DNA of 64,000 nucleotides from Bacteroidota bacterium (lineage in GTDB: Bacteria; Bacteroidota; Bacteroidia; 2-12-FULL-35-15), in contig CANFLQ010000001.1 in assembly GCA_947447995.1 (NCBI GenBank), forward strand, positions 25,372 to 89,371, given 5' to 3'. Below the pieces are notes generated by a model. That model did no database searches. It was not told the origin of the DNA and saw nothing but the letters and a program-made list of their open reading frames with translations. Position 1 is the stretch's first letter. The number at the start of each line of letters is the position of its first letter. Positions 1 to 64,000 of this stretch are shown here, one piece after another. The position numbers and the translations under genes were made by a program.

Positions 1-1375
1 TAACAGTATACGTTCCGATAGTTGTAGGGTTAAAAACACCAGCTGCTGTAACACCGCTATATCCCGACCAAGTACCTCCTGCAGGATTAAAACCTGATAA
101 CGAAAATGCAGATGCTCCGGGACAAGCAGCTTCATCTTTACCTGCATCCATAGGCAATACAGTAAGTGAAATAGTATCACTGCATAAGCCATTCAAACTA
201 TAATTGATAACATGTGTACCTTGTCCGGCAGTATCAGGGTCAAATGTCCCCTGTATGCTATCTGTAATGCCCTTTCCTCTCCATGTTCCTCCAGCAGGAA
301 CAGCAGTTAAATTAAAAGGCGTATCCGACTGGCACAATGGATTAGTTGAAGGCGGAGTGATTTTGGGATTGATAACAGTTATTGTAATACTGGAAGTATA
401 AATAGTAGTTAAAGGGGCTGATGTTGACTGTACACCCAACGTATAAGTTGTTGTTGTTGGCGGAGAAACAATGTGAGTTGAAACATTTGATAATGCGTGA
501 CTCCAATAATAATTATAAGACAAACAGGAATTAATAATAGCCTCCAATTTAACATTTCCTCCTGCGCAAATAGTATCGTTTGGTGTAGCCTTAATGTTTA
601 CAATTAAAGGACAATCATATATAGTAAATGAATTATTAACCGTAAATGTCCATATACTATCACAGTTATCAGGCATATTGATGGTAAATGCTACATTATA
701 ATTACAACTTTGTGTAAGATTTGTGCTCAACTGTAACCTCACATTATTGGTACTATCCCCAACACAAGTTATTGCTGTTGCTTTTGTAACTATGGGATTA
801 ATAGGTCCTGTTAATTTGAAAGCCGCCGCATATACTGAATCACATTTTATATATTTACTTAAAGCAATATCTACAAATGTTGTACTGCAACTTGGAGTTG
901 GCAAAATACTAATATTTGGTGGTACAGGAGGCACTACGGTTGATGTCCAACGGGCAACCCAGCCTCTGTCAGTTAAAGTAAAACCTGATTTAAAAATAAT
1001 TGTCAAACACCCATTAGCAACAATTCCTGTGGGTTTATTGTTACCTGTAAATTTACCAATCAATGTTCCCGAACTTATGGTATTACCATTATAAAACATT
1101 AATGTGTCACTATATGGTGCTGGATTTTCTATTTGAAAATCCAGAAAGGACATGGTAATTGTTCCACCCGTACAAATACGAAATGTATCCCTTGCACTAT
1201 TTTCATAATTTCCACTGGGAGTCCCATTACCACTATCTTGAAACTCTCCTTTACAAAGCGTTACAGTAGTATCGATACCCTGCGGCATTTTAAAGATGGT
1301 TAACTGCGAGTAGATTGGCTGCCAGCTCAAAAAAAGTAAAAAAAGAAATAAAATAATAGATTTTTTTTTTAACAT
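1..1375 (-). CDS. Secreted surface protein, N-terminal portion (signal peptide, CUB-like domain, Ig-like repeats); the C-terminus lies outside the window
   Basis: Absent from the ORF track because it is open at the window edge. Hand translation of the minus strand from ATG 1375-1373 gives MLKKKSIILFLFLLFLSWQPIYSQLTIFKMPQGIDTTVTLCKGEFQDSGNGTPSGNYENSARDTFRIC... I verified this codon by codon down to about base 900. The frame was checked open again at bases 1-58 (SGVTAAGVFNPTTIGTYTV). Plus-strand ORFs 204-401 and 723-1094 are antisense shadows. Confidence 0.7.
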   Translation of the reverse strand, partial: MLKKKSIILFLFLLFLSWQPIYSQLTIFKMPQGIDTTVTLCKGEFQDSGNGTPSGNYENSARDTFRICTGGTITMSFLDFQIENPAPYSDTLMFYNGNTISSGTLIGKFTGNNKPTGIVANGCLTIIFKSGFTLTDRGWVARWTSTVVPPVPPNISILPTPSCSTTFVDIALSKYIKCDSVYAAAFKLTGPINPIVTKATAITCVGDSTNNVRLQLSTNLTQSCNYNVAFTINMPDNCDSIWTFTVNNSFTIYDCPLIVNIKATPNDTICAGGNVKLEAIINSCLSYNYYWSHALSNVSTHIVSPPTTTTYTLGVQSTSAPLTTIYTSSITITVINPKITPPSTNPLCQSDTPFNLTAVPAGGTWRGKGITDSIQGTFDPDTAGQGTHVINYSLNGLCSDTISLTVLPMDAGKDEAACPGASAFSLSGFNPAGGTWSGYSGVTAAGVFNPTTIGTYTV

Positions 1376-1601
1376 ATAGTAATAACCTTTTAAAATCCAT
1401 GTATAAATTAGGTGGGAACCTAAACATTTATGATTATTAAATGTCTAAAAATAAAATCAAAAATACAAATAAAGAAGTGTATTTATTGGTTTTTTTTTAA
1501 TAACTATATACAAATAAAGGGTAATAAATAGAAGATAATGTGAATAGGAATTGAATATCAACTAATAGGTTGTTGATAAATTAGTAGAAAATAGCCCAAA
1601 T

Positions 1602-2627
1602 CTAAGATGTACAAACTGTGCCATATTTAGATAATAATAAAAGGAAATCGGTAACATTTATAATTCCATCACTATTTATATCTTCAGAACAAATGCAAGA
1701 TGTGCCATATTTGCCTATTAACAGAAGAAAGTCAGAAACATCAACTACCCCATCCCTATTAAAATCTCCTTGTATTTCTTTTATTTTAACAATAACAGGA
1801 GTTGATACTGAAGAGCAACCATTTATATCTGTTATATTTACTAAATAGCTCCCAGCAGAATTTACTGAAATTACTTGACTTGTTGAGCTATTTGACCAGA
1901 TATACGTTTTACCTGAACCGCCTGATACACTTAATACAACTGAACTACCAGGACAAATAGTTGTGGAACCGCTTGCAGAAACCGTATTATTGGGAGGAGG
2001 TATAACAATAACTTTTGTTACATTGGTATTATAACTATTACCATTACACAAATTTTTTATAGTTGCATAATATGTTCCTGAATTAGAAACTGTAATATTT
2101 GAAGTGGTATGCCCTGTTGACCATAAATATGTATTACCAGTTGCTACTGGAGCATTTAATAACAAGGATTCACCTTGACAAATATTTGTTACTATCTTTA
2201 TTACACAAGGTTCACCATTTAAAAATGCTTCTATTGAATTTATTTCTCCCAATTTTATACCCCTTCCTAAAAGTAAATTAAAATTAATTGAAGCTAATGA
2301 TATATTCTTTTTTATAGGATCCATACTAAAAGAAGAAAATCTTAATATACTATCTCCCAAGCTGTAATTTGATATGGCCGATAAGGATGGTTGATGAACG
2401 ATTAATGTATTATAGTGGAATTTTATCAAATCAAATTTCAACGAAAAATCTATAGAATAAATAGTATCCACAGAAGAAATTGAAATTGGAAATTGTAAAG
2501 TATTGCCTACCATTGTTGCTTGAGAAAGGTTAAAAATGAGCGTATCCGCAGAATTAATATTTGTTGGAGTTGCAAATGCATTGTTTATAAATAATATAAA
2601 CGCTAAATTAAATAAGAGAGATTTCAT
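1602..2627 (-). CDS. Secreted protein with a cohesin-like N-terminal module, two Ig-like modules and a C-terminal dockerin-type double EF-hand
   Basis: 341 aa with signal peptide MKSLLFNLAFILFINNAFA. The C-terminus GDFNRDGVVDVSDFLLLIGKYG ... EDINSDGIINVTDFLLLLSKYG holds two DxNxDGxxxxxD calcium loops plus helices, as in type I dockerins. The N-terminal beta-rich segment (TLQFPISISS..IYSIDFSLKFD..LASINFNLL) looks cohesin-like. Confidence 0.75.
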   Translation of the reverse strand: MKSLLFNLAFILFINNAFATPTNINSADTLIFNLSQATMVGNTLQFPISISSVDTIYSIDFSLKFDLIKFHYNTLIVHQPSLSAISNYSLGDSILRFSSFSMDPIKKNISLASINFNLLLGRGIKLGEINSIEAFLNGEPCVIKIVTNICQGESLLLNAPVATGNTYLWSTGHTTSNITVSNSGTYYATIKNLCNGNSYNTNVTKVIVIPPPNNTVSASGSTTICPGSSVVLSVSGGSGKTYIWSNSSTSQVISVNSAGSYLVNITDINGCSSVSTPVIVKIKEIQGDFNRDGVVDVSDFLLLIGKYGTSCICSEDINSDGIINVTDFLLLLSKYGTVCTS

Positions 2628-3042
2628 ATTTTATATTTTTTCACTAAAAGTAACAGTAGTATATATCCTTAATATGAATCCCAGGTAATTTTTAAATGAA
2701 ATGTATGTAAATAAAACAACAAGAAATTAAGCTGCTAAAAACTCCAATAATAAAAAAGATCTAAAAATAAAATAAAAATATAATGTATCATTGATTAGTT
2801 ATAGCAGAGGTATTTAGTTCATAACTCCAATGCCCAACTTAACCTTTCAATTTAATAGATAAAGTTTAAACCGCCTTTTTATTATTCCCCAACAAAAATA
2901 AGGTGTTTATGTTTACTTGAATATCGTATTCGGATGCTTATTAATAAAATTATACAGGCTCTTTATATTTTTCAATTTATAAATGTTAATAAAACATTGT
3001 ATCATTTTTACTATTAACCAAATAGCTTGTTATTTTTGAACT

Positions 3043-5121
3043 ATGAAAGTTTGTATTGCCGAAAAGCCAAGTGTAGCCAAAGAAATTGCCGAAGTACTTG
3101 GTGCCAAACAACGCAAAGAAGGATACTTCGAGGGAAATGGATATCAGGTTACCTGGAGTTTCGGGCATTTATGCGAATTAAAAGAACCTCACGAATATGA
3201 TTCGGCATACAGAGAATGGAACTTAAATATGCTTCCTATATTACCTCAAAAATTTGGAATTAAGCTTAAGAAAAATAATGGTATCGAAAAGCAATTTAAT
3301 ACCATTGCAACCTTATTTGCAAATGCCGATGAGATTATTAACTGTGGTGATGCTGGGCAAGAAGGAGAACTAATACAACGATGGATAATTTCAAAAGCCA
3401 ATTGCAAAAAACCCTTAAAACGTTTATGGATATCATCACTTACCGAAGAAGCGATAAGGGAAGGATTTAAAAAACTGAAAGATGGTAAAGATTATGAAAG
3501 TCTTTACTTTGCAGGATACTCCCGTGCAGCAGCCGATTGGTTATTAGGGATGAATGCTACCCGGTTATATACTATAAAATATGGAAATGGTAAACAAGTA
3601 TTATCTGTTGGACGAGTTCAAACTCCAACATTGGCAATGATTGTTAACCGTCAAATAGAAATAAATAATTTTAAACCAAGTGTGTTTTTTGAACTAAAAA
3701 CAATTTATAGGGACGTAGTTTTTAACGGGAATATTGAACGCTTTTATGAGAAAAGCAAAAGCAAAGGCGAAGAAATTTTAGCTTCTATAAAAGATACTCC
3801 ACTTGAAATCACCTCTGTAGAAACCAAAAAAGCCAAGGAAAATGCACCACGATTATTTGATTTGACTTCTCTACAGGTAGAATGCAATAAAAAGTTTGGA
3901 TACTCTGCCGATGACACTTTAAAAACCATTCAAAATTTATATGAAAAAAAGCTCGTTACCTACCCTAGAGTAGATACCACATATTTACCAAACGATGTTT
4001 ATCCTAAAATTGCGGGCATACTAGGTTCTATGGAAAACTACCAACAATTAATAACGCCTCTATTAAGTAAGCCTATACGCAAATCAACCAAAATTTTTGA
4101 CGATAAAAAAGTAACCGATCACCATGCTATTATTCCAACCAATGTTAAGGCACAAGGTTTATCAGGTAATGAAGCACAAGTGTATGATGTAATTGCAAAA
4201 CGCTTTATTGCAGCATTTTATCCCGATTGCGAAGTGGCAAATACAACTGTATTAGCCAAAGTAAAGGATATTGAATTTAAAGCAACAGGAAAACAAATTT
4301 TAGATCCTGGTTGGCGAATAGTTTATAATAAAGAAGTTAGTAGTGAAGGCGAACAAGATGATATACAACTACTACCCGCATTTAAAAATGGCGAAACAGG
4401 CCCACATAACGCCTATTTAGCCGAAGGTAAAACAAGTGCTCCCAAGCATTTTACAGAAGCTACCCTGCTGCGAGCAATGGAAACAGCCGGTAAACAAATT
4501 GATGATGATGAATTGCGCGAACTCATGAAAGATAATGGTATTGGGCGACCTTCTACCAGAGCTGCTATCATTGAAACATTGTTCAGAAGAGATTATATTA
4601 GACGGGAACGAAAAAATTTAATCCCCACTTCCACTGGAATAGAATTAATAGGAGTTATTAATAATGAACTATTAAAATCCGCCGAAATGACAGGTAATTG
4701 GGAATTTAAACTCCGGCAAATTGAAAAAGGACAATATCAGGCGGAGGCGTTTTTACAGGAAATGAAAAAAATGATTAACGAATTGGTTATTCAAGTGAGA
4801 AGTGAAAGTAAAAAGCAAATTACCGCAGAACCAACAATTATCGAAACTAATTCTGCCAAAGCCAAAGAGATTATTTGTCCTAAATGTAAAATAGGAAATG
4901 TATTAAAGGGAAAAAAATCTTATGGATGCAGCAAATGGAAGGACGGATGTAATTTTAGATTACCATTTGAATTTATGGGCAAAAAAATTAATGATCTAAT
5001 TATAGAGGAATTGAGTAAAAAAGGTGAAACATCTTTAATTAAAGGTTTTGTAAATGAAGGTAAAAAAGTAAACGGTAAACTACAATTGAATACTCGTTTT
5101 GAGCTAAAGATCAATTTGTAA
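3043..5121 (+). CDS. topB: DNA topoisomerase III (type IA)
   Basis: 692 aa. TOPRIM start MKVCIAEKPSVAKEIA, GDAGQEGELI, GRVQTPTLAMIV, catalytic-Tyr context LVTYPRVDTTYLP, and a C-terminal zinc ribbon CPKC...CSKWKDGC. Confidence 0.95.
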   Translation: MKVCIAEKPSVAKEIAEVLGAKQRKEGYFEGNGYQVTWSFGHLCELKEPHEYDSAYREWNLNMLPILPQKFGIKLKKNNGIEKQFNTIATLFANADEIINCGDAGQEGELIQRWIISKANCKKPLKRLWISSLTEEAIREGFKKLKDGKDYESLYFAGYSRAAADWLLGMNATRLYTIKYGNGKQVLSVGRVQTPTLAMIVNRQIEINNFKPSVFFELKTIYRDVVFNGNIERFYEKSKSKGEEILASIKDTPLEITSVETKKAKENAPRLFDLTSLQVECNKKFGYSADDTLKTIQNLYEKKLVTYPRVDTTYLPNDVYPKIAGILGSMENYQQLITPLLSKPIRKSTKIFDDKKVTDHHAIIPTNVKAQGLSGNEAQVYDVIAKRFIAAFYPDCEVANTTVLAKVKDIEFKATGKQILDPGWRIVYNKEVSSEGEQDDIQLLPAFKNGETGPHNAYLAEGKTSAPKHFTEATLLRAMETAGKQIDDDELRELMKDNGIGRPSTRAAIIETLFRRDYIRRERKNLIPTSTGIELIGVINNELLKSAEMTGNWEFKLRQIEKGQYQAEAFLQEMKKMINELVIQVRSESKKQITAEPTIIETNSAKAKEIICPKCKIGNVLKGKKSYGCSKWKDGCNFRLPFEFMGKKINDLIIEELSKKGETSLIKGFVNEGKKVNGKLQLNTRFELKINL

Positions 5122-5138
5122 TATTGTATATATTAAGG

Positions 5139-5172
5139 GTTATTAAACAAGCTATCTTAATAACTTATTTTT
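5139..5172 (+). terminator. Putative rho-independent terminator after topB
   Basis: GTTATTAA (5139-5146) pairs with TTAATAAC (5157-5164) around a 10-nt loop, followed by TTATTTTTG. The stem is AT-rich and therefore weak. Confidence 0.4.
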
Positions 5173-5253
5173 GTGTACCGATAAAAAAAATAAAATATAA
5201 AATATTTTTGTATAAATTCATAACTGATATAAATATTCTGCAAAAGCAAACTC

Positions 5254-5502
5254 ATGAAATTATTTATAAAAAATTTAGATACAGAAATTAACGAAGTACA
5301 GTTAGAAGGTTTGTTTGCTAAGTTTGGCGAAGTGCTGTCAACAAAAATAGTTTACGATACTATAACTTGGGAATCAAAAGGTTTTGCTTTTTTAGAAATG
5401 GCAAAAAAGGCCGATGCGCTTAAAGCTATTGAAGCCCTAAATGGGCAAAAACTAAGAGGTAAAGATCTTATCGTACAGGAAGCAGAAGAAAGAAGACGTT
5501 AA
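5254..5502 (+). CDS. RRM-type RNA-binding protein
   Basis: 82 aa with RNP2 LFIKNL and RNP1 KGFAFLEM motifs and a basic tail EAEERRR. Confidence 0.9.
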   Translation: MKLFIKNLDTEINEVQLEGLFAKFGEVLSTKIVYDTITWESKGFAFLEMAKKADALKAIEALNGQKLRGKDLIVQEAEERRR

Positions 5503-5539
5503 ATTTATTAGTTTAGTTTTTAGATGGAGGGCTATTAAT

Positions 5540-6745
5540 ATGGGTAAACTGTTACAATCAAATTTTTATAAATTATTTCTATTCGTATTACTTACCCCAT
5601 TTTTTTCATGCGAAAATTCCCCTACACCACACAAAGAAATTACTGAACTTCCCGTTATTCTTAATCAGGATAGTATTAACAAAATAAGAAAAGAAATCAG
5701 AGCAAATGAAAAAGAACAAAAACTAAATGTGCTATTTAAAAGCAAAGTAAAAAAGGCTGGTTTTAATGCAAGTGTTTTAATAGCACAACGCGGACAAATA
5801 ATTTACAAAAATGCTTTCGGATATGCCAATTATAAAACCAAAGAACCTTTAAAAGTAAACTCTGCATTTCAATTATCATCCACATCCAAACCTTTTACGG
5901 CAACTGCAATACTGCAATTGTATGATCAAGGCAAGTTAAGTTTATCTGATAATGTAAAAAAATTCTTTCCCGACTTCCCATACCCCAATATAAATATTTT
6001 TATGCTATTAACCCACCGTTCGGGTTTAAGTAATTACGTTTATTTTGGCGAACCTTATTGCGATGAGAACAATTGCTACAATGGAAAAACATTCGATAAT
6101 AATTCGGTTTTACATATCATGAAAACCGATAAACCGGTTGCTTATTATGCTCCCAACAAAAAATTTGGTTATTGTAATACCAATTATGCCATTTTAGCAT
6201 CTATCGTTGAAAAAGTTTCAGGAATGCGTTTTGCCGATTATATGGAGCAAAATATTTTCAATCCACTTGGGATGAAAGATACATGGGTACACTCTAAACA
6301 CAATCCTAACAATAAAAATATTACCCACGGACATGATGCCGCTGGAAGAATTGAACAAGATACTTATGCCGATAATGTTGTTGGAGATAAAGGTATTTAT
6401 TCAACAGTAGAGGATCTATTTTTATTTGACCAGGCATTATATACAAACAAATTACTAAAGAAAAAAACGATAGAACAAGCGTTTACAGGATACAGCAATG
6501 AGTACAAAGGAAAACGTAATTATGGTTTAGGATGGCGTATAACCGATAGTGGAGATGGCGGAAAAATAGTATACCATAACGGTTGGTGGCATGGATACAA
6601 CTCCATTTTTTTTAGACGACTGTCCGATCAAACAACTATAATTATACTTTCCAATAAGGATAATGGTACAATTTACAAAATTGAGGACATTTTATCAATC
6701 ATAAACTCCAGTAACAAACCATCAAAAATTGAAATTGAATTATAA
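5540..6745 (+). CDS. Serine hydrolase of the beta-lactamase / penicillin-binding (class C-like) family, lipoprotein
   Basis: 401 aa. The leader ends FFSC. SxxK motif in QLSSTSKPFTA, Y-x-N motif in GYCNTNYA, and a C-terminal HNGWWHGY box. Confidence 0.85.
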   Translation: MGKLLQSNFYKLFLFVLLTPFFSCENSPTPHKEITELPVILNQDSINKIRKEIRANEKEQKLNVLFKSKVKKAGFNASVLIAQRGQIIYKNAFGYANYKTKEPLKVNSAFQLSSTSKPFTATAILQLYDQGKLSLSDNVKKFFPDFPYPNINIFMLLTHRSGLSNYVYFGEPYCDENNCYNGKTFDNNSVLHIMKTDKPVAYYAPNKKFGYCNTNYAILASIVEKVSGMRFADYMEQNIFNPLGMKDTWVHSKHNPNNKNITHGHDAAGRIEQDTYADNVVGDKGIYSTVEDLFLFDQALYTNKLLKKKTIEQAFTGYSNEYKGKRNYGLGWRITDSGDGGKIVYHNGWWHGYNSIFFRRLSDQTTIIILSNKDNGTIYKIEDILSIINSSNKPSKIEIEL

Positions 6746-6847
6746 AATTTTTATTATTTTTAATAAAAAAATAATATTTAATTTTAATAAACATATCTTC
6801 GTACTCAATTATTCATAACATTCAAGTTTAACTAAAAAACAAAAAAA

Positions 6848-7702
6848 ATGAAAAAAATATTATATCTGATTGCATTATTACCGTTCGCATTTGGTTGCGG
6901 TGGTGAAAAACAAGAAAGAAGTTTTCTATCTGCTGAAGACAGCTTAAAAGCAGTGAATGGAGGACAACAAGTTCTTATCCATGATCAGGATTCAAGTATC
7001 CAATCCTTTATCAAAGGATTTAATGAAATACAAGACAATCTTGATATTATTAAAGAAAAAGAAAAAATTGTAACCAATGCCAGTAAAGACACCGAAACAA
7101 GAAAGTCAAAAGAAGAACAAATTGTTGCCGATATTCAATCTATTTACGACTTATTGAATAAAAACAGAAGTAAACTTGCAGCCATGAGTTCAAAATTAAA
7201 AAAATCCAATCAAAAGAATGTAGAATTAGAAAAATTTATTGCACGGTTAACTGCCGAAATTGAAACTAAAGACTTACAAATAGGTGATTTAAAAATTCAG
7301 TTGGAACAGTTAAATGTTGCCATGACCAATTTGAATGTATCTTACCAAAAAGCTACGCAAGAATCTGCTGCAAAAACTGAAAAATTAAATGCTGCATTTT
7401 ACGCATTTGGTACCTCTAAAGAATTAATAAAAAATGGAGTTCTTACTAAAAGCGGTGGTTTTATTGGTATAGGAAAAAGCAATAAAATGAAAGCGGACTT
7501 CAATAAAAGCTATTTTACAAAGGTTGATATTACAAATACAAATTCAATTGCTCTTTCTGCAAAAAAAGCAAAAATTATGACTGTTCACCCTGCTGGATCA
7601 TACAAAATTGAAGGTGCAAATGGCAAAGCAGAAAAATTAACCATTATCAATAGCGAAGAGTTTTGGAGTACGTCTAAATATTTAGTAATTATTGTTGAAT
7701 AA
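6848..7702 (+). CDS. Coiled-coil lipoprotein of unknown function
   Basis: 284 aa. Lipobox LPFAFGCGG, a long heptad-like central region (LEKFIARLTAEIETKDLQIGDLKIQLEQLN), and a conserved-looking C-terminal globular part. Confidence 0.6.
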   Translation: MKKILYLIALLPFAFGCGGEKQERSFLSAEDSLKAVNGGQQVLIHDQDSSIQSFIKGFNEIQDNLDIIKEKEKIVTNASKDTETRKSKEEQIVADIQSIYDLLNKNRSKLAAMSSKLKKSNQKNVELEKFIARLTAEIETKDLQIGDLKIQLEQLNVAMTNLNVSYQKATQESAAKTEKLNAAFYAFGTSKELIKNGVLTKSGGFIGIGKSNKMKADFNKSYFTKVDITNTNSIALSAKKAKIMTVHPAGSYKIEGANGKAEKLTIINSEEFWSTSKYLVIIVE

Positions 7703-7930
7703 GTTGGTATTAATACTATTTTTTGAAAGTTATTGGTAGTATAAATTAAACTGTGTTATTTCCATTTCTTATATTTATATCATAAAATACAGCAGAGTTA
7801 AGCAATGCTGAATAGCAACTTATAAAAAAAAAAAACGGTTCTTTTATTTGGATTTAATAAAAAAAAGATAAATTAAAGTAAAAATTCAAGGTATTTAATT
7901 CTTTTTGCTTTGCAATCGGAAATCTTTTTT

Positions 7931-7938
7931 TACATTTG
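7931..7938 (+). promoter_or_regulatory. Bacteroidota-type -7 promoter motif (TAnnTTTG) upstream of tRNA-Ser
   Basis: TACATTTG lies 22 nt upstream of the mature tRNA 5' end and matches the TAnnTTTG consensus of Bacteroidota sigma-A promoters. Confidence 0.4.
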
Positions 7939-7959
7939 CATTCCTTAAAAAATGAAAAC

Positions 7960-8048
7960 GGAGAGATGCCAGAGAGGCCGAATGGAACAGTTTGCTAAAC
8001 TGTCGTACTGGGAAACCGGTACCGAGGGTTCGAATCCCTCTCTCTCCG
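7960..8048 (+). tRNA. tRNA-Ser: tRNA-Ser (anticodon GCU), long variable arm
   Basis: GGAGAGA acceptor pairs with TCTCTCC. Anticodon stem ACAGT/ACTGT with loop TTGCTAA. Long variable arm CGTACTGGGAAACCGGTAC. T arm GAGGG-TTCGAAT-CCCTC. CCA is not encoded. Confidence 0.95.
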
Positions 8049-8070
8049 CAAGTTACACACCTCAAATTCA

Positions 8071-8120
8071 AAAAAAAATAAGCATTTTAGATATAATATT
8101 CTAAAATGCTTATTTTTTTT
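8071..8120. terminator. Bidirectional rho-independent terminator between tRNA-Ser and the SET-domain gene
   Basis: A perfect 13-bp stem, ATAAGCATTTTAG (8078-8090) with CTAAAATGCTTAT (8101-8113), flanked by an A-run on the left and a T-run on the right. Confidence 0.65.
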
Positions 8121-8139
8121 CGTACTCAAAATAAATACG

Positions 8140-8580
8140 TTATCTGTTTTTTTTAAAACTAACCCAATACGATTTACCATAAGCTGTAAAAATCTCTGAT
8201 CCTTTTGGTATATCATTTTTTGCTTGCAAATATGCCGAAACTTGATCTTCTCCTTCAATGATAATTGCATTGTTTTTAAAACCATCAATTTTTGTAAAGC
8301 CTTCTGCATCATTTGCATAGCGAGCATAACAATCTGACTCATAAGAATCTAATATTAAACCTGAACTTAAAGAAATATAATAATTTGCACTTTCTAAATT
8401 ATAGTTCCCTTTTTCAATCGCTTTTAAGATTTTTGAAAATTCTTTGTTTCCTATCAATCTTCCTCCAAATTGACAAATTTTTTCACCTTTTTTTATTCTT
8501 TTTAATGTGAATAAACCTTTACCACAAGCTGGAATAGTTGAATCAGAAATTAATAAATAATCTACCTTTTTTTTAATCAT
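8140..8580 (-). CDS. SET-domain protein (putative lysine methyltransferase)
   Basis: 146 aa. GKGLFTLKRIKKGEKI, ARYANDA and KGSEIFTAYGKSYW match the SET-domain N-, core and C-terminal motif pattern. Confidence 0.75.
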   Translation of the reverse strand: MIKKKVDYLLISDSTIPACGKGLFTLKRIKKGEKICQFGGRLIGNKEFSKILKAIEKGNYNLESANYYISLSSGLILDSYESDCYARYANDAEGFTKIDGFKNNAIIIEGEDQVSAYLQAKNDIPKGSEIFTAYGKSYWVSFKKNR

Positions 8581-8597
8581 TGAATAAAATTATACGT

Positions 8598-8705
8598 TTA
8601 GCTCTTAATCTTAAAAAACTCATCTACCTCTACTTCGCCTGTTAAATAATGTTGTTTACTACTTTACGTTGCTTGTCGTAAATCAAACTCTTGACTCAAC
8701 TCCAT
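8598..8705 (-). pseudogene. Possible tiny relic of an IS1595-family (ISXO2-like) transposase
   Basis: The minus strand reads MELSQEFDLRQAT*SSKQHYLTGEVEVDEFFKIKS* in one frame. LTGEVEVDE resembles the G-x-VE-V/I-DET box that carries the first catalytic Asp of IS1595 transposases. Only about 35 codons remain and they include an internal stop. Confidence 0.3.
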
Positions 8706-8850
8706 GCTGAACATTCCCTTTTTCTTAGTGCTAATTTTAAAAACAATATACCTATAAAATTAATATGTTATATTTTACAGATTGTAATTAAAATAACATC
8801 TGTATACATAAGATTGGGAATAAAACAATTATCAAAAAATTACAGCTATT

Positions 8851-10482
8851 TCACTTAACTCTCACAAAAAATACAAATCCATTTTTGCGGTAAATTTCTT
8901 TCAGGTTAGGATATTCCTGATTGACCTCCTCCAAAGCTGTTATTTTACAAACAAAATAAGCAGGCTTATCTATTTTTTCATGTAAAAGCCAATCTATATC
9001 AACACTATTTTTATTCGTTTGCTCCTTTTTTCGGGAATAAAATAAATAAGCATAACTTTTAAAGGCTATCGTTTCAACATAACAATCCTTATCTTGCAAA
9101 TACTGATAAAACTCAATAGCTGCATTTTGAGAATACAATTCTATCCTTGGAGTTATTATAATAGACGCTAAATTTACAGTAAGCAAACTCACAATAAATA
9201 TCCCTATAACACCTTTTTTTAATTGTTTTTTTTTTATAAGCATAAGCATAAAGGCTATTCCTATAATAAGCCCCACTCCTATCCACCATTCCCACCCCGA
9301 CCATTGTACAGTTGCCTTAATATTTTCTAATCCAAATTTATCTTTAATGATATTGGCTTCTATAATTTGTATTTTGTATTTATCCAACAATGGCAATATC
9401 GAAATAACAATACCAATAATGCTTGCAATGGTCATTAAAAGAATACTATTCCACTTTTTCCATTCCAATTCCCCATTCATCATTTTATAGATGGAATATG
9501 CACCCAAATAGCTTAATGGAAAATAACACAAAGATGAATAATGAACTATTTTTGTTTTTACAATGCTGAATAATATTAATACTACCCAAAATAAAATAAG
9601 CATCCATAGTTTAAAATACTTTTGATAGGGTGTATCAAAAGTATTTGTTTTAAAAGCTCTCAATGCAAATACCGACATCGGAAAACAACCTATCAATAAG
9701 ATAATCCAATGATAAAAAAAAGACCCTCCGTGTCCAGAATCTTGAGTACTAAATAACCTAACCTGATACATAAAAAACTCCTTAATAATAGCTGAATTTC
9801 CAGTAGCTATCAATAATAAAAACCATAAGCCACCTACAAAAGCTATGGTAAAACCATAAATGGTAATTTGTTTAATATTTAATACCGGTTCAAATTTTTT
9901 TGATATCCAATAAACAGTTATACATACACCAACAATCAGTACTGATACTGGCCCTTTTGTTAATATACCAAAACCTATAAGCAGTGCAGATAGTAGTAAT
10001 AATCTAATATTCTCATTATTTTTAAAAAGAATGAAATAATAGATGCCCGAAAAAATAAAAAGATTGAACCAGGGATCAATGATGCCTGACTTAAAATAGA
10101 AATGCGGTAAAAACGATCCTACATAAGCTAACACCCATATCCATGCGAATTTTTGGTTATACAATTTTCTGCCAATATTAAAAATTACCAATAAAGTAAC
10201 AACTCCACAAACAGCATTAGGCAAACGTGCCGCAAACTCGTTCACTCCAAACATATTCATTGATAATGCCTGCATCCAAATAAACAATGGAGGCTTTTCC
10301 CAAAAAGGTTGAAAGTTAATCTTTACCGAAAAGTAATTCCCTGTAACAATCATTTCGCGGGCACATTCAGCAAAGTTTATTTCGTCCCAATCAAACAAAT
10401 GAACCGAACCCAAAAACGGAACAAATAGCAACAATGCTATTAAAACAATTAGTAGTTGATTTCGAATTAAGTTTAAATTCAT
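8851..10482 (-). CDS. Polytopic glycosyltransferase of the ArnT/PMT (GT39/GT83-like) family
   Basis: 543 aa with at least 10 predicted TM helices. The N-terminal loop HLFDWDEINFAECAREM...FWEKPPLFIWMQA...NEFAARLPNAV is typical of polyprenyl-phosphate-sugar dependent ArnT-like transferases. Confidence 0.85.
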   Translation of the reverse strand: MNLNLIRNQLLIVLIALLLFVPFLGSVHLFDWDEINFAECAREMIVTGNYFSVKINFQPFWEKPPLFIWMQALSMNMFGVNEFAARLPNAVCGVVTLLVIFNIGRKLYNQKFAWIWVLAYVGSFLPHFYFKSGIIDPWFNLFIFSGIYYFILFKNNENIRLLLLSALLIGFGILTKGPVSVLIVGVCITVYWISKKFEPVLNIKQITIYGFTIAFVGGLWFLLLIATGNSAIIKEFFMYQVRLFSTQDSGHGGSFFYHWIILLIGCFPMSVFALRAFKTNTFDTPYQKYFKLWMLILFWVVLILFSIVKTKIVHYSSLCYFPLSYLGAYSIYKMMNGELEWKKWNSILLMTIASIIGIVISILPLLDKYKIQIIEANIIKDKFGLENIKATVQWSGWEWWIGVGLIIGIAFMLMLIKKKQLKKGVIGIFIVSLLTVNLASIIITPRIELYSQNAAIEFYQYLQDKDCYVETIAFKSYAYLFYSRKKEQTNKNSVDIDWLLHEKIDKPAYFVCKITALEEVNQEYPNLKEIYRKNGFVFFVRVK

Positions 10483-11129
10483 TAAATTTTAAATATAAAA
10501 ATAAGGGATTGTTCTAGCTTTTTTGAGTCGTTTTTTTGAATTAAATAAAATACTATAAGTGTTACAACAACTCCTATTAATGAACCAGCATATATATCTT
10601 CAAAAAAATGTTGTGATAAATAAACTCTGGAATACCCTACTAATATTGCTACAATAAAAAATAAAAATTTAAGTGTATTATTTTTAACAATCAATGAAAA
10701 GGAAAAATAAAGTGCAAAAGCACAGGTGGTGTGCCCAGAAGGAAAACTGTTATATAAAAAATTTTTTACTCCAGGTACAAAATATAAATCATGCAGCCCT
10801 TCAAAATATTTTTTAGGTCTTAACGCATCTGCAAAAACGGTTTGTTTAAGTACCTGAGTAACCAAAGATGCTATGATATTAGAAAGTCCTACTATTAACA
10901 CATACCGATACTTTACAACTAACAACATAATTGCAACTAACAACGCTGTAACTCCATCGCCAAGATAGGTAATGTATGTAAAAAAGGTATCACAAAACGA
11001 GGTGTGAAATGAATTGAAAGTTAGATGTATATTTACTTTAGAATTAAAGGCAATTAAAATACCACCTAATAGTAAAAAAATAAAGTATGGAAATAAAAAA
11101 TAATAATTAGATTTAAAAATAGCTCTCAC
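10482..11129 (-). CDS. PAP2-family membrane phosphatase
   Basis: 215 aa. PAP2 motifs KxxxxxxRP (KQTVFADALRP), SFPSGHT and SRVYLSQHFFEDIYAG. Its stop overlaps the start of the downstream transferase (TAATG at 10480-10484). Confidence 0.85.
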   Translation of the reverse strand: MRAIFKSNYYFLFPYFIFLLLGGILIAFNSKVNIHLTFNSFHTSFCDTFFTYITYLGDGVTALLVAIMLLVVKYRYVLIVGLSNIIASLVTQVLKQTVFADALRPKKYFEGLHDLYFVPGVKNFLYNSFPSGHTTCAFALYFSFSLIVKNNTLKFLFFIVAILVGYSRVYLSQHFFEDIYAGSLIGVVVTLIVFYLIQKNDSKKLEQSLIFIFKI

Positions 11130-11189
11130 ATCTAAAAGTTTAGGCCTGCAAAAATAGCAGTATTAACTCATTGACACAAAAAATAATTT

Positions 11190-12209
11190 TTAATAGGAAC
11201 CGATTACATTTAAGAGTTTTCCTACTTGACTGTCCCAAAGTAATTTTGATGTTTGCATATCTGCTTCTTCATCAGCAAAATCAACAATCATAAGGGATGT
11301 ATCTCCTGTCAAATCATCTTTTTCAATACGGAATTCAAAAAAAGAACCTTCTGGTTTATCTAGCCATTGAAGTCTAACAAATTTTTCGTCTTTAAAATCA
11401 AGCAATCGGGCTTTTTGTTCGCTTCCTTCCCAAAAAAATGTAAATATACCGTCGTGTATATTCACATCGTCAGCAAACCATTCAGATAAACCACTTGGCG
11501 AAGTTAAAAATTCATATAATATTCCAGCTGATGTACGCACAACGTACTCTAGTTCAAATTTGCCTTTTGGCTCCTTTTTAGGAAGAACTTTTGATGGTTT
11601 GTTGCCAATACCAGCTAAACTTAAAGCTGCCATTGGATTTGTAAACGTTCTAAGTTGTTTAGGTACTTTTACAGGTTTTTTTAAGCGTTTAGTACTACTG
11701 ATTAATTGCTCAATTAAAATATCATTCTCAATGATAGGTTCATCTTCATCGCCGCCATTGTTTTTAGGTTTTCGTCCACCTTTTGATTTTTTAGCTGTTT
11801 TTTCTTTAACAGGCTTAGGTACGGATGATTTTTCTGATTTTTCTGATTTCTCTTTTTTAGTTTTTTTTTCAACACTAGCAGACGTAGACTTAGACTTAGC
11901 TTTGGTTTTATCTAAAACTTTATTATTCTTATCTTCTTTTTTTAAGGTTGTGTTTATACTCTCCACTTTAGCAGATTTAATAACCTTTTCAACTTTGTTT
12001 TCAATAATTTTTTTAGTCGCAACTTTTTTAGAAGTGGCGGCGGCTATTTTTATTGCTGGCTTTTTTTCAGTCTTTTTAGCTACAATCTTTTTTGCAGACT
12101 GATTTGCACCCTTACTTGCTAAGAGTTTTGTAACCTTTGCAGCTGTTTTCTCCACCTTCACAGGGTTGGATACTTTTTTTGATTTTGTGGGTTTAACTGT
12201 TTTTTTCAC
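11190..12209 (-). CDS. Fusion of a Lys/Ala/Ser-rich histone-H1-like region (about 200 aa) with a C-terminal START-like (SRPBCC-type) domain
   Basis: 339 aa. The N-terminal part is low-complexity (AKKIVAKKTEKKPAIKIAAATSKKVATKK, KKEKSEKSEKSS, KGGRKPKNNGG). The C-terminal 125 aa (FELEYVVRTSAGILYEFLTSPSGLSEWFADDV...) looks like a globular START/AHSA1-like fold. Confidence 0.7.
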   Translation of the reverse strand: MKKTVKPTKSKKVSNPVKVEKTAAKVTKLLASKGANQSAKKIVAKKTEKKPAIKIAAATSKKVATKKIIENKVEKVIKSAKVESINTTLKKEDKNNKVLDKTKAKSKSTSASVEKKTKKEKSEKSEKSSVPKPVKEKTAKKSKGGRKPKNNGGDEDEPIIENDILIEQLISSTKRLKKPVKVPKQLRTFTNPMAALSLAGIGNKPSKVLPKKEPKGKFELEYVVRTSAGILYEFLTSPSGLSEWFADDVNIHDGIFTFFWEGSEQKARLLDFKDEKFVRLQWLDKPEGSFFEFRIEKDDLTGDTSLMIVDFADEEADMQTSKLLWDSQVGKLLNVIGSY

Positions 12210-12360
12210 CTTGATAGTATTGATAGTATTAATTCTGTTTTTACACTATTAATTTCACTAAATAAACAAAATTTACGCAATGTATAAAAAAAAAGAATTA
12301 GTTTGTAAACAGAATTGCATTAAAATTTTAAGCCGCTGTATTATGTAATAAGATAAATAC

Positions 12361-12368
12361 TATATTTG
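12361..12368 (+). promoter_or_regulatory. Bacteroidota-type -7 promoter motif upstream of tRNA (CAU)
   Basis: TATATTTG matches TAnnTTTG and lies 19 nt upstream of the tRNA 5' end. Confidence 0.4.
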
Positions 12369-12386
12369 CATCCTCAAAAAATAAAT

Positions 12387-12460
12387 GGCGAGGTAGCTCA
12401 GATGGTTAGAGCGCAGGATTCATAACCCTGAGGTCTCGGGTTCAACTCCCGATCTCGCTA
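12387..12460 (+). tRNA. tRNA-Met: tRNA with anticodon CAU (elongator Met, or Ile2 if lysidine-modified)
   Basis: Acceptor GGCGAGG pairs with TCTCGCT (two G-U pairs). D arm GCTC-AGATGGTTA-GAGC. Anticodon loop TTCATAA. T arm TCGGG-TTCAACT-CCCGA. It lacks the three G-C pairs and the 1:72 mismatch of initiators. Confidence 0.9.
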
Positions 12461-12468
12461 CGCAAAGA

Positions 12469-12491
12469 CCCCTGATTTTCAGGGGTTTTTT
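12469..12491 (+). terminator. Rho-independent terminator after tRNA (CAU)
   Basis: CCCCTGA (12469-12475), loop TTT, TCAGGGG (12479-12485), then TTTTTT. Confidence 0.8.
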
Positions 12492-12610
12492 ATTTATTAA
12501 TAACCACCATTTTTTATAAGTGTGATGATAAATGTTGAGTAGTAATCAAAATTTGTTTGTTACCTATAAAACAAGTAATTTCGCAAATAAAAACTATAAA
12601 ATAAAAAACA

Positions 12611-13930
12611 ATGGAAAATACATCTGTTATGAAAGTTGAAAAATACAAAGTAAAGGATATGTCCTTAGCTGAATGGGGTCGTAAAGAAATAAAGTTAGCG
12701 GAAGTTGAAATGCCTGGTTTAATGGCGCTTCGTGCTGAATTTGGTGCGTCAAAACCATTAAAAAACGCACGTATTGCAGGTTGTTTACACATGACTATAC
12801 AAACGGCTGTTTTAATCGAAACATTGGTAGAATTGGGAGCCGAAGTTACTTGGTCGTCATGTAATATATTCTCTACACAAGATCATGCTGCCGCTGCAAT
12901 TGCTGCAGCAGGTATTTCTGTTTATGCCTGGAAAGGTATGAATGAAACAGAATTTGACTGGTGTATTGAACAAACATTGTTTTTTGGAGAAGATCGTAAA
13001 CCGTTAAACATGATATTGGACGATGGTGGCGACCTAACAAATATGGTATTTGATAGATTTCCTGAATTGATTAAAGATATTAAAGGACTTTCGGAAGAAA
13101 CTACTACAGGTGTTCACCGTTTATATGAGCGTATGAAAAATGGCACACTGCACATTCCTGCTATTAACGTAAATGACTCTGTTACTAAATCTAAATTTGA
13201 TAACAAATACGGTTGCCGCGAATCATTAGTAGATGCTATCCGCAGAGCTACGGACATTATGCTTGCAGGTAAAGTGGCTGTAGTTGCGGGTTACGGAGAT
13301 GTTGGAAAAGGTTCGGCAGAATCATTAAGTTCGCAAGGGGTACGTGTAATTGTAACTGAAATTGATCCTATTTGCGCATTACAAGCGGCAATGGATGGTT
13401 ATCAAGTCCAAAAAATGGACAGAGCAATAAAAGAAGCGGATATTGTTGTTACAGCAACTGGTAATAAAAACATAATTACAGATCGTCATTTTAAAGCAAT
13501 GAAACACAATGCCATTGTTTGTAATATTGGACACTTCGATAACGAAATTGATATGGCTTGGTTAAACAAAAATCATGGTGCATCAAAAGATGTTATTAAA
13601 CCTCAAGTTGATAAATATACTGTTGATGGTAAAGATATTATTGTTCTTGCCGAAGGTCGTTTGGTAAATTTAGGTTGCGCAACAGGTCATCCATCATTTG
13701 TAATGAGTAACTCTTTTACCAATCAGGTATTGGCTCAATTAGAGTTGTGGATGAATACAGATCAATACGAAAATAAAGTTTACGTACTTCCAAAACATTT
13801 GGATGAAAAAGTTGCACGTTTACATCTTGCAAAAATAAGCTGTGAGTTAGATGTTTTAACAACTGAACAAGCAGCTTATATTGGTGTTTCAGTTGAAGGT
13901 CCATTCAAATCTGATGCTTACAGATATTAA
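12611..13930 (+). CDS. ahcY: Adenosylhomocysteinase
   Basis: 439 aa. [32 protein letters not shown]-binding [10 protein letters not shown], and the C-terminal SDAYRY tail are highly characteristic. Confidence 0.97.
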
Positions 13931-13951
13931 ACTGAAGTAATAATTAAAAAA

Positions 13952-13986
13952 AACGCTTTTAGCCTTTTGCTAAAAGCGTTTTTTTT
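13952..13986 (+). terminator. Rho-independent terminator after ahcY
   Basis: A perfect 12-bp stem, AACGCTTTTAGC (13952-13963) with GCTAAAAGCGTT (13969-13980), loop CTTTT, then a T-run. Confidence 0.75.
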
Positions 13987-14032
13987 ATGCGTATAAACGC
14001 AAATGAACAAAATATCCAACACCTATTTTTCT

Positions 14033-14040
14033 TATCTTTG
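14033..14040 (+). promoter_or_regulatory. Candidate TAnnTTTG promoter motif for ribBA
   Basis: TATCTTTG lies 15 nt upstream of the ATG at 14055, implying a very short leader, which is common in Bacteroidota. Confidence 0.3.
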
Positions 14041-14054
14041 TGTAAATATAAAAA

Positions 14055-15272
14055 ATGATGAATTCTGTATTAAATACTATTGAAGATGCAATTGTTGACC
14101 TAAAGGCTGGCAAGGTAATAATTGTGGTGGACGATGAAGATCGTGAAAACGAGGGTGATTTTATTACCGCGGCAGCCAATGTTACTCCCGAAGTTATCAA
14201 TTTTATGGCTACACATGGGCGAGGGCTTATATGTGCGGCACTTACAGAAAAACGCTGTGAGGAACTGGATCTTGAAATGATGGTAAGTAACAATACCTCA
14301 CAAAATACCACTGCATTTACTGTTTCAATAGATTTATTAGGTTATGGATGTAGTACCGGAATTTCGGCAAGCGACCGCTCAAAAACCATTCAGGCATTAA
14401 TTAATCCCAACATTAAACCCGAAGAATTTGGTAAACCTGGACATATTTTCCCTTTAAAAGCCAAAACCGGTGGAGTTTTAAGAAGAGCTGGGCATACTGA
14501 AGCTACTATTGACTTTGCCAGATTAGCTGGTTTTGAACCTGTAGGTGCGCTTGTTGAAATTATGAATGAGGATGGCACCATGGCTCGATTACCACAATTG
14601 ATTGAGATTGCTAAAAAATTTGATTTAAAAATTGTTTCAATTGAAGACCTTATAGCTTACCGTATAAAAAACGAAAGCATTGTTGTAAAAAACGTACAGG
14701 TAAAAATGCCAACAAAGTGGGGTAATTTTGATTTGGTTGCATACAAACAAACTACTAATGAACAAGAACACCTTGCTTTAATTAAAGGTAGTTGGAACGC
14801 AGACGAACCTATATTAGTACGTGTACATTCTTCTTGTTTAACAGGGGATGTTTTTGGATCATGTCGCTGCGATTGCGGTCCTCAACTACAAAAATCAATG
14901 GAAATGATTGAGAAAGAAGGCAAGGGTGTTATTGTATATATGAATCAAGAAGGGAGAGGAATTGGTTTAATAAACAAATTAAAAGCCTACAAACTACAAG
15001 AAGAAGGGCTAGATACCGTTGAAGCTAATTTAGAATTAGGTTTTTCAATGGATGAACGCGATTATGGTATAGGGGCACAAATATTACGTGATTTGGGAAT
15101 TTCTAAAATTCGCCTGATGAGTAATAATCCAAAAAAACGTGCAGGACTTATTGGATACGGTCTTGAAATAGTTGAAAACATTGCAATTGAAATAGAATCC
15201 AATGAACACAATAAATTTTATCTGCAAACAAAACGCGATAAAATGGGACATACAATTAAAGTGGACAAATAA
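14055..15272 (+). CDS. ribBA: Bifunctional 3,4-dihydroxy-2-butanone-4-phosphate synthase / GTP cyclohydrolase II
   Basis: 405 aa. The DHBP synthase half has [12 protein letters not shown] and GHTEA. The GCH II half has the zinc motif CRCDCGPQL and EGRGIGL. Confidence 0.97.
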
Positions 15273-15474
15273 AAAGGATAAAAAAACAATAGAGAGCGTG
15301 TAAATAATTTTAGGTAAAGGGTTAATTTCCCCCCCCATAAAAAAAGCCTGTTCAATTTACAAAACTTCTACACTTATCAGTTGGAACAGTTTTAGGATAA
15401 TCAAAGATAACGCCTCTTAAATTTACTCCGTTTTATCGTCGTATTTTCTTCTTTTATAGGTGCCGTAGAAAGTA

Positions 15475-17883
15475 TTACAATCCTTTTATTTTTGCAATAA
15501 TACTACTAGTAATAGTAGTAAATAATACGATTGAAATAGAACTAATAGGCATTAAAATGGCTGCAATCACAGGAGATAATTCACCTGAAACAGCGTACCA
15601 AAGTCCAATAAAATTATATAGCAATGAAATTACAAAACTTGCAATAATTACTTTTTGACCAGTATGGGCAAATTCTATAAATGTTTTTAAATCATTAAAC
15701 TTTAAACTATCCAATATTACATCACAAGCTGGAGAAAAATTATTTAGGTTGTCTGAAACAGAAATACCTATATCACTTTGTTTTAAAGCTCCAGCATCAT
15801 TCAATCCATCACCTATCATTGCTACCTTATGATTTTTAAACTGAAGTGCCTTAATATAATTCAATTTATCACTTGGTGATTGCTTAAAATAAAAAGAAGT
15901 GTTTTCATTAAATATTTCCCTAAGCGTTTTTTCTTCCGCATCATTATCACCTGAAAGGATTGCCATAGAATAGTTACTTTCAAGCGATTTTACCAATTTT
16001 TTTAATCCAATTCGGTATTGATTACGAATAGTAAAATTTCCAAAGTAAATGTTATCAATCTTTAAGTATACGCAACTGGCAAAATTTTCAATTTTATTAG
16101 TTATGCCTTCGTCTAAAATAAAACTATAAGAACCTAACTTTAAAAAAAATCCGTTAATTTCCGCTTCAATACCTTTTCCAGGATATTCTTTAAAATTATT
16201 TACTGAAAAAATATCCGAAAAAGGCAAATATCCTAAAATACTATTGCTTAAAGGATGCGTTGATTGAATAACCAATGATCTTACTAACTTTAAATGTTCT
16301 AAATCTAAATATTTTCCATCATAATTAACTATAGATTTATTATTTTGAGTAATTGTTCCTGTTTTATCAAATACGATAGTATCAATATTTTTAAGCTTTT
16401 CAATTATATCAGCATTTTTAAGGAAAAATCTATTTCTACCATAAATTCTTAAAATATTTCCATTTGTAAATGTAGAAGATAAAAGAAGCGCACATGGACA
16501 AGCAACGATTAAAACTGCTGTTAAAGCATTTAATGCCCGATAAAAATCGGTATTTACCCAAAATAGAAATCCTCCAATCGCTAATGCAAATAGCAGAAAA
16601 GTAAAGTATTTACTCACTTTATGAATAAAAGAATCGTTATTATTTTCAATTTTTTTAAAAGTATCATTATTCCATAATTCGGTAAGATAACTTTGGGATA
16701 CTTCTTTTATCACTTCTAATTCGATAGCACTTCCAACCTGTTTTCCCCCTGCATAGACTATTTCTCCCAATACTTTTCTAATTAAAGCCGACTCCCCTGT
16801 AACAAAACTATAATCAATGTTGGCTTCGCCTTTAAATAAAATAGCATCTGTGGGAATTAATTCGTTATTACGGATACTAATCCTATCCCCTACTTTAATA
16901 TTTAAAACTGGAATAACTTTACTTTCACCATTTTTTATTAAGGTAACAGAAACTGGGAAATATGATTTATAATCACGCTCAAAAGATAATGCATCGTATG
17001 TTCTATTTTGAAAATATCTGCCCAAGAGCATAAAAAACACTATTCCACTCATAGAATCCATATAACCTGCGCCAGTACCACTTACTATTTCATAAAAACT
17101 TCGGGTAAACGTAATTAGGATTGCCAAGGCAATTGGCGCATCAATATTGATTATTTTTTGCTGAAAGCCTTTCCAAGCTGAAATAAAAAAATCAGATGCA
17201 CTATATAAAAAAATAGGAATGGATAAAAATAGAATAATATAGGTAAATAAATATTTTAAACTTGTATCATAAAACTGCCCGCCCGAAAAATACTCTGGCA
17301 AACTTAACATCATAATATTTCCAAAACAAAAACCTGCTAAACCTATTTTATAGATTTGATTTCTATTATAATTACCTCCCTTTTTTGTTTCTAAATCGCT
17401 TAAATTAATTTGAGGTTCATACCCAACAAAGGCTAGTAGTTCAACTATTTCCCGTAACGTAATTTCACTCTCATTATAAAAAACACTCACTTCTTTTTTA
17501 GGGAAATTAACTTGAGAACTTATTACAGATGAATTTATTTTATATAAATTTTCCAACAACCAAATGCACGAACTACAGTGCATTTGAGGAAGAAAAAATG
17601 TAACCCGGCTTTGCTTTCCATTGGTAAACGAAATAAGTTTATGTTTTACTTTTTCATCATCTAAATAGGCAAATTTTTCAGCTATAAACTTCCCTTTTGC
17701 ATTAATACCTGGAGTTTTGGATATATCGTAATATTTGCAAAGATTGTTTTCATTTAAAATTTCATAAACAAGTTTACAACCATCGCAACAAAATTGCTTT
17801 TCTTCCAAATAAACTGAGTCATCGCAGTTTTCACCGCAATGATAACAAGTGGTTGTAATTTTTGTGTGTATGTTGGTATTCAT
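15475..17883 (-). CDS. ccoI: Heavy-metal (Cu) translocating P1B-type ATPase, FixI/CcoI-like
   Basis: 802 aa. N-terminal CYHCGENC...FCCDGCKLVYEIL metal-binding module, HMA-like CSSC, TM CPC motif (VACPCALLLS), phosphorylation site FDKTGTIT, and hinge GDGLNDAGAL. Confidence 0.85.
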   Translation of the reverse strand: MNTNIHTKITTTCYHCGENCDDSVYLEEKQFCCDGCKLVYEILNENNLCKYYDISKTPGINAKGKFIAEKFAYLDDEKVKHKLISFTNGKQSRVTFFLPQMHCSSCIWLLENLYKINSSVISSQVNFPKKEVSVFYNESEITLREIVELLAFVGYEPQINLSDLETKKGGNYNRNQIYKIGLAGFCFGNIMMLSLPEYFSGGQFYDTSLKYLFTYIILFLSIPIFLYSASDFFISAWKGFQQKIINIDAPIALAILITFTRSFYEIVSGTGAGYMDSMSGIVFFMLLGRYFQNRTYDALSFERDYKSYFPVSVTLIKNGESKVIPVLNIKVGDRISIRNNELIPTDAILFKGEANIDYSFVTGESALIRKVLGEIVYAGGKQVGSAIELEVIKEVSQSYLTELWNNDTFKKIENNNDSFIHKVSKYFTFLLFALAIGGFLFWVNTDFYRALNALTAVLIVACPCALLLSSTFTNGNILRIYGRNRFFLKNADIIEKLKNIDTIVFDKTGTITQNNKSIVNYDGKYLDLEHLKLVRSLVIQSTHPLSNSILGYLPFSDIFSVNNFKEYPGKGIEAEINGFFLKLGSYSFILDEGITNKIENFASCVYLKIDNIYFGNFTIRNQYRIGLKKLVKSLESNYSMAILSGDNDAEEKTLREIFNENTSFYFKQSPSDKLNYIKALQFKNHKVAMIGDGLNDAGALKQSDIGISVSDNLNNFSPACDVILDSLKFNDLKTFIEFAHTGQKVIIASFVISLLYNFIGLWYAVSGELSPVIAAILMPISSISIVLFTTITSSIIAKIKGL

Positions 17884-17950
17884 TTGTTTATAATTTAACC
17901 ACGTTATAATAATGGCAACGAAGTTATTTTATTATCATTGAATTCAAATT

Positions 17951-19412
17951 CTATTTTTTCTCGATATTGAATTTAGAAAAGTCAGGATGTTTTGCCCATT
18001 TCCTGAAAACAAAATTGAAATCAGGGAAAATAACTCGATTTTTGCCATCTTTATCTTGATACCAGCTTTTGCAACCGCCTTTTACCCAAATGGTTTCTTT
18101 CAATTTTTCCTGAATCATATCGTTGTATGCTTTTTCTTCACTTTCTTTAATATCAATCGATTTCCATTTGTTTTTTTCGGCCTCTAAAATAATTTTAATT
18201 GCTAAAGCTACCTGAGACTCCATCAGGTGCAATGCAGATGTATGACCAACACCTGTATTTGGACCTAAAGTTAAAAATGCCTTTGGAAACCCTGGTATCA
18301 AAGAACCCAAATATGCGTGCATACCTCTAGAAAAAGTATCTAATATATTTGTTCCTTTAGAACCAATAATTTCAAACGGAACAAAATTTACTACGTTAAA
18401 ACCTGTACAATAAATGATAGCATCCAATTTTATTTCTTTACCCCCAGAAGTAATAATTCCATCTGCTGTAATTTCTTTTATTCCATCAAACTCTACCGAA
18501 ACATTTGGTTTTTCAAGTGCGGGATAATACGCGCTGGTAACCAATACACGTTTACAACCAAATCCGAAATTTGGAGTAAGTTTTTTACGTAACTCAGGAT
18601 TTTTTATTTTCTTTGCAAGATAATTTCTACTAAATTTTTCAGGATATTTCATTAAACCTGGAAATTTAGCAAAGGCAACCATACGCAATTCATTGCTCCA
18701 ATATAATTTCTCGCGATACAACCATTGAATTAAAGGTATTTGTAAAAACGTTCTTTCCCAAGCTTTAAAAGGTCTGTCAGGTCTAGGCATTACCCAATGT
18801 GGTGTACGTTGAAACACTGTCATGTGACCTACATTTTTAACAATTGCAGGGATAACTTGAACCGCACTTGCAGCAGTACCTATAACAGCAACTTTTTTCC
18901 CATTCAAATTAAAACCAGTATTCCATTTTGCAGAATGGAATTGAGTTCCTTTAAAAGTATCCATTCCTTTAATAGTTGGACATGCAGGATCTACTAATAC
19001 TCCAAAAGCTCCAAATAAATATTCGCATTCATATATCTCACCATTTTCAACAGTTATATACCAAGTTCCTAAAACATCCTGATAATGAGCGCTAACTACT
19101 TTTGAATTTACGTTTGTCTTTTCTCTTAATTTATGTTTATCTATTACAAAATTAGTGTATGCTAAAATTTCATCTTGCATTGCATACTTTCTGCTCCAAT
19201 TAAATGGTTCAAATGAATAACAATACAAATATGACATCACATCTACTGCAGCCCCCAGGGTATTTATTTACATACCAAGTTCCTCCCATCTTATCTTCTT
19301 TTTCAAGCATAATAAAATCTTCAATTCCACTTTGTCTTAAACGGATTGCTGCGCATATTCCGCTGAAGCCTGTACCTACAATTAGTACTTTGTATTTTGC
19401 TTTAATATTCAT
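17951..19412 (-). pseudogene. Flavin-dependent (Baeyer-Villiger type) monooxygenase split by a +1 frameshift in a G5 run
   Basis: The 67-aa ORF (19209-19412) carries the FAD fold VLIVGTGFSGI and GGTWYVNKYPG. The 429-aa ORF (17951-19240) carries SYLYCYSFEP and the BVMO fingerprint FKGTQFHSAKW. Deleting one G from GGGGG (19252-19256) gives a continuous ...KYPGAAVDVMSYLYCYSFEP... Confidence 0.85.
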
Positions 19413-19661
19413 AACCTAAGTATTAGTTTTTTACTGTAAATCTTATGTGAATTACTTTTGTAATAACACACCACGAGATTGTAAATAATAAATAACTCAA
19501 CGATTAACCTTGGTTACTTTCTGAAAATAATCTATTATTTTTATTTGAAACTAATATAAAAAAGCAACTTTTATTAGGAGTAAAAAAACGCATACTAACC
19601 ATTCAAAAAAAATGAATTTTCAATAAAATTAACGCGAGAAACTATGATTACGCAAAACAAC

Positions 19662-19883
19662 TTAGTGGCTTAATTTTTCAGAATTATCATCAGCTGTACT
19701 CATAAATATGAAAGCTAAAAAGCCAAAAACACACAAAAGAAAGTAAAAAACATATTGAATTCTACCTCCATCTATCAATGTATTATTTGCTAAAACAGGA
19801 TCGGGGTACTCGAGATATACCCAACGAAAAGGAAAAATAAAAACAAGTAAAAGGATAATAAAACCAATGGATTGCTTTTTCAT
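19662..19883 (-). CDS. Small two-TM membrane protein, hypothetical
   Basis: 73 aa with two hydrophobic helices (IGFIILLLVFIFPF, VFYFLLCVFGFLAFIF). There is no family recognition. Confidence 0.4.
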   Translation of the reverse strand: MKKQSIGFIILLLVFIFPFRWVYLEYPDPVLANNTLIDGGRIQYVFYFLLCVFGFLAFIFMSTADDNSEKLSH

Positions 19884-19947
19884 AATTGTATTTTTTAGTT
19901 AAAATAAATGTTATTTAACAAAAGTATTTTGAAAAAACAATCTGAAA

Positions 19948-19988
19948 TATGACGCTCATCAGGTTTAATTATGACGCTCATCAGGTTT
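19948..19988. repeat. Tandem direct repeat, 2 x 19 bp with 22-bp period
   Basis: TATGACGCTCATCAGGTTT occurs at 19948-19966 and again, identical, at 19970-19988. The pair lies 65-105 nt upstream of the small ORF start (19883) and downstream of the usp stop (20044). Confidence 0.9.
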
Positions 19989-20043
19989 TAAAACTATAAG
20001 AAAATTGGTAAGACTTGCTTAAAAAAAGAATCGAAATGAATAG

Positions 20044-20868
20044 TTAATTATGAATGGTTAATAAGGGGACATGTGTATGAAATGCCATTTTTTTGGTATT
20101 GGGCTCTTTAAACAATCGTAAAAAAAACGAATGCCTTTTAGGGAGCATTATAAGCATATCAGTTCCGTGTTTATCTACAAAATTGTTAATGCCTTCTGTT
20201 ATATCTTCATTTTTACTGAATGAAATGGTGTGATTAACTTTATCAAAAATATGTTCCAACAAAGCGCCTGACAGTTCTTTTTTATAGTTAGGTTTTTCAA
20301 CTGGGTTGATAATATTTATTAATTGTAACTGAGCTTTAAATAACTTTACAAATTCAATTAATTTTTCCAAACCATCTGATTCTTCAATATCATCATAATC
20401 ACACGCAAATGCAACTTTTTTAATTGGATGGAATTTCACATCATCATGAATTGTTATTGTTGGACAATCAATTGATTGTATCACCATTGAAACATTGCTA
20501 CCTATAAGCAACTCTGGAACTTTACCAGCACCTGTTATTCCCATCACAATTAAATCAATTTTTTTTTCTAAAACAATGTCATTTATTTCATCATTTATAA
20601 AACCTGGTCTTAAAATACTTGATATATTTACAGCTTTGCCATGTTTGGCAATTAATTTATGTTCGTACTTTTCTAATTGCTGTTTCTTAATTTGTTCAAA
20701 CTCCTCAAAATTATTAATTACAACCGGAATATCTGTAACAACAACTGGCACATCAAAAACATGTAATAATATAATCTGAGCATTTATAGTTTTCGCAAGT
20801 TCTATAGCGTATTCAGCAGCATTTTGTGCTGTTGGAGAAAAATCGGTAGGAACTAAAATGGTGTTCAT
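20044..20868 (-). CDS. Universal stress protein, tandem UspA domains
   Basis: 274 aa. Two Usp modules, each beginning (I)LVPTDFS / KVAFACDY and ending with a G-x2-G-x9-G(S/T)-like box (GITGAGKVPELLIGSNV). Confidence 0.88.
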   Translation of the reverse strand: MNTILVPTDFSPTAQNAAEYAIELAKTINAQIILLHVFDVPVVVTDIPVVINNFEEFEQIKKQQLEKYEHKLIAKHGKAVNISSILRPGFINDEINDIVLEKKIDLIVMGITGAGKVPELLIGSNVSMVIQSIDCPTITIHDDVKFHPIKKVAFACDYDDIEESDGLEKLIEFVKLFKAQLQLINIINPVEKPNYKKELSGALLEHIFDKVNHTISFSKNEDITEGINNFVDKHGTDMLIMLPKRHSFFLRLFKEPNTKKMAFHTHVPLLTIHN

Positions 20869-21083
20869 TTTTATTGATTTTTTTGATGTTGGTAACTATT
20901 TTTTTTATGGTTAACGCAACAAATTTAAAATTTTTATTGTTATATAGTAATGATTTATATCATGTTTTATAATGATTGCTATCAGTTGTATATAATAATA
21001 ACAATGAAGTAATATATGTATTATATTATTGGTATTTTACCTAAACAATATTATTAAAAACTGATAAAAAAGGGATGGAATTC

Positions 21084-22085
21084 TTAAAATTTAGGACACG
21101 GGATAAGTAATCCATATTTTTTACTTTTCTTTTTGAGTTTACAAAGCTGATATGACAATGTTACCTCTTGAGCTCCACTTGTTAACCCTTTTAATTTAGA
21201 AATTGTTAAATCGTAACTATAACCTATATTTAGTCTATTTGCCTGTACCCCTATAATTATAGCTACGGCATCGTCATTTCTATAACCAGGCTTGTAGGCT
21301 TTTAACAGAGGTATTCCTCTATACCATAATCCCAAATTAAAAATATATTGTGTATAATAAAAACCAACATCCAACTGATCGAATTTTTTTTGTCCACGGT
21401 AATTAAATGCAGGTGAGATATATCTTCTTTGAAAGGGATCATTTTCCCCATTATTAAGTGGGATTTTTGCCCCCCCATGCAAGCTATATTTAAGTGGCAT
21501 ATTGGTTTCTCCATTTACTAGAGATGTATTTGGCTGAGTAAGATGGTAAAAAGAAGTACCCAACCATAATTTTTCAGAAAATACCAATGCTCCAGCTCCC
21601 ACATCAAAGTATACTTTATTTTGGGTAGGTGTTTCCATTGATGGAACGTTACCCCCTCTTGCTATTTGATCTCCGAAATATAAATCATTAAAATTAATGC
21701 TTCGGATTCCAATACCCGGCTGAAAGCCAAAACGTATGCCAACTTTTCTGCTTATTTTTAATCCATAAGAAATCATTGGATTAATAATGGTAGTTTTTAA
21801 TTGTCCTGATCCGGCTACATCATTACCAAATAAGAATCCTACGCCTAAATTATATTTTTGAATATAGTGATCGCCCGAGAGTAAAAAAGATTTATATGCC
21901 GTTGTAATCCCAGGCCATTGATTTCTATAAGTCAACGAAATTCTTGAGCATACGTTTGATCCTACAAATGCAGGATTAAGATACAATGGTGATGCGTAGA
22001 ACTGTGTAAAATGCATATCCTGACCTTTTACAAGGTTAGAGCAAAAAATAAAAAAGAATAATGTTATTTTAAAATAGTTATTCAT
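21084..22085 (-). CDS. Type IX secretion system membrane protein, PorP/SprF family
   Basis: 333 aa. Signal peptide, then QDMHFTQFYASPLYLNPAFVG and RNQWPGI, the hallmark N-terminus of PorP/SprF beta-barrels. It sits 107 nt downstream of the type-B CTD adhesin. Confidence 0.9.
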   Translation of the reverse strand: MNNYFKITLFFFIFCSNLVKGQDMHFTQFYASPLYLNPAFVGSNVCSRISLTYRNQWPGITTAYKSFLLSGDHYIQKYNLGVGFLFGNDVAGSGQLKTTIINPMISYGLKISRKVGIRFGFQPGIGIRSINFNDLYFGDQIARGGNVPSMETPTQNKVYFDVGAGALVFSEKLWLGTSFYHLTQPNTSLVNGETNMPLKYSLHGGAKIPLNNGENDPFQRRYISPAFNYRGQKKFDQLDVGFYYTQYIFNLGLWYRGIPLLKAYKPGYRNDDAVAIIIGVQANRLNIGYSYDLTISKLKGLTSGAQEVTLSYQLCKLKKKSKKYGLLIPCPKF

Positions 22086-22192
22086 TTTGTTATATTAAAC
22101 CATTAATAATAGCATTATTTAAAAATTTTTCTAAATACAAACTTTGCAACATAAAGGTTCATATCTATTCGTTTTACTTGAATTTTATTTTT

Positions 22193-25100
22193 TTATCGTA
22201 AAAGCGTTATATCCCCTGTTTTATTAAATTCTTTGCCATTATTAAGTTTTAAATATGCTTTCCAAATATACACATCCTGTTGACATAATTGTCCTCTATA
22301 ATATCCATCCCAACCAATATTTATATCGTTTGATTCAAAAATAAGTTCACCCCAACGATTAAATATTTCCAATTTATATTTTAAAACACCTGAAGTGAAA
22401 GGAAAAAATACATCATTTGAAAAGTCGTTAGGGTCATAAATTCCACCATTTGGACCTTTTGTGTTAGGACTAAAAACATTTGGAAAAGAAAAATCAGTAT
22501 TTGTTGTTATTTGCCCATACGCAGTATCCGAACATGAATACTTTGATGTTGCTATTAATTGGATATTAAAAATACCTACCGATCTGTAGTCATGTACTGG
22601 ATTATAGTCGGTAGATGTTCCTCCATCGCCAAAATTCCAATTATAAATACTAGCACCAACAGTATTATTGGAAGGTTTTAATTTTTCAACAGGAATATTT
22701 AATACTGGCGTATTTACCTTAAAATCTGCAGTAGGATAGCTGTGTGCTTCAATAGTATATGATGCCGTTGCATTATTTGAGGAACATCCACCAACTGTAC
22801 CAATTGTTAAGTTTATAAAATAAGTACCTTCTCGATTAAAGGTATGTTTGGGATTTTGTTCAGAAGAAAATGTACCATCCCCAAAATTCCAATTCCATGA
22901 TATAATTGGATCAAATACATTACCTATAACCGATTTATCAAAAAATTGCAAAGAACCAGGAACACATAAAACATTCGTGTCGGAACCTATGCTAAGTATT
23001 GGTTGAGGATTAAAAGTAATATCAACGGAATCAACCGCATACGTATTACATACCGCACTATAAGCTGTTACAACATAAGTTGTAGGCTGTAAAGGGGTAA
23101 CTATAAATTCACCTGAACCTGAGCCTAATCCATTATCCCACTGATAAGTTAATGGTCCAGCACCTGCCAATGCTTTAGCGGATATAACGGAACTTCGTCC
23201 TTTACAAATAGGTGAAATTGCCATGGCATCAATACTTCCTGAACTTAAAAAATAAGCATGTGCACTAACTGTATCTGCTGTCCCTGGGCACCCTGTCTTA
23301 TCATACCCTACTACAATATATGTAGTGTCGCCAGTTGGAACAATATTTAAAATTCCTGCATTTATAACTCCTGTTGGTTGCCAAGCATAATAATAATTTC
23401 CAACACCTCCTTTTGCCACTGCTGTAAGTTTTGCAGTTTGACCTACACATACAGAATCATCTAATCCTGCTATGGTAATAACTTGAGACGGCTCTGTTAA
23501 TTTAACACTACTTTTAGTTTGGCATGCATGGGTATCTGTTACAGTAATTGTATAAGAACCTGTATATAAATTTTCAACGCTTCCAGATAATAATGAATCA
23601 TTACTCCAAGAATACTTATAAGGAATTGTTCCACCTGTAGCTATAACAGACGCTTTTCCTTTTAATCCATAACAAAGTGGATTAGTCTTACTACTTATTG
23701 AGGATAACAATACCGCTGGTTGAGTTATGTCAATTGAAATTTTTTGTACACAGCTATTATAATCTGTTACATTTACAGTATAAGTACCTGCAATTAAATT
23801 AGTAATAGCTGATATACTCTCTCCTGTAGGCAACCATAGATAGGAATAAGGGAAGGTTCCACCTGTTGGACTTACGGTTATAGAACCTGAACTGTCACCG
23901 TTACACAAAATATTTTTTTGAGAAACAACAGAAATACCTAATGCCAAAGGTTCTAAAACCGTTGCATTAACAATTGATATACATCCTAATGAATCAGATA
24001 CATTAACAGTATATGTACCCGAGTTTAAAAAAGTAGCTGTTAAATTATTACCACCAAATGGCAACCAATTAATGGTGTATGGTGGTAAACCTTTTGTTAT
24101 ACTAATTGTTGCGGAACCATCATTACCACCATAACAAGATACCGAATCTATTGATGAAACAATTACAGTTGATTTAGGAATATCTACTAATTGTTGTGTA
24201 AGTAATAATGTACAGTTATGTGAATCAGTAATTTGTAAAGTATAGGTTCCAGAACCTACTGAAGTTAGTTTTGAATTTGTTGTTGAACCAGGACTCCATA
24301 AATAAGTATAAGGTGGATTACCTCCCGATATTTGAGACGTTATTGAACCATTTGGTAATTCACAAGACTGGCTTACAAATAAAAGATTACCAATAATAGG
24401 AGTTGGTTCTGAAACCATTACTGAAGTATTTGTTTTACAGCCATTATTATCAGTTACTAAAATGAAATATTGTTGAGCACTCAATCCTGTAACACTTTTT
24501 GCAGTGCTAGCAATTGGACTCCAAGCATAGGAATAGTTAGCTGTACCGCCAACCGGATTTATAGTTGCTATTCCATCGGCACTTCCAAAACAACTAGTTA
24601 TACCATCAACACCTGTTGCGGAAAGTGGCGTAAGAGGTTGTGTTATGTTTACTGTAGCCGAAGTAGAACAGTTATTAATATCCGTTACTAATACAGTATA
24701 AGTATTTGCCAACAAACCTGCTGCCATATCACTATTACCTCCAATTGGTAACCATTGGTAACTATACACAGGTACACCTCCACTAACAACTACAGAAGCT
24801 TCACCGTTGCTACCCTGATAACAACTAACATTTTTAACAGGTGTAATATTGGCAGTTAATAAATTTGGTTGAGTTATTGTAAATGGAAATAATCTTGAAC
24901 AATTATTTGCATCTGATACTTGTAAAGTATATGTTGCAGCTGAAAGATTAGTTATGCTTGTACCTGTTGTACCGCTTGGTAGCCATAAATAAGTATAATT
25001 AGGAGTACCACCAGATGAATTTACCGTAGCGGCTCCATTACTTAAACCAAAACAACTTACCATAGTTTTAGAAATAACAGGCGCTATTATGGTTGATTGA

Positions 25101-28100
25101 TTAATAACTAATCCTTGTGTAAAACTTTTACAGCCATTAGCGTCTGTCACGCTAAACGTATATGTTCCTGCTGTTAAACCATTGGCAGATAAATTACTCC
25201 CACCCGATGGAGACCATAAATATATAAAAGAACCCGTTCCAGATGAGGATGTAGCCGTAGCATTTCCATCATTTCCACCGAAACAAGAAACATCTGTTTT
25301 TGAGCTAATTAATGCTGTAGGTCCAGGTTGGTCATTTATAGTAACTGAATTTGTAAGAGTGCAAAAATTCTTATCTGTAACTGTTATTGTATAACTACCA
25401 CTTAGTAACCCTGTTGCCGTTAAATTTGTTCCGCCAAAAGGAGACCATAGGTACTTATAAGCTCCTGTTCCTCCCAATGCTACTACCGTAGCTGTTCCAT
25501 TTGGTAAACTGCAATATGAATTTGAACTCCCTGTACTAAGTGTTATTAAGTTAGGTTGATTTACAGTTATTGTATTTGTTACAGAACATTGCTCTGCATC
25601 AACAACAGTAACAGTATAAGTACCATAAGAAAGATTTGAAACAATTGGTCCTGAATAATTTCCTGGCATCCAGCTATAACTATAATTTGCGGTTCCTCCT
25701 GATGCAAGAGCGGAAACAGAACCATCTGAACCACCAAAACAGGAAACTGAATCAAAAGAAACATTAACAGAAAGAGGAGATGTAGGTTGCATTATTGAAA
25801 AAGATTGTACTTTAATACAATTTTTAGCATCCTTTACTTCTACACTATATAATGCTGAAGAAAGATTGGTTATATTGCTGCCTATTGTTCCACTCGGTAG
25901 CCATTTATAAATATAACCTGGTGTTCCACCTATAGCAAAAACCGATGCTGAACCATCGTTTCCTGCAAAACAACTCACATTTGATGTTGATACTGATACA
26001 GAAATTAGCGGTGGTTCTAAAACATTCGAATTTGTTGTAATTGATGCTTTACAACCATTTGCATCTATTACACTAGCTGTATACGCACCAGCAACTAATC
26101 CTGTAGCTGTTGAACTGTTTCCTCCATAAGGCACCCAAGAATAAGTATATGGTGCTAAGCCTCCACTAAGTCCAATAGTTACTGCTCCGTCATTTCCTCC
26201 ATGACACGAAACATTATTAACCGATGTTATTGTTATTACTGGGGCAGTATTTTCACTAACATCCACTTGAGTTGAAGCGATACACCCCCCATTATCTGTC
26301 ACGGCTAAAGAATAAGTACCTGCTAACAATCCTGTTGCAGTTGTATTGGTATTACCTGATGGAAACCATTTATAGGAATATGGAGCATTTCCGCCAGAAG
26401 CTAAAACAACAGAAGCTAGGCCATTTGATTGCCCACAATCTGAATTTACACTAGTAGTGGTAAGTATAATCTGGGATGGTTGAGTTATATTATTTGAAGC
26501 CAATGCTTTACAACCATTTGCATCTCTTATTGCAACTGAATAGGTACCCGCTGCAAGTGGGGATATTATTTGCGTTGTCCCCCCCCCCGACAACCAAAAA
26601 TATGTATATGGAAATGTACCACCTGAAACAGATGCGTTGGCTGCACCAGTATATTCACCAAAACAGCTAACATTTGTTGTTAAAACAGAAACGGATATAG
26701 GAGCAATTGGTTGAGTTATAGTAATAGAATTTTGAGCCGTGCAATTTTTGGAATCAATAATAGTAAGACTATAAGTTCCTGAAGTTAAACCAGAAATTGA
26801 ATTTGTTGTAGCAGAACCTGTAGACCATAGATAAGAATAATTAGGAGTTCCTCCAAAAATTGAAGAAGAAACAGCTCCATTATTTCCACCAAAACAACTT
26901 ACGTTAATCTGACCTGAAAAGTTTATAGTTAATTTGGGTGGTTCGTTTATAATTGCAATAGAATTTGAAGTACACCCTTTTGAATCTGTTATAGTAACAC
27001 TATAGGTTCCTGCGGATAAATTTGTAATTGAACTTGTATTTTGCATACCAGGTTGCCACAAATAATTATAAGGAGCCGTACCTCCTGATGGCACTATATT
27101 AACGCTACCGTTATTTGAATAATCACAAGTTTCATTAACCGAACTTACTTTAGTGGTCAATAAAACAGGCTCTGTAATAGTTATTGAGTTTATTGCTATA
27201 CAACCATTTATATCAGTAACAGTTACAGTATAAGTACCTGCTGTTAAATTATTAATAGTTGCTGTTGTTGCACCTCCAGGTTGCCACAGATAAGAATAAC
27301 CAGCTGTACCTCCAACAGAACTAGCTGTTAACGCTCCATTATTACCTCCATAACAACTCACATTTGTTTTAGATGAAAAAATAACACCCAACAAACCTGG
27401 CTCTAAAATTACTGCTGTAGAATTTGCGATACATCCTTTAGCATCAGTAGCATAAACGGAATATGTTCCATTTGATAAATTATTAATACTATTTGTTGTT
27501 AATGCACCAGGTTGCCACAAAAAAGTATAACCAGCTACCCCGCCAAAAGGTATAGCAGTTGCTATACCATTATCAAGATAATTACAGGTTTCATCCGTTT
27601 TAGAAGTTGTTAATGAAAAAAGTGCAGGCTCTGTAATTATAATAGCACCTTTAGCTTTACATCCTCGTGTATCTGTAGTAGTTACAGAATAAGTTCCAGC
27701 AGTAATATTTGAAATAATATTTGACGTTTGACCTCCTGGCAACCAAACATAACTATATTTTGGTGTGCCTCCTGAAGTATTAGCTGTAACTGAACCATTA
27801 TTTCCCGAAAAACAATTTATATTTGTTTGACTTACAAAACCAACACTAAGAACAGCAGGTTCAACAATGGTTGAAAATGCTGTTGCCAAACAGCTATTGG
27901 CATCTGTAACATACAAAGTATAAGTTCCTGCAATCAAATTTGTTACGGTTGCCGAAGTTGCAAGTCCTGGCTTCCATAAATAAGTATAACCTGCTAATCC
28001 GCCACTAGTTATTGCTGTAACTGATCCATCTGCCAACCCATTACAGGATATATTAGTAGATGAAGTACTTGCATTTAATACTGTAGGTTGAGTAATTAAT

Positions 28101-30610
28101 ATCGATTTTGTTGATTTACAACCTTTAGAATCAGTAACTGTTAATGAAAATGTACCCGCTTGTATACCCGACAAATTAGGTGAAGTTTCACCTGAACTCC
28201 AGTTATATGAATAAATTGGTGTTCCACCTGAAACAAGGGATGTTACAGTTCCATTACTTGCGTTAAAACAACTTAAATTAGTTGACGAAAGGGCTAAATT
28301 AAGTTGTGCTGATTCCGAAATTGTATTTATTTTTTGTATACTACACCCATTGGCGTCGGTAATTGTAACAGAATATGTACCTGCTCCACCCGTTATTGAA
28401 ACTGTTGTTTGATTCCCTGGTAACCATAAATAAGTATACGGGGGTGTTCCATTTGATGCAGTCATAGCAATTGAACCATCACTTCCACCAAAGCAACTAA
28501 CATTTTTAATTGATTGATTAGCCTTTAGTTGAGTAGGCTCAGTAATATTTACAGATGTTTGAGAGGAGCAACCTATATTATCTGTAATTGTTACAGAATA
28601 TGTTGCAGGTGTTAAATTATTTATTGTTGCTGTAGTATTTGAATTACTCCAAAAATAAGAGTAGGGAGCTGAACCTCCTGTATTACTATAAGTTGCAGAA
28701 CCATTGTTAGCACCATAACAACTAACATTTATTGGCACAATTGAAGATGTTCCTAAAAATCCTTTAAAATTAATTCTTTCTACATCCGTTCCTGTCGGGC
28801 AGCTACCGCTACCAGTAGTTGTTAATGTAAGATCCACAAAACCTGCTGCAATTTCTGCTACAGTTGGTGTATATTGTGCATTAAGAGTTGTATTGTATGG
28901 GCTATATGTTCCTGCCCCACCAGTCCAAATACCTGTACTAGGACCAAATACAGCCCCATTCAAAGTAGTTGTAGGATGCTGGCTACAAATTATCTGATCT
29001 GTTCCAGCATTAGCTGAAACAGGAACTGTATATGAAATAACCGTTACAGTTGCAAAAACAGGGGCACAATTTACTGCATCAGTAACTTTTACAGTATATA
29101 CACCTTGTCCAACACTAACCGTTTTAGTTGCAATTGAATTATTCCATAAATATTTATAAGGAGGCTTACCGCCTGTGGGGTTTGCTGTAATTGTTGTTGA
29201 AGTTGTACCAAAACAAATAACAGGGTCGGGAGAAGTAATAGTAACCGCAAGTGGATCACTACAAGTTACAATATTAAATTGAAAATCTCGAAGAGTTTCA
29301 TCTAAATAAACACCATTACGATACTCTTTTACTCTTATTCCTACAACATATTGACCCAATGTTGGAGGTATCCCTGTTAATAAACCTGTTGAACTGATAT
29401 TTAAACCCAATCCACCTAATGGATTATTAGTTGAATACCCAGGCAAAAAATTTACAGGAGTAAAAGTTGCAACATTGCCCGAAAAAGTTGGAGCAACATA
29501 ACTACCTGTTGCTGAACTACCTGTGTAACCATTGTATGGATTATACAAATCATAAACTAAAGAATCACCATCAATATCTATAGCTGAGTGATCAAAATTT
29601 AAGTTTTGTCCCAAACAAATAAATAACGGTGGAAAAAAGGTAAAAGTAGGATTGCTATTATCAGTATGTACATTTTCATACATCATAACATTATTTATAT
29701 TATAAATCTCCGAATTTGGAGAGTTTGCATCAAAATGTATTTTAACAATTACTTGCAAGGTATTTCCTACCAATGTAGAATTACTAGCAATAGCGGCACC
29801 AAAATCATCAACAATCACTCCGTTTGTTGAAAACAGAGTTAAAGATCCTCCATTCAAGCGATAATATATCATTATAGAATCTTTCGAATCTAATGTTCCT
29901 AATTCGGATAGACTTACCGACAAATTTACTCCCCCAGAAGACGCTGAAATATTTACAACATCAGTAGTCCAGGTTTGTTGCGCATTATTTGCCCCTTTTA
30001 TTTCAAAAGCATTGTTAGTAATTTTAGCACTACTTGGCGGTGTTGCCCCAGCTGCTATAGACCAAGCTGTTGATCCATTATCAACTGTCACCCCGTTAGC
30101 AAGAACAAAATCTTCTCCCCAAATAACTCTATTTCCAGGTATATGAGCATAAAAACTTTCTGCAATATTATTACCAGTAGCATTTACATTGGTTAAACTA
30201 AAATTTCTTGCACTGTATTGAAAATATAAATGATAACCTCCTGCATTTGGAGGAAGATTATTTATTGTTTTTGTATAAATTGCTTGTTCTACACAAGGCA
30301 TAGGTGTTGGAGGAGTTGAACATGCGGGTAAACCTGATGGAACTGGAGTAGGAGGATTCATTGTCATTGAAAAATCTTTAGTTGGAGAAAATAGTGCTCC
30401 ATCATAACCTAAAACAGTAATATTTACAGTGCCAGGGAAACTTAGATTAGTTGCTTTACTACAATCCCGAAAAAGTTTTAGAGTTACAGTATAACTAGAA
30501 CCACCATTATGAACATACGTTAATGTACCTCCAACTATATGAGTGGCATTAGCCACATAATGAAGAAACAAAAAAACAATAAGTAAAAATATATGTAGCG
30601 CTCGCTTCAT
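22193..30610 (-). CDS. Giant cell-surface adhesin (2805 aa) with SprB-type repeats, two PKD domains and a T9SS type-B C-terminal sorting domain
   Basis: Signal peptide, N-terminal HIVGGTLTY module, about 23-24 modules of NVSCxGGxNGxxxxxxxGGTxPYxYxWxP...AGTYxVTVTDxNGC, two WNFGDG PKD domains, and a C-terminus FPNVFSPN...EIFNRWGELIFE...GWDGYYRG...GDITLLR (CHU_C / type-B CTD pattern). Confidence 0.95.
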   Translation of the reverse strand: MKRALHIFLLIVFLFLHYVANATHIVGGTLTYVHNGGSSYTVTLKLFRDCSKATNLSFPGTVNITVLGYDGALFSPTKDFSMTMNPPTPVPSGLPACSTPPTPMPCVEQAIYTKTINNLPPNAGGYHLYFQYSARNFSLTNVNATGNNIAESFYAHIPGNRVIWGEDFVLANGVTVDNGSTAWSIAAGATPPSSAKITNNAFEIKGANNAQQTWTTDVVNISASSGGVNLSVSLSELGTLDSKDSIMIYYRLNGGSLTLFSTNGVIVDDFGAAIASNSTLVGNTLQVIVKIHFDANSPNSEIYNINNVMMYENVHTDNSNPTFTFFPPLFICLGQNLNFDHSAIDIDGDSLVYDLYNPYNGYTGSSATGSYVAPTFSGNVATFTPVNFLPGYSTNNPLGGLGLNISSTGLLTGIPPTLGQYVVGIRVKEYRNGVYLDETLRDFQFNIVTCSDPLAVTITSPDPVICFGTTSTTITANPTGGKPPYKYLWNNSIATKTVSVGQGVYTVKVTDAVNCAPVFATVTVISYTVPVSANAGTDQIICSQHPTTTLNGAVFGPSTGIWTGGAGTYSPYNTTLNAQYTPTVAEIAAGFVDLTLTTTGSGSCPTGTDVERINFKGFLGTSSIVPINVSCYGANNGSATYSNTGGSAPYSYFWSNSNTTATINNLTPATYSVTITDNIGCSSQTSVNITEPTQLKANQSIKNVSCFGGSDGSIAMTASNGTPPYTYLWLPGNQTTVSITGGAGTYSVTITDANGCSIQKINTISESAQLNLALSSTNLSCFNASNGTVTSLVSGGTPIYSYNWSSGETSPNLSGIQAGTFSLTVTDSKGCKSTKSILITQPTVLNASTSSTNISCNGLADGSVTAITSGGLAGYTYLWKPGLATSATVTNLIAGTYTLYVTDANSCLATAFSTIVEPAVLSVGFVSQTNINCFSGNNGSVTANTSGGTPKYSYVWLPGGQTSNIISNITAGTYSVTTTDTRGCKAKGAIIITEPALFSLTTSKTDETCNYLDNGIATAIPFGGVAGYTFLWQPGALTTNSINNLSNGTYSVYATDAKGCIANSTAVILEPGLLGVIFSSKTNVSCYGGNNGALTASSVGGTAGYSYLWQPGGATTATINNLTAGTYTVTVTDINGCIAINSITITEPVLLTTKVSSVNETCDYSNNGSVNIVPSGGTAPYNYLWQPGMQNTSSITNLSAGTYSVTITDSKGCTSNSIAIINEPPKLTINFSGQINVSCFGGNNGAVSSSIFGGTPNYSYLWSTGSATTNSISGLTSGTYSLTIIDSKNCTAQNSITITQPIAPISVSVLTTNVSCFGEYTGAANASVSGGTFPYTYFWLSGGGTTQIISPLAAGTYSVAIRDANGCKALASNNITQPSQIILTTTSVNSDCGQSNGLASVVLASGGNAPYSYKWFPSGNTNTTATGLLAGTYSLAVTDNGGCIASTQVDVSENTAPVITITSVNNVSCHGGNDGAVTIGLSGGLAPYTYSWVPYGGNSSTATGLVAGAYTASVIDANGCKASITTNSNVLEPPLISVSVSTSNVSCFAGNDGSASVFAIGGTPGYIYKWLPSGTIGSNITNLSSALYSVEVKDAKNCIKVQSFSIMQPTSPLSVNVSFDSVSCFGGSDGSVSALASGGTANYSYSWMPGNYSGPIVSNLSYGTYTVTVVDAEQCSVTNTITVNQPNLITLSTGSSNSYCSLPNGTATVVALGGTGAYKYLWSPFGGTNLTATGLLSGSYTITVTDKNFCTLTNSVTINDQPGPTALISSKTDVSCFGGNDGNATATSSSGTGSFIYLWSPSGGSNLSANGLTAGTYTFSVTDANGCKSFTQGLVINQSTIIAPVISKTMVSCFGLSNGAATVNSSGGTPNYTYLWLPSGTTGTSITNLSAATYTLQVSDANNCSRLFPFTITQPNLLTANITPVKNVSCYQGSNGEASVVVSGGVPVYSYQWLPIGGNSDMAAGLLANTYTVLVTDINNCSTSATVNITQPLTPLSATGVDGITSCFGSADGIATINPVGGTANYSYAWSPIASTAKSVTGLSAQQYFILVTDNNGCKTNTSVMVSEPTPIIGNLLFVSQSCELPNGSITSQISGGNPPYTYLWSPGSTTNSKLTSVGSGTYTLQITDSHNCTLLLTQQLVDIPKSTVIVSSIDSVSCYGGNDGSATISITKGLPPYTINWLPFGGNNLTATFLNSGTYTVNVSDSLGCISIVNATVLEPLALGISVVSQKNILCNGDSSGSITVSPTGGTFPYSYLWLPTGESISAITNLIAGTYTVNVTDYNSCVQKISIDITQPAVLLSSISSKTNPLCYGLKGKASVIATGGTIPYKYSWSNDSLLSGSVENLYTGSYTITVTDTHACQTKSSVKLTEPSQVITIAGLDDSVCVGQTAKLTAVAKGGVGNYYYAWQPTGVINAGILNIVPTGDTTYIVVGYDKTGCPGTADTVSAHAYFLSSGSIDAMAISPICKGRSSVISAKALAGAGPLTYQWDNGLGSGSGEFIVTPLQPTTYVVTAYSAVCNTYAVDSVDITFNPQPILSIGSDTNVLCVPGSLQFFDKSVIGNVFDPIISWNWNFGDGTFSSEQNPKHTFNREGTYFINLTIGTVGGCSSNNATASYTIEAHSYPTADFKVNTPVLNIPVEKLKPSNNTVGASIYNWNFGDGGTSTDYNPVHDYRSVGIFNIQLIATSKYSCSDTAYGQITTNTDFSFPNVFSPNTKGPNGGIYDPNDFSNDVFFPFTSGVLKYKLEIFNRWGELIFESNDINIGWDGYYRGQLCQQDVYIWKAYLKLNNGKEFNKTGDITLLR
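23480..28735 (-). repeat. Array of about 23 tandem ~76-codon SprB-type modules inside the adhesin gene
   Basis: I counted 23 consecutive modules in the translation, each starting N(V/I/L)SC(F/Y)G and ending (I/V)T(Q/E)P. The DNA copies are diverged, not identical. Confidence 0.85.
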
Positions 30611-30812
30611 ATTTCTGATTTAATAAAAATAAAAATCAACACTGCCTCGTCCTACGCAAAACAGTACTAATAAGTTTCTTTTTAATTAATATTGAATTTA
30701 ATAGGTATTTAATCTGGCAATTTATTTCCCTTTTAATCTTTTCATTGATAATAAAAAATGTAATGTATATACAATTTGAGTAAAATAAAAATATAGATGA
30801 ATTAAGAGTTAA

Positions 30813-32897
30813 TTATTTACTGATAATCATAAACTCTGTTCTTCTATTTTTTGCTCTACCCAACTCGGTATAATTATCGAAAATAGGTTTTGTTGCTCCC
30901 CAACCTTTAAAACCAATTAGCTGTAATTTATTTACCCCCTTAGCAATTAACATTTCACGAACAGAAAAAGCTCTGTCAGTTGAAAGCGTGGCATTTGCCT
31001 GATCATTACCTACATTATCGGTATGTCCCCAAACTTCAATTTTAATTTTAGGATTAGATTTTAAGTATTCTGAGAATTCTTCGATTACGGCAATGGATTG
31101 TTGCTCCAAATCAGCTGAATTAGTTTTGTAATAAATATTATTAAGCGTATAACCTTGTCCTACTTTAATGGTATCAACCACAATATTTACTTTCACGGGT
31201 TTAGAATTTTTTATAGAATCTTTTAAAACCAATTGAGAACTAAATGCGTAATTATCTTTTTTAGCTGTAATTACTAAATCATTTTTTATTTTTGTATTTA
31301 CAACCACGGTGTATTCTCCTGATGTTGTATCCACAACGGCCTCTGTAATCTTTTTTGTAACTGCATCTTTTACTTCCACAGTAAAATTTTTATCGGTACC
31401 ATTACTTTTATCTTCAATCTTTCCTGTAAAAAAGGCTACATCATCTGGTCGGGCATCTTTATAAAGTTCAAATGAATAAATATCGTATTTACCAACGCTT
31501 TTACCTTTTACGCGCGAAGGCAAATTAGATGCAAAATACCCTAAATGCCCATCGGTACTCACAAAAAAACCAAGATCGTCGCCAGAGGTATTGATTGGGA
31601 TACCAATATTTTTAGGGGTAGTCCAATTTCCTATACTATCCTTACGGGCATAAAATATATCCATCCCTCCTACTCCAGGATGTCCGTCAGAAGAAAAATA
31701 AATACTTTGAAAATCGGAATGAACAAAAGGTGACATTTCATTACCTGCTGTATTTATAACCCGCCCCAAGTTTTCGGGCTTACTCCAAATCCCTGTTTTT
31801 ATATCTTTTACTGTTTTAAATATATCGGTACCTCCGTAGCTGCCTTTTCGATCACTAGTAAAGTAAAGCGTTTTACCATCGGATGCCAAAGATGGTTGAG
31901 AATCCCAATAAATGGGATCATTAATACCTTCCACTTTTTTAGGATCAGTCCATTCACCATTAATGAAATCAGAAAAATAAATATCACAATTAACCTGAGC
32001 TCCTCCCTCATCATTGCACATGGTAAAAAATAGATGTTTGTTATTAATGGACATGGTTGCACCACCTTCCGCACCTTTTTTGTTAAATGGATAAGGCATA
32101 CGTTTTCCTTTATCAAAAACACCTGTTTCTTTATTGCGTTTGCTATAACTAAATAATTCAATTTCTTTGTCGCTTGCGTAAGGTGAATCCTTATTTACTG
32201 AAGGTTGTTTACGTGTAAATAATATCATTTCATCGTCTGCTGTTATAATGGGTAAATACTCATCTTTTTCGGTACAAATACCTGCTACTGGATTGGGATC
32301 AAAAGGTACAGGATTTTTATAAATTTCGTTAAAAAACTTAGCGAACTTCAACATTTTTTTTGCCTGAGATAAAAGCGCATCGTAATTTTTATTGAACTTT
32401 TTTTCATCATCATCCTTAAAATTTAAATACTGTTTTAGATACTTTTCAGCGTCTTCCCAATTTTGATCTTCATAATAAATGAAACCAAGATAATAATAGG
32501 GGTCTGAATGATATCTAGGACAAAGTTCTATTACCTTTTTATAATATTCTTCAACGGGTTTAAACGAAGCATTTTCATAAATTAGCGTTTTTATACGCTC
32601 ATCAGCATACGCAAAATTTGCTTCTACATAATCTGGTTCCAACTCAATTGCTTTTTTAAGAAAAACCATACGTTCTTCTTTTTTATTTTTTTTATCGAGG
32701 CCTGCTTCGTAAGCTTTTTTTGCTTTTTTGTTATCTATCTCAGGGCAAGTATTATCATCTTGAGCGACAGCCGAAAAAACAATGGAAGTAAATAATAAAA
32801 ATGATGCCCCAACCCTACTAAAGGTAGATGATGATACATTAACTCTCCTTAGGCTTTTGGCAATATTGCCCAATAATAAAGTAATCTTGTATTGCAT
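30813..32897 (-). CDS. OmpA-family peptidoglycan-associated protein with TPR and PD40 (TolB-like beta-propeller) repeats
   Basis: 694 aa. TPR-like N-terminal part, repeated PD40 motifs (EMSPFVHSDFQSIYFSSD, DSQPSLASDGKTLYFTSDR), and a C-terminal OmpA_C (GHTDNVGNDQANATLSTDRAFSV...NRRTEF). Confidence 0.85.
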   Translation of the reverse strand: MQYKITLLLGNIAKSLRRVNVSSSTFSRVGASFLLFTSIVFSAVAQDDNTCPEIDNKKAKKAYEAGLDKKNKKEERMVFLKKAIELEPDYVEANFAYADERIKTLIYENASFKPVEEYYKKVIELCPRYHSDPYYYLGFIYYEDQNWEDAEKYLKQYLNFKDDDEKKFNKNYDALLSQAKKMLKFAKFFNEIYKNPVPFDPNPVAGICTEKDEYLPIITADDEMILFTRKQPSVNKDSPYASDKEIELFSYSKRNKETGVFDKGKRMPYPFNKKGAEGGATMSINNKHLFFTMCNDEGGAQVNCDIYFSDFINGEWTDPKKVEGINDPIYWDSQPSLASDGKTLYFTSDRKGSYGGTDIFKTVKDIKTGIWSKPENLGRVINTAGNEMSPFVHSDFQSIYFSSDGHPGVGGMDIFYARKDSIGNWTTPKNIGIPINTSGDDLGFFVSTDGHLGYFASNLPSRVKGKSVGKYDIYSFELYKDARPDDVAFFTGKIEDKSNGTDKNFTVEVKDAVTKKITEAVVDTTSGEYTVVVNTKIKNDLVITAKKDNYAFSSQLVLKDSIKNSKPVKVNIVVDTIKVGQGYTLNNIYYKTNSADLEQQSIAVIEEFSEYLKSNPKIKIEVWGHTDNVGNDQANATLSTDRAFSVREMLIAKGVNKLQLIGFKGWGATKPIFDNYTELGRAKNRRTEFMIISK

Positions 32898-32936
32898 TGA
32901 AATAATATTGAATATTAGTAAATATTTAGCTCCCCT

Positions 32937-35756
32937 TTAGGGGTGGGGGCTTAATTTTTTATCCGACTCCTCTTTTGCATTTGTTAAAACCGCATCTGCT
33001 TTTTTATTAGCATCCTCCAACATTTTTGCTACCTGATTATCTACTTGTTTTTTAGCAGCAGGAGCAGCCGCTTTAGCAGCTATTTTCGCTATAGGATTAC
33101 TTGTTCCCGAAACAGTTTGATCAACAACAGCATAACCTTCAGACCTTGTTTTATCAGCTAAAGCTTGAGCTTCCGCTTTTATTTTAGCTACTTGTACCTG
33201 AGCGTCGTTCATTATTTTATCTGCTTCGGCCCTAGCTTTTTCTTTGGCCATATCAACACCTTTAGTAAATACCTCTTTTACTTTTTCTTTAACATCTTCT
33301 TTGCTTTGAATATTAAACAGATCCATTTTAATTGTAGGTTTCATAACAGTTCCACCAAATAGTGCTTTCACTTTTACTTTATCAGAAAGTTTAACATTTG
33401 TTCCTGCTTGTTTGTTCAACTGATCCAAAACACCGCCCACAGCAGCATTTGCCTGAGAGCCAAATTCTTCCCTTGGTATCTCTACTATCCACGTGTAGTC
33501 AATTGATTGATCAAAGCCGGTTGACCCTTTTACTGTACCAGCTATGTTACCTGATTTTATTGGCATTTCTTCAACTTCTACTCTGCCATCTTTAAATTTG
33601 AATGTAGCATTTATATTTTCAAAAGCTAACCGTTTGTATTTTGATTGTTTTAATGCTTCTGCTAACTTATTTACAGGTTCAAAACCTTCAACAACAATAC
33701 TTTTTGTAATTAATTTACCCGCCCCAGAAAGAGTTTTTAAATCAGGCTCCATATTGGAATTCAAAAGTGTTTTAAATGCCAACTTAGTCCCAAATACCCC
33801 TTTGGTATATTTAGCAATGGGGGCCAATTTTTGAACAGTATTAAATGTTTTTATTGTTTTTGAAATATCGAAATTTTCAACATCAATATCAAAATCTACA
33901 GCAGGTTTTCTAACATTTTGAGTATTATAAACACCGCTCAATAATAATGAACCTCCCAAATTTTTTAAATCCATTTTAAGTTTGTCCATTTCCAATTTAC
34001 TATCTTTTATTTTCACACTTCCAGATATATCGGTCATACTCAAATTATCATACAACATTTTACCAATTGTTGCATTTAATACTACATCCAAGTTAGAAGG
34101 AACTTCTACTACACTCATTATCGATTTAGAAGTATCGGTTGCTGGTTTAGCTGTGTTAGTATCGGTTGCCATCAATTCATTTAAGTCCAATAAAGATGAT
34201 TTAAGATTAAATTCGCCTTTCAGCAATTCATTTTTTAACGCATACTGCAAAAAGTTTTCGATTTTACCATTTAGTTCCAAATCACTTTTGCCTATTTTTG
34301 CATCTAACTGAGTTAATTCAACAAATTGTGGTGTAAAGTTCATTATCAACTTTTTAATTTTAGTTGGAAAACTGATTGATTTGGATACGTAATTCATATC
34401 CGTAATATTAAGTGTTCCGCGGGCATCAAATTTTTCGTATTGTTTTTTTTCTATTGCCGACATTCTGCCCGCCATTGTAATATCTGCATCTATCAATCCA
34501 TTAAGCGCATCCCCTTTTTCGAGCGGAATGACATCTTTTACACTTGCTAAATTAATTTTTGCTTTTACTGCCCCTTTTATATTTGCATCCGAAACGGGTG
34601 TAGATACGTGCATTCTCATATCTACTGGATTACCTGCCATTTCAATATGGAATTTATTTAAGTCGATAATGGTTGCATCTGGCTGACCAGTTTTGTTATC
34701 CACTACCAAATCCATATAAATATTTTTAACAGCTTTAGGTAATGCTGGATATTGAAAATAAGCATCTTTAACAAGCAACTTCACACCAAACGCCGGCATT
34801 TTTTTATCATTGTAAATACCTTTTGCATAGCCATCTAAAGCCAATGAACCACTTGTTTTTACATCTTTAAAATCAGCAGTATACACACCTGGGATTAGTG
34901 ATAAAATAGTTGAGAATGCTGTTTGATTGGCCTTAAATTTTAAGTCCAAATTCATATCATTTTTAGGCATGGCAAAATATCCATCCAAACCAAGAGTAAG
35001 CTCATTGAGTGAAAACTCATTGTTTTTAAATGTAAATTTAAAATTTGGCATATCGGCCTCTAAATTCGCTTTTATGCGGGTTTTCACTTTGTTCAAATAA
35101 GCTACACCGCTGTAATTTACCGAAAATTTCTCAATTTCGGTAAGTGTTTCCAACACAAAATTATCGGATGTAAAATCACCACTCAAGGTATGATCCATAT
35201 TTACCAACTCTGTTTTAACGCCTAAACTTGCATCATCGTAAAGAATATAGCCTTTTATAATTTCAAACTTTTTTAATGTCATTTTAAAAGGTGTTGCGGC
35301 TGTTTCAGGAGCTTTAGCCTTATCGGCAGAGGGTTTGGTTATGTCCCAATTTGCTTTGCCATTTTTTAAAACAAAAACCTTAATTCTAGGCTGATTTATG
35401 GAGATCGTATTTATTTTATATTGCTCCCCTTTTATCACACTCATCAAGTTAAGTCCGATAGTTAATTTTTTAGCATATAATAAAGTATCGCCTTCAAATT
35501 CCCCTATATTGGCAATACTAACGTCGTCCACCGAAAGTGTAAAATCAGGAAAAGAACTAATTAACGTTAAACCAAAATCTCCAAAATTTACTTTTGCATT
35601 CAATTGTTCGTTGGCTGTATCCTTTACCATTTGAACTATCTTATCCTTAAAAATAAAAGGAGCTGCTATTGCAATAACTAAAAGCAAAAGGAATGTTATC
35701 CCTGACCATTTTAGGAGTTTACTGAACATACTTTTTTTAGGTTTTTCTGATGTCAT
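32937..35756 (-). CDS. AsmA-family outer-membrane biogenesis protein
   Basis: 939 aa. One N-terminal TM anchor, then a long beta-rich region beginning LNAKVNFGDFGLTLISSFPDFTLSVDDVSI and GKANWDI, typical of AsmA-like proteins. The tail is coiled-coil and Ala/Lys-rich. Confidence 0.8.
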   Translation of the reverse strand: MTSEKPKKSMFSKLLKWSGITFLLLLVIAIAAPFIFKDKIVQMVKDTANEQLNAKVNFGDFGLTLISSFPDFTLSVDDVSIANIGEFEGDTLLYAKKLTIGLNLMSVIKGEQYKINTISINQPRIKVFVLKNGKANWDITKPSADKAKAPETAATPFKMTLKKFEIIKGYILYDDASLGVKTELVNMDHTLSGDFTSDNFVLETLTEIEKFSVNYSGVAYLNKVKTRIKANLEADMPNFKFTFKNNEFSLNELTLGLDGYFAMPKNDMNLDLKFKANQTAFSTILSLIPGVYTADFKDVKTSGSLALDGYAKGIYNDKKMPAFGVKLLVKDAYFQYPALPKAVKNIYMDLVVDNKTGQPDATIIDLNKFHIEMAGNPVDMRMHVSTPVSDANIKGAVKAKINLASVKDVIPLEKGDALNGLIDADITMAGRMSAIEKKQYEKFDARGTLNITDMNYVSKSISFPTKIKKLIMNFTPQFVELTQLDAKIGKSDLELNGKIENFLQYALKNELLKGEFNLKSSLLDLNELMATDTNTAKPATDTSKSIMSVVEVPSNLDVVLNATIGKMLYDNLSMTDISGSVKIKDSKLEMDKLKMDLKNLGGSLLLSGVYNTQNVRKPAVDFDIDVENFDISKTIKTFNTVQKLAPIAKYTKGVFGTKLAFKTLLNSNMEPDLKTLSGAGKLITKSIVVEGFEPVNKLAEALKQSKYKRLAFENINATFKFKDGRVEVEEMPIKSGNIAGTVKGSTGFDQSIDYTWIVEIPREEFGSQANAAVGGVLDQLNKQAGTNVKLSDKVKVKALFGGTVMKPTIKMDLFNIQSKEDVKEKVKEVFTKGVDMAKEKARAEADKIMNDAQVQVAKIKAEAQALADKTRSEGYAVVDQTVSGTSNPIAKIAAKAAAPAAKKQVDNQVAKMLEDANKKADAVLTNAKEESDKKLSPHP

Positions 35757-35798
35757 AATTGTTTTATTTAAAATTTATATGATATGCATTAAAAAACA

Positions 35799-35919
35799 AC
35801 CACTAAGGAACAGAGAACACGGAGGATCACTTAGTTTAGTGGGGGATTAATTAGTAGTTTCTCAATGTATCTTTTTATTCCTTCTTAGTGGTTCTTAGTG
35901 TTCTATGTGCCTTAGTGGT
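35799..35919. repeat. Inverted-repeat element (22-bp arms, 20/22 match) in the aroC-asmA intergenic region
   Basis: ACCACTAAGGAACAGAGAACAC (35799-35820) matches the reverse complement of GTGTTCTATGTGCCTTAGTGGT (35898-35919). There are internal CTTAGTG/CACTAAG iterations. On the minus strand the hairpin is followed by TTGTTTTTT. Confidence 0.65.
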
Positions 35920-35930
35920 ATATTTTTCGA

Positions 35931-37025
35931 TTACAATTTTACTGTTCTAACCCTTAACAAATGATCGACCAATACTAAGGCCGCCATTGCCTCTACAATT
36001 GGAACAGCACGCGGCAATACACAGGGGTCATGCCTGCCTTTTCCTGTCATTTCAACTGCTTCACCTTTTGAGTTAACGGTATCTTGTTTGGTCATAATGG
36101 TTGCTACAGGTTTAAACGCTACTCTAAAATAAATATCCTCACCGTTACTGATACCTCCTTGAATTCCCCCTGAATGGTTGGTTTTAGTATGCACACTCCC
36201 CTCTCCATCTGGAGTTGGGCTGATGTAAAAAGCGTCGTTGTGCATAGAGCCATTCAACTTTACACCTTCAAATCCACTACCGTACTCAAAACCTTTAACT
36301 GCATTAATACTTAACATTGCTTTACCAATATCGGCATGTAACTTATCAAATACTGGTTCTCCTAATCCAGCGGGTGTTCCTTTTATAACACAGGAAATTG
36401 TGCCACCAATAGTATCGCCAGCTTTACGTACCTGCTCTATCTTCTGTATCATTGTGTCGGCAAGTAATTCATCTGGACAACGTACAATGTTTGATTCTGT
36501 TTTAGAAAGATCCAAATCTTGATACGATTTCAACAACTTAATTTCACCCACTTGCGATGTATATGCCGTAATTACAATTCCCTGATTTTTTAAAATCAAT
36601 TTAGCTATAGCACCAGCAACAACTCTTGCAACTGTTTCACGTGCAGAGGAACGTCCTCCACCACGATGATCTCGCATACCATATTTTGCATCGTACGTAT
36701 AATCCGCATGAGATGGACGGTATACATCTATATTGTGTTCGTAATCTTTTGATTTTTGATTTTCGTTGCGGATAATAAAACCAATTGGTGTTCCCATCGT
36801 TTTACCATTAAAAATACCAGAAAGAAACTCAACAGTATCGGATTCTTTACGCTGTGTTACAATATGTGATTGTCCTGGGCGTCTTCTATCCAATTCCGAT
36901 TGAATAAAATCAAGATCAATATCCAATCCAGCAGGACAACCATCAATAGTTCCACCCAAAGCCACTCCATGCGACTCCCCATAAGTTGTAAGCGTAAACA
37001 CTTTACCGAATGTATTCCCTGCCAT
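35931..37025 (-). CDS. aroC: Chorismate synthase
   Basis: 364 aa. [29 protein letters not shown] and GRHDPCV are signature blocks. Confidence 0.97.
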
Positions 37026-37269
37026 TTTAATTTTATTTTAATTGAAAGGCAAATTTAGGGAATAAATGTTTGATATTTTAGAAGAAAAAATATGAATCTC
37101 AATAAGATGATTTCTATGTAAATATGAATTATTCCTTAAAGCATTTCAGGTAATCTAAAATTAAAATCTGATGTAAATCATTTGGTATAAAAATATAAAA
37201 TAGTGTACATTTATGGCATTGGACTATTTTTATAGAATATACCCTCTTTTTTTAATTGCAAAATCAATT

Positions 37270-38313
37270 ATGAATCAACTGATAGAATGTGTTCCTAATT
37301 TTAGCGAAGGATGCGATTTGAATATTATCAATCAAATTGCAGATGAAATAAAATCGGTAACGGGAGTTAAATTATTAAATATTGATCTGGGAAAGGCTGC
37401 TAACAGAACCGTTTATACTTTTGTAGGCACACCACCAGCAGTTATTGATGCGGCTTTTTTGGCAATAAAAAAAGCGGGTAAACTTATTGATATGAGCAAA
37501 CAAAAAGGTGAACATCCTAGAATTGGTTCAACCGATGTTTGTCCGCTTATCCCTATTTCCGGTATAACCATGGAAGAAACAGCCGAATATGCCAAAAAAC
37601 TTGGAGAAAAGGTGGGTAAGGAATTACAAATACCCGTTTTTTTATACGAAGCAGCACAAACAAATAAAAACAGAAGCAATTTATCTATTATCCGAATAGG
37701 AGAATACGAGGGAATGTTTGAAAAAATAAAATTGCCCGAATGGAAACCTGATTATGGTCCGGTCGAAAACTCCATCAAATCAGGAGCTACCGTAATTGGA
37801 GCCCGCGATTTTTTAATTGCTTATAATATTAACTTAAACACAAGTTCAGTTGAAGTTGCCAATGCCATTGCAGGCGAAGTGCGTGAATCCGGTCATGTTA
37901 AAAGAGAAGGGAATACAGCATCTGGAAAGATTATCCGGGACGAAAAAGGAAATCCTATAAAAATCCAGGGAACTTTAAAATCACTTAAAGCAATAGGCTG
38001 GTATATAAAAGAATATAATTGTGCTCAAGTTTCCATGAACCTCACCAACATTAACATCACCCCCATTCATATTGCATTTGAGGAAGTTTGCAAAAAAGCT
38101 ATTGAGCATGGTGTAAAAGTTACTGGATCAGAATTAATTGGTTTAATTCCTCTTAAAGCAATGTTAGATGCGGGAAAATATTATGCCGAAAAAGAAAATT
38201 TATCAAAAAATGAATCGAAACAAGTACTTATAAAAAAAGCAATAAAATCAATGAGATTAGACGAACTTTCAGCTTTTGACCCTAAAAAAAGAATCGTTGA
38301 ATATTTGTTATAA
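37270..38313 (+). CDS. ftcD: Glutamate formimidoyltransferase
   Basis: MNQLIECVPNFSEGCDLNII... is the canonical N-terminus, so I prefer the ATG at 37270 over the ORF-track start at 37213. The product is about 347 aa, with no cyclodeaminase domain. Confidence 0.88.
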   Translation: MNQLIECVPNFSEGCDLNIINQIADEIKSVTGVKLLNIDLGKAANRTVYTFVGTPPAVIDAAFLAIKKAGKLIDMSKQKGEHPRIGSTDVCPLIPISGITMEETAEYAKKLGEKVGKELQIPVFLYEAAQTNKNRSNLSIIRIGEYEGMFEKIKLPEWKPDYGPVENSIKSGATVIGARDFLIAYNINLNTSSVEVANAIAGEVRESGHVKREGNTASGKIIRDEKGNPIKIQGTLKSLKAIGWYIKEYNCAQVSMNLTNINITPIHIAFEEVCKKAIEHGVKVTGSELIGLIPLKAMLDAGKYYAEKENLSKNESKQVLIKKAIKSMRLDELSAFDPKKRIVEYLL

Positions 38314-38418
38314 AATAATAATATCAATTGAAGGCAACTAAATCATAATTCGAGCGTAAAAGCTTTATGAATATTATAAAAAGAGAACTAAGTATATGAT
38401 TATTCTTAAAATTAACAG

Positions 38419-40704
38419 ATGATTATGAAGTTTATAAATTCAATAAGTACCTCCATTAAAAAAAATCATACATTCAGAAGAATATTCTACTCTTTTACTT
38501 TCCGATTAGTTTTACTAGATATAAAAAAAAATATCCCCCTACTTTTTTTCTGGGCATTTTTTTTTGCAATGGTAACCGAAAACTTGGCAAACAGCTATGG
38601 CGTTCCATTTCTTTTTCTTGGTCCTGAATATTATAATGAACTAAGTTTTCTTTCTTACTTTATTGTAGGATTTTCTTGTGGTGGTTTTATAATGGCTTAC
38701 CACATTTCTAGTTTCATCAGAAATGCTGATAGATTCCCATTTATTGCCTCTTTACGTTTCCCTTTTATAAAATATTGTTTAAATAACTTTGTTATCCCAA
38801 TGATATTTTTAATTGTTTACTGCGTTAAAATTTATTTTTTCCTAAAGGCGGAAGATTATCTTTCTACTGGCAATATACTGTTAATGATACTCGCCTTTTT
38901 AAGCGGGATTACTTTTTTCCTAATATTAACTTTCTCCTATTTTTATGGTGCAAATACGGATATCCTAAAACTTTTTGGCATTCAATACAAAACTGAAATT
39001 TCATATAAAACAGGACGAAGTAGAATTACAGGAGAAAGAAATCCTAATCTTATAACTGAATCTAGAGACTGGTATGTAGAAACATACTTTACCACTCCAA
39101 CTCAAATAAGGTTAGTACGTTCGGTATTGCACTATAAAAAAGAGATGTTAAAGGAAGTAATTGCAAAAAATAACCATTCGGCTTTTGTGTTTCAAATGAT
39201 TTCAATTTTCAGCTTAATGATTTTAGGTTTTTTAAGTGAAATTAAAATTTTTGAGATTCCTGCAGGTGCAAGTATATTTTTACTATTAACTACATTTATG
39301 ATGGTTTTCAGTTCTATATACCGATGGTTTTCTGGTTGGTCTACATTTATATTTTTATTATTATTTCTACTATTTAATTATCTGTATAAATTTGACCTTT
39401 TGGCCACAGATAAGGCTTATGGTGTTAATTACAATACTGTTAAAGCTGATTACAGTCTTAAACATTTTGCTAAAAATGACCTAAGGAAAGACCTATTTGA
39501 TAAAGACATAAAAAACACTATTGCTATTTTAAATAAATGGAAAATAAAAAATACATCCTTAACTCAACCTCTCAAAAAACCTAAATTGGTTTTTATAAAT
39601 ACAAGTGGAGGCGGATTACGTTCGTCATTATGGACTTTTTATACACTTCAATATACTGATAGTTTATTGAATGGTAAATTACTATCACAAACCCAACTAA
39701 TTACAGGTTCTTCGGGAGGGATGGTAGGTGCCGCTTATTTGCGAGAGTTATACCTAAGAAAAAAACACAGCCAAATAAAAAGTTATTATAGTAGTTCTTA
39801 CTTAACCAATATTTCAAAAGACCTTCTCAATCCAATTGCTTTTAAAATAGCTACCAGCGAGTGGTTTTTTGCATTACAACATATTACCATCGACAATAAT
39901 AAATTTCCAAAAGATAGAGCTTATGCTTTTGAACAAGGCTTAGAAAAAAACATTGGTAATGTATTAGATAAACGTTTATGCGATTATAAAACTCCCGAGG
40001 CTAATTCTGAAATACCTATGATGGTTCTTACCCCTTCTATTGTTAATGATGGAAGAAAATTAATGATTTCACCTCAAGGTATTTCCTATCTTACACAAAA
40101 CGTAAGAACTAGTAACATTATTTATAAAGAATTATATGATAATGTTGAATACGCTAGATTATTTGAAAAACAAAGTGCCTCAAAAACATACTTCACCTCT
40201 GCATTAAGAATGAGTGCTACTTTTCCATATATTTCACCGTCCTTATCTTTACCTAGTGAGCCTGTTATAGAAGTTATAGATGCTGGGTATCGTGATAATT
40301 ATGGCTTGGAAACTTCACTTTCATTTATTTATGCTTTTAATGACTGGATTGCTGAAAACACTAGTGGTATAGTTATTATACAAATACGTGATAAACACAA
40401 AATATCCCCAGTGGATGAGAATCCTCCTCAAACATTTATGGAGGCGCTTAGCCGACCTATGGGCAGTTTTTATGGTAATTTATTTAATGTTCAGGATTTT
40501 AATCAAAATAAACAAGTACAAATGGCGGATAAATGGTGTAAGTCGAAAATAGAGTTTATTGACCTTCAATTACACAACGAAGCTAATGATCATATTTCTT
40601 TAAATTGGCACCTTACTAATAAAGAAAAAAAGAAAGTATTGGCTTCCATTTCATTTGATGAAAACAAAAAAGCAATTGAACGAATTGTTGAATTATTAAA
40701 ATAA
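38419..40704 (+). CDS. Polytopic membrane protein with a C-terminal patatin-like phospholipase domain
   Basis: 761 aa. About 8 hydrophobic helices in the first 330 aa, then oxyanion box NTSGGGLRS, nucleophile elbow GSSGG and catalytic Asp box IDAGYRDNYG. Confidence 0.8.
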   Translation: MIMKFINSISTSIKKNHTFRRIFYSFTFRLVLLDIKKNIPLLFFWAFFFAMVTENLANSYGVPFLFLGPEYYNELSFLSYFIVGFSCGGFIMAYHISSFIRNADRFPFIASLRFPFIKYCLNNFVIPMIFLIVYCVKIYFFLKAEDYLSTGNILLMILAFLSGITFFLILTFSYFYGANTDILKLFGIQYKTEISYKTGRSRITGERNPNLITESRDWYVETYFTTPTQIRLVRSVLHYKKEMLKEVIAKNNHSAFVFQMISIFSLMILGFLSEIKIFEIPAGASIFLLLTTFMMVFSSIYRWFSGWSTFIFLLLFLLFNYLYKFDLLATDKAYGVNYNTVKADYSLKHFAKNDLRKDLFDKDIKNTIAILNKWKIKNTSLTQPLKKPKLVFINTSGGGLRSSLWTFYTLQYTDSLLNGKLLSQTQLITGSSGGMVGAAYLRELYLRKKHSQIKSYYSSSYLTNISKDLLNPIAFKIATSEWFFALQHITIDNNKFPKDRAYAFEQGLEKNIGNVLDKRLCDYKTPEANSEIPMMVLTPSIVNDGRKLMISPQGISYLTQNVRTSNIIYKELYDNVEYARLFEKQSASKTYFTSALRMSATFPYISPSLSLPSEPVIEVIDAGYRDNYGLETSLSFIYAFNDWIAENTSGIVIIQIRDKHKISPVDENPPQTFMEALSRPMGSFYGNLFNVQDFNQNKQVQMADKWCKSKIEFIDLQLHNEANDHISLNWHLTNKEKKKVLASISFDENKKAIERIVELLK

Positions 40705-40714
40705 AACGTTATGA

Positions 40715-40756
40715 ATACAAAAAAACGCTCGGTAAAAATTATCCCCGAGCGTTTTC
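40715..40756. terminator. Bidirectional terminator hairpin (stronger for the minus strand)
   Basis: An 11-bp stem, AAAACGCTCGG (40722-40732) with CCGAGCGTTTT (40745-40755). Read on the minus strand it is followed by a T7 run. Confidence 0.55.
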
Positions 40757-40769
40757 TAAAAATATCACT

Positions 40770-40961
40770 TTAATTTAAAATAATTCCTAAATCTCCAAAA
40801 TTATTTATTTTTTTTATACTCAAAGCCTTTGAGTAATTCAGAATGTTATTGATAACATTGTTTCCTGGTGTGTAAGGAAACTCTTTTGCATTATCAATCC
40901 CTTCATTCATTTTTTGGTAACGTAATTTTGCATTTTTTTTGTTAGTAGATGTTTTATTCAT
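40770..40961 (-). CDS. Small hypothetical protein downstream of the sigma factor
   Basis: 63 aa, hydrophilic and basic at the N-terminus, with no TM segment and no motif I recognise. It lies between the sigma gene and a terminator. Confidence 0.3.
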   Translation of the reverse strand: MNKTSTNKKNAKLRYQKMNEGIDNAKEFPYTPGNNVINNILNYSKALSIKKINNFGDLGIILN

Positions 40962-41080
40962 TCGCTTTTATTTAAGTTAATATTTTATTTCACATCATAA
41001 CGCAGCTTAATTTACTTTATTGTATAACCCACCGTCTTCTTTTTTTTAATTATAGACGATGGGCTTAATCAATTTTCAAA

Positions 41081-41683
41081 TTAATAACTGACAACAATGT
41101 CTTTTTTATCTATCATTTTACGAAGGTTTACTAATGCGTAACGCATACGACCTAATGCTGTATTAATACTTACATTGGTTTGCTCTGAAATTTCTTTAAA
41201 ACTTTTATCCTCATAATGGCGCATTAGCAAAACTTCACGCTGCTCTAAAGGTAAAAAATCTATAAGTTTCCTTACATCTGCACGAATTTGCATTTCTACT
41301 ATTTCCTGTTCAATGCACTTATCACAATCACCAATTAAACTAAATATATCAAAGGGGTTGCCATCCGAATCTGTTCCGCCACTTATGGTAGGTAAACGTT
41401 TTTCACGCCTAAAAAAATCGATAGTTATATTATGAGATATTCTTAAAACCCAAGGTAAAAATTTACCCTCCTCCTTATAGAGACCTTTTTTTAATGTGGT
41501 AATTACTTTAATAAACGTGTCTTGAAAAACATCTTCTGCAACTGCTTTGTTTTTAACAATATGCATAATGTAACTAAAAATTCTACTTTTATGTCGTTGA
41601 ATTAAAGTGTCTAGAGCAGACTCTTCTCCGTTGATATATAAATTAACTAGCTCTTGATCGTTGATAATCTGTTTAACAGGCAT
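41081..41683 (-). CDS. RNA polymerase sigma-70 family factor (ECF-like, regions 2 and 4)
   Basis: 200 aa. Region 2 has DVFQDTFIKV and PWVLRISHNITIDFFRR. Region 4 HTH is EQREVLLMRHYEDKSFKEISEQTNVSINTALGRMRYAL. Confidence 0.9.
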   Translation of the reverse strand: MPVKQIINDQELVNLYINGEESALDTLIQRHKSRIFSYIMHIVKNKAVAEDVFQDTFIKVITTLKKGLYKEEGKFLPWVLRISHNITIDFFRREKRLPTISGGTDSDGNPFDIFSLIGDCDKCIEQEIVEMQIRADVRKLIDFLPLEQREVLLMRHYEDKSFKEISEQTNVSINTALGRMRYALVNLRKMIDKKDIVVSY

Positions 41684-41988
41684 GAATCCTCCTTTTTTAT
41701 TTTGGGTTTATAATAAAAAAGTAACAGTTTATCTATATGAGGTCTCCTTAACTTATTATCTCAAAAAAATTGAGAGCTAGTGAATATTTATTTTTACTTA
41801 AATAGCTTAACGGACAAAAATTAAAAATATTACGTTTACCACAATATTTTTTTGAACGAAACAAATCTAGAAATTAAATCTATACATTCCAAATGCAATT
41901 TTGATTAAATTTGTTTTCCTAAAAAAAAGAGGTTGTTGTATGCTTAATACTAATAATAGGAAAAATTAAAATCGATTATAATTTAAAA

Positions 41989-44919
41989 ATGACAAAGCCT
42001 TTAGAAATAGAAAAATTAAGTCCCAAGGAATACATCCTTATTAAAGGTGCAAGAGTTCATAATTTAAAAAATATAGATGTTGCTATTCCTCGAAATAAAT
42101 TAATTGTCATTACAGGATTATCAGGTTCAGGTAAATCATCATTAGCTTTTAATACGCTATATGCAGAGGGGCAACGTCGATATGTAGAGAGTTTATCATC
42201 CTATGCTCGTCAATTCCTTGGAAGAATAGACAAACCTGATATTGATTATATAAAAGGAATTTCACCTGCAATTGCTATAGAACAAAAAGTAATTTCACAT
42301 AACAGCCGCTCTACAGTTGGTACCTCAACCGAAATTTATGATTATTTGAAATTACTTTTTGCAAGGATTGGCAAAACATATTCCCCTGTTTCTGGCAATT
42401 TGGTAAAGCGGGATACTGTTCAAGATGTTGCCGAATATATTAATTCGTTTCCAAATGAAACAAAGATACTTATACTTGCCCCATTAAAAAAACAAGAAGG
42501 AAAAAGCATCAATGATCAATTAAACTTGCTTATACAACAAGGTTTTATACGCATTCGGTTTAAAGGTGAAATTATTAAAATAGAGGATGCGCTTGAAACA
42601 AAGTTTTCTAATAATGATGAGATTATTATTGTAATTGACCGAATTAGCCTAAAATTAGGTGATGAAGATAATGACAATAGAATTTCAGACTCTGTACAAA
42701 CAGCCTTTTACGAAGGTGGGGGGGAATGTTTGGTGGAAATAATAAATCAGAAGTTAGAAGACGGAAGCCTGAAATTACAAGTAGACAAGAAAAAAGGAAA
42801 AAGGAAACAACCAACGTTAGACAAAAAGGAAAAAGAAACTAGAATTCGTCAATTCTCCAATAAATTTGAACTGGACGAAATAACCTTTGAAGAACCTAGC
42901 GTGCATTTTTTCAGTTTTAATAACCCCATTGGTGCCTGCAAAACCTGCGAAGGATTTGGAAGTGTTATTGGCATTGATGAAGACCTTGTTATTCCAAATA
43001 AAAATTTATCAATATACGAAGATGCAATTGTTTGCTGGAAAGGTGAAAAAATGAGTGAATGGAAAAATGTGTTGGTAACCAATGCTCATAAATTTGATTT
43101 TCCGATTCATCGACCATACTATGATTTATCCGCCAAAGAAAAAAAACTCATCTGGTCGGGCAATAAACATTTTGAAGGATTAACAAGCTTTTTCAAACAC
43201 CTGGAAGAACAAGCATATAAAATCCAATACCGCGTTATGTTATCGCGCTATCGCGGAAAAACGGGTTGTCCGGATTGCAAGGGCACTCGCTTACGACACG
43301 ATGCATCTTATGTTAAAATTGCCGGAGTATCTATTATGGAAGTAGTATTAATGCCTATAACGGATGCGTTAACTTTTTTCAAAAATATTGAATTATCAAA
43401 ATACGATACCGAAGTTGCCAAACGAATTTTAATTGAAATTATTAATCGTTTGGAATTTATGGATGATGTAGGTTTAGGTTATCTAAGCTTAAATCGTTTA
43501 TCAAACACGTTATCTGGTGGGGAATCACAGCGTATAAATTTGGCAAAATCATTGGGTAGCAGTTTAGTAGGCTCCATGTATATTTTAGATGAACCTAGTA
43601 TTGGTTTGCACTCCAGAGATACCGACCGTTTGATAAAAGTACTATTATCGTTAAGAAATATAGGTAACACAGTTATTGTGGTAGAACACGACGAAGAAAT
43701 TATGCGTGCTGCTGATCAAATAATTGATATAGGTCCGCTGGCTGGAACAAACGGGGGGGAATTAATTTTTCAGGGAAATCATACTGATTTGGAAACAGAG
43801 GAAAACAGCCTAACTGCACGTTATTTAACAGGAAAAGAAAAAATACCTATCCCTTCTCAAAGAAGAAAATGGAACAATTTTATTGAACTGAAAGCTGTTC
43901 GTGAAAATAATTTAAAAGGTTTTGATGTAAAGTTCCCTTTAAATGTATTGACAGTTGTTACAGGCGTTAGCGGTTCCGGAAAAACATCATTAGTAAAACG
44001 TGTTTTATATCCCGCATTAAAAAAAATATTTGGGGGCTTTGGAGAACAAACAGGCAGTTTTGAAAAACTTGGTGGTGATTTAAAAGCTATTTCAGCAATT
44101 GAAATGATTGATCAAAACCCAATTGGTAAATCATCCCGCTCCAATCCTGTTACCTACGTAAAAGCTTATGATGAAATTAGAGCGCTATTTGCAGATCAGG
44201 CATTGGCTAAAAACAGAGGATATAAACCATCTAACTTTTCATTTAATGTAGATGGCGGCAGATGCGAAGTATGCGAAGGGGATGGCGAAGTAACTATTGA
44301 AATGCAGTTTATGGCTGATATTCATTTGGTTTGTGAAGCCTGCAACGGCAAACGTTTTAAACAAGATATTTTAGAAATTACCTATACCCCATCTTCAACT
44401 TTAGGTGCGGCTCCTAAAAACATTTCCGACATATTAAATATGACGGTTGATGATGCTATCTCATTTTTTGATTCGCCTCAGCGACCAAGTACATTGGAAA
44501 AAAAAATAGTTCAAAAATTAAAACCATTATTAGATGTAGGTTTAGGATATATCCATTTAGGTCAGCCTTCCAGCACGTTGAGCGGCGGCGAAGCTCAACG
44601 GATAAAACTGGCATCTTTCCTTGGAGCTGGGCAAAACAGCAATACTCCTACTTTATTTATATTTGATGAACCTACAACTGGGTTACATTTTCATGATATT
44701 TCAAAACTACTAGATGCTTTTAATGCGCTTATAAAACAAGGGCATTCTTTAATTATTATTGAGCATAATGCCGATATAATTAAATGTGCGGATTGGGTAA
44801 TTGACCTTGGTCCAGAAGGTGGTATTAATGGTGGAAATATTATTTTTGAAGGTGTGCCAGAAAATCTTATCAAATGTAAAAAATCGTATACTGGTCAATA
44901 TTTAAAGGGGAAATTGTAA
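41989..44919 (+). CDS. uvrA: Excinuclease ABC subunit A
   Basis: 976 aa. GLSGSGKSSLAFNTLYAEGQRRYVESLSSYARQF, two ABC modules (second Walker A GVSGSGKTSL), and zinc modules CKTCEGFG / CPDCKG / CEVCEGDG...CEACNG. Confidence 0.97.
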   Translation: MTKPLEIEKLSPKEYILIKGARVHNLKNIDVAIPRNKLIVITGLSGSGKSSLAFNTLYAEGQRRYVESLSSYARQFLGRIDKPDIDYIKGISPAIAIEQKVISHNSRSTVGTSTEIYDYLKLLFARIGKTYSPVSGNLVKRDTVQDVAEYINSFPNETKILILAPLKKQEGKSINDQLNLLIQQGFIRIRFKGEIIKIEDALETKFSNNDEIIIVIDRISLKLGDEDNDNRISDSVQTAFYEGGGECLVEIINQKLEDGSLKLQVDKKKGKRKQPTLDKKEKETRIRQFSNKFELDEITFEEPSVHFFSFNNPIGACKTCEGFGSVIGIDEDLVIPNKNLSIYEDAIVCWKGEKMSEWKNVLVTNAHKFDFPIHRPYYDLSAKEKKLIWSGNKHFEGLTSFFKHLEEQAYKIQYRVMLSRYRGKTGCPDCKGTRLRHDASYVKIAGVSIMEVVLMPITDALTFFKNIELSKYDTEVAKRILIEIINRLEFMDDVGLGYLSLNRLSNTLSGGESQRINLAKSLGSSLVGSMYILDEPSIGLHSRDTDRLIKVLLSLRNIGNTVIVVEHDEEIMRAADQIIDIGPLAGTNGGELIFQGNHTDLETEENSLTARYLTGKEKIPIPSQRRKWNNFIELKAVRENNLKGFDVKFPLNVLTVVTGVSGSGKTSLVKRVLYPALKKIFGGFGEQTGSFEKLGGDLKAISAIEMIDQNPIGKSSRSNPVTYVKAYDEIRALFADQALAKNRGYKPSNFSFNVDGGRCEVCEGDGEVTIEMQFMADIHLVCEACNGKRFKQDILEITYTPSSTLGAAPKNISDILNMTVDDAISFFDSPQRPSTLEKKIVQKLKPLLDVGLGYIHLGQPSSTLSGGEAQRIKLASFLGAGQNSNTPTLFIFDEPTTGLHFHDISKLLDAFNALIKQGHSLIIIEHNADIIKCADWVIDLGPEGGINGGNIIFEGVPENLIKCKKSYTGQYLKGKL

Positions 44920-44999
44920 TTTAAGTTACCTTTTCCTCTTTGTATTTATTTCAAAAATCAGTTATAATGGTTATTTACAATTTTACAATTAATGATCTT

Positions 45000-45446
45000 T
45001 TACAATGTATCATTAATTGTAATTGACGGGGTATTTATTTCATTACTCCAATGCCCCGCACGATCCTTTAATTTAATTGATAAGGTTGACAACTCCTGTT
45101 TACCATTGCCCAATAAAAACATGGTGTTTATTTTCACTTGTATGGTTCCATTAAATTTAAGTTCGTGCCCCAAAGGTGCTAATGGCTGAACATGATACCA
45201 ATCTGCAGCCGATAGCCTACTATCCTTTACACCTAATGAATATTCGTCTGGCGATTGATCTCCAATATCTCCGTTATTATCTTTATATTTTATTGTTACT
45301 AAAATCGAATCTTTAAACTGAGCAATATTAGTTGGTGTAACATTAACCAATTCAATAACAGGAACAGGGTCAAGTGTTTTTTCCTTTTTTTTACAAGAAT
45401 ATAAAGCAAAAGAGGATAGAATAATTAAAAATAAATATTTCATCAT
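45000..45446 (-). CDS. Small lipoprotein, beta-sandwich-like, unknown function (operon gene 5)
   Basis: 148 aa. The lipoprotein leader ends ALYSC. The start lies 1 nt after the upstream gene's stop. Confidence 0.6.
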   Translation of the reverse strand: MMKYLFLIILSSFALYSCKKKEKTLDPVPVIELVNVTPTNIAQFKDSILVTIKYKDNNGDIGDQSPDEYSLGVKDSRLSAADWYHVQPLAPLGHELKFNGTIQVKINTMFLLGNGKQELSTLSIKLKDRAGHWSNEINTPSITINDTL

Positions 45447-45447
45447 A

Positions 45448-46404
45448 TTATTGAATTTTTAAAGCAAAGTACCCTGCTATATTATCACTTGTTCCGTTGT
45501 TAGGTATTTCTGTTGACATACCCTGACTTCCATCATTAATATAAGCTCTTACATAAATATAATTACCTGGCAAATATCCATTAGTAGAAATAGTTGTTTT
45601 GTGCATATACTTCCCCGTAATTCCTGTAAAATCATTTCCAGTTAAACTAGCAGACGAATATGTAATTGATGTTGATGTTGATGTTGTAAAAGAGAACATT
45701 GATTTTGATAATTTACAAGTATTGTTAACAAAACCTGTGGCGGAAGTAGAGTCGTCCGAAATTAAGAACCAAAGATCAATTGAGCTGTTTGCTGGAACCA
45801 TAATTGGAGCAATATTGCCTCCAGCTCTGGAATACGGACTAGATGTGTTTCCAGCGGAAAATGCTAAAAAGCCCGATATAACAGGTTGTTTATTCCCCAT
45901 TTTAGGATAGTTCCCAAACATATCTTTTGATCCTGCATTGATCCAGTTTTTAATCGCCAAAATATTATCGTCCTTTACGTTATTCCAATTATCTTGAGGA
46001 TACAGGGGCATTGTACCACTTCCCATAACCACTGTCATACGATGATATAAAATAGACGAATCTGCCTTATAAGGAAAAACCCTGTATCGAAACTTATTTC
46101 CGCTGGTGTTTACAGGTTTTTGATATACCATTGTATTATATGAGCTTGTAATTGTTCTATAATCGGGAGGAAAGGTACCATCGTGACAACCTGAATTTGC
46201 ACAAGTTGGTTGAAATATTTTAGATTGTAAATATGCAAAATTAGATGGGTCGATTGAAGCTAAATCGTTTATTAATATAGGCGCTTTTAAAGAAGAGTCA
46301 TCATAAGGATTTACAAATTTATCTTTTTTACACGCCGCAACAATTAGCAAACAAAGGCTAATACCAAATAAAGAAATAAATATATTTTTAGATTTTAGTT
46401 TCAT
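45448..46404 (-). CDS. Lipoprotein with a PSCyt-like (Planctomycete cytochrome-c-like) segment carrying C-x4-CH (operon gene 4)
   Basis: 318 aa. The leader ends IVAAC. LQSKIFQPTCANSGCHDG ... VFPYKADSSILYHRMT ... GTMPLY ... ILAIKNWINAGSKD follows the PSCyt domain pattern. Confidence 0.65.
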   Translation of the reverse strand: MKLKSKNIFISLFGISLCLLIVAACKKDKFVNPYDDSSLKAPILINDLASIDPSNFAYLQSKIFQPTCANSGCHDGTFPPDYRTITSSYNTMVYQKPVNTSGNKFRYRVFPYKADSSILYHRMTVVMGSGTMPLYPQDNWNNVKDDNILAIKNWINAGSKDMFGNYPKMGNKQPVISGFLAFSAGNTSSPYSRAGGNIAPIMVPANSSIDLWFLISDDSTSATGFVNNTCKLSKSMFSFTTSTSTSITYSSASLTGNDFTGITGKYMHKTTISTNGYLPGNYIYVRAYINDGSQGMSTEIPNNGTSDNIAGYFALKIQ

Positions 46405-46419
46405 ACAACCAACTAATTT

Positions 46420-47814
46420 TTAATTTTTATCAAACAATGATCCTGCACCTGATGCCAACATTCCTGCTCCCATTACTTCCGATTTTAACCCTAAAATATC
46501 GGCAATAGTTGGAACAATATCCGCTGTTTTCCATTGTCCGCTAAATGCAGGATTATTGGCACTATTTACAGTAGCGTTGAGCGGCATATTGGGGCCTGCC
46601 ATTAAACAAAATACATCCAGTGTATTAGTGTCTGAATGGTCGTAGCCATAAAAATTATTTTCCGAATCTTTAATCAAATTAGGGGTTAAATCCCTTCCGC
46701 ATTCAGGAACAGCAATAATAGTGGTGTTTCCAGCCATTACTGAATCTTTTTGAATAAAGTCCCACAAATGCCCTACAGCATGGTCGGCTCTATGAAGTGC
46801 TCTTAAATAACCAGTAAAACCACTGTGGCAAGTATCAACAGCACTTAAATTTACAACAGTTAATTTAGGTTTAAATTCTTTCATCACTTCACAAGCATAA
46901 CCAACTGTTGCTGTATCTCCATTTCCTGCATCTGCGTGAGCAGGAGGAAAAGCAATTGTTCCTGCAGCGGTTTTGGTAAACATGCTTTTCATAAATAACT
47001 TGATCTGATTTTTTTCATCATCGGTATTTCCCAAACTAGGAAATGATCTTCCAATATTTTCAAAACTATTGTCTAAAAAATATTTCATTTCGTACATGGG
47101 AGCTAACTGATCTAAAGGATGGTAAACCTTTGCGTCTTTTAAATATTGGTCGCCTTTAGGACCAAAAGTGATGGTTGGAGCAAAAAAGTTAGCACCATAT
47201 TTTATTCCATATCCTGGATGTTCACTGCTATTTAATAAAGGCAAAGAATTGCCTATGCCATTTCCTACAAACCAAACTTTTGATGCAGGAAAATCAGTAG
47301 GACCACCGTGTCTTCTCAAATATTCAAATATGGTAGGATTAATTGGACGTTGTTTTAATCCTTGAGAATACAAGGTATTGCCTTGCAACAAAGCGTTTAA
47401 TCCACCATAATGACCTGGCGAGCTACTTTTCATTTCAGTAAAAAGCATACCTTGTTGTTGTAAGCTTTGTGATAAAAGGGGGGTAAAAGGTGTTTGCCCA
47501 CCAGCACCTTTACCATATAATATTTTACTTGCTGGAGCTGCCCCTACAAGCATGTTGTTCATAATGTTTCCTGTTACATTTAACTCTGGTTTAGCCAATG
47601 TTTGTGCATAAGGCATTTGACTGGCCTTTAAATATTGTTGTCCTATACTTTCCTGATAACGCACTCCTCCAGCAAACATAACTAGTACCACATGATTGGC
47701 TTTTGGTGCAGCGCCAGTTCCTGCAAACAGTCTTCCAGATGGAAGAATATAAGGAACAATAAATGCTCCAGCAGCTGCTAATCCTGTTTTTTTTATAAAA
47801 TCTCTTCTTTTCAT
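46420..47814 (-). CDS. Tat-exported DUF1501-like / alkaline-phosphatase-superfamily protein (operon gene 3)
   Basis: 464 aa. Twin-arginine leader MKRRDFIKKTGLAAAGAF, plus VVLVMFAGG, VDTCHSG, PECGRDL and YGYDHSD blocks resembling DUF1501. Confidence 0.7.
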   Translation of the reverse strand: MKRRDFIKKTGLAAAGAFIVPYILPSGRLFAGTGAAPKANHVVLVMFAGGVRYQESIGQQYLKASQMPYAQTLAKPELNVTGNIMNNMLVGAAPASKILYGKGAGGQTPFTPLLSQSLQQQGMLFTEMKSSSPGHYGGLNALLQGNTLYSQGLKQRPINPTIFEYLRRHGGPTDFPASKVWFVGNGIGNSLPLLNSSEHPGYGIKYGANFFAPTITFGPKGDQYLKDAKVYHPLDQLAPMYEMKYFLDNSFENIGRSFPSLGNTDDEKNQIKLFMKSMFTKTAAGTIAFPPAHADAGNGDTATVGYACEVMKEFKPKLTVVNLSAVDTCHSGFTGYLRALHRADHAVGHLWDFIQKDSVMAGNTTIIAVPECGRDLTPNLIKDSENNFYGYDHSDTNTLDVFCLMAGPNMPLNATVNSANNPAFSGQWKTADIVPTIADILGLKSEVMGAGMLASGAGSLFDKN

Positions 47815-47838
47815 TTTAAAATGTATTTTTAACAGATA

Positions 47839-48354
47839 TTAGTAAAACATGTATTCATTGGATAAAGCAAATGAAACATATACTAATTCAGGTAATATGG
47901 TATCAGTAGGGGTTATGTGCGATGTAATATAATTATTAAAATATGTTTTTTCAGCTTCGGTAGGATTACGTATCAAAAAACGATTATACGTATCCAAAAT
48001 AAATTTATTAAGGTTACCTGCCATTTGAGCTTTAGTAGGTATTATTGTTCCTGGTTTATTCATCATATTGCTAACAACTACTTCCCTTGCTATTTCCTGA
48101 TCACCAATAGATTGCATACATTGGTTAATATCAAAAATTTGGTTGGCCGATAATGCCTTTTGAAACAAATTAGCATATAAAATAGCAACGTATTGCTCGT
48201 TTGTTTTTAGTTTTGTTTTTCCTGCGGTAGGTGGCAATAGTTCAACTTGATTCACGTCGTAAGATCTATCTTTTTCCTTCCTACACCCCGAAAGCGTTGT
48301 AGTTATAACAAATGTCAGACATATAATGGTTCTTAAAATATATTGTTTGTTCAT
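47839..48354 (-). CDS. Lipoprotein with helix-x-P-x3-E repeats (operon gene 2)
   Basis: 171 aa. The leader ends TLSGC. Motifs YVAILYANLFQKALSANQI and FILDTYNRFLIRNPTEAEK. C-terminal ALSNEYMFY. Confidence 0.6.
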   Translation of the reverse strand: MNKQYILRTIICLTFVITTTLSGCRKEKDRSYDVNQVELLPPTAGKTKLKTNEQYVAILYANLFQKALSANQIFDINQCMQSIGDQEIAREVVVSNMMNKPGTIIPTKAQMAGNLNKFILDTYNRFLIRNPTEAEKTYFNNYITSHITPTDTILPELVYVSFALSNEYMFY

Positions 48355-48361
48355 TCCTTAT

Positions 48362-49279
48362 TTATTTAAAGTTTGCATATTCGTTGGTTCCCATAATTCT
48401 CATCTGTAATTTTTGAAGATTATGATCCTTATAAAAAGTCATCATTTCGGTATAAAGCTCCTGTGTTGATGGTTCCCTTGCCAATAAATTTTTATACATC
48501 CACCTTACTATACCCTCGTAAAATTCTTTAGAATTAACTAACACCTGAATGTAATCCCCCTTACTTTGCCCTGACATTCCCATTAATACAGACGGAAGAT
48601 TATGCTCTACCATATCATAAGCTGCATTAAATTCATTGGCTGTTGGATATCTAAAAAGCAAATCGTTAAAGGTGGCATTTATAAAATTAAAAGAATTCAT
48701 ATTTATTTTATCATAAATAGCATTGTTTACCATTTGAGCAAATACATCTTTTATCTGAATGGAATCTGTTCGGTAATTTTGCTCACAATTCATAGTTTCC
48801 ACTAAATTTCTTACTTGTCGTTTATCTAAGGAAAAATTTAAACTGTCGCCAGCTATAGAATCCGAAATGGCTGCAAATGAAATTTCACCCAATCTTTCAT
48901 TAATTGCAGCATTGGATGCAGCTTCCAGCACCCTAGCTTTGCTTAATTCATAAAACCGATTATAATACGCGTATTTGTAGGACGAGTCGCCAGGAATGTA
49001 AGCCGTATTGGTTTGTAATTTAGTAATCAATTGTTCTCTGGATATTACACTAAGTCCATTTGCTCTTAATGTATTTTCTTCACTAATCATTTCAGCATCC
49101 AAGGGTTCGCGACCTATCAAATCAATAAAAAGGCGATTGATATAGTTTTCTAAGGTTACTTTGGGAATTGCACCGTAATAAGGAGCATTGTTATTTGTAT
49201 AAATTATAACTTCCGGATCTTTCTTACAACTCGAAACAATAAGCAGTATAAGAGATAAAGGGAATAAAAATTTTTTCAT
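48362..49279 (-). CDS. Lipoprotein with three DUF1549/DUF4214-like helix-GxxP repeats (operon gene 1)
   Basis: 305 aa. The leader ends LIVSSC. Motifs YINRLFIDLIGREPLDAEM, FINATFNDLLFRYPTANEF and IVRWMYKNLLAREPSTQEL. Confidence 0.65.
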   Translation of the reverse strand: MKKFLFPLSLILLIVSSCKKDPEVIIYTNNNAPYYGAIPKVTLENYINRLFIDLIGREPLDAEMISEENTLRANGLSVISREQLITKLQTNTAYIPGDSSYKYAYYNRFYELSKARVLEAASNAAINERLGEISFAAISDSIAGDSLNFSLDKRQVRNLVETMNCEQNYRTDSIQIKDVFAQMVNNAIYDKINMNSFNFINATFNDLLFRYPTANEFNAAYDMVEHNLPSVLMGMSGQSKGDYIQVLVNSKEFYEGIVRWMYKNLLAREPSTQELYTEMMTFYKDHNLQKLQMRIMGTNEYANFK

Positions 49280-49462
49280 TTTGTTAATAGGAGATAAAAT
49301 TTAAACAGGCGCTAAATTATAGTTTAATTTAATGTTTTGTAAACGTACAAAAAAATATTTTTTTATAAAACAGATTTCATTTATTTAATACAATCTAAAA
49401 ACAAATCGTTTTGGTAAAGCTAATTTAGTATTTTTACTTCCAATTCATTTATTTAAAAAATT

Positions 49463-49966
49463 ATGGCAATTAATTTTAAAACAAAACTGAAAGGAGTAAA
49501 AACCTTTATTTTTGATGTGGACGGTGTACTTACCGACAATACAGTAACGCTTTTGCCTGAAGGAGAACAAGTGCGTACCATGAATATTAAGGATGGATTT
49601 GCATTGCAATTGGCTATAAAAAAAGGGTATAAAATAGCCATTATTTCAGGCGGAAAATCCGAAATGGTTCGTAAACGATTAAATGGATTAGGTATTTTTG
49701 ATGTGTATTTAGGTGCAAGTGATAAAATAGAACAATTTAATGAATATATTTTAACATATAATTTGAATCCTGAAGAAATACTTTATATGGGCGATGATGT
49801 ACCCGATTATGATGTAATGAAACGCATTGGAGTACCAACCTGCCCTAATGATGCTGTTCAAGAAATTAAAGGTATAAGTATTTATGTTTCCGATAAAAAA
49901 GGTGGAGAAGGTTGTGTGCGTGATGTTATTGAACAGGTAATGAAAGTTCAAGGGGCTTGGCTTTAA
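49463..49966 (+). CDS. kdsC: 3-deoxy-D-manno-octulosonate 8-phosphate phosphatase (HAD-IIIA)
   Basis: 167 aa. FIFDVDGVLTD, IKDGFALQLA and YMGDDVPDYDVM are HAD motifs I-III in the KdsC arrangement. Confidence 0.88.
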   Translation: MAINFKTKLKGVKTFIFDVDGVLTDNTVTLLPEGEQVRTMNIKDGFALQLAIKKGYKIAIISGGKSEMVRKRLNGLGIFDVYLGASDKIEQFNEYILTYNLNPEEILYMGDDVPDYDVMKRIGVPTCPNDAVQEIKGISIYVSDKKGGEGCVRDVIEQVMKVQGAWL

Positions 49967-49996
49967 ACTAATCCCATGCTCCCTTGAACATTGACT

Positions 49997-52900
49997 TTAC
50001 CTTACCAAAGTTATATTTCCTAGGTATTTTTTTTCTTTACCAAAGCCATCTTTAATTACTATCGAGTAAACATATATATCCTGAGGACAAGCGGCTCCTT
50101 TGGTGTCATCACCTTTCCATGCAGCAGTTATATCTGTTGTATAAAACAATTGTTCTCCCCAGCGATTAAATATTCTAAACTCAAAACCGTTAGCGGTTAA
50201 TCCTGAAGATTTAAAACTAAATCCATCATTCACTCCATTCTCATCAGGGGTAAATGCATTTGGTATGTAAATTAATAAGTCAGGAATAATTCTTACATCA
50301 TGAAAAACGCTATCAACACAACCTCCGTTAGAAACCACGCGCAACCCAATAACAAATGTGCCTGTATCTGCATAAGTGTGTTGAGGATTTTGCTCTATTG
50401 AAGTTCCTGCATCGCCAAAATTCCAAGTCCATGAAGCAGCATTTGTAGATTTATCAACAAATGTAATGTTTGCTTTACTTAAATTAATAGTTGATAAATC
50501 ATCGAATGCAGCAGTAGGAACAGGGAATGCCGTTACCCTTCCTACTCCCGTAGAAGAACAGTTTGCTACCGATTTTCCTGTAACCGTGTAAAGTGTTGTT
50601 ACATTTGGGTTTACCGTAATGCTAAAACCGCTAGCTCCTCCTGGCATCCAAATATATGTTGATGCTCCATTTGCTGTTAGTGTGGCTGGCAAACCAGCAC
50701 ATATACTTACACTACTAACTGTAACAGTTGGCGTTGTTATTACTACTACCTTACTAATAACAGTACTTGAACAACCCGCAGTAGTGCCTGTAACTGAATA
50801 AGATGTTGAGGTTGTTAATGCAGGTGTTGTTACCGTTGGCGTTGAACCAATATTAGGCAACCACGCATAGCTTGTAGCTCCTGTAGCTATTAAACTTGCT
50901 GTTTGTCCCGAACAAATAGTTACACTATTTACTCCAACAACAGGTATTGGATTTACACTAACCGTTTTTGAAGCAGTAGCGGAACAACCTGCTGTAGAAG
51001 TTACAGTTACAGTATATGGTGTAGTGGTTGCTGGACTAACTGTTATAGAGTTTCCTAAACCGCCAGACGACCACGCATAACTTGCAGCCCCTACTGCAGA
51101 TACCGTTAAAATGGAGGATTGTCCAAAACAAATTGAGCTAGGAACAGCTGATATGATTGGAACTGGCGTAGCATTGACATTAACAGTGGCATACGCTACA
51201 CCATTACAGCCAACTGTTAGTCCTGTTCCAGTAACTGTATAGGTAGTAGTAACCGTTGGGTTTACATTAATTGACGATGTGGTTTGAACTGGTATTGTTG
51301 ACCATGAATAGGATGTACCGCCATTGGCTGTTAATGTTGCTCCTGTAGAACCGGAACATATTGTTGCATCCGTTGTTAATATACTTGGGGCTGAACCTAC
51401 CGTAATTTTACCAATAGCTGTAGCTGTACATATTCCTATAGTACCTGTTACAGTATAGTTAGTAGTGGCAATAGGGCTATCGGTTAATTTTGATCCTGAA
51501 GAAGTACCCCCTCCTACCCAAGTGTAAGTGGTTGCCCCTGTTGCCGTTAATGTTGCTGGAGTTCCAGGACAAACCGATGCTGGAGGCGGTATAATGCCTA
51601 CTACAGGAGCTTGAGTAACGGTAATTGTACTTGTTGCTGAAGAAAAGCAACCTGAAGTTGTGCCTGTTACTGTATAGCTTTGTGTGCTTGCAGGATTATG
51701 AGTTAAATTTTGATTGCCTGTACCTGAAGGTGTTCCGCCACCTACCCATGTATAGGAAGTAGCTCCGGTAGCTGTTATTGTTGCCGTAGTTCCTGCACAT
51801 ATTGTTTCCGATGTTACAGAGGTTACAGGACTTGGATTTATTGTAACTACTACAGAATCTTTGGCAAGCGAACATCCACCACCAGCAGCAATTGTATTTG
51901 TTACTGTATAAGTATTAGCGGTACTTCCTACCAAATTAATCTCTCCTGTAAATTTATTTACAAAGGATAAACCTGATGGTGATACCGAAAATACTCCAGG
52001 AGTAGCGCCCAACAATTGAGTAATTTTAGGGTTAACTGTTGCTGTTTTACAATATGGTCCAGCATAACTAAATGTAGCATCTGGTATACCTACAATAGTA
52101 ACGGTTAATGTATAGGTGTTTGAACAAACTCCAGCAGTAGTTGTATGTATTATATCGTATTTGCCCAAAGCCGTTGCTGCGTCTACACTTATAGCACCTG
52201 TTGAAGTATTTAAGTTTAAAGCACCTAGAGGGGTAGTACTAAAGTTTCCGCCAACTGCCACTGTAGGTGTATATGTACCAGTTACATTACAAAAAGTAAC
52301 ACCTGAGTAGCTAAAGGATGCGTCATCTGGTGGCGTTACAGGAATAGTTACAACCGTAAATCCTGTACAACCATTTGCTGCTCCAGTAACAGTATAAGTA
52401 ATAGTTGTTGTTGGAGTGGTAGTAGTTGTTGCTCCTGTAGTAGCAGTAAGAAAATTAGGCGGTGCCCATGTGTAAGTATTTGCACCTGCAGCAGTTAATG
52501 TATTACTAGCTCCAATACAAACACTACTGTTACCTAAAACGGTAATATTTAGTGATGGAGTAACGGTAACATCAGCAACAAACGTGTTGCTACAGCCATT
52601 AACATCTTTACCTGTTACCGTATACGAAGTTGAAGTTGAAAGTATAGAGCTTGTAAACGAGGCATTGGTAGATGCTCCTGGTTGCCACATATAACTAACC
52701 ACACCACCAGAAGCAGTTAAATTTGCACTTTGTCCTTGACAAATTGTAGCGGAATTGGATGTAATAACAGGTAAATCATTAATAGTAATGCTTCCGCTTT
52801 CAACTTCAGGACCACAGCCACCTGAGGTAGTTACTGTATAATTAAATACTCCAACTTGTGTAGATGTTCCATTTATTGTAAGTGTTCCCGACGCAAACGC

Positions 52901-55150
52901 GCTAGTAACACCTGTAGGTAAACCTGCAACAGTGGCATTTGTACCACCGCCACCAACAGAATAAGTAATTGGATCAATAGCAGTGTTACGGCAAAGCGTT
53001 TGAGCATTGGTACCAGTAGCTGAGGTTAACCCTATAGTAGCTTGCGTACAACAAGCTGTAAAAGTAACAACCGAAGTTGTTGAATTAGTACAACCTGCCG
53101 TTGTACCAGTTACCGTATAAGTAGTAGTACTTGGAGGATTTGCCGTAACACTAGCACCATTTGTAGCTGACAAGCCCGTTGATGGTGTCCAGGTATAGGT
53201 GGTAGCTCCTGAAGCTGTAAGTATTGCACTTGTACCTACACATACATATCCATTATTTGCAGTTATAGCTAACGGAATTATTTTATAGGTTAATATAACC
53301 TTACCTTTTGCTCCAGCACCACCTTTACCGCCATTGCCATCATCATTACCACCGCCACCACCACCGCCAGGTGCCGTTCCTGCAGAACCCGCACAATCAG
53401 GTAACAACGCCCCTCCTTGTCCACAGCCATCTCCGCCTGCCCCTCCGCCAGAAACCATTGTTCCTCCCTTAGCATTGGTTACTCCATTAGCAGCACTTAC
53501 TCCATTTTTACCATTTCCTCCGGGACCAGCCGAACCGCCGCCGCCGCCGCCTGATCCATTAGTCGATTGTGAATAATCTTTACCACCGTTTCCTCCTTTT
53601 AACATAATTACACCACCTACTCCTGTGATGCCGCCTAAACCCGAAGCGACATTACCACCACTATTACCACCTGTTCCACCGTAGGCTAAAATAGTAGTAG
53701 TATTTATAAACCAAGAATCGCTTCCATTACCTCCCTTTGATTGACTGCCTGCAGTTCCTCCTGCTCCAACCATCATATTGTATGTTGCGCCTCCAACCAC
53801 AGGGATAGAGCCAGATTTACTATAACCGCCGCCGCCGCCGCCGCCGCCAGATTTATCATTATCGGTACCACCACCACCACCGCCGCCACCGCCCCATACC
53901 TCAACAATAACAGAGGTTACACAGGCTGGAGCTGTCCATGTAGCTGCACCTGAATTGGTAAAAGCAACAGATACACAATTATCAACCTGAATTTTACTAA
54001 CAGCCGTAGAACTAATTCCGCAGCTTGTACCTGTAACTGTGTATGATACAGTACTTGTAACATTAGTAAGGTCTATAAAACTTGAAGTTGCACCATTTGA
54101 CCATTGGTAAGCCTGACATCCTTCGGCAAATAAGGTTACATCATTACCTGGACAAATAGTAACAGAATTAACAGTAACAGGAGAAAAAATAGTAACTGTT
54201 GCTATTGCTTTGCCAGAACAAGCTCCATTAGCGCCTGTAACAGTGTATGTTGTGGTGCTTGTTGGTGAAACGGTTATACTGCTGGTTGTTTCGCCATTGG
54301 GCAACCAAGCAAAGGATGTTACTCCACTTGCTGTTAGTGTAGCAGATTGTCCTAAACATATTTCTACACTATTAACTTTAGTGGGGTTGGTACCATAAGA
54401 AATTACTACCAATCCTGCACCACCCGCTCCACCTTTATTAGTTGCTGCGGCACCTGCTGTGGCAGTAGCTCCAGACCCTCCTCCTCCATAATCAGCACCT
54501 GCACCACCAGCACTTGACGATACACCTATGGCTCCAGCACCTCCAATAGGAAGTCCCACACCAATCAATCCTGGCGCTCCACCTGTTCCTGCAGATGCGT
54601 CTCCTCCATTTCCTCCAGCATTGGCAGCTCCCCCACCAGCCCCACCAGCAGCACTATTGTTACCTGTAGCTCCGTTACCTCCCGCATATACAAAACCTAC
54701 ATCACCTAAACAGCCAGCGGAAGAACCTGCACCAGCAGCACCATTAGCTCCTGCTGCTGCATTTGCACCTCCAGCACCACCTTTGGCTATAACTGTTGAT
54801 GCGTCAATAAACCATGAATCGCCACCTGTTGCACCATTATTGGTTGTAATACCAGCAGCACTAATATTGTAGGAAGTACCAGGCACAACAGTTATCTTTT
54901 TTCGTACGTATGCCCCTCCTGCTCCGCCGCCACCAGCACTTGACTGAATAAAACTACTAGTTGCGCTCCCCCCAGATCCGCCAGCACCCCAACATTCTAC
55001 AACAATTTCTGTAACACAAGGTGGTGCTTGCCATGTTGTATTTTGTCCAGAAAAATACACTGCAGTATCCTGAGCTTGCAATTGATTTGCAAATACTATT
55101 ATAAGAGCTATAGCGCCTATCTTAGAGATAAAAATATTGTAGACTTTCAT
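49997..55150 (-). CDS. Giant surface protein (1717 aa): two glycine-rich domains, many Ig-like modules, a PKD domain and a T9SS type-B C-terminal sorting domain
   Basis: Signal peptide. Two modules start TWQAPPCVTEIVVECWGAGGSGG and TWTAPACVTSVIVEVWGGGGGGGGG. About 15 modules follow the pattern ICxGxxAxLTAxGAxxYxW. PKD WTWNFGDAG. C-terminus IPNAFTPDENGVNDGF...RIFNRWGEQLF...GNITLVR. Confidence 0.92.
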   Translation of the reverse strand: MKVYNIFISKIGAIALIIVFANQLQAQDTAVYFSGQNTTWQAPPCVTEIVVECWGAGGSGGSATSSFIQSSAGGGGAGGAYVRKKITVVPGTSYNISAAGITTNNGATGGDSWFIDASTVIAKGGAGGANAAAGANGAAGAGSSAGCLGDVGFVYAGGNGATGNNSAAGGAGGGAANAGGNGGDASAGTGGAPGLIGVGLPIGGAGAIGVSSSAGGAGADYGGGGSGATATAGAAATNKGGAGGAGLVVISYGTNPTKVNSVEICLGQSATLTASGVTSFAWLPNGETTSSITVSPTSTTTYTVTGANGACSGKAIATVTIFSPVTVNSVTICPGNDVTLFAEGCQAYQWSNGATSSFIDLTNVTSTVSYTVTGTSCGISSTAVSKIQVDNCVSVAFTNSGAATWTAPACVTSVIVEVWGGGGGGGGGTDNDKSGGGGGGGGYSKSGSIPVVGGATYNMMVGAGGTAGSQSKGGNGSDSWFINTTTILAYGGTGGNSGGNVASGLGGITGVGGVIMLKGGNGGKDYSQSTNGSGGGGGGSAGPGGNGKNGVSAANGVTNAKGGTMVSGGGAGGDGCGQGGALLPDCAGSAGTAPGGGGGGGNDDGNGGKGGAGAKGKVILTYKIIPLAITANNGYVCVGTSAILTASGATTYTWTPSTGLSATNGASVTANPPSTTTYTVTGTTAGCTNSTTSVVTFTACCTQATIGLTSATGTNAQTLCRNTAIDPITYSVGGGGTNATVAGLPTGVTSAFASGTLTINGTSTQVGVFNYTVTTSGGCGPEVESGSITINDLPVITSNSATICQGQSANLTASGGVVSYMWQPGASTNASFTSSILSTSTSYTVTGKDVNGCSNTFVADVTVTPSLNITVLGNSSVCIGASNTLTAAGANTYTWAPPNFLTATTGATTTTTPTTTITYTVTGAANGCTGFTVVTIPVTPPDDASFSYSGVTFCNVTGTYTPTVAVGGNFSTTPLGALNLNTSTGAISVDAATALGKYDIIHTTTAGVCSNTYTLTVTIVGIPDATFSYAGPYCKTATVNPKITQLLGATPGVFSVSPSGLSFVNKFTGEINLVGSTANTYTVTNTIAAGGGCSLAKDSVVVTINPSPVTSVTSETICAGTTATITATGATSYTWVGGGTPSGTGNQNLTHNPASTQSYTVTGTTSGCFSSATSTITVTQAPVVGIIPPPASVCPGTPATLTATGATTYTWVGGGTSSGSKLTDSPIATTNYTVTGTIGICTATAIGKITVGSAPSILTTDATICSGSTGATLTANGGTSYSWSTIPVQTTSSINVNPTVTTTYTVTGTGLTVGCNGVAYATVNVNATPVPIISAVPSSICFGQSSILTVSAVGAASYAWSSGGLGNSITVSPATTTPYTVTVTSTAGCSATASKTVSVNPIPVVGVNSVTICSGQTASLIATGATSYAWLPNIGSTPTVTTPALTTSTSYSVTGTTAGCSSTVISKVVVITTPTVTVSSVSICAGLPATLTANGASTYIWMPGGASGFSITVNPNVTTLYTVTGKSVANCSSTGVGRVTAFPVPTAAFDDLSTINLSKANITFVDKSTNAASWTWNFGDAGTSIEQNPQHTYADTGTFVIGLRVVSNGGCVDSVFHDVRIIPDLLIYIPNAFTPDENGVNDGFSFKSSGLTANGFEFRIFNRWGEQLFYTTDITAAWKGDDTKGAACPQDIYVYSIVIKDGFGKEKKYLGNITLVR
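53827..53849 (-). repeat. (CCG)7 trinucleotide microsatellite encoding poly-Gly
   Basis: CCGCCGCCGCCGCCGCCGCCGCC on the plus strand equals (GGC)7 on the coding strand, within KSGGGGGGGGYS. A second NCC x9 run lies at 53868-53894. Confidence 0.9.
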
Positions 55151-55402
55151 AATTTTAAAAAAATTTATCTTTGATAATTGTTTAACCTCTATAAATGTTA
55201 CTCTAGCTTAATTTTTATTAAAATACCGTTTCAAATCATAAGAGAAAAAATACGGTAAAAAGGTTGCAAAGATAATAACATCTTTTTAGTTTTTTATCCA
55301 AACAAAATTTCTTCGCTTTCTTTTTGTTCATAAACCTTATTCTATATCTTTACAAAAATTACATTATTTATTTATATAATAAATTCACTTTGAACTAAAA
55401 AA

Positions 55403-56371
55403 ATGCTCGCCTTTTTTAAATTAATTCGTTTGCCTAACTTGCTTATTATTGCATTTACACAATATATGGTGCGTTGGTGTTTGATTTATCCAGTTTTAAA
55501 AACTCAAGGTCTGGAATTACGATTAAGTAATTTTTACTTTTTTTTGGTTGTTATTGCTACAGTTATAATTGCTGCTGCAGGGTATGTTATTAACGATTAC
55601 TTTGATGTAAAAATTGATAAAGTAAATAAACCTGAGCGTTTGGTAATAGACAAAGGCGTAAAACGACGCGTTGCCATGGGTGCACATACTGTAATGAATG
55701 TGTTGGCAATACTAATTGCTTTATATGTTTCTTATGCTATTGGTGTTTGGAAAATAGGACTCATTTATTTTATATGCGCCGTTGGATTATGGTTTTACTC
55801 TACCACCTTTAAACGTCAATTTTTAATAGGTAATATTGTAATTGCAACATTTACAGCCATGGTTCCAATAGTTGTAGGGTTATTTGATTTAATACCTTGT
55901 TATACTAATTATTTAAGTGTTGATTACAACCTTAGTTTTAAAAATATAATTTGGTACATCTTAGCAATTTCATCTTTTGGATTTTTAACCACAATAATAC
56001 GTGAAATAGTTAAAGACATTGAAGATTATGAAGGGGATAAAGAATATGGATGTGAAACAATGCCTATAGTTATCGGTAAAAAAAAATCACAATTAACAGT
56101 TGCTGTAATTACCCTAATTACAATGAGTTATTTAGCTTACTTTCAACTTTTACTTTGGACTTCCAACGATAAATTATCGTTCTATTATTTTTTATTTGCC
56201 CTTCAATTTCCTTTGGCATTTTTAACTTTTAAAATCACAAAAGCTCAAGATAAAAAGGATTTCAGTTTCATAAGCAATGTTACTAAACTTATAATGTTAT
56301 TAGGAATTTGCTATTTATTTATTTTTGCATATAACTTACTTTACTTTACCCATGTTATTGAAAGAATTTAA
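55403..56371 (+). CDS. UbiA-family aromatic/polyprenyl prenyltransferase
   Basis: 322 aa with about 8 TM helices. First Asp-rich motif NDYFDVKIDKVN and second DIEDYEGDKEYG. Confidence 0.85.
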   Translation: MLAFFKLIRLPNLLIIAFTQYMVRWCLIYPVLKTQGLELRLSNFYFFLVVIATVIIAAAGYVINDYFDVKIDKVNKPERLVIDKGVKRRVAMGAHTVMNVLAILIALYVSYAIGVWKIGLIYFICAVGLWFYSTTFKRQFLIGNIVIATFTAMVPIVVGLFDLIPCYTNYLSVDYNLSFKNIIWYILAISSFGFLTTIIREIVKDIEDYEGDKEYGCETMPIVIGKKKSQLTVAVITLITMSYLAYFQLLLWTSNDKLSFYYFLFALQFPLAFLTFKITKAQDKKDFSFISNVTKLIMLLGICYLFIFAYNLLYFTHVIERI

Positions 56372-56933
56372 GAATCGTAAAATCATTTTAGCTTCTAAAT
56401 CGCCACGCAGGCAGTATTTATTAAAGGAACTGGGACTTATTTTTGAAGTAGATACCAAAGAAGTAGATGAAAGTTTCCCTGAAAATTTAAAAGCACAGGA
56501 AATACCCCTCTATCTTTGTCAAAAAAAAGCAGATGCCTTTAAAGAAGAATTGAGTAACGATACTATTGTAATTACTGCTGACACCATTGTTTGGCTGGAG
56601 AATCAAGTCCTAAATAAACCTGAAAATTTTGAAGATGCTGTTAGAATGCTACAACTACTTTCTGGTAAAATGCATGAAGTGTACACTGGGGTTTGTTTAA
56701 AATCAAAAAATAAAACCAAAACGTTTTATGCTGTAACCAAAGTGTATTTTAAAATACTAACTCTGGAAGAAATTGAATATTATATTACTAATTATAACCC
56801 TTACGACAAGGCTGGAGCTTATGGTGCTCAGGAATTTATAGGTTACATTGCTATTGATAAAATTGAAGGGACTTATTTTAATGTAATGGGATTACCTTTA
56901 AAAGAGTTATATGAAAACTTATTGGCATTTTAA
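56352..56933 (+). CDS. maf: Maf-family nucleoside triphosphate pyrophosphatase
   Basis: ILASKSPRRQYLLKELG, TADTIV and KAGAYGAQE blocks. I prefer the ATG at 56352 (MLLKEFKNRKIILAS...), which overlaps the ubiA-like gene end by 20 nt. Confidence 0.9.
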   Translation: MLLKEFKNRKIILASKSPRRQYLLKELGLIFEVDTKEVDESFPENLKAQEIPLYLCQKKADAFKEELSNDTIVITADTIVWLENQVLNKPENFEDAVRMLQLLSGKMHEVYTGVCLKSKNKTKTFYAVTKVYFKILTLEEIEYYITNYNPYDKAGAYGAQEFIGYIAIDKIEGTYFNVMGLPLKELYENLLAF

Positions 56934-57101
56934 TTTTTTAGAATTTATTTTTTTTGTAATTTTGCTAACCTAGGTGGGTTAGAGGTTATTTCTAACTTAT
57001 TTTACAGAAGTACATTAAACGCTTTATTTATTTGTTCTATCAATTTTGGAATCAAAATTGATGGTAGTACACAATCAGTTAAATCTATTATACCCTTAAA
57101 T

Positions 57102-57674
57102 ATGAAAAAAGCAATAACAACCATTACACTACTGGCTGTAATATTATTAGGCAATGTAAGTGCCCAAACCAAAATTTCTGGAGTAATTTTATCTCCTAAA
57201 ATTGCTCCAGCAAAAACAGAATTAATATTGAATGGTGGCGGAGTAAGAACAAAATACTTTATTAAAGTATATGTTGCAGGGCTTTACCTTCAAAACAAAT
57301 CAACCAAAGCTAAAGAAATAGTTGACGCCGATAAACCAATGGCTGTTAGGTTACATATTATATCCAATTTACTAACAAGTGATAATATGGCAATAGCGAT
57401 ACGTGATGGTTTTGAAAAATCAACAAATGGAAATATTGAACCCTTTAAAAAAGATTTAGATATTATTTGTTCTATTTTTAAAAGTGAACCAATTAAAATA
57501 GGTGATATGTTTGAAATATTTTACACACCTGGTATTGGAGTTGGCTGTTTTAAAAATAATAAAGACCAAAAAGTTAGTATACAGGGTATGCCATTTAAAA
57601 AAGCTTTGTTTGGCATTTGGTTTTCTGACAATCCTGTTGATGAAAATTTAAAAAAGGGAATGTTAGGATTATAA
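57102..57674 (+). CDS. Chalcone-isomerase-like family protein, secreted
   Basis: 190 aa. Signal peptide, then LILNGGGVRTKYFIKVYVAGLYL, typical of the bacterial CHI-like fold family. Confidence 0.75.
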   Translation: MKKAITTITLLAVILLGNVSAQTKISGVILSPKIAPAKTELILNGGGVRTKYFIKVYVAGLYLQNKSTKAKEIVDADKPMAVRLHIISNLLTSDNMAIAIRDGFEKSTNGNIEPFKKDLDIICSIFKSEPIKIGDMFEIFYTPGIGVGCFKNNKDQKVSIQGMPFKKALFGIWFSDNPVDENLKKGMLGL

Positions 57675-57692
57675 GAATACTTAATTAAAAAG

Positions 57693-57728
57693 AAAATGCC
57701 AGGTTTATTTTACTTGGCATTTTTTTTT
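57693..57728 (+). terminator. Rho-independent terminator after the CHI-like gene
   Basis: AAAATGCCAGG (57693-57703) pairs with CTTGGCATTTT (57713-57723), including one G-U pair, and runs into a T-run. Confidence 0.65.
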
Positions 57729-57764
57729 CTTCTTATCTTCACGCCAATAAACTATTGAATAGTT

Positions 57765-58457
57765 ATGAGTATTTTAAAACTAAGTCCAAGCAATTTTGAA
57801 TTTTTAAAATTGTTAAAAAAAAACAATAACCGTGAATGGTTTGCTGCTAATAAGCAGCTATTTATAAAAGAACAAGAGCAAATAATTAAATTTGCAGATG
57901 CTTTGTTATTAGAAATGAATAAGCATGATGTAATTGAAACAGCTTCTGGTAAAAAAAGCATCTATCGAATTTATCGTGATACGCGATTTTCAAAAGATAA
58001 AACACCTTATAAAAACAATTGGGCAGGTGGATTTAAACGTGCAACCAAACAACGCCGAGGCGGATATTATTTTCATATTGAACCAGGAAATAGTTTTATT
58101 GCTGGCGGTTTTTTTTCACCTGAACCTAAGGATTTAAAACGAATTAGAGATGAATTTGCTTATGATGATGCTCGTATCCGTAAAATTTTAAAAAGTAAAG
58201 CATTTACAAATACATTTGGTACGCTAGAAGGGGAACAATTAAAAACCAGTCCGAAAGGATTTGATGCCGACAATGCTGCAATTAACCTGATACGTTATAA
58301 GCAATTTTTATTAATTAAAAGGTTTACAGACAAGGAAGTATTAAGTGATAATTTTTTAGAAATGGTAAATGATACATTTAAAAAAATGCGCCCTTTTTTT
58401 GATTATATGTCGGAAGTATTAACTACTGACGAAAACGGAATTCCTATACATGAATAA
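57765..58457 (+). CDS. DUF2461-family protein
   Basis: 230 aa. NNREWFAANK, IYRIYRDTRFSKDKTPYK and GGYYFHIEPG...FIAGGF are the conserved blocks of this family. Confidence 0.85.
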   Translation: MSILKLSPSNFEFLKLLKKNNNREWFAANKQLFIKEQEQIIKFADALLLEMNKHDVIETASGKKSIYRIYRDTRFSKDKTPYKNNWAGGFKRATKQRRGGYYFHIEPGNSFIAGGFFSPEPKDLKRIRDEFAYDDARIRKILKSKAFTNTFGTLEGEQLKTSPKGFDADNAAINLIRYKQFLLIKRFTDKEVLSDNFLEMVNDTFKKMRPFFDYMSEVLTTDENGIPIHE

Positions 58458-59190
58458 GCTAAAACATACCCTTTACCAACCCTATAAATGGTTTTTCTTT
58501 TTTCCATTTATTATACTAAATACTTTATTTTTTGCAACTATTGCAATAATAATAGCAACCTTTATTAGTCAAAAAGCTGGCAGCAAATTTGCCGCTGTTG
58601 CTTGGGCTAGGGTAAATTCTTTTTTTACTCCCATGTTTGTAAAAGTTTCTGGCTACCAAAACATTCAAAAAAACACATCTTATATTGTTGTATCTAACCA
58701 TCAAAGCCATTACGACATATTTGTAATTTATGGATGGTTAGGAATCGATTTAAAATGGGTAATGAAAATGGAATTACGAAAAGTGCCCGCATTGGGTATT
58801 GCTTGTGAAAAATTAGGACATATTTTTTTGGATCGTTCCAATTCCAAAGAAGCTATTGAAAGTTTAAATAAAGCTAAAGGGAAATTAATAAATGGCACCT
58901 CTATCGTTATTTTTCCTGAAGGAACAAGAAGTGAAGATGGGCGAATAAACCCATTTAAGCGAGGCGCATTTAAACTTGCACTGGATCTTGGTTTACCCAT
59001 TTTACCTGTAACAATAATTGGCACTAAAGACATACTTCCAACTAATACGCTCAATATTATACCAGGGAATGCTAAAATGATAATTCATGAACCAATTGAT
59101 ATTCAAAACTATTCGGAAAATGAAATTGAGAAGTTTATGAGCGATGTTAAGGCTATTATTGAGACTCCTTTAAACAAATTGCCTCAATGA
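58450..59190 (+). CDS. plsC: 1-acyl-sn-glycerol-3-phosphate acyltransferase
   Basis: 246 aa. An N-terminal TM helix, HX4D box NHQSHYD and FPEGTRS box. The start overlaps the DUF2461 stop (ATGAATAA). Confidence 0.88.
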   Translation: MNKLKHTLYQPYKWFFFFPFIILNTLFFATIAIIIATFISQKAGSKFAAVAWARVNSFFTPMFVKVSGYQNIQKNTSYIVVSNHQSHYDIFVIYGWLGIDLKWVMKMELRKVPALGIACEKLGHIFLDRSNSKEAIESLNKAKGKLINGTSIVIFPEGTRSEDGRINPFKRGAFKLALDLGLPILPVTIIGTKDILPTNTLNIIPGNAKMIIHEPIDIQNYSENEIEKFMSDVKAIIETPLNKLPQ

Positions 59191-59196
59191 GATATT

Positions 59197-59658
59197 TTAA
59201 GCAATGCTTATTATTTTAAATAACTGACCGTTAAAATCTGTTTCCTGATGAGCTGACATACCCATTAATTTAATTGCAATAGGAGATACAGGAGAAACAG
59301 CATAATACACAACACCGCCTATTTGAATTTTACCTACACTTATTGCAATATAAAAAGCACCCCTATTTGTTATAACAAGGCTTCCTGGCTTAATTATAGA
59401 AGATGGTTGATTCGGATTTATTTTTAATATTTTTTTTTTAAGTTCCAAAGCTTCTGATAATTGAGCAGAATTATTCTCCTGTTCCAGTTGCATCATTGCT
59501 CTTCCTGTTTCATGTTTATCGCCAGCGCTACTTTTTGTTTCGTCGTTTCCCGATTCGCTTGCTGTAGCTAAAGCACTTTGAATATTATTAATGCGTTGAT
59601 CTGCAAATTCAACACACTTTGTGTAAAGTTGTATTTTTACAGCTATTTGGCTATTCAT
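59197..59658 (-). CDS. GreA/GreB-like protein (coiled-coil plus Gre C-terminal-like domain)
   Basis: 153 aa. The helical N-terminal half contains DKHETGRAMMQLEQE. The C-terminal half GSLVITNRGAFYI...AVSPVSPIAIKLMG resembles the IS-x-SPIG-x-ALxG box of Gre factors. Confidence 0.6.
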   Translation of the reverse strand: MNSQIAVKIQLYTKCVEFADQRINNIQSALATASESGNDETKSSAGDKHETGRAMMQLEQENNSAQLSEALELKKKILKINPNQPSSIIKPGSLVITNRGAFYIAISVGKIQIGGVVYYAVSPVSPIAIKLMGMSAHQETDFNGQLFKIISIA

Positions 59659-60377
59659 TATTTTGCAAAAAAGCTATAATGACAAACAAATCCAAAACTA
59701 AAATACTGAGTTGTTCCAGCATTATTATTACTATAACCCGACCAATCATTCAGATACAATTCAGATGGATTAAAAGCACGTTGGATAAATGTATAATTAA
59801 CAGTTGGACCAAATCCCCAACGAGACTCAACTAAAAATACCATGCCTAATCCAAGTTCAGTATATGGAGATTTGAAATTAGTTACAGCAATTGTTTTAGT
59901 ATAATCTTTATTAGCAAAATCAGTAAATTTAATAATACTCAATCCTATTACTACATCAGCCGAAAGTATCCATCTGTTTTTATCACCAACATAAAAATTA
60001 CCTCCTAATTTAACTGCTGAATTTAAAAATTTTACATGAGGTTGTTTTGCATAAGTTGTATTGGTTACTATATTTTTATCCACCTGTAGTAAAGCATCAG
60101 AAAATGCAACACCTATATATAGTGACTTATACAATGCCATGTTCACACTAAAATTTGCCTGATAAATACCAATAAAACTTTTACGAAAAGCACTATTACT
60201 TGTAGGATTGGGAACCGTAATTGATAATCGGGCAGTAAACAAATCATTAGCTCTTGGCTGTATTAAATTAGTTCTTATTGCTAATGTATCTGTGGATGTA
60301 GTATCTTCTTGTGCTTGCAAACTTAAGCAAGTTGCTACAAAAAATATTACGAATAAAAATTTGAACGATTGATTCAT
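59658..60377 (-). CDS. Predicted outer-membrane beta-barrel protein, unknown function
   Basis: 239 aa. Signal peptide ending SLQAQ, alternating hydrophobic beta-strand pattern, and an aromatic C-terminal residue pattern (YSFFAK). Its stop overlaps the next start (TAATG). Confidence 0.55.
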   Translation of the reverse strand: MNQSFKFLFVIFFVATCLSLQAQEDTTSTDTLAIRTNLIQPRANDLFTARLSITVPNPTSNSAFRKSFIGIYQANFSVNMALYKSLYIGVAFSDALLQVDKNIVTNTTYAKQPHVKFLNSAVKLGGNFYVGDKNRWILSADVVIGLSIIKFTDFANKDYTKTIAVTNFKSPYTELGLGMVFLVESRWGFGPTVNYTFIQRAFNPSELYLNDWSGYSNNNAGTTQYFSFGFVCHYSFFAK

Positions 60378-60561
60378 AGTACTATTTTTTAATAATTTAT
60401 ACTAAAACAAATACAATGATAATCACAAAAATTAAACATTTGTTCAGTTTCTACACAAATTATTAATCAAATTAAAATTAAATACAAAAACAAATAAATT
60501 ATGCTAATCAAATTAGTAAATGATACAATCGAATGCTATTTTTGGAGAAACATTATACAAA

Positions 60562-61212
60562 ATGATAAAAGCTAGTAATATCAATAAATCCTACGGTATC
60601 CTAAAGGTTTTAAATGGAGTTTCTATTGATATAAAAAAAGGAGAAGTTATTTCAATTGTAGGTCCTTCGGGGGCAGGAAAAACAACGTTACTGCATATTT
60701 TAGGAACACTAGACAGAGAAGATTCTGGAACACTAGAAATAAATGAAACACTAATTTCATCCTTAAATGAAAAAAAATTAGCTGAATTTAGGAATAAAAA
60801 CATTGGATTTGTATTTCAATTTCATCATCTGTTGCCTGAATTTACAGCACTTGAAAACGTTTGTATTCCTGCATTTATAGCTGGTACATCCAAAAATATA
60901 GCAGAAGAAAGAGCGAAAGATCTTCTTAATTTTTTAGGATTATCAGAACGTATCCATCATAAACCAAATGAATTGTCGGGTGGGGAGCAGCAACGTGTAG
61001 CTGTTGCAAGGGCGTTAATGAATAACCCTTCTGTAATATTAGCGGACGAACCTTCGGGAAATTTAGATTCAAAAACTGCAAAAGAATTGCATAACCTATT
61101 TTTTACTTTGCGTGAAAAATTTAATCAAACATTTATCATTGTTACTCACAACCAAGAACTTGCTGATATGGCAGATAGAAAACTGATAATGCGTGATGGT
61201 AATATTGTTTAA
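60562..61212 (+). CDS. lolD: ABC transporter ATP-binding protein, LolD/MacB type
   Basis: Walker [10 protein letters not shown], signature [15 protein letters not shown] and Walker [13 protein letters not shown] prefer the ATG at 60562 ([12 protein letters not shown]). Confidence 0.85.
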
Positions 61213-61228
61213 TGCTTTTTCTATATAA

Positions 61229-61633
61229 TTAAAAATATTTTTTTATTTTTTCTAGAAATGATTGAGGTGCCATACAAGGGCGATTATTTTTTTTATTTAT
61301 AAATATAAGAACTGTGCTGCCTATATTTATCAACTCGTTATTTTGATTGTAAATTTCATATTCAAAAGATAATCTAACAGTAGGCATTTCTTTAATAGTT
61401 GTTTTAATTACAAGCAAATCATCATAAAGTGCCGACTTAATGTAACGAGAATTACAGGTATAAACAGGCAACATTACACCATTATCTTCCATCTCTTTAT
61501 AACTCGACCCAATCTCACGTAAAGCTTCAACTCTTCCAACCTCATAGTATTGAGCATAATTACCATAATAAACATAACCCATTCTATCGGTTTCTGCATA
61601 ACGCACTCTAACAGTTGTTTCAGATATATACAT
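61229..61633 (-). CDS. Acyl-CoA thioesterase, YbgC/4HBT hot-dog family
   Basis: 134 aa. VRVRYAETDRMGYVYYGNYAQYYEVGRVEALR is the catalytic-Asp N-terminal block of this family. Confidence 0.85.
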   Translation of the reverse strand: MYISETTVRVRYAETDRMGYVYYGNYAQYYEVGRVEALREIGSSYKEMEDNGVMLPVYTCNSRYIKSALYDDLLVIKTTIKEMPTVRLSFEYEIYNQNNELINIGSTVLIFINKKNNRPCMAPQSFLEKIKKYF

Positions 61634-62078
61634 AATACCATTAATTACAAAAAAAATGAAATTATTTTTTTTGTAAAAATACTGTTTACATTGAACAATA
61701 AAAATTAATGAAAATAAAATATTATTTTAGTGTAACTTAATAAATAGATTACATATAAAACCACAAAGAATATAGTAGCCCAAATTATCAGCATATTCAA
61801 TATTTTAAAAATACAAACATTTTTTGAAGAACATAAATATTCGAAAAAAAACAATACAAAAAAATGATTGCAAATTAAAAACAAATACAATAAAAAAAGC
61901 ATTAAACATTACAAAATATAATATTCCAAAAAGTCAATAGCTTTTTCATTTTTTTTTAACTTTTTTTTGTGAATAAATGTTGCTGCGTAAATAAAGTTAT
62001 ATATATTTACACCTCAATAACCGCAAATACAGCCTACTTAAGACTTTTAATACATAAACTACATTATAAGAATACCGG
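61634..62078. other. Candidate oriC / dnaA promoter region (AT-rich, one near-consensus DnaA box)
   Basis: A 445-bp non-coding, very AT-rich stretch immediately upstream of dnaA. TGTGAATAA at 61968-61976 is the complement of TTATTCACA (8/9 match to TTATCCACA). TTATCAGCA at 61785-61793 matches 7/9. Support is weak. Confidence 0.3.
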
Positions 62079-63512
62079 ATGGAGAAAGGATACACTAAAG
62101 TTTGGGATAATTGCCTAGAAATAATAAAGGACAATGTTAGCTCACAAAGTTTTAAAACATGGTTTGAACCTATCAAACCTATAAAATTGGTTGGCAATGT
62201 GTTAACGATTCAAGTTCCTAGTCAGTTTTTTTATGAATGGTTAGAAGAACATTACATTAGTTTGTTAAAGAAAACAATAAAAAAAGAATTAGGTGCAACT
62301 GGTCGTTTAGAGTACAGTATTATTATGGAAAACAACTATAATAATGCGTCTAAACCATATACTGTTAAAGTTCCAGCTAATAATAAAAAGGAATTAAAAA
62401 ATCCATCGGTAGCTATGCCGATTGATTTAAACCAAAATACAATTCGTAACCCATTTATTATTCCAGGATTAAAAAAGATAAATGTAGAATCTCAACTTAA
62501 TCCAAATTATTCATTTGAAAATTTAGTTGAAGGAGATTGCAATCGTTTAGCTCGATCGGCAGGTTTTGCAGTAGCTAACAAACCTGGAGGAACTGCATTT
62601 AATCCATTATTAATATATGGCGGTGTAGGTTTAGGTAAAACACATTTGGCTCACGCTATTGGTATTCAAATTAAAAGTGAATTTCCAAACAAAACAGTGC
62701 TTTACGTTTCTTCCGAAAAATTTACTCAACAATATATAGACTCTGTTCGCAATAATAACATCAATGATTTTATTCACTTTTATCAAATGATAGATGTATT
62801 GATGATTGACGATGTTCAGTATTTTGCAGGTAAAGAAAAAACGCAAGATGTATTTTTTCACATCTTTAATCACTTGCACCAAACGGGTAAACAATTAGTT
62901 TTAACTGCTGATAAAGCGCCTGTTGAATTACAAGGATTTGAACAACGTTTGCTTTCCCGCTTTAAATGGGGCTTATCAGCCGACTTACAAGCACCTAGCT
63001 TAGAAACACGTATCGCTATTCTTGAAAAGAAAGTATATGCAGATGGTATTGATATGCCTAAAGAAGTACTTGAATATTTAGCATACAGTATTACTACAAA
63101 TGTTCGCGAATTAGAAGGTGCGCTTATTTCTTTACTTGCACAATCTTCTATGAACAGAAAAGCGATTACGCTTGAACTTGCAAAACAAATGATTGATAAG
63201 TTTGTTAAAAATACCGCTCGTGAAGTTTCTATTGATTACATACAAAAAGTTGTTTGTGATTATTTTGATATGCCACTTGAATTATTAAAATCAAAAACAC
63301 GTAAACGCGAAGTTGTTCAAGCTCGTCAAATAGCAATGTATTTCTCAAAATGTATGACAAAATCTTCATTAGCAACCATTGGTTTACATTGTGGAGGAAA
63401 GGATCATGCAACTGTATTACATGCTTGTCGTACTGTTAATAATCTTATGGATACAGACAAACGCTTTAAAAATTATATTGAAGAATTAAACAACAAAATT
63501 ACTATTCAATAA
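62079..63512 (+). CDS. dnaA: Chromosomal replication initiator protein DnaA
   Basis: 477 aa. VWDNCLEIIKDNV N-terminal domain, AAA+ Walker A GGVGLGKTHL, and DNA-binding domain RQIAMYFSKCMTKSSLATIGLHCGGKDHATVLHA. Confidence 0.97.
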   Translation: MEKGYTKVWDNCLEIIKDNVSSQSFKTWFEPIKPIKLVGNVLTIQVPSQFFYEWLEEHYISLLKKTIKKELGATGRLEYSIIMENNYNNASKPYTVKVPANNKKELKNPSVAMPIDLNQNTIRNPFIIPGLKKINVESQLNPNYSFENLVEGDCNRLARSAGFAVANKPGGTAFNPLLIYGGVGLGKTHLAHAIGIQIKSEFPNKTVLYVSSEKFTQQYIDSVRNNNINDFIHFYQMIDVLMIDDVQYFAGKEKTQDVFFHIFNHLHQTGKQLVLTADKAPVELQGFEQRLLSRFKWGLSADLQAPSLETRIAILEKKVYADGIDMPKEVLEYLAYSITTNVRELEGALISLLAQSSMNRKAITLELAKQMIDKFVKNTAREVSIDYIQKVVCDYFDMPLELLKSKTRKREVVQARQIAMYFSKCMTKSSLATIGLHCGGKDHATVLHACRTVNNLMDTDKRFKNYIEELNNKITIQ

Positions 63513-63535
63513 CATTTGAAAATACTTTGATAAAA

Positions 63536-63569
63536 AATAGGAATCAGCATATCTGATTCCTATTTTTTT
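63536..63569 (+). terminator. Rho-independent terminator after dnaA
   Basis: AATAGGAATCAG (63536-63547), loop CATAT, CTGATTCCTATT (63553-63564), then TTTTT. Confidence 0.75.
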
Positions 63570-63647
63570 GTTTCTTTTTTGTTAGAAATAAATTGTATTA
63601 CAATGCATTCGAGGAACAACGACACTAAACAAAGGCTTTAATAAACA

Positions 63648-64000
63648 ATGACTAAAATATTAATGGTTTGTTTGGGAAATATTTGTCGCTCCCCTTTAGC
63701 CGAAGGTATACTTCGTGATAAAACAAAGAAATTAAACCTAAATACCATAATTGATTCTGCAGGAACGTCAGATAATCATGTTGGACAACATCCAGATAAA
63801 CGCAGCATTTTAAATGCAAAAAAAAATGGTATTGATATATCACAGTTAAAAGCTCGCCAATTTAAGGTTTCTGATTTCGACATCTTTGATTACATATATG
63901 TAATGGATGAATATAATCTTGCAGATGTTCTAGAACTTGCAAGAAATGATAATGATAGAAAAAAAGTTGAATTTATTTTAAATAAAGCATTTCCAAATTC
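63648..64000 (+). CDS. Low-molecular-weight protein-tyrosine phosphatase (partial, runs off the window end)
   Basis: Not in the ORF track because it is open at the window edge. Hand translation from ATG 63648 gives MTKILMVCLGNICRSPLAEGILRDK..., containing the CX5R(S) P-loop of LMW-PTP/ArsC-like phosphatases. Confidence 0.88.
   Translation, partial: MTKILMVCLGNICRSPLAEGILRDKTKKLNLNTIIDSAGTSDNHVGQHPDKRSILNAKKNGIDISQLKARQFKVSDFDIFDYIYVMDEYNLADVLELARNDNDRKKVEFILNKAFPN

Follow-up and report, generated by a model that had tools for sequence, protein, structure and literature searches.

A conserved five-gene envelope operon in Bacteroidota as a probable split relative of DUF1501 enzyme and partner pairs

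Within the 64,000 nucleotides of Bacteroidota DNA analysed here (the window), five adjacent minus-strand genes, A to E, make up a real, conserved and unannotated operon. Our best explanation, which we consider probable, is that the five genes form a single conserved operon for a module of the cell envelope, and that this module is related to pairs made up of a DUF1501 enzyme and a large partner but has diverged, been split and changed its gene order. The pairs in question are DUF1800-DUF1501 and PSCyt-DUF1549-DUF1553 with DUF1501, which are abundant in Planctomycetota and Verrucomicrobiota.

The ORF list gives the five genes, and the features that bound them follow.

48362-49279, minus strand: gene A, a 305-aa lipoprotein, lipobox ...LIVSSC-KKD (Cys18)
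47839-48354, minus strand: gene B, a 171-aa lipoprotein, lipobox ...TLSGC-RKE (Cys24)
46420-47814, minus strand: gene C, a 464-aa Tat-signal protein, leader MKRRDFIKKTGLAAAGAF
45448-46404, minus strand: gene D, a 318-aa lipoprotein, lipobox ...IVAAC-KKD (Cys25)
45000-45446, minus strand: gene E, a 148-aa lipoprotein, lipobox ...ALYSC-KKK (Cys18)
49463-49966, plus strand: HAD/KdsC-like gene, divergent from gene A, one bound of the block
41989-44919, plus strand: uvrA, convergent with gene E, the other bound of the block
49280-49462, minus strand: presumed promoter spacer, 183 nt, AT-rich, 5' of A and common to the divergent kdsC-like gene

The gaps from A to B, B to C, C to D and D to E are 7, 24, 15 and 1 nt. 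A first-pass annotation made from the letters alone had described this five-ORF minus-strand block, and its sizes and gaps agree with the ORF list; the four lipoprotein leaders, the twin-arginine leader on C and all of the motifs it quoted (VVLVMFAGG, VDTCHSG, PECGRDL, YGYDHSD and five helix motifs) are likewise present in the translations. From the tight spacing together with synteny we infer that A to E are putatively co-transcribed as one operon. The top sigma-70-like site of the region (49343-49316, minus strand, TTTACA-16-TATAAT, 11/12) lies inside the spacer; the number of such sites in the region equals the shuffle expectation, with no excess, and the spacer gave no Rfam match.

The order A-B-C-D-E is kept in 80 loci of different species-level genomes at homologue identities of 35-87%, so these are real genes and no chance ORFs. 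Members missing from these loci coincide with contig ends, the sole exception being genome L051, which is without A; E follows D in 73 of the 80, and all seven absences fall at contig ends. Family alignments show the lipobox cysteines of the lipoproteins and the RR motif of C to be conserved across homologues. Homologues of C occur in at least 560 species-level genomes, most of them MAGs of Flavobacteriales, and the operon is single-copy in most genomes seen. Related loci do not keep uvrA and the kdsC-like gene at their borders. The survey across relatives bears out the five co-conserved exported products that had been proposed. No pst, pho or sulfatase-maturing enzyme gene is conserved beside the operon in related loci. 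In 50 of 63 related loci, E is followed on the same strand by a gene for a protein of about 1160 aa with CUB and CHU_C domains, and in 36 of the 63 a PorP/SprF gene comes next; in the genome of the window, 44 kb separate the gene for the CUB protein from the operon, and the link is therefore not obligatory.

Protein C begins MKRRDFIKK; across the C-family alignment (A1), R3 and F6 never vary and at least 90% of the sequences have R4. The TIGR01409 Tat-signal model gives C 15.4 bits against a cut-off of 16.7, and Pfam TAT_signal matches 9 of 42 C homologues. When its AlphaFold2 model (pLDDT 78, pTM 0.83) was compared with the PDB by Foldseek, 398 matches at E<=1e-3 were returned, the best 50 of which are all sulfatases, alkaline phosphatases, NPP or LtaS-type enzymes, with E values down to about 1e-8 and TM-scores of only about 0.4. 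As modelled, C has the alkaline-phosphatase-superfamily fold, which bears out the superfamily assignment first made from its motifs.

The narrower placement of C in the DUF1501 branch stands in part. Direct Pfam membership does not hold: DUF1501 (PF07394, cut-off 27 bits) matches neither C, even at E<=1, nor any of 42 homologues, and at the HMMER level the C family stays apart from the main DUF1501 family, its profile having matched just 955 of 1.84 billion representatives. End-to-end homology does hold. The A1 profile matches the Planctomycetota protein P0274 at 4e-43, and P0274 itself reaches 28.6 bits on PF07394. An hhalign comparison of A1 with a Planctomycetota Tat-signal family (alignment A6) gave a probability of 100% and an E value of 4e-54 over 369 columns; PF07394 matches each of the 33 A6 members at E<=0.01 (3e-10 at best), and some of them are named 'DUF1501 family' in their sources. 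Profile alignment thus shows that C and DUF1501-type proteins are homologues along the entire length of C. The case for DUF1501 as its closest family depends on a single bridging family, because the relatives of C farther out match Phosphodiest and Sulfatase too, as well as Metalloenzyme.

The C family and A6 have in common the residues G49-G50-x-R52, E55, H135, D327-x-x-H330, D344, E371-x-G373-R374 and D392-H393-x-D395. As we read alignment A1, C has G-G-V-R at the position of the first-strand metal Asp, and no Ser or Thr nucleophile is evident, because the residues before the invariant H135 are not conserved. Two other assignments were tried for C and set aside. Type I phosphodiesterase/NPP (Phosphodiest, PF01663) is its only direct Pfam match, a weak one (E 0.004; 17.3 against 23 bits) that 12 of 42 homologues also give, and it spans the D-x-x-H region only; the first strand ends A-G-G-V-R and the residues before H135 vary, these equivalences being read from alignments. 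Sulfatase (PF00884) gave E 0.11 and 12.2 bits, and the C/S-x-P-x-R motif is absent from the sequence. C is a divergent alkaline-phosphatase-superfamily protein of DUF1501 type and presumably the catalytic subunit.

Upstream of C, the all-helical A carries three repeats resembling DUF4214 and phycobilisome linkers, centred on YINRLFIDLIGREPLDAEM, FINATFNDLLFRYPTANEF and IVRWMYKNLLAREPSTQEL, and B carries two DUF4214-like repeats (YVAILYANLFQKALSANQI and FILDTYNRFLIRNPTEAEK) and has the C-terminus SNEYMFY. Both fall below the DUF4214 cut-off (PF13946, 23.2 bits), A with 20.9 and B with 22.0 bits, and sub-threshold matches recur in 34 of 57 A homologues and 50 of 64 B homologues; ApcH/ApcE linker repeats in the PDB match the A and B repeats at E 3e-6. 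These comparisons indicate that the repeats are of the DUF4214 type, formally under its cut-off; similarities of A to B and among the repeats of A are weak. The first-pass annotation had likened the helix motifs to both DUF1549 and DUF4214, and here DUF4214 and the phycobilisome linker proved closest, albeit sub-threshold. The DUF1549 likeness is weaker: PSCyt2/DUF1549 (PF07583, 29.8 bits) does not match A of the window, and its matches to A homologues, 18 of 57, all stay below threshold (E 4.5e-5 at best). Nor are the cut-offs reached for PSD1/DUF1553 (PF07587, 28.5 bits), with weak matches in 2 of 57 A and 1 of 64 B homologues, or for DUF1800 (PF08811, 26.1 bits), with weak matches in 4 of 57 A homologues. 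No window protein passes the Pfam or NCBIfam thresholds for DUF1501, PSCyt1, PSCyt2, PSD1, DUF1800 or DUF4214, and direct membership of DUF1501, PSCyt1, DUF1549 or DUF1553 therefore fails.

Next to C, A and B show only sub-threshold matches to DUF1800, PSCyt, DUF1549 and DUF1553; both do have matches among the bridging-family partners. The upstream partner of the bridging Planctomycetota enzymes has an N-terminal CX4CH motif (CGTSGCH or CNSTGCH), a PKD domain and then helical regions, which the A and B HMMs match through to the C-terminus. One relative, L085_342, holds an A-like and a B-like part in a single 342-aa chain; its N-terminus scores 24.6 against 29.8 bits on PSCyt2, and the region matched by the B profile scores 26.8 against 28.5 bits on PSD1. 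A further partner, g902, reaches 25.5 against 26.1 bits on DUF1800, over model positions 217-419 of 419. Profile matching thus shows that A and B jointly represent the helical half at the C-terminal end of the large partner, A corresponding by the same matches to the DUF1549-like part of the fused relatives and B to their extreme C-terminal module. The earlier proposal that modules joined elsewhere are separate here is upheld, given that the partner in relatives is one protein with CX4CH, PKD and A- and B-matched regions, and that A and B are fused in the 342-aa relative.

The AlphaFold2 model of D (pLDDT 84.6) has two parts. Residues of about 45-165 form an all-helical domain with an invariant PTC68-ANSG-C73-H74-DG and a G-x-M132-P133, in the predicted order helix, CX4CH, helices, Met and long C-terminal helix, and residues of about 175-318 form an Ig-like beta-sandwich. 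C68, C73, H74, M132 and P133 are invariant in 45 D sequences (alignment A2). A cytochrome c fold would agree with this order of helices and with Met132-Pro133, and we read the N-terminal domain as putatively cytochrome-c-like. With the whole D model, Foldseek matched only the C-terminal sandwich (RhoGDI and the Wzt carbohydrate-binding domain, E about 4e-4 to 1e-3), and a PDB sequence-profile search found nothing. The PSCyt-like segment that had been reported for D is not borne out: PSCyt1 (PF07635) does not match D, its 45 homologues or 21 isolated N-terminal domains at E<=10, nor the N-termini of g902 and another bridging partner, L087_1153, and the motif is CX4CH as against the CXXCH of PSCyt1. 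Other cytochrome Pfam models do not match D either; a faint Pfam echo of its motif comes only from the Geobacter CxxxxCH family (PF09698, E 0.086). An hhalign comparison of the D N-terminal domain with the N-terminus of g902 (CGTSGCH) gave a probability of 77% and a pairwise E of 2e-5 over 122 columns, and the sequence around the motif is similar in D and the partners (F-x-x-x-C-x-x-[ST]-G-C-H). At the level of these alignments, D is shown to carry the same unusual CX4CH as the partner N-terminus, plus an Ig-like domain.

Protein E is small and, to judge from its sequence, probably beta-rich, with the conserved motifs Y-x-D-x-x-G-D-[LI]-G-x-x-D-P-D, KDSRL, D-x-YH-x-x-P-L-x-P and DRAGNWS (alignment A5). 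It has no Pfam or NCBIfam match and no counterpart in the fused relatives, and no relative of it was found outside the operon family.

A mechanism can be sketched on this basis. C would fold in the cytoplasm, probably acquiring its metal or cofactor there, leave through the Tat pathway and dock in the periplasm onto the membrane-tethered lipoproteins. A and B may be a helical scaffold or substrate-binding part, a role suggested by phycobilisomes, where repeats of the DUF4214/linker type bind proteins. In D, a haem would be attached covalently through CX4CH, with Met132 as a putative axial ligand; D would exchange electrons, in either direction, with the enzyme or its substrate, or would signal redox state. 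The Ig-like domain of D, together with E, may bind substrate or membrane. The metal motifs D-x-x-H and D-H are intact in C, as are two conserved arginines, and the usual first-strand Asp and a Ser, Thr or formylglycine nucleophile are missing. For these reasons a metal-dependent, non-classical reaction is expected: the group acted on may be anionic (phospho-, sulfo- or carboxy-) and part of an envelope or imported substrate, and the chemistry would differ from that of a classical phosphatase or sulfatase. A bolder extension, which we regard as rather doubtful, is that the operon shows, taken apart and in minimal form, a widespread class of redox-linked metalloenzymes that act outside the cytoplasm. 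A DUF1501-type subunit of alkaline-phosphatase fold, lacking the classical nucleophile, would work with a CX4CH mono-haem lipoprotein to oxidise or reduce an anionic ester or glycan substituent, in place of simple hydrolysis. If true, the small separate subunits in culturable Flavobacteriales (e.g. Sanyastnella coralliicola, P0115) would be the first tractable system for learning the role of the hundreds of PSCyt/DUF1549/DUF1553-DUF1501 pairs in Planctomycetes.

Could the operon instead encode a nutrient-scavenging hydrolase? C would then be a periplasmic phosphodiesterase, phosphatase or sulfatase, Tat-exported like PhoD, with the lipoproteins as substrate-binding helpers and CX4CH as a non-redox disulfide or metal site. 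The Foldseek matches of the C model to sulfatases, alkaline phosphatases and NPP speak for this, as do Phosphodiest being the only direct Pfam match of C, the Phosphodiest, Sulfatase and Metalloenzyme matches of its farther relatives, and the weak resemblance of the D sandwich to the carbohydrate-binding domain of Wzt. Yet TM-scores are low, C/S-x-P-x-R is missing, G-G-V-R stands at the first-strand metal position with no evident Ser/Thr nucleophile, no conserved pst, pho or sulfatase-maturing enzyme genes adjoin the operon, and the full-length relatives of C are DUF1501-type and not NPP or sulfatases; we judge this account unlikely. The missing canonical nucleophile would suit a different idea, that of an outer-membrane or surface assembly module tied to type IX secretion or gliding, with C as a dead scaffold and the lipoproteins as surface adaptors for the CUB/CHU_C protein. 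It draws on the frequent succession of CUB + CHU_C and PorP/SprF genes after E, and on the Lys and acidic residues directly after Cys in all four lipoproteins (C-K-K-D/E), an arrangement in A, B, D and E that we take to resemble Bacteroidota surface-export signals. This idea seems quite improbable: the CUB gene is distant in the window genome, C has no type IX C-terminal domain and keeps a dense invariant polar set typical of an active site (D327, H330, D344, E371, R374, D392, H393, D395), and the Planctomycetota relatives are altogether without type IX secretion.

The relation to the enzyme and partner pairs might itself be illusory, the partner likeness being convergent or due to promiscuous short repeats and the operon an independent Flavobacteriales invention using an alkaline-phosphatase-fold enzyme. 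DUF4214-type helices do occur in many secreted proteins, every partner-family match lies under curated thresholds, the A-to-B and A self-repeat similarities are weak, and the alignment of D with g902 stops at the probability given above. Against this, the homology of the enzyme C is unambiguous, and three independent parts map onto one gene pair in another phylum, namely C, A with B (whose N-to-C order is right and which reach the C-terminus) and the rare spacing of CX4CH; this makes such convergence very improbable.

Clusters of DUF1501 with PSCyt1-PSCyt2(DUF1549)-PSD1(DUF1553) partners are found in Planctomycetota, Verrucomicrobiota and Lentisphaerota (Kamneva et al. 2012, PMC3542564; He et al. 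2017, PMC5615132); they often have Tat signals and binding domains, the twin-arginine signal peptide being common in the DUF1501 family, and are described as of unknown function, with electron transport proposed (PMC3542564). Like these systems, the window operon has a Tat-signal enzyme of alkaline-phosphatase-superfamily fold encoded beside its partner modules, partners with a Cys-x(n)-Cys-His domain, beta-sandwich binding domains and a helical R-x-x-[FY]-x-D-L-[IL]-G-R-x-P-type region, and conservation as an operon, with C a full-length homologue of a peripheral DUF1501 family. Unlike them, it splits the partner into the lipoproteins A, B and D and adds E, encodes the cytochrome-like D after the enzyme and not before it, has CX4CH in place of CXXCH, stays below Pfam thresholds, belongs to a Bacteroidota host and is mostly single-copy, whereas they form dozens of paralogous pairs.

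DUF1800-DUF1501 pairs behave as operons in Proteobacteria and other phyla (PMC5122149), and there too a helical exported partner lies directly upstream of a Tat-signal DUF1501-type protein; A and B differ in being shorter (305 + 171 against about 450-500 aa), lipoproteins and under the DUF1800 threshold, and the window operon adds a cytochrome-like lipoprotein and a fifth gene. The A and B repeats match DUF4214 (PF13946) and the phycobilisome linker REP (PF00427) best, below threshold; Bacteroidota have no phycobilisomes, so this likeness is one of helical repeats and hints at function only as far as probable protein or ligand binding.

The nearest relative found is the bridging Planctomycetota family (the P0274 group, alignment A6, with partners g902, L087_1153 and L085_342). 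Its enzymes align with C end to end at about 31% consensus identity, both having FAGGVR, GHYG, NPT-FEY-R, D-x-x-H, PE[FC]GR and DH-x-D, and they are without the Flavobacteriales-specific insert of about 40 residues and the cysteines of C (C329, C372). At one bridging locus a deca-haem cytochrome and an EF-hand protein are encoded as well. Gene order in the window differs from that of the fused relatives because D sits after C. The bridging partners have CX4CH and A-like and B-like regions as the window does, but joined, either within a single protein of 900-1150 aa that also has PKD domains or, for A and B, in the 342-aa fusion.

The five genes, which we call A to E in order of transcription, lie back to back on the minus strand with gaps of 7 (A-B), 24 (B-C), 15 (C-D) and 1 nt (D-E), and are flanked by two plus-strand genes:

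49463-49966, plus strand: HAD/KdsC-like gene, divergent, upstream of A
48362-49279, minus strand: gene A, 305 aa, lipoprotein leader
47839-48354, minus strand: gene B, 171 aa, lipoprotein leader
46420-47814, minus strand: gene C, 464 aa, twin-arginine leader
45448-46404, minus strand: gene D, 318 aa, lipoprotein leader
45000-45446, minus strand: gene E, 148 aa, lipoprotein leader
41989-44919, plus strand: uvrA, convergent, downstream of E

Every motif quoted by the first-pass annotation was found in the translations, and its assignment of export leaders to all five products was upheld: A, B, D and E each open with a short hydrophobic stretch up to a lipobox Cys and continue with K-K-D/E or R-K-E, and C begins with a twin-arginine leader (MKRRDFIKK...) that scores 15.4 bits in TIGR01409 against a cut-off of 16.7. 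Public collections hold the exact sequences of all five proteins under the name 'hypothetical protein' only. The GC content of the operon, 0.30-0.37, is the same as that of its surroundings. An AT-rich spacer of 183 nt, common to A and the divergent HAD/KdsC-like gene, contains the best sigma-70-like site of the region; across the operon region neither sigma-70-like sites, internal promoters among them, nor intrinsic terminators were more numerous than in shuffled sequences, no internal terminator was prominent, and no Rfam match to a riboswitch or leader RNA was found upstream of A. We infer that the five genes are co-transcribed. At the distal end, the start of E differs among public gene calls (147 or 148 aa) and its ORF opens with two Met codons, MMKYL; E begins 1 nt past the D stop if the first Met is used. 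A perfect, AT-rich inverted repeat of 14 nt with a 12-nt loop (44983-44996 / 45009-45022) spans the E stop codon between the convergent E and uvrA; it departs from the G+C-rich terminator pattern and could act as a terminator in both directions or be a binding site.

With the C-family alignment as query, we scanned a single genome for each GTDB species and found a C relative in at least 560 species-level genomes. The best 80 of these loci come nearly all from Flavobacteriales or Bacteroidia MAGs labelled Crocinitomicaceae, Cryomorphaceae or Vicingaceae, and a cultured carrier is Sanyastnella coralliicola (protein P0115). When these 80 loci were searched by tblastn with the five window proteins, B and C were detected in every locus, D in 79, E in 73 and A in 70, always in the order A-B-C-D-E on one strand and at 33-82% identity, which confirms the co-conservation anticipated by the first-pass annotation. 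Intergenic distances are short or overlapping throughout. Missing genes coincide with contig ends in every locus except one (L051; OZ260106.1, 5631-7994), a complete Bacteroidia MAG chromosome that carries B-C-D-E without A and has a gyrB-like gene directly upstream of B, which means that at least one lineage has lost A or moved it elsewhere. Because uvrA and the kdsC-like gene adjoin the operon in none of the 80 related loci while the five genes are kept, the conserved unit is exactly these five genes, which are real and kept together as one set. One assembly, DAOORM01, carries two operon copies on separate contigs, with C proteins 62% and 58% identical to window C; these are either paralogues or the product of a mixed bin.

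None of the five window proteins reached the threshold of any family when scanned directly against Pfam and NCBIfam, and the memberships in DUF1501, PSCyt and related families that had been proposed for them thus failed for every protein at this level. For C, the direct Pfam matches were weak (Phosphodiest, E 0.004, and Sulfatase); among 42 C homologues, 12 matched Phosphodiest and none matched DUF1501 (PF07394). PDB sequence searches with C alone and with the C profile gave nothing or noise. An AlphaFold2 model of C built on 42 sequences (pLDDT 78, pTM 0.83) nonetheless has an alkaline-phosphatase-superfamily fold, with 398 PDB matches at E <= 1e-3, among which sulfatases, alkaline phosphatases and LtaS-type enzymes rank highest; the TM-scores are only about 0.4, and C is therefore distant from any solved structure. 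Searched against 1.84 billion representative proteins, the C profile found only 955 hits at E <= 1e-3; the C family is small. We rejected a merger of this family with the main DUF1501 family at the HMMER level given only 955 hits; a bridging family was needed to connect the two.

That bridge is formed by a group of proteins of 380-405 aa among the C-profile hits, exemplified by P0274 (E 4e-43), members of which score around the PF07394 threshold (28.6, 28.0 and 26.4 bits against 27). Starting from P0274, a search for homologues led to a Planctomycetota Tat-signal family in which many proteins have precomputed PF07394 matches and some are named 'DUF1501 family', and each of the 33 members in the alignment hits DUF1501 with E <= 0.01. 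Profile-profile comparison aligned the C and bridging families from the RR motif through to the C-terminus, a span of 369 columns, with a probability of 100% and an E of 4e-54. The residues invariant in both families (C numbering) are G49-G50-V-R52 with E55; G134-H135-Y-G; N-P-T-x-F-E164-Y-x-R167; D327-x-x-H330 and D344; P-E371-[FC]-G373-R374; and D392-H393-x-D395. From this transitive, full-length homology, we conclude that C is a DUF1501-type protein, one of a diverged sister branch that goes unrecognised by current models.

The active site of C, read from alignments rather than structural superposition, retains the metal motifs D-x-x-H and D-H of the superfamily. Its first strand ends in G-G-V-R, at the position where phosphodiesterases have D-G-x-R; the alignments reveal no conserved Ser, Thr or Cys before H135 in the C family, and reading of the C sequence revealed no C/S-x-P-x-R motif. 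We therefore consider it unlikely that C is a classical phosphatase or sulfatase. Several features are specific to the Flavobacteriales proteins, namely an insert of about 40 residues (60-105), Cys329 and Cys372, and a near-invariant segment, PYILPSGRLFA (residues 21-31), that lies right behind the hydrophobic stretch of the Tat leader and is missing from the Planctomycetota relatives. Such conservation is unusual at the end of a cleaved signal peptide. The extreme C-terminus, SLFD(K/R)x (window residues 459-464), is likewise near-invariant in the C family, its SLFD motif being another Flavobacteriales-specific feature, and the conservation of the two segments suggests that they could be docking motifs or an uncleaved anchor.

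Turning to A and B, the window proteins gave sub-threshold scores, A to PBS_linker (25.1 bits) and DUF4214 (20.9 bits) and B to DUF4214 (22.0 bits). Among 57 A homologues, 34 matched DUF4214, 26 PBS_linker, 18 PSCyt2/DUF1549 (best 4.5e-5), four DUF1800 and two PSD1/DUF1553; 50 of the 64 B homologues matched DUF4214. Similarity between internal repeats is modest (A 198-227 against B 117-146, hhalign 87%). In the PDB, the A profile hit ApcH/ApcE linker repeats (E 3e-6), which we read as a common repeat fold. To our knowledge Bacteroidota do not have phycobilisomes, and we therefore rejected a phycobilisome-linker function for A. Relatedness of A or B to D was also discarded, the hhalign matches being confined to the signal peptides.

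The decisive evidence on A and B is the genomic context of the bridging family, whose partner genes are matched by the A-family and B-family HMMs in the right order. In the Planctomycetota locus L084, P0274 is preceded by the gene for g902, a protein of 902 aa with CGTSGCH at residue 53, a PKD domain and the C-terminus ...SAEYQMY; in L087 the partner is 1153 aa long (L087_1153), with PKD domains, CNSTGCH at residue 266 and a C-terminus, ...SQEYLYY, resembling that of g902; and in L085 a 342-aa protein (L085_342) precedes the enzyme gene. The A HMM matches residues 7-222 of L085_342 (E 9e-20) and the B HMM follows in order, so this protein is an A-B fusion. Its N-terminus scores 24.6 bits to PSCyt2/DUF1549, just below threshold, and a region near its C-terminus 26.8 bits to PSD1/DUF1553 against 28.5; g902 scores 25.5 bits to DUF1800 against 26.1, over model positions 217-419 of 419. 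Taken with the HMM matches, these near-threshold scores indicate that A corresponds to the DUF1549-like part and B to the C-terminal DUF1553/DUF1800-like part of the partner.

In 45 D homologues, P-T-C68-A-N-S-G-C73-H74-D-G, Y-R-V-x-P, S117, R122 and G-x-M132-P133 are invariant or nearly so, with a motif spacing of CX4CH, not CXXCH. The AlphaFold2 model of D (pLDDT 84.6) places a helix (56-64) just before this motif, two short ones (85-90 and 118-124) behind it, then the Met and finally a long helix (140-156), the arrangement usually seen in small c-type cytochromes. A beta-sandwich follows at residues 175-318; with the whole D model as query, Foldseek matched this sandwich only, to RhoGDI-like Ig folds and a Wzt carbohydrate-binding domain (E about 4e-4 to 1e-3). 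The PSCyt1 (PF07635) kinship suspected for D was not recovered, and neither this nor any other cytochrome model matched D, its homologues or the isolated N-domain. The N-domain profile drew no PDB hit, and its sole echo was a Geobacter CxxxxCH motif family (E 0.086). The N-domain does align with the N-terminus of g902 over 122 columns (77% probability), and the rare CX4CH recurs in both fused partners, g902 and L087_1153, in the similar context F-x-x-x-C-x-x-[ST]-G-C-H, which makes D a positional, motif-level equivalent of the partners' N-terminal cytochrome-like module. Haem binding by D is plausible. Protein E is conserved wherever D is in the related loci and carries the motifs Y-x-D-x-x-G-D-L-G-x-x-D-P-D, KDSRL, D-x-Y-H-x-x-P-L-x-P and DRAGNWS; no relatives outside the operon family were detected in the Pfam and NCBIfam scans, and the idea that E duplicates the sandwich of D was dropped because hhalign matched signal peptides only.

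Other explanations of the operon were weighed against this material. An ordinary phosphatase or sulfatase scavenging system would agree with the fold of C but is at odds with its active-site residues and with the neighbouring genes. A role in type IX secretion or at the cell surface is suggested by a same-strand gene that comes after E in 50 of 63 related loci (for example L011:10733-14215 and L038:13262-14296); it encodes a protein of about 1160 aa, with a CUB domain at the N-terminus and a CHU_C type IX signal, and is followed by a PorP/SprF gene in 36 of the 63; in the window genome, however, the CUB/CHU_C gene lies 44 kb from the operon, and the Planctomycetota relatives have no such context. 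Convergence of short repeats is unlikely because three independent parts of the operon, namely C, A+B and the CX4CH domain of D, match one Planctomycetota gene pair, with A+B corresponding to the partner in the correct order and ending at its C-terminus. We saw no hint that the operon derives from a defence system or a phage, and its GC content does not stand out from that of the adjoining DNA.

The window itself contains several type IX-related genes. One, at 2-1273 (minus strand), is the ortholog of the CUB protein (41% identical to it over residues 31-449); it begins near 1273 and extends beyond the window start. Just past the divergent kdsC-like gene, 49997-55150 (minus strand) encodes a glycine-rich, PKD-repeat protein of 1717 aa with a CHU_C type IX signal, only the C-terminal ~330 residues of which resemble the CUB/CHU_C proteins adjoining the operon elsewhere. 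At 21462-22603 (minus strand), tblastn identified a CHU_C-like segment (22196-22603) and, immediately downstream of it, a PorP/SprF-like one (21462-22031), another pair of type IX secretion cargo and PorP.

In Planctomycetes and Verrucomicrobia, DUF1501 and its partners rank with the gene families that have expanded most, and we know of no function established since their first description for DUF1501 with PSCyt/DUF1549/DUF1553 or DUF1800 partners. The matching Planctomycetota gene pair lies at the edge of the DUF1501, DUF1800 and DUF1549-DUF1553 families. The best-supported reading is that the operon is a split, re-ordered variant of the DUF1501-partner module; the first-pass interpretation of a split Bacteroidota version thus holds by way of the bridging family, but not as direct family membership. 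C would be the catalytic subunit, loaded with a cofactor or metal and exported by Tat, A and B would form a tethered helical scaffold, D would contribute a tethered mono-haem (or metal) domain and an Ig-like binding domain, and E might be an accessory protein. Downstream of the DUF1501-type gene in L084 (9197-13281) come genes for a protein of 1026 aa, which has LVIVD repeats and ten CXXCH motifs, and then for a 335-aa EF-hand protein; these neighbours may link the enzyme family to electron transfer and calcium. The deca-haem cytochrome and EF-hand protein beside this enzyme, together with the lack of a classical nucleophile in C, incline us towards a redox-linked reaction rather than plain hydrolysis.

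These findings place a related module in another phylum than Planctomycetes and Verrucomicrobia, in at least 560 species-level environmental Flavobacteriales genomes, as a sizeable branch that current Pfam models miss entirely and in which each module is a small separate protein annotated as 'hypothetical protein' with no Pfam domain. The split operon supplies natural domain boundaries for the fused proteins, and the cross-phylum residues R52, E55, H135, D327, H330, D344, E371, R374, D392, H393 and D395 of C and C68, C73, H74 and M132 of D are candidates for mutation. It offers no new principle, but a simpler genetic and biochemical system and a tractable way into a long-standing unknown. DUF1501/partner modules have been described as Tat- or Sec-exported, with cytochrome-like and binding domains, as strongly expanded in PVC bacteria with 'a few' Bacteroidetes carrying them, and as of unknown function (PMC3542564, PMC5615132, PMC5122149). 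Whereas the partner in the bridging family is a single chain, the window operon carries the same parts as separate A and B proteins.
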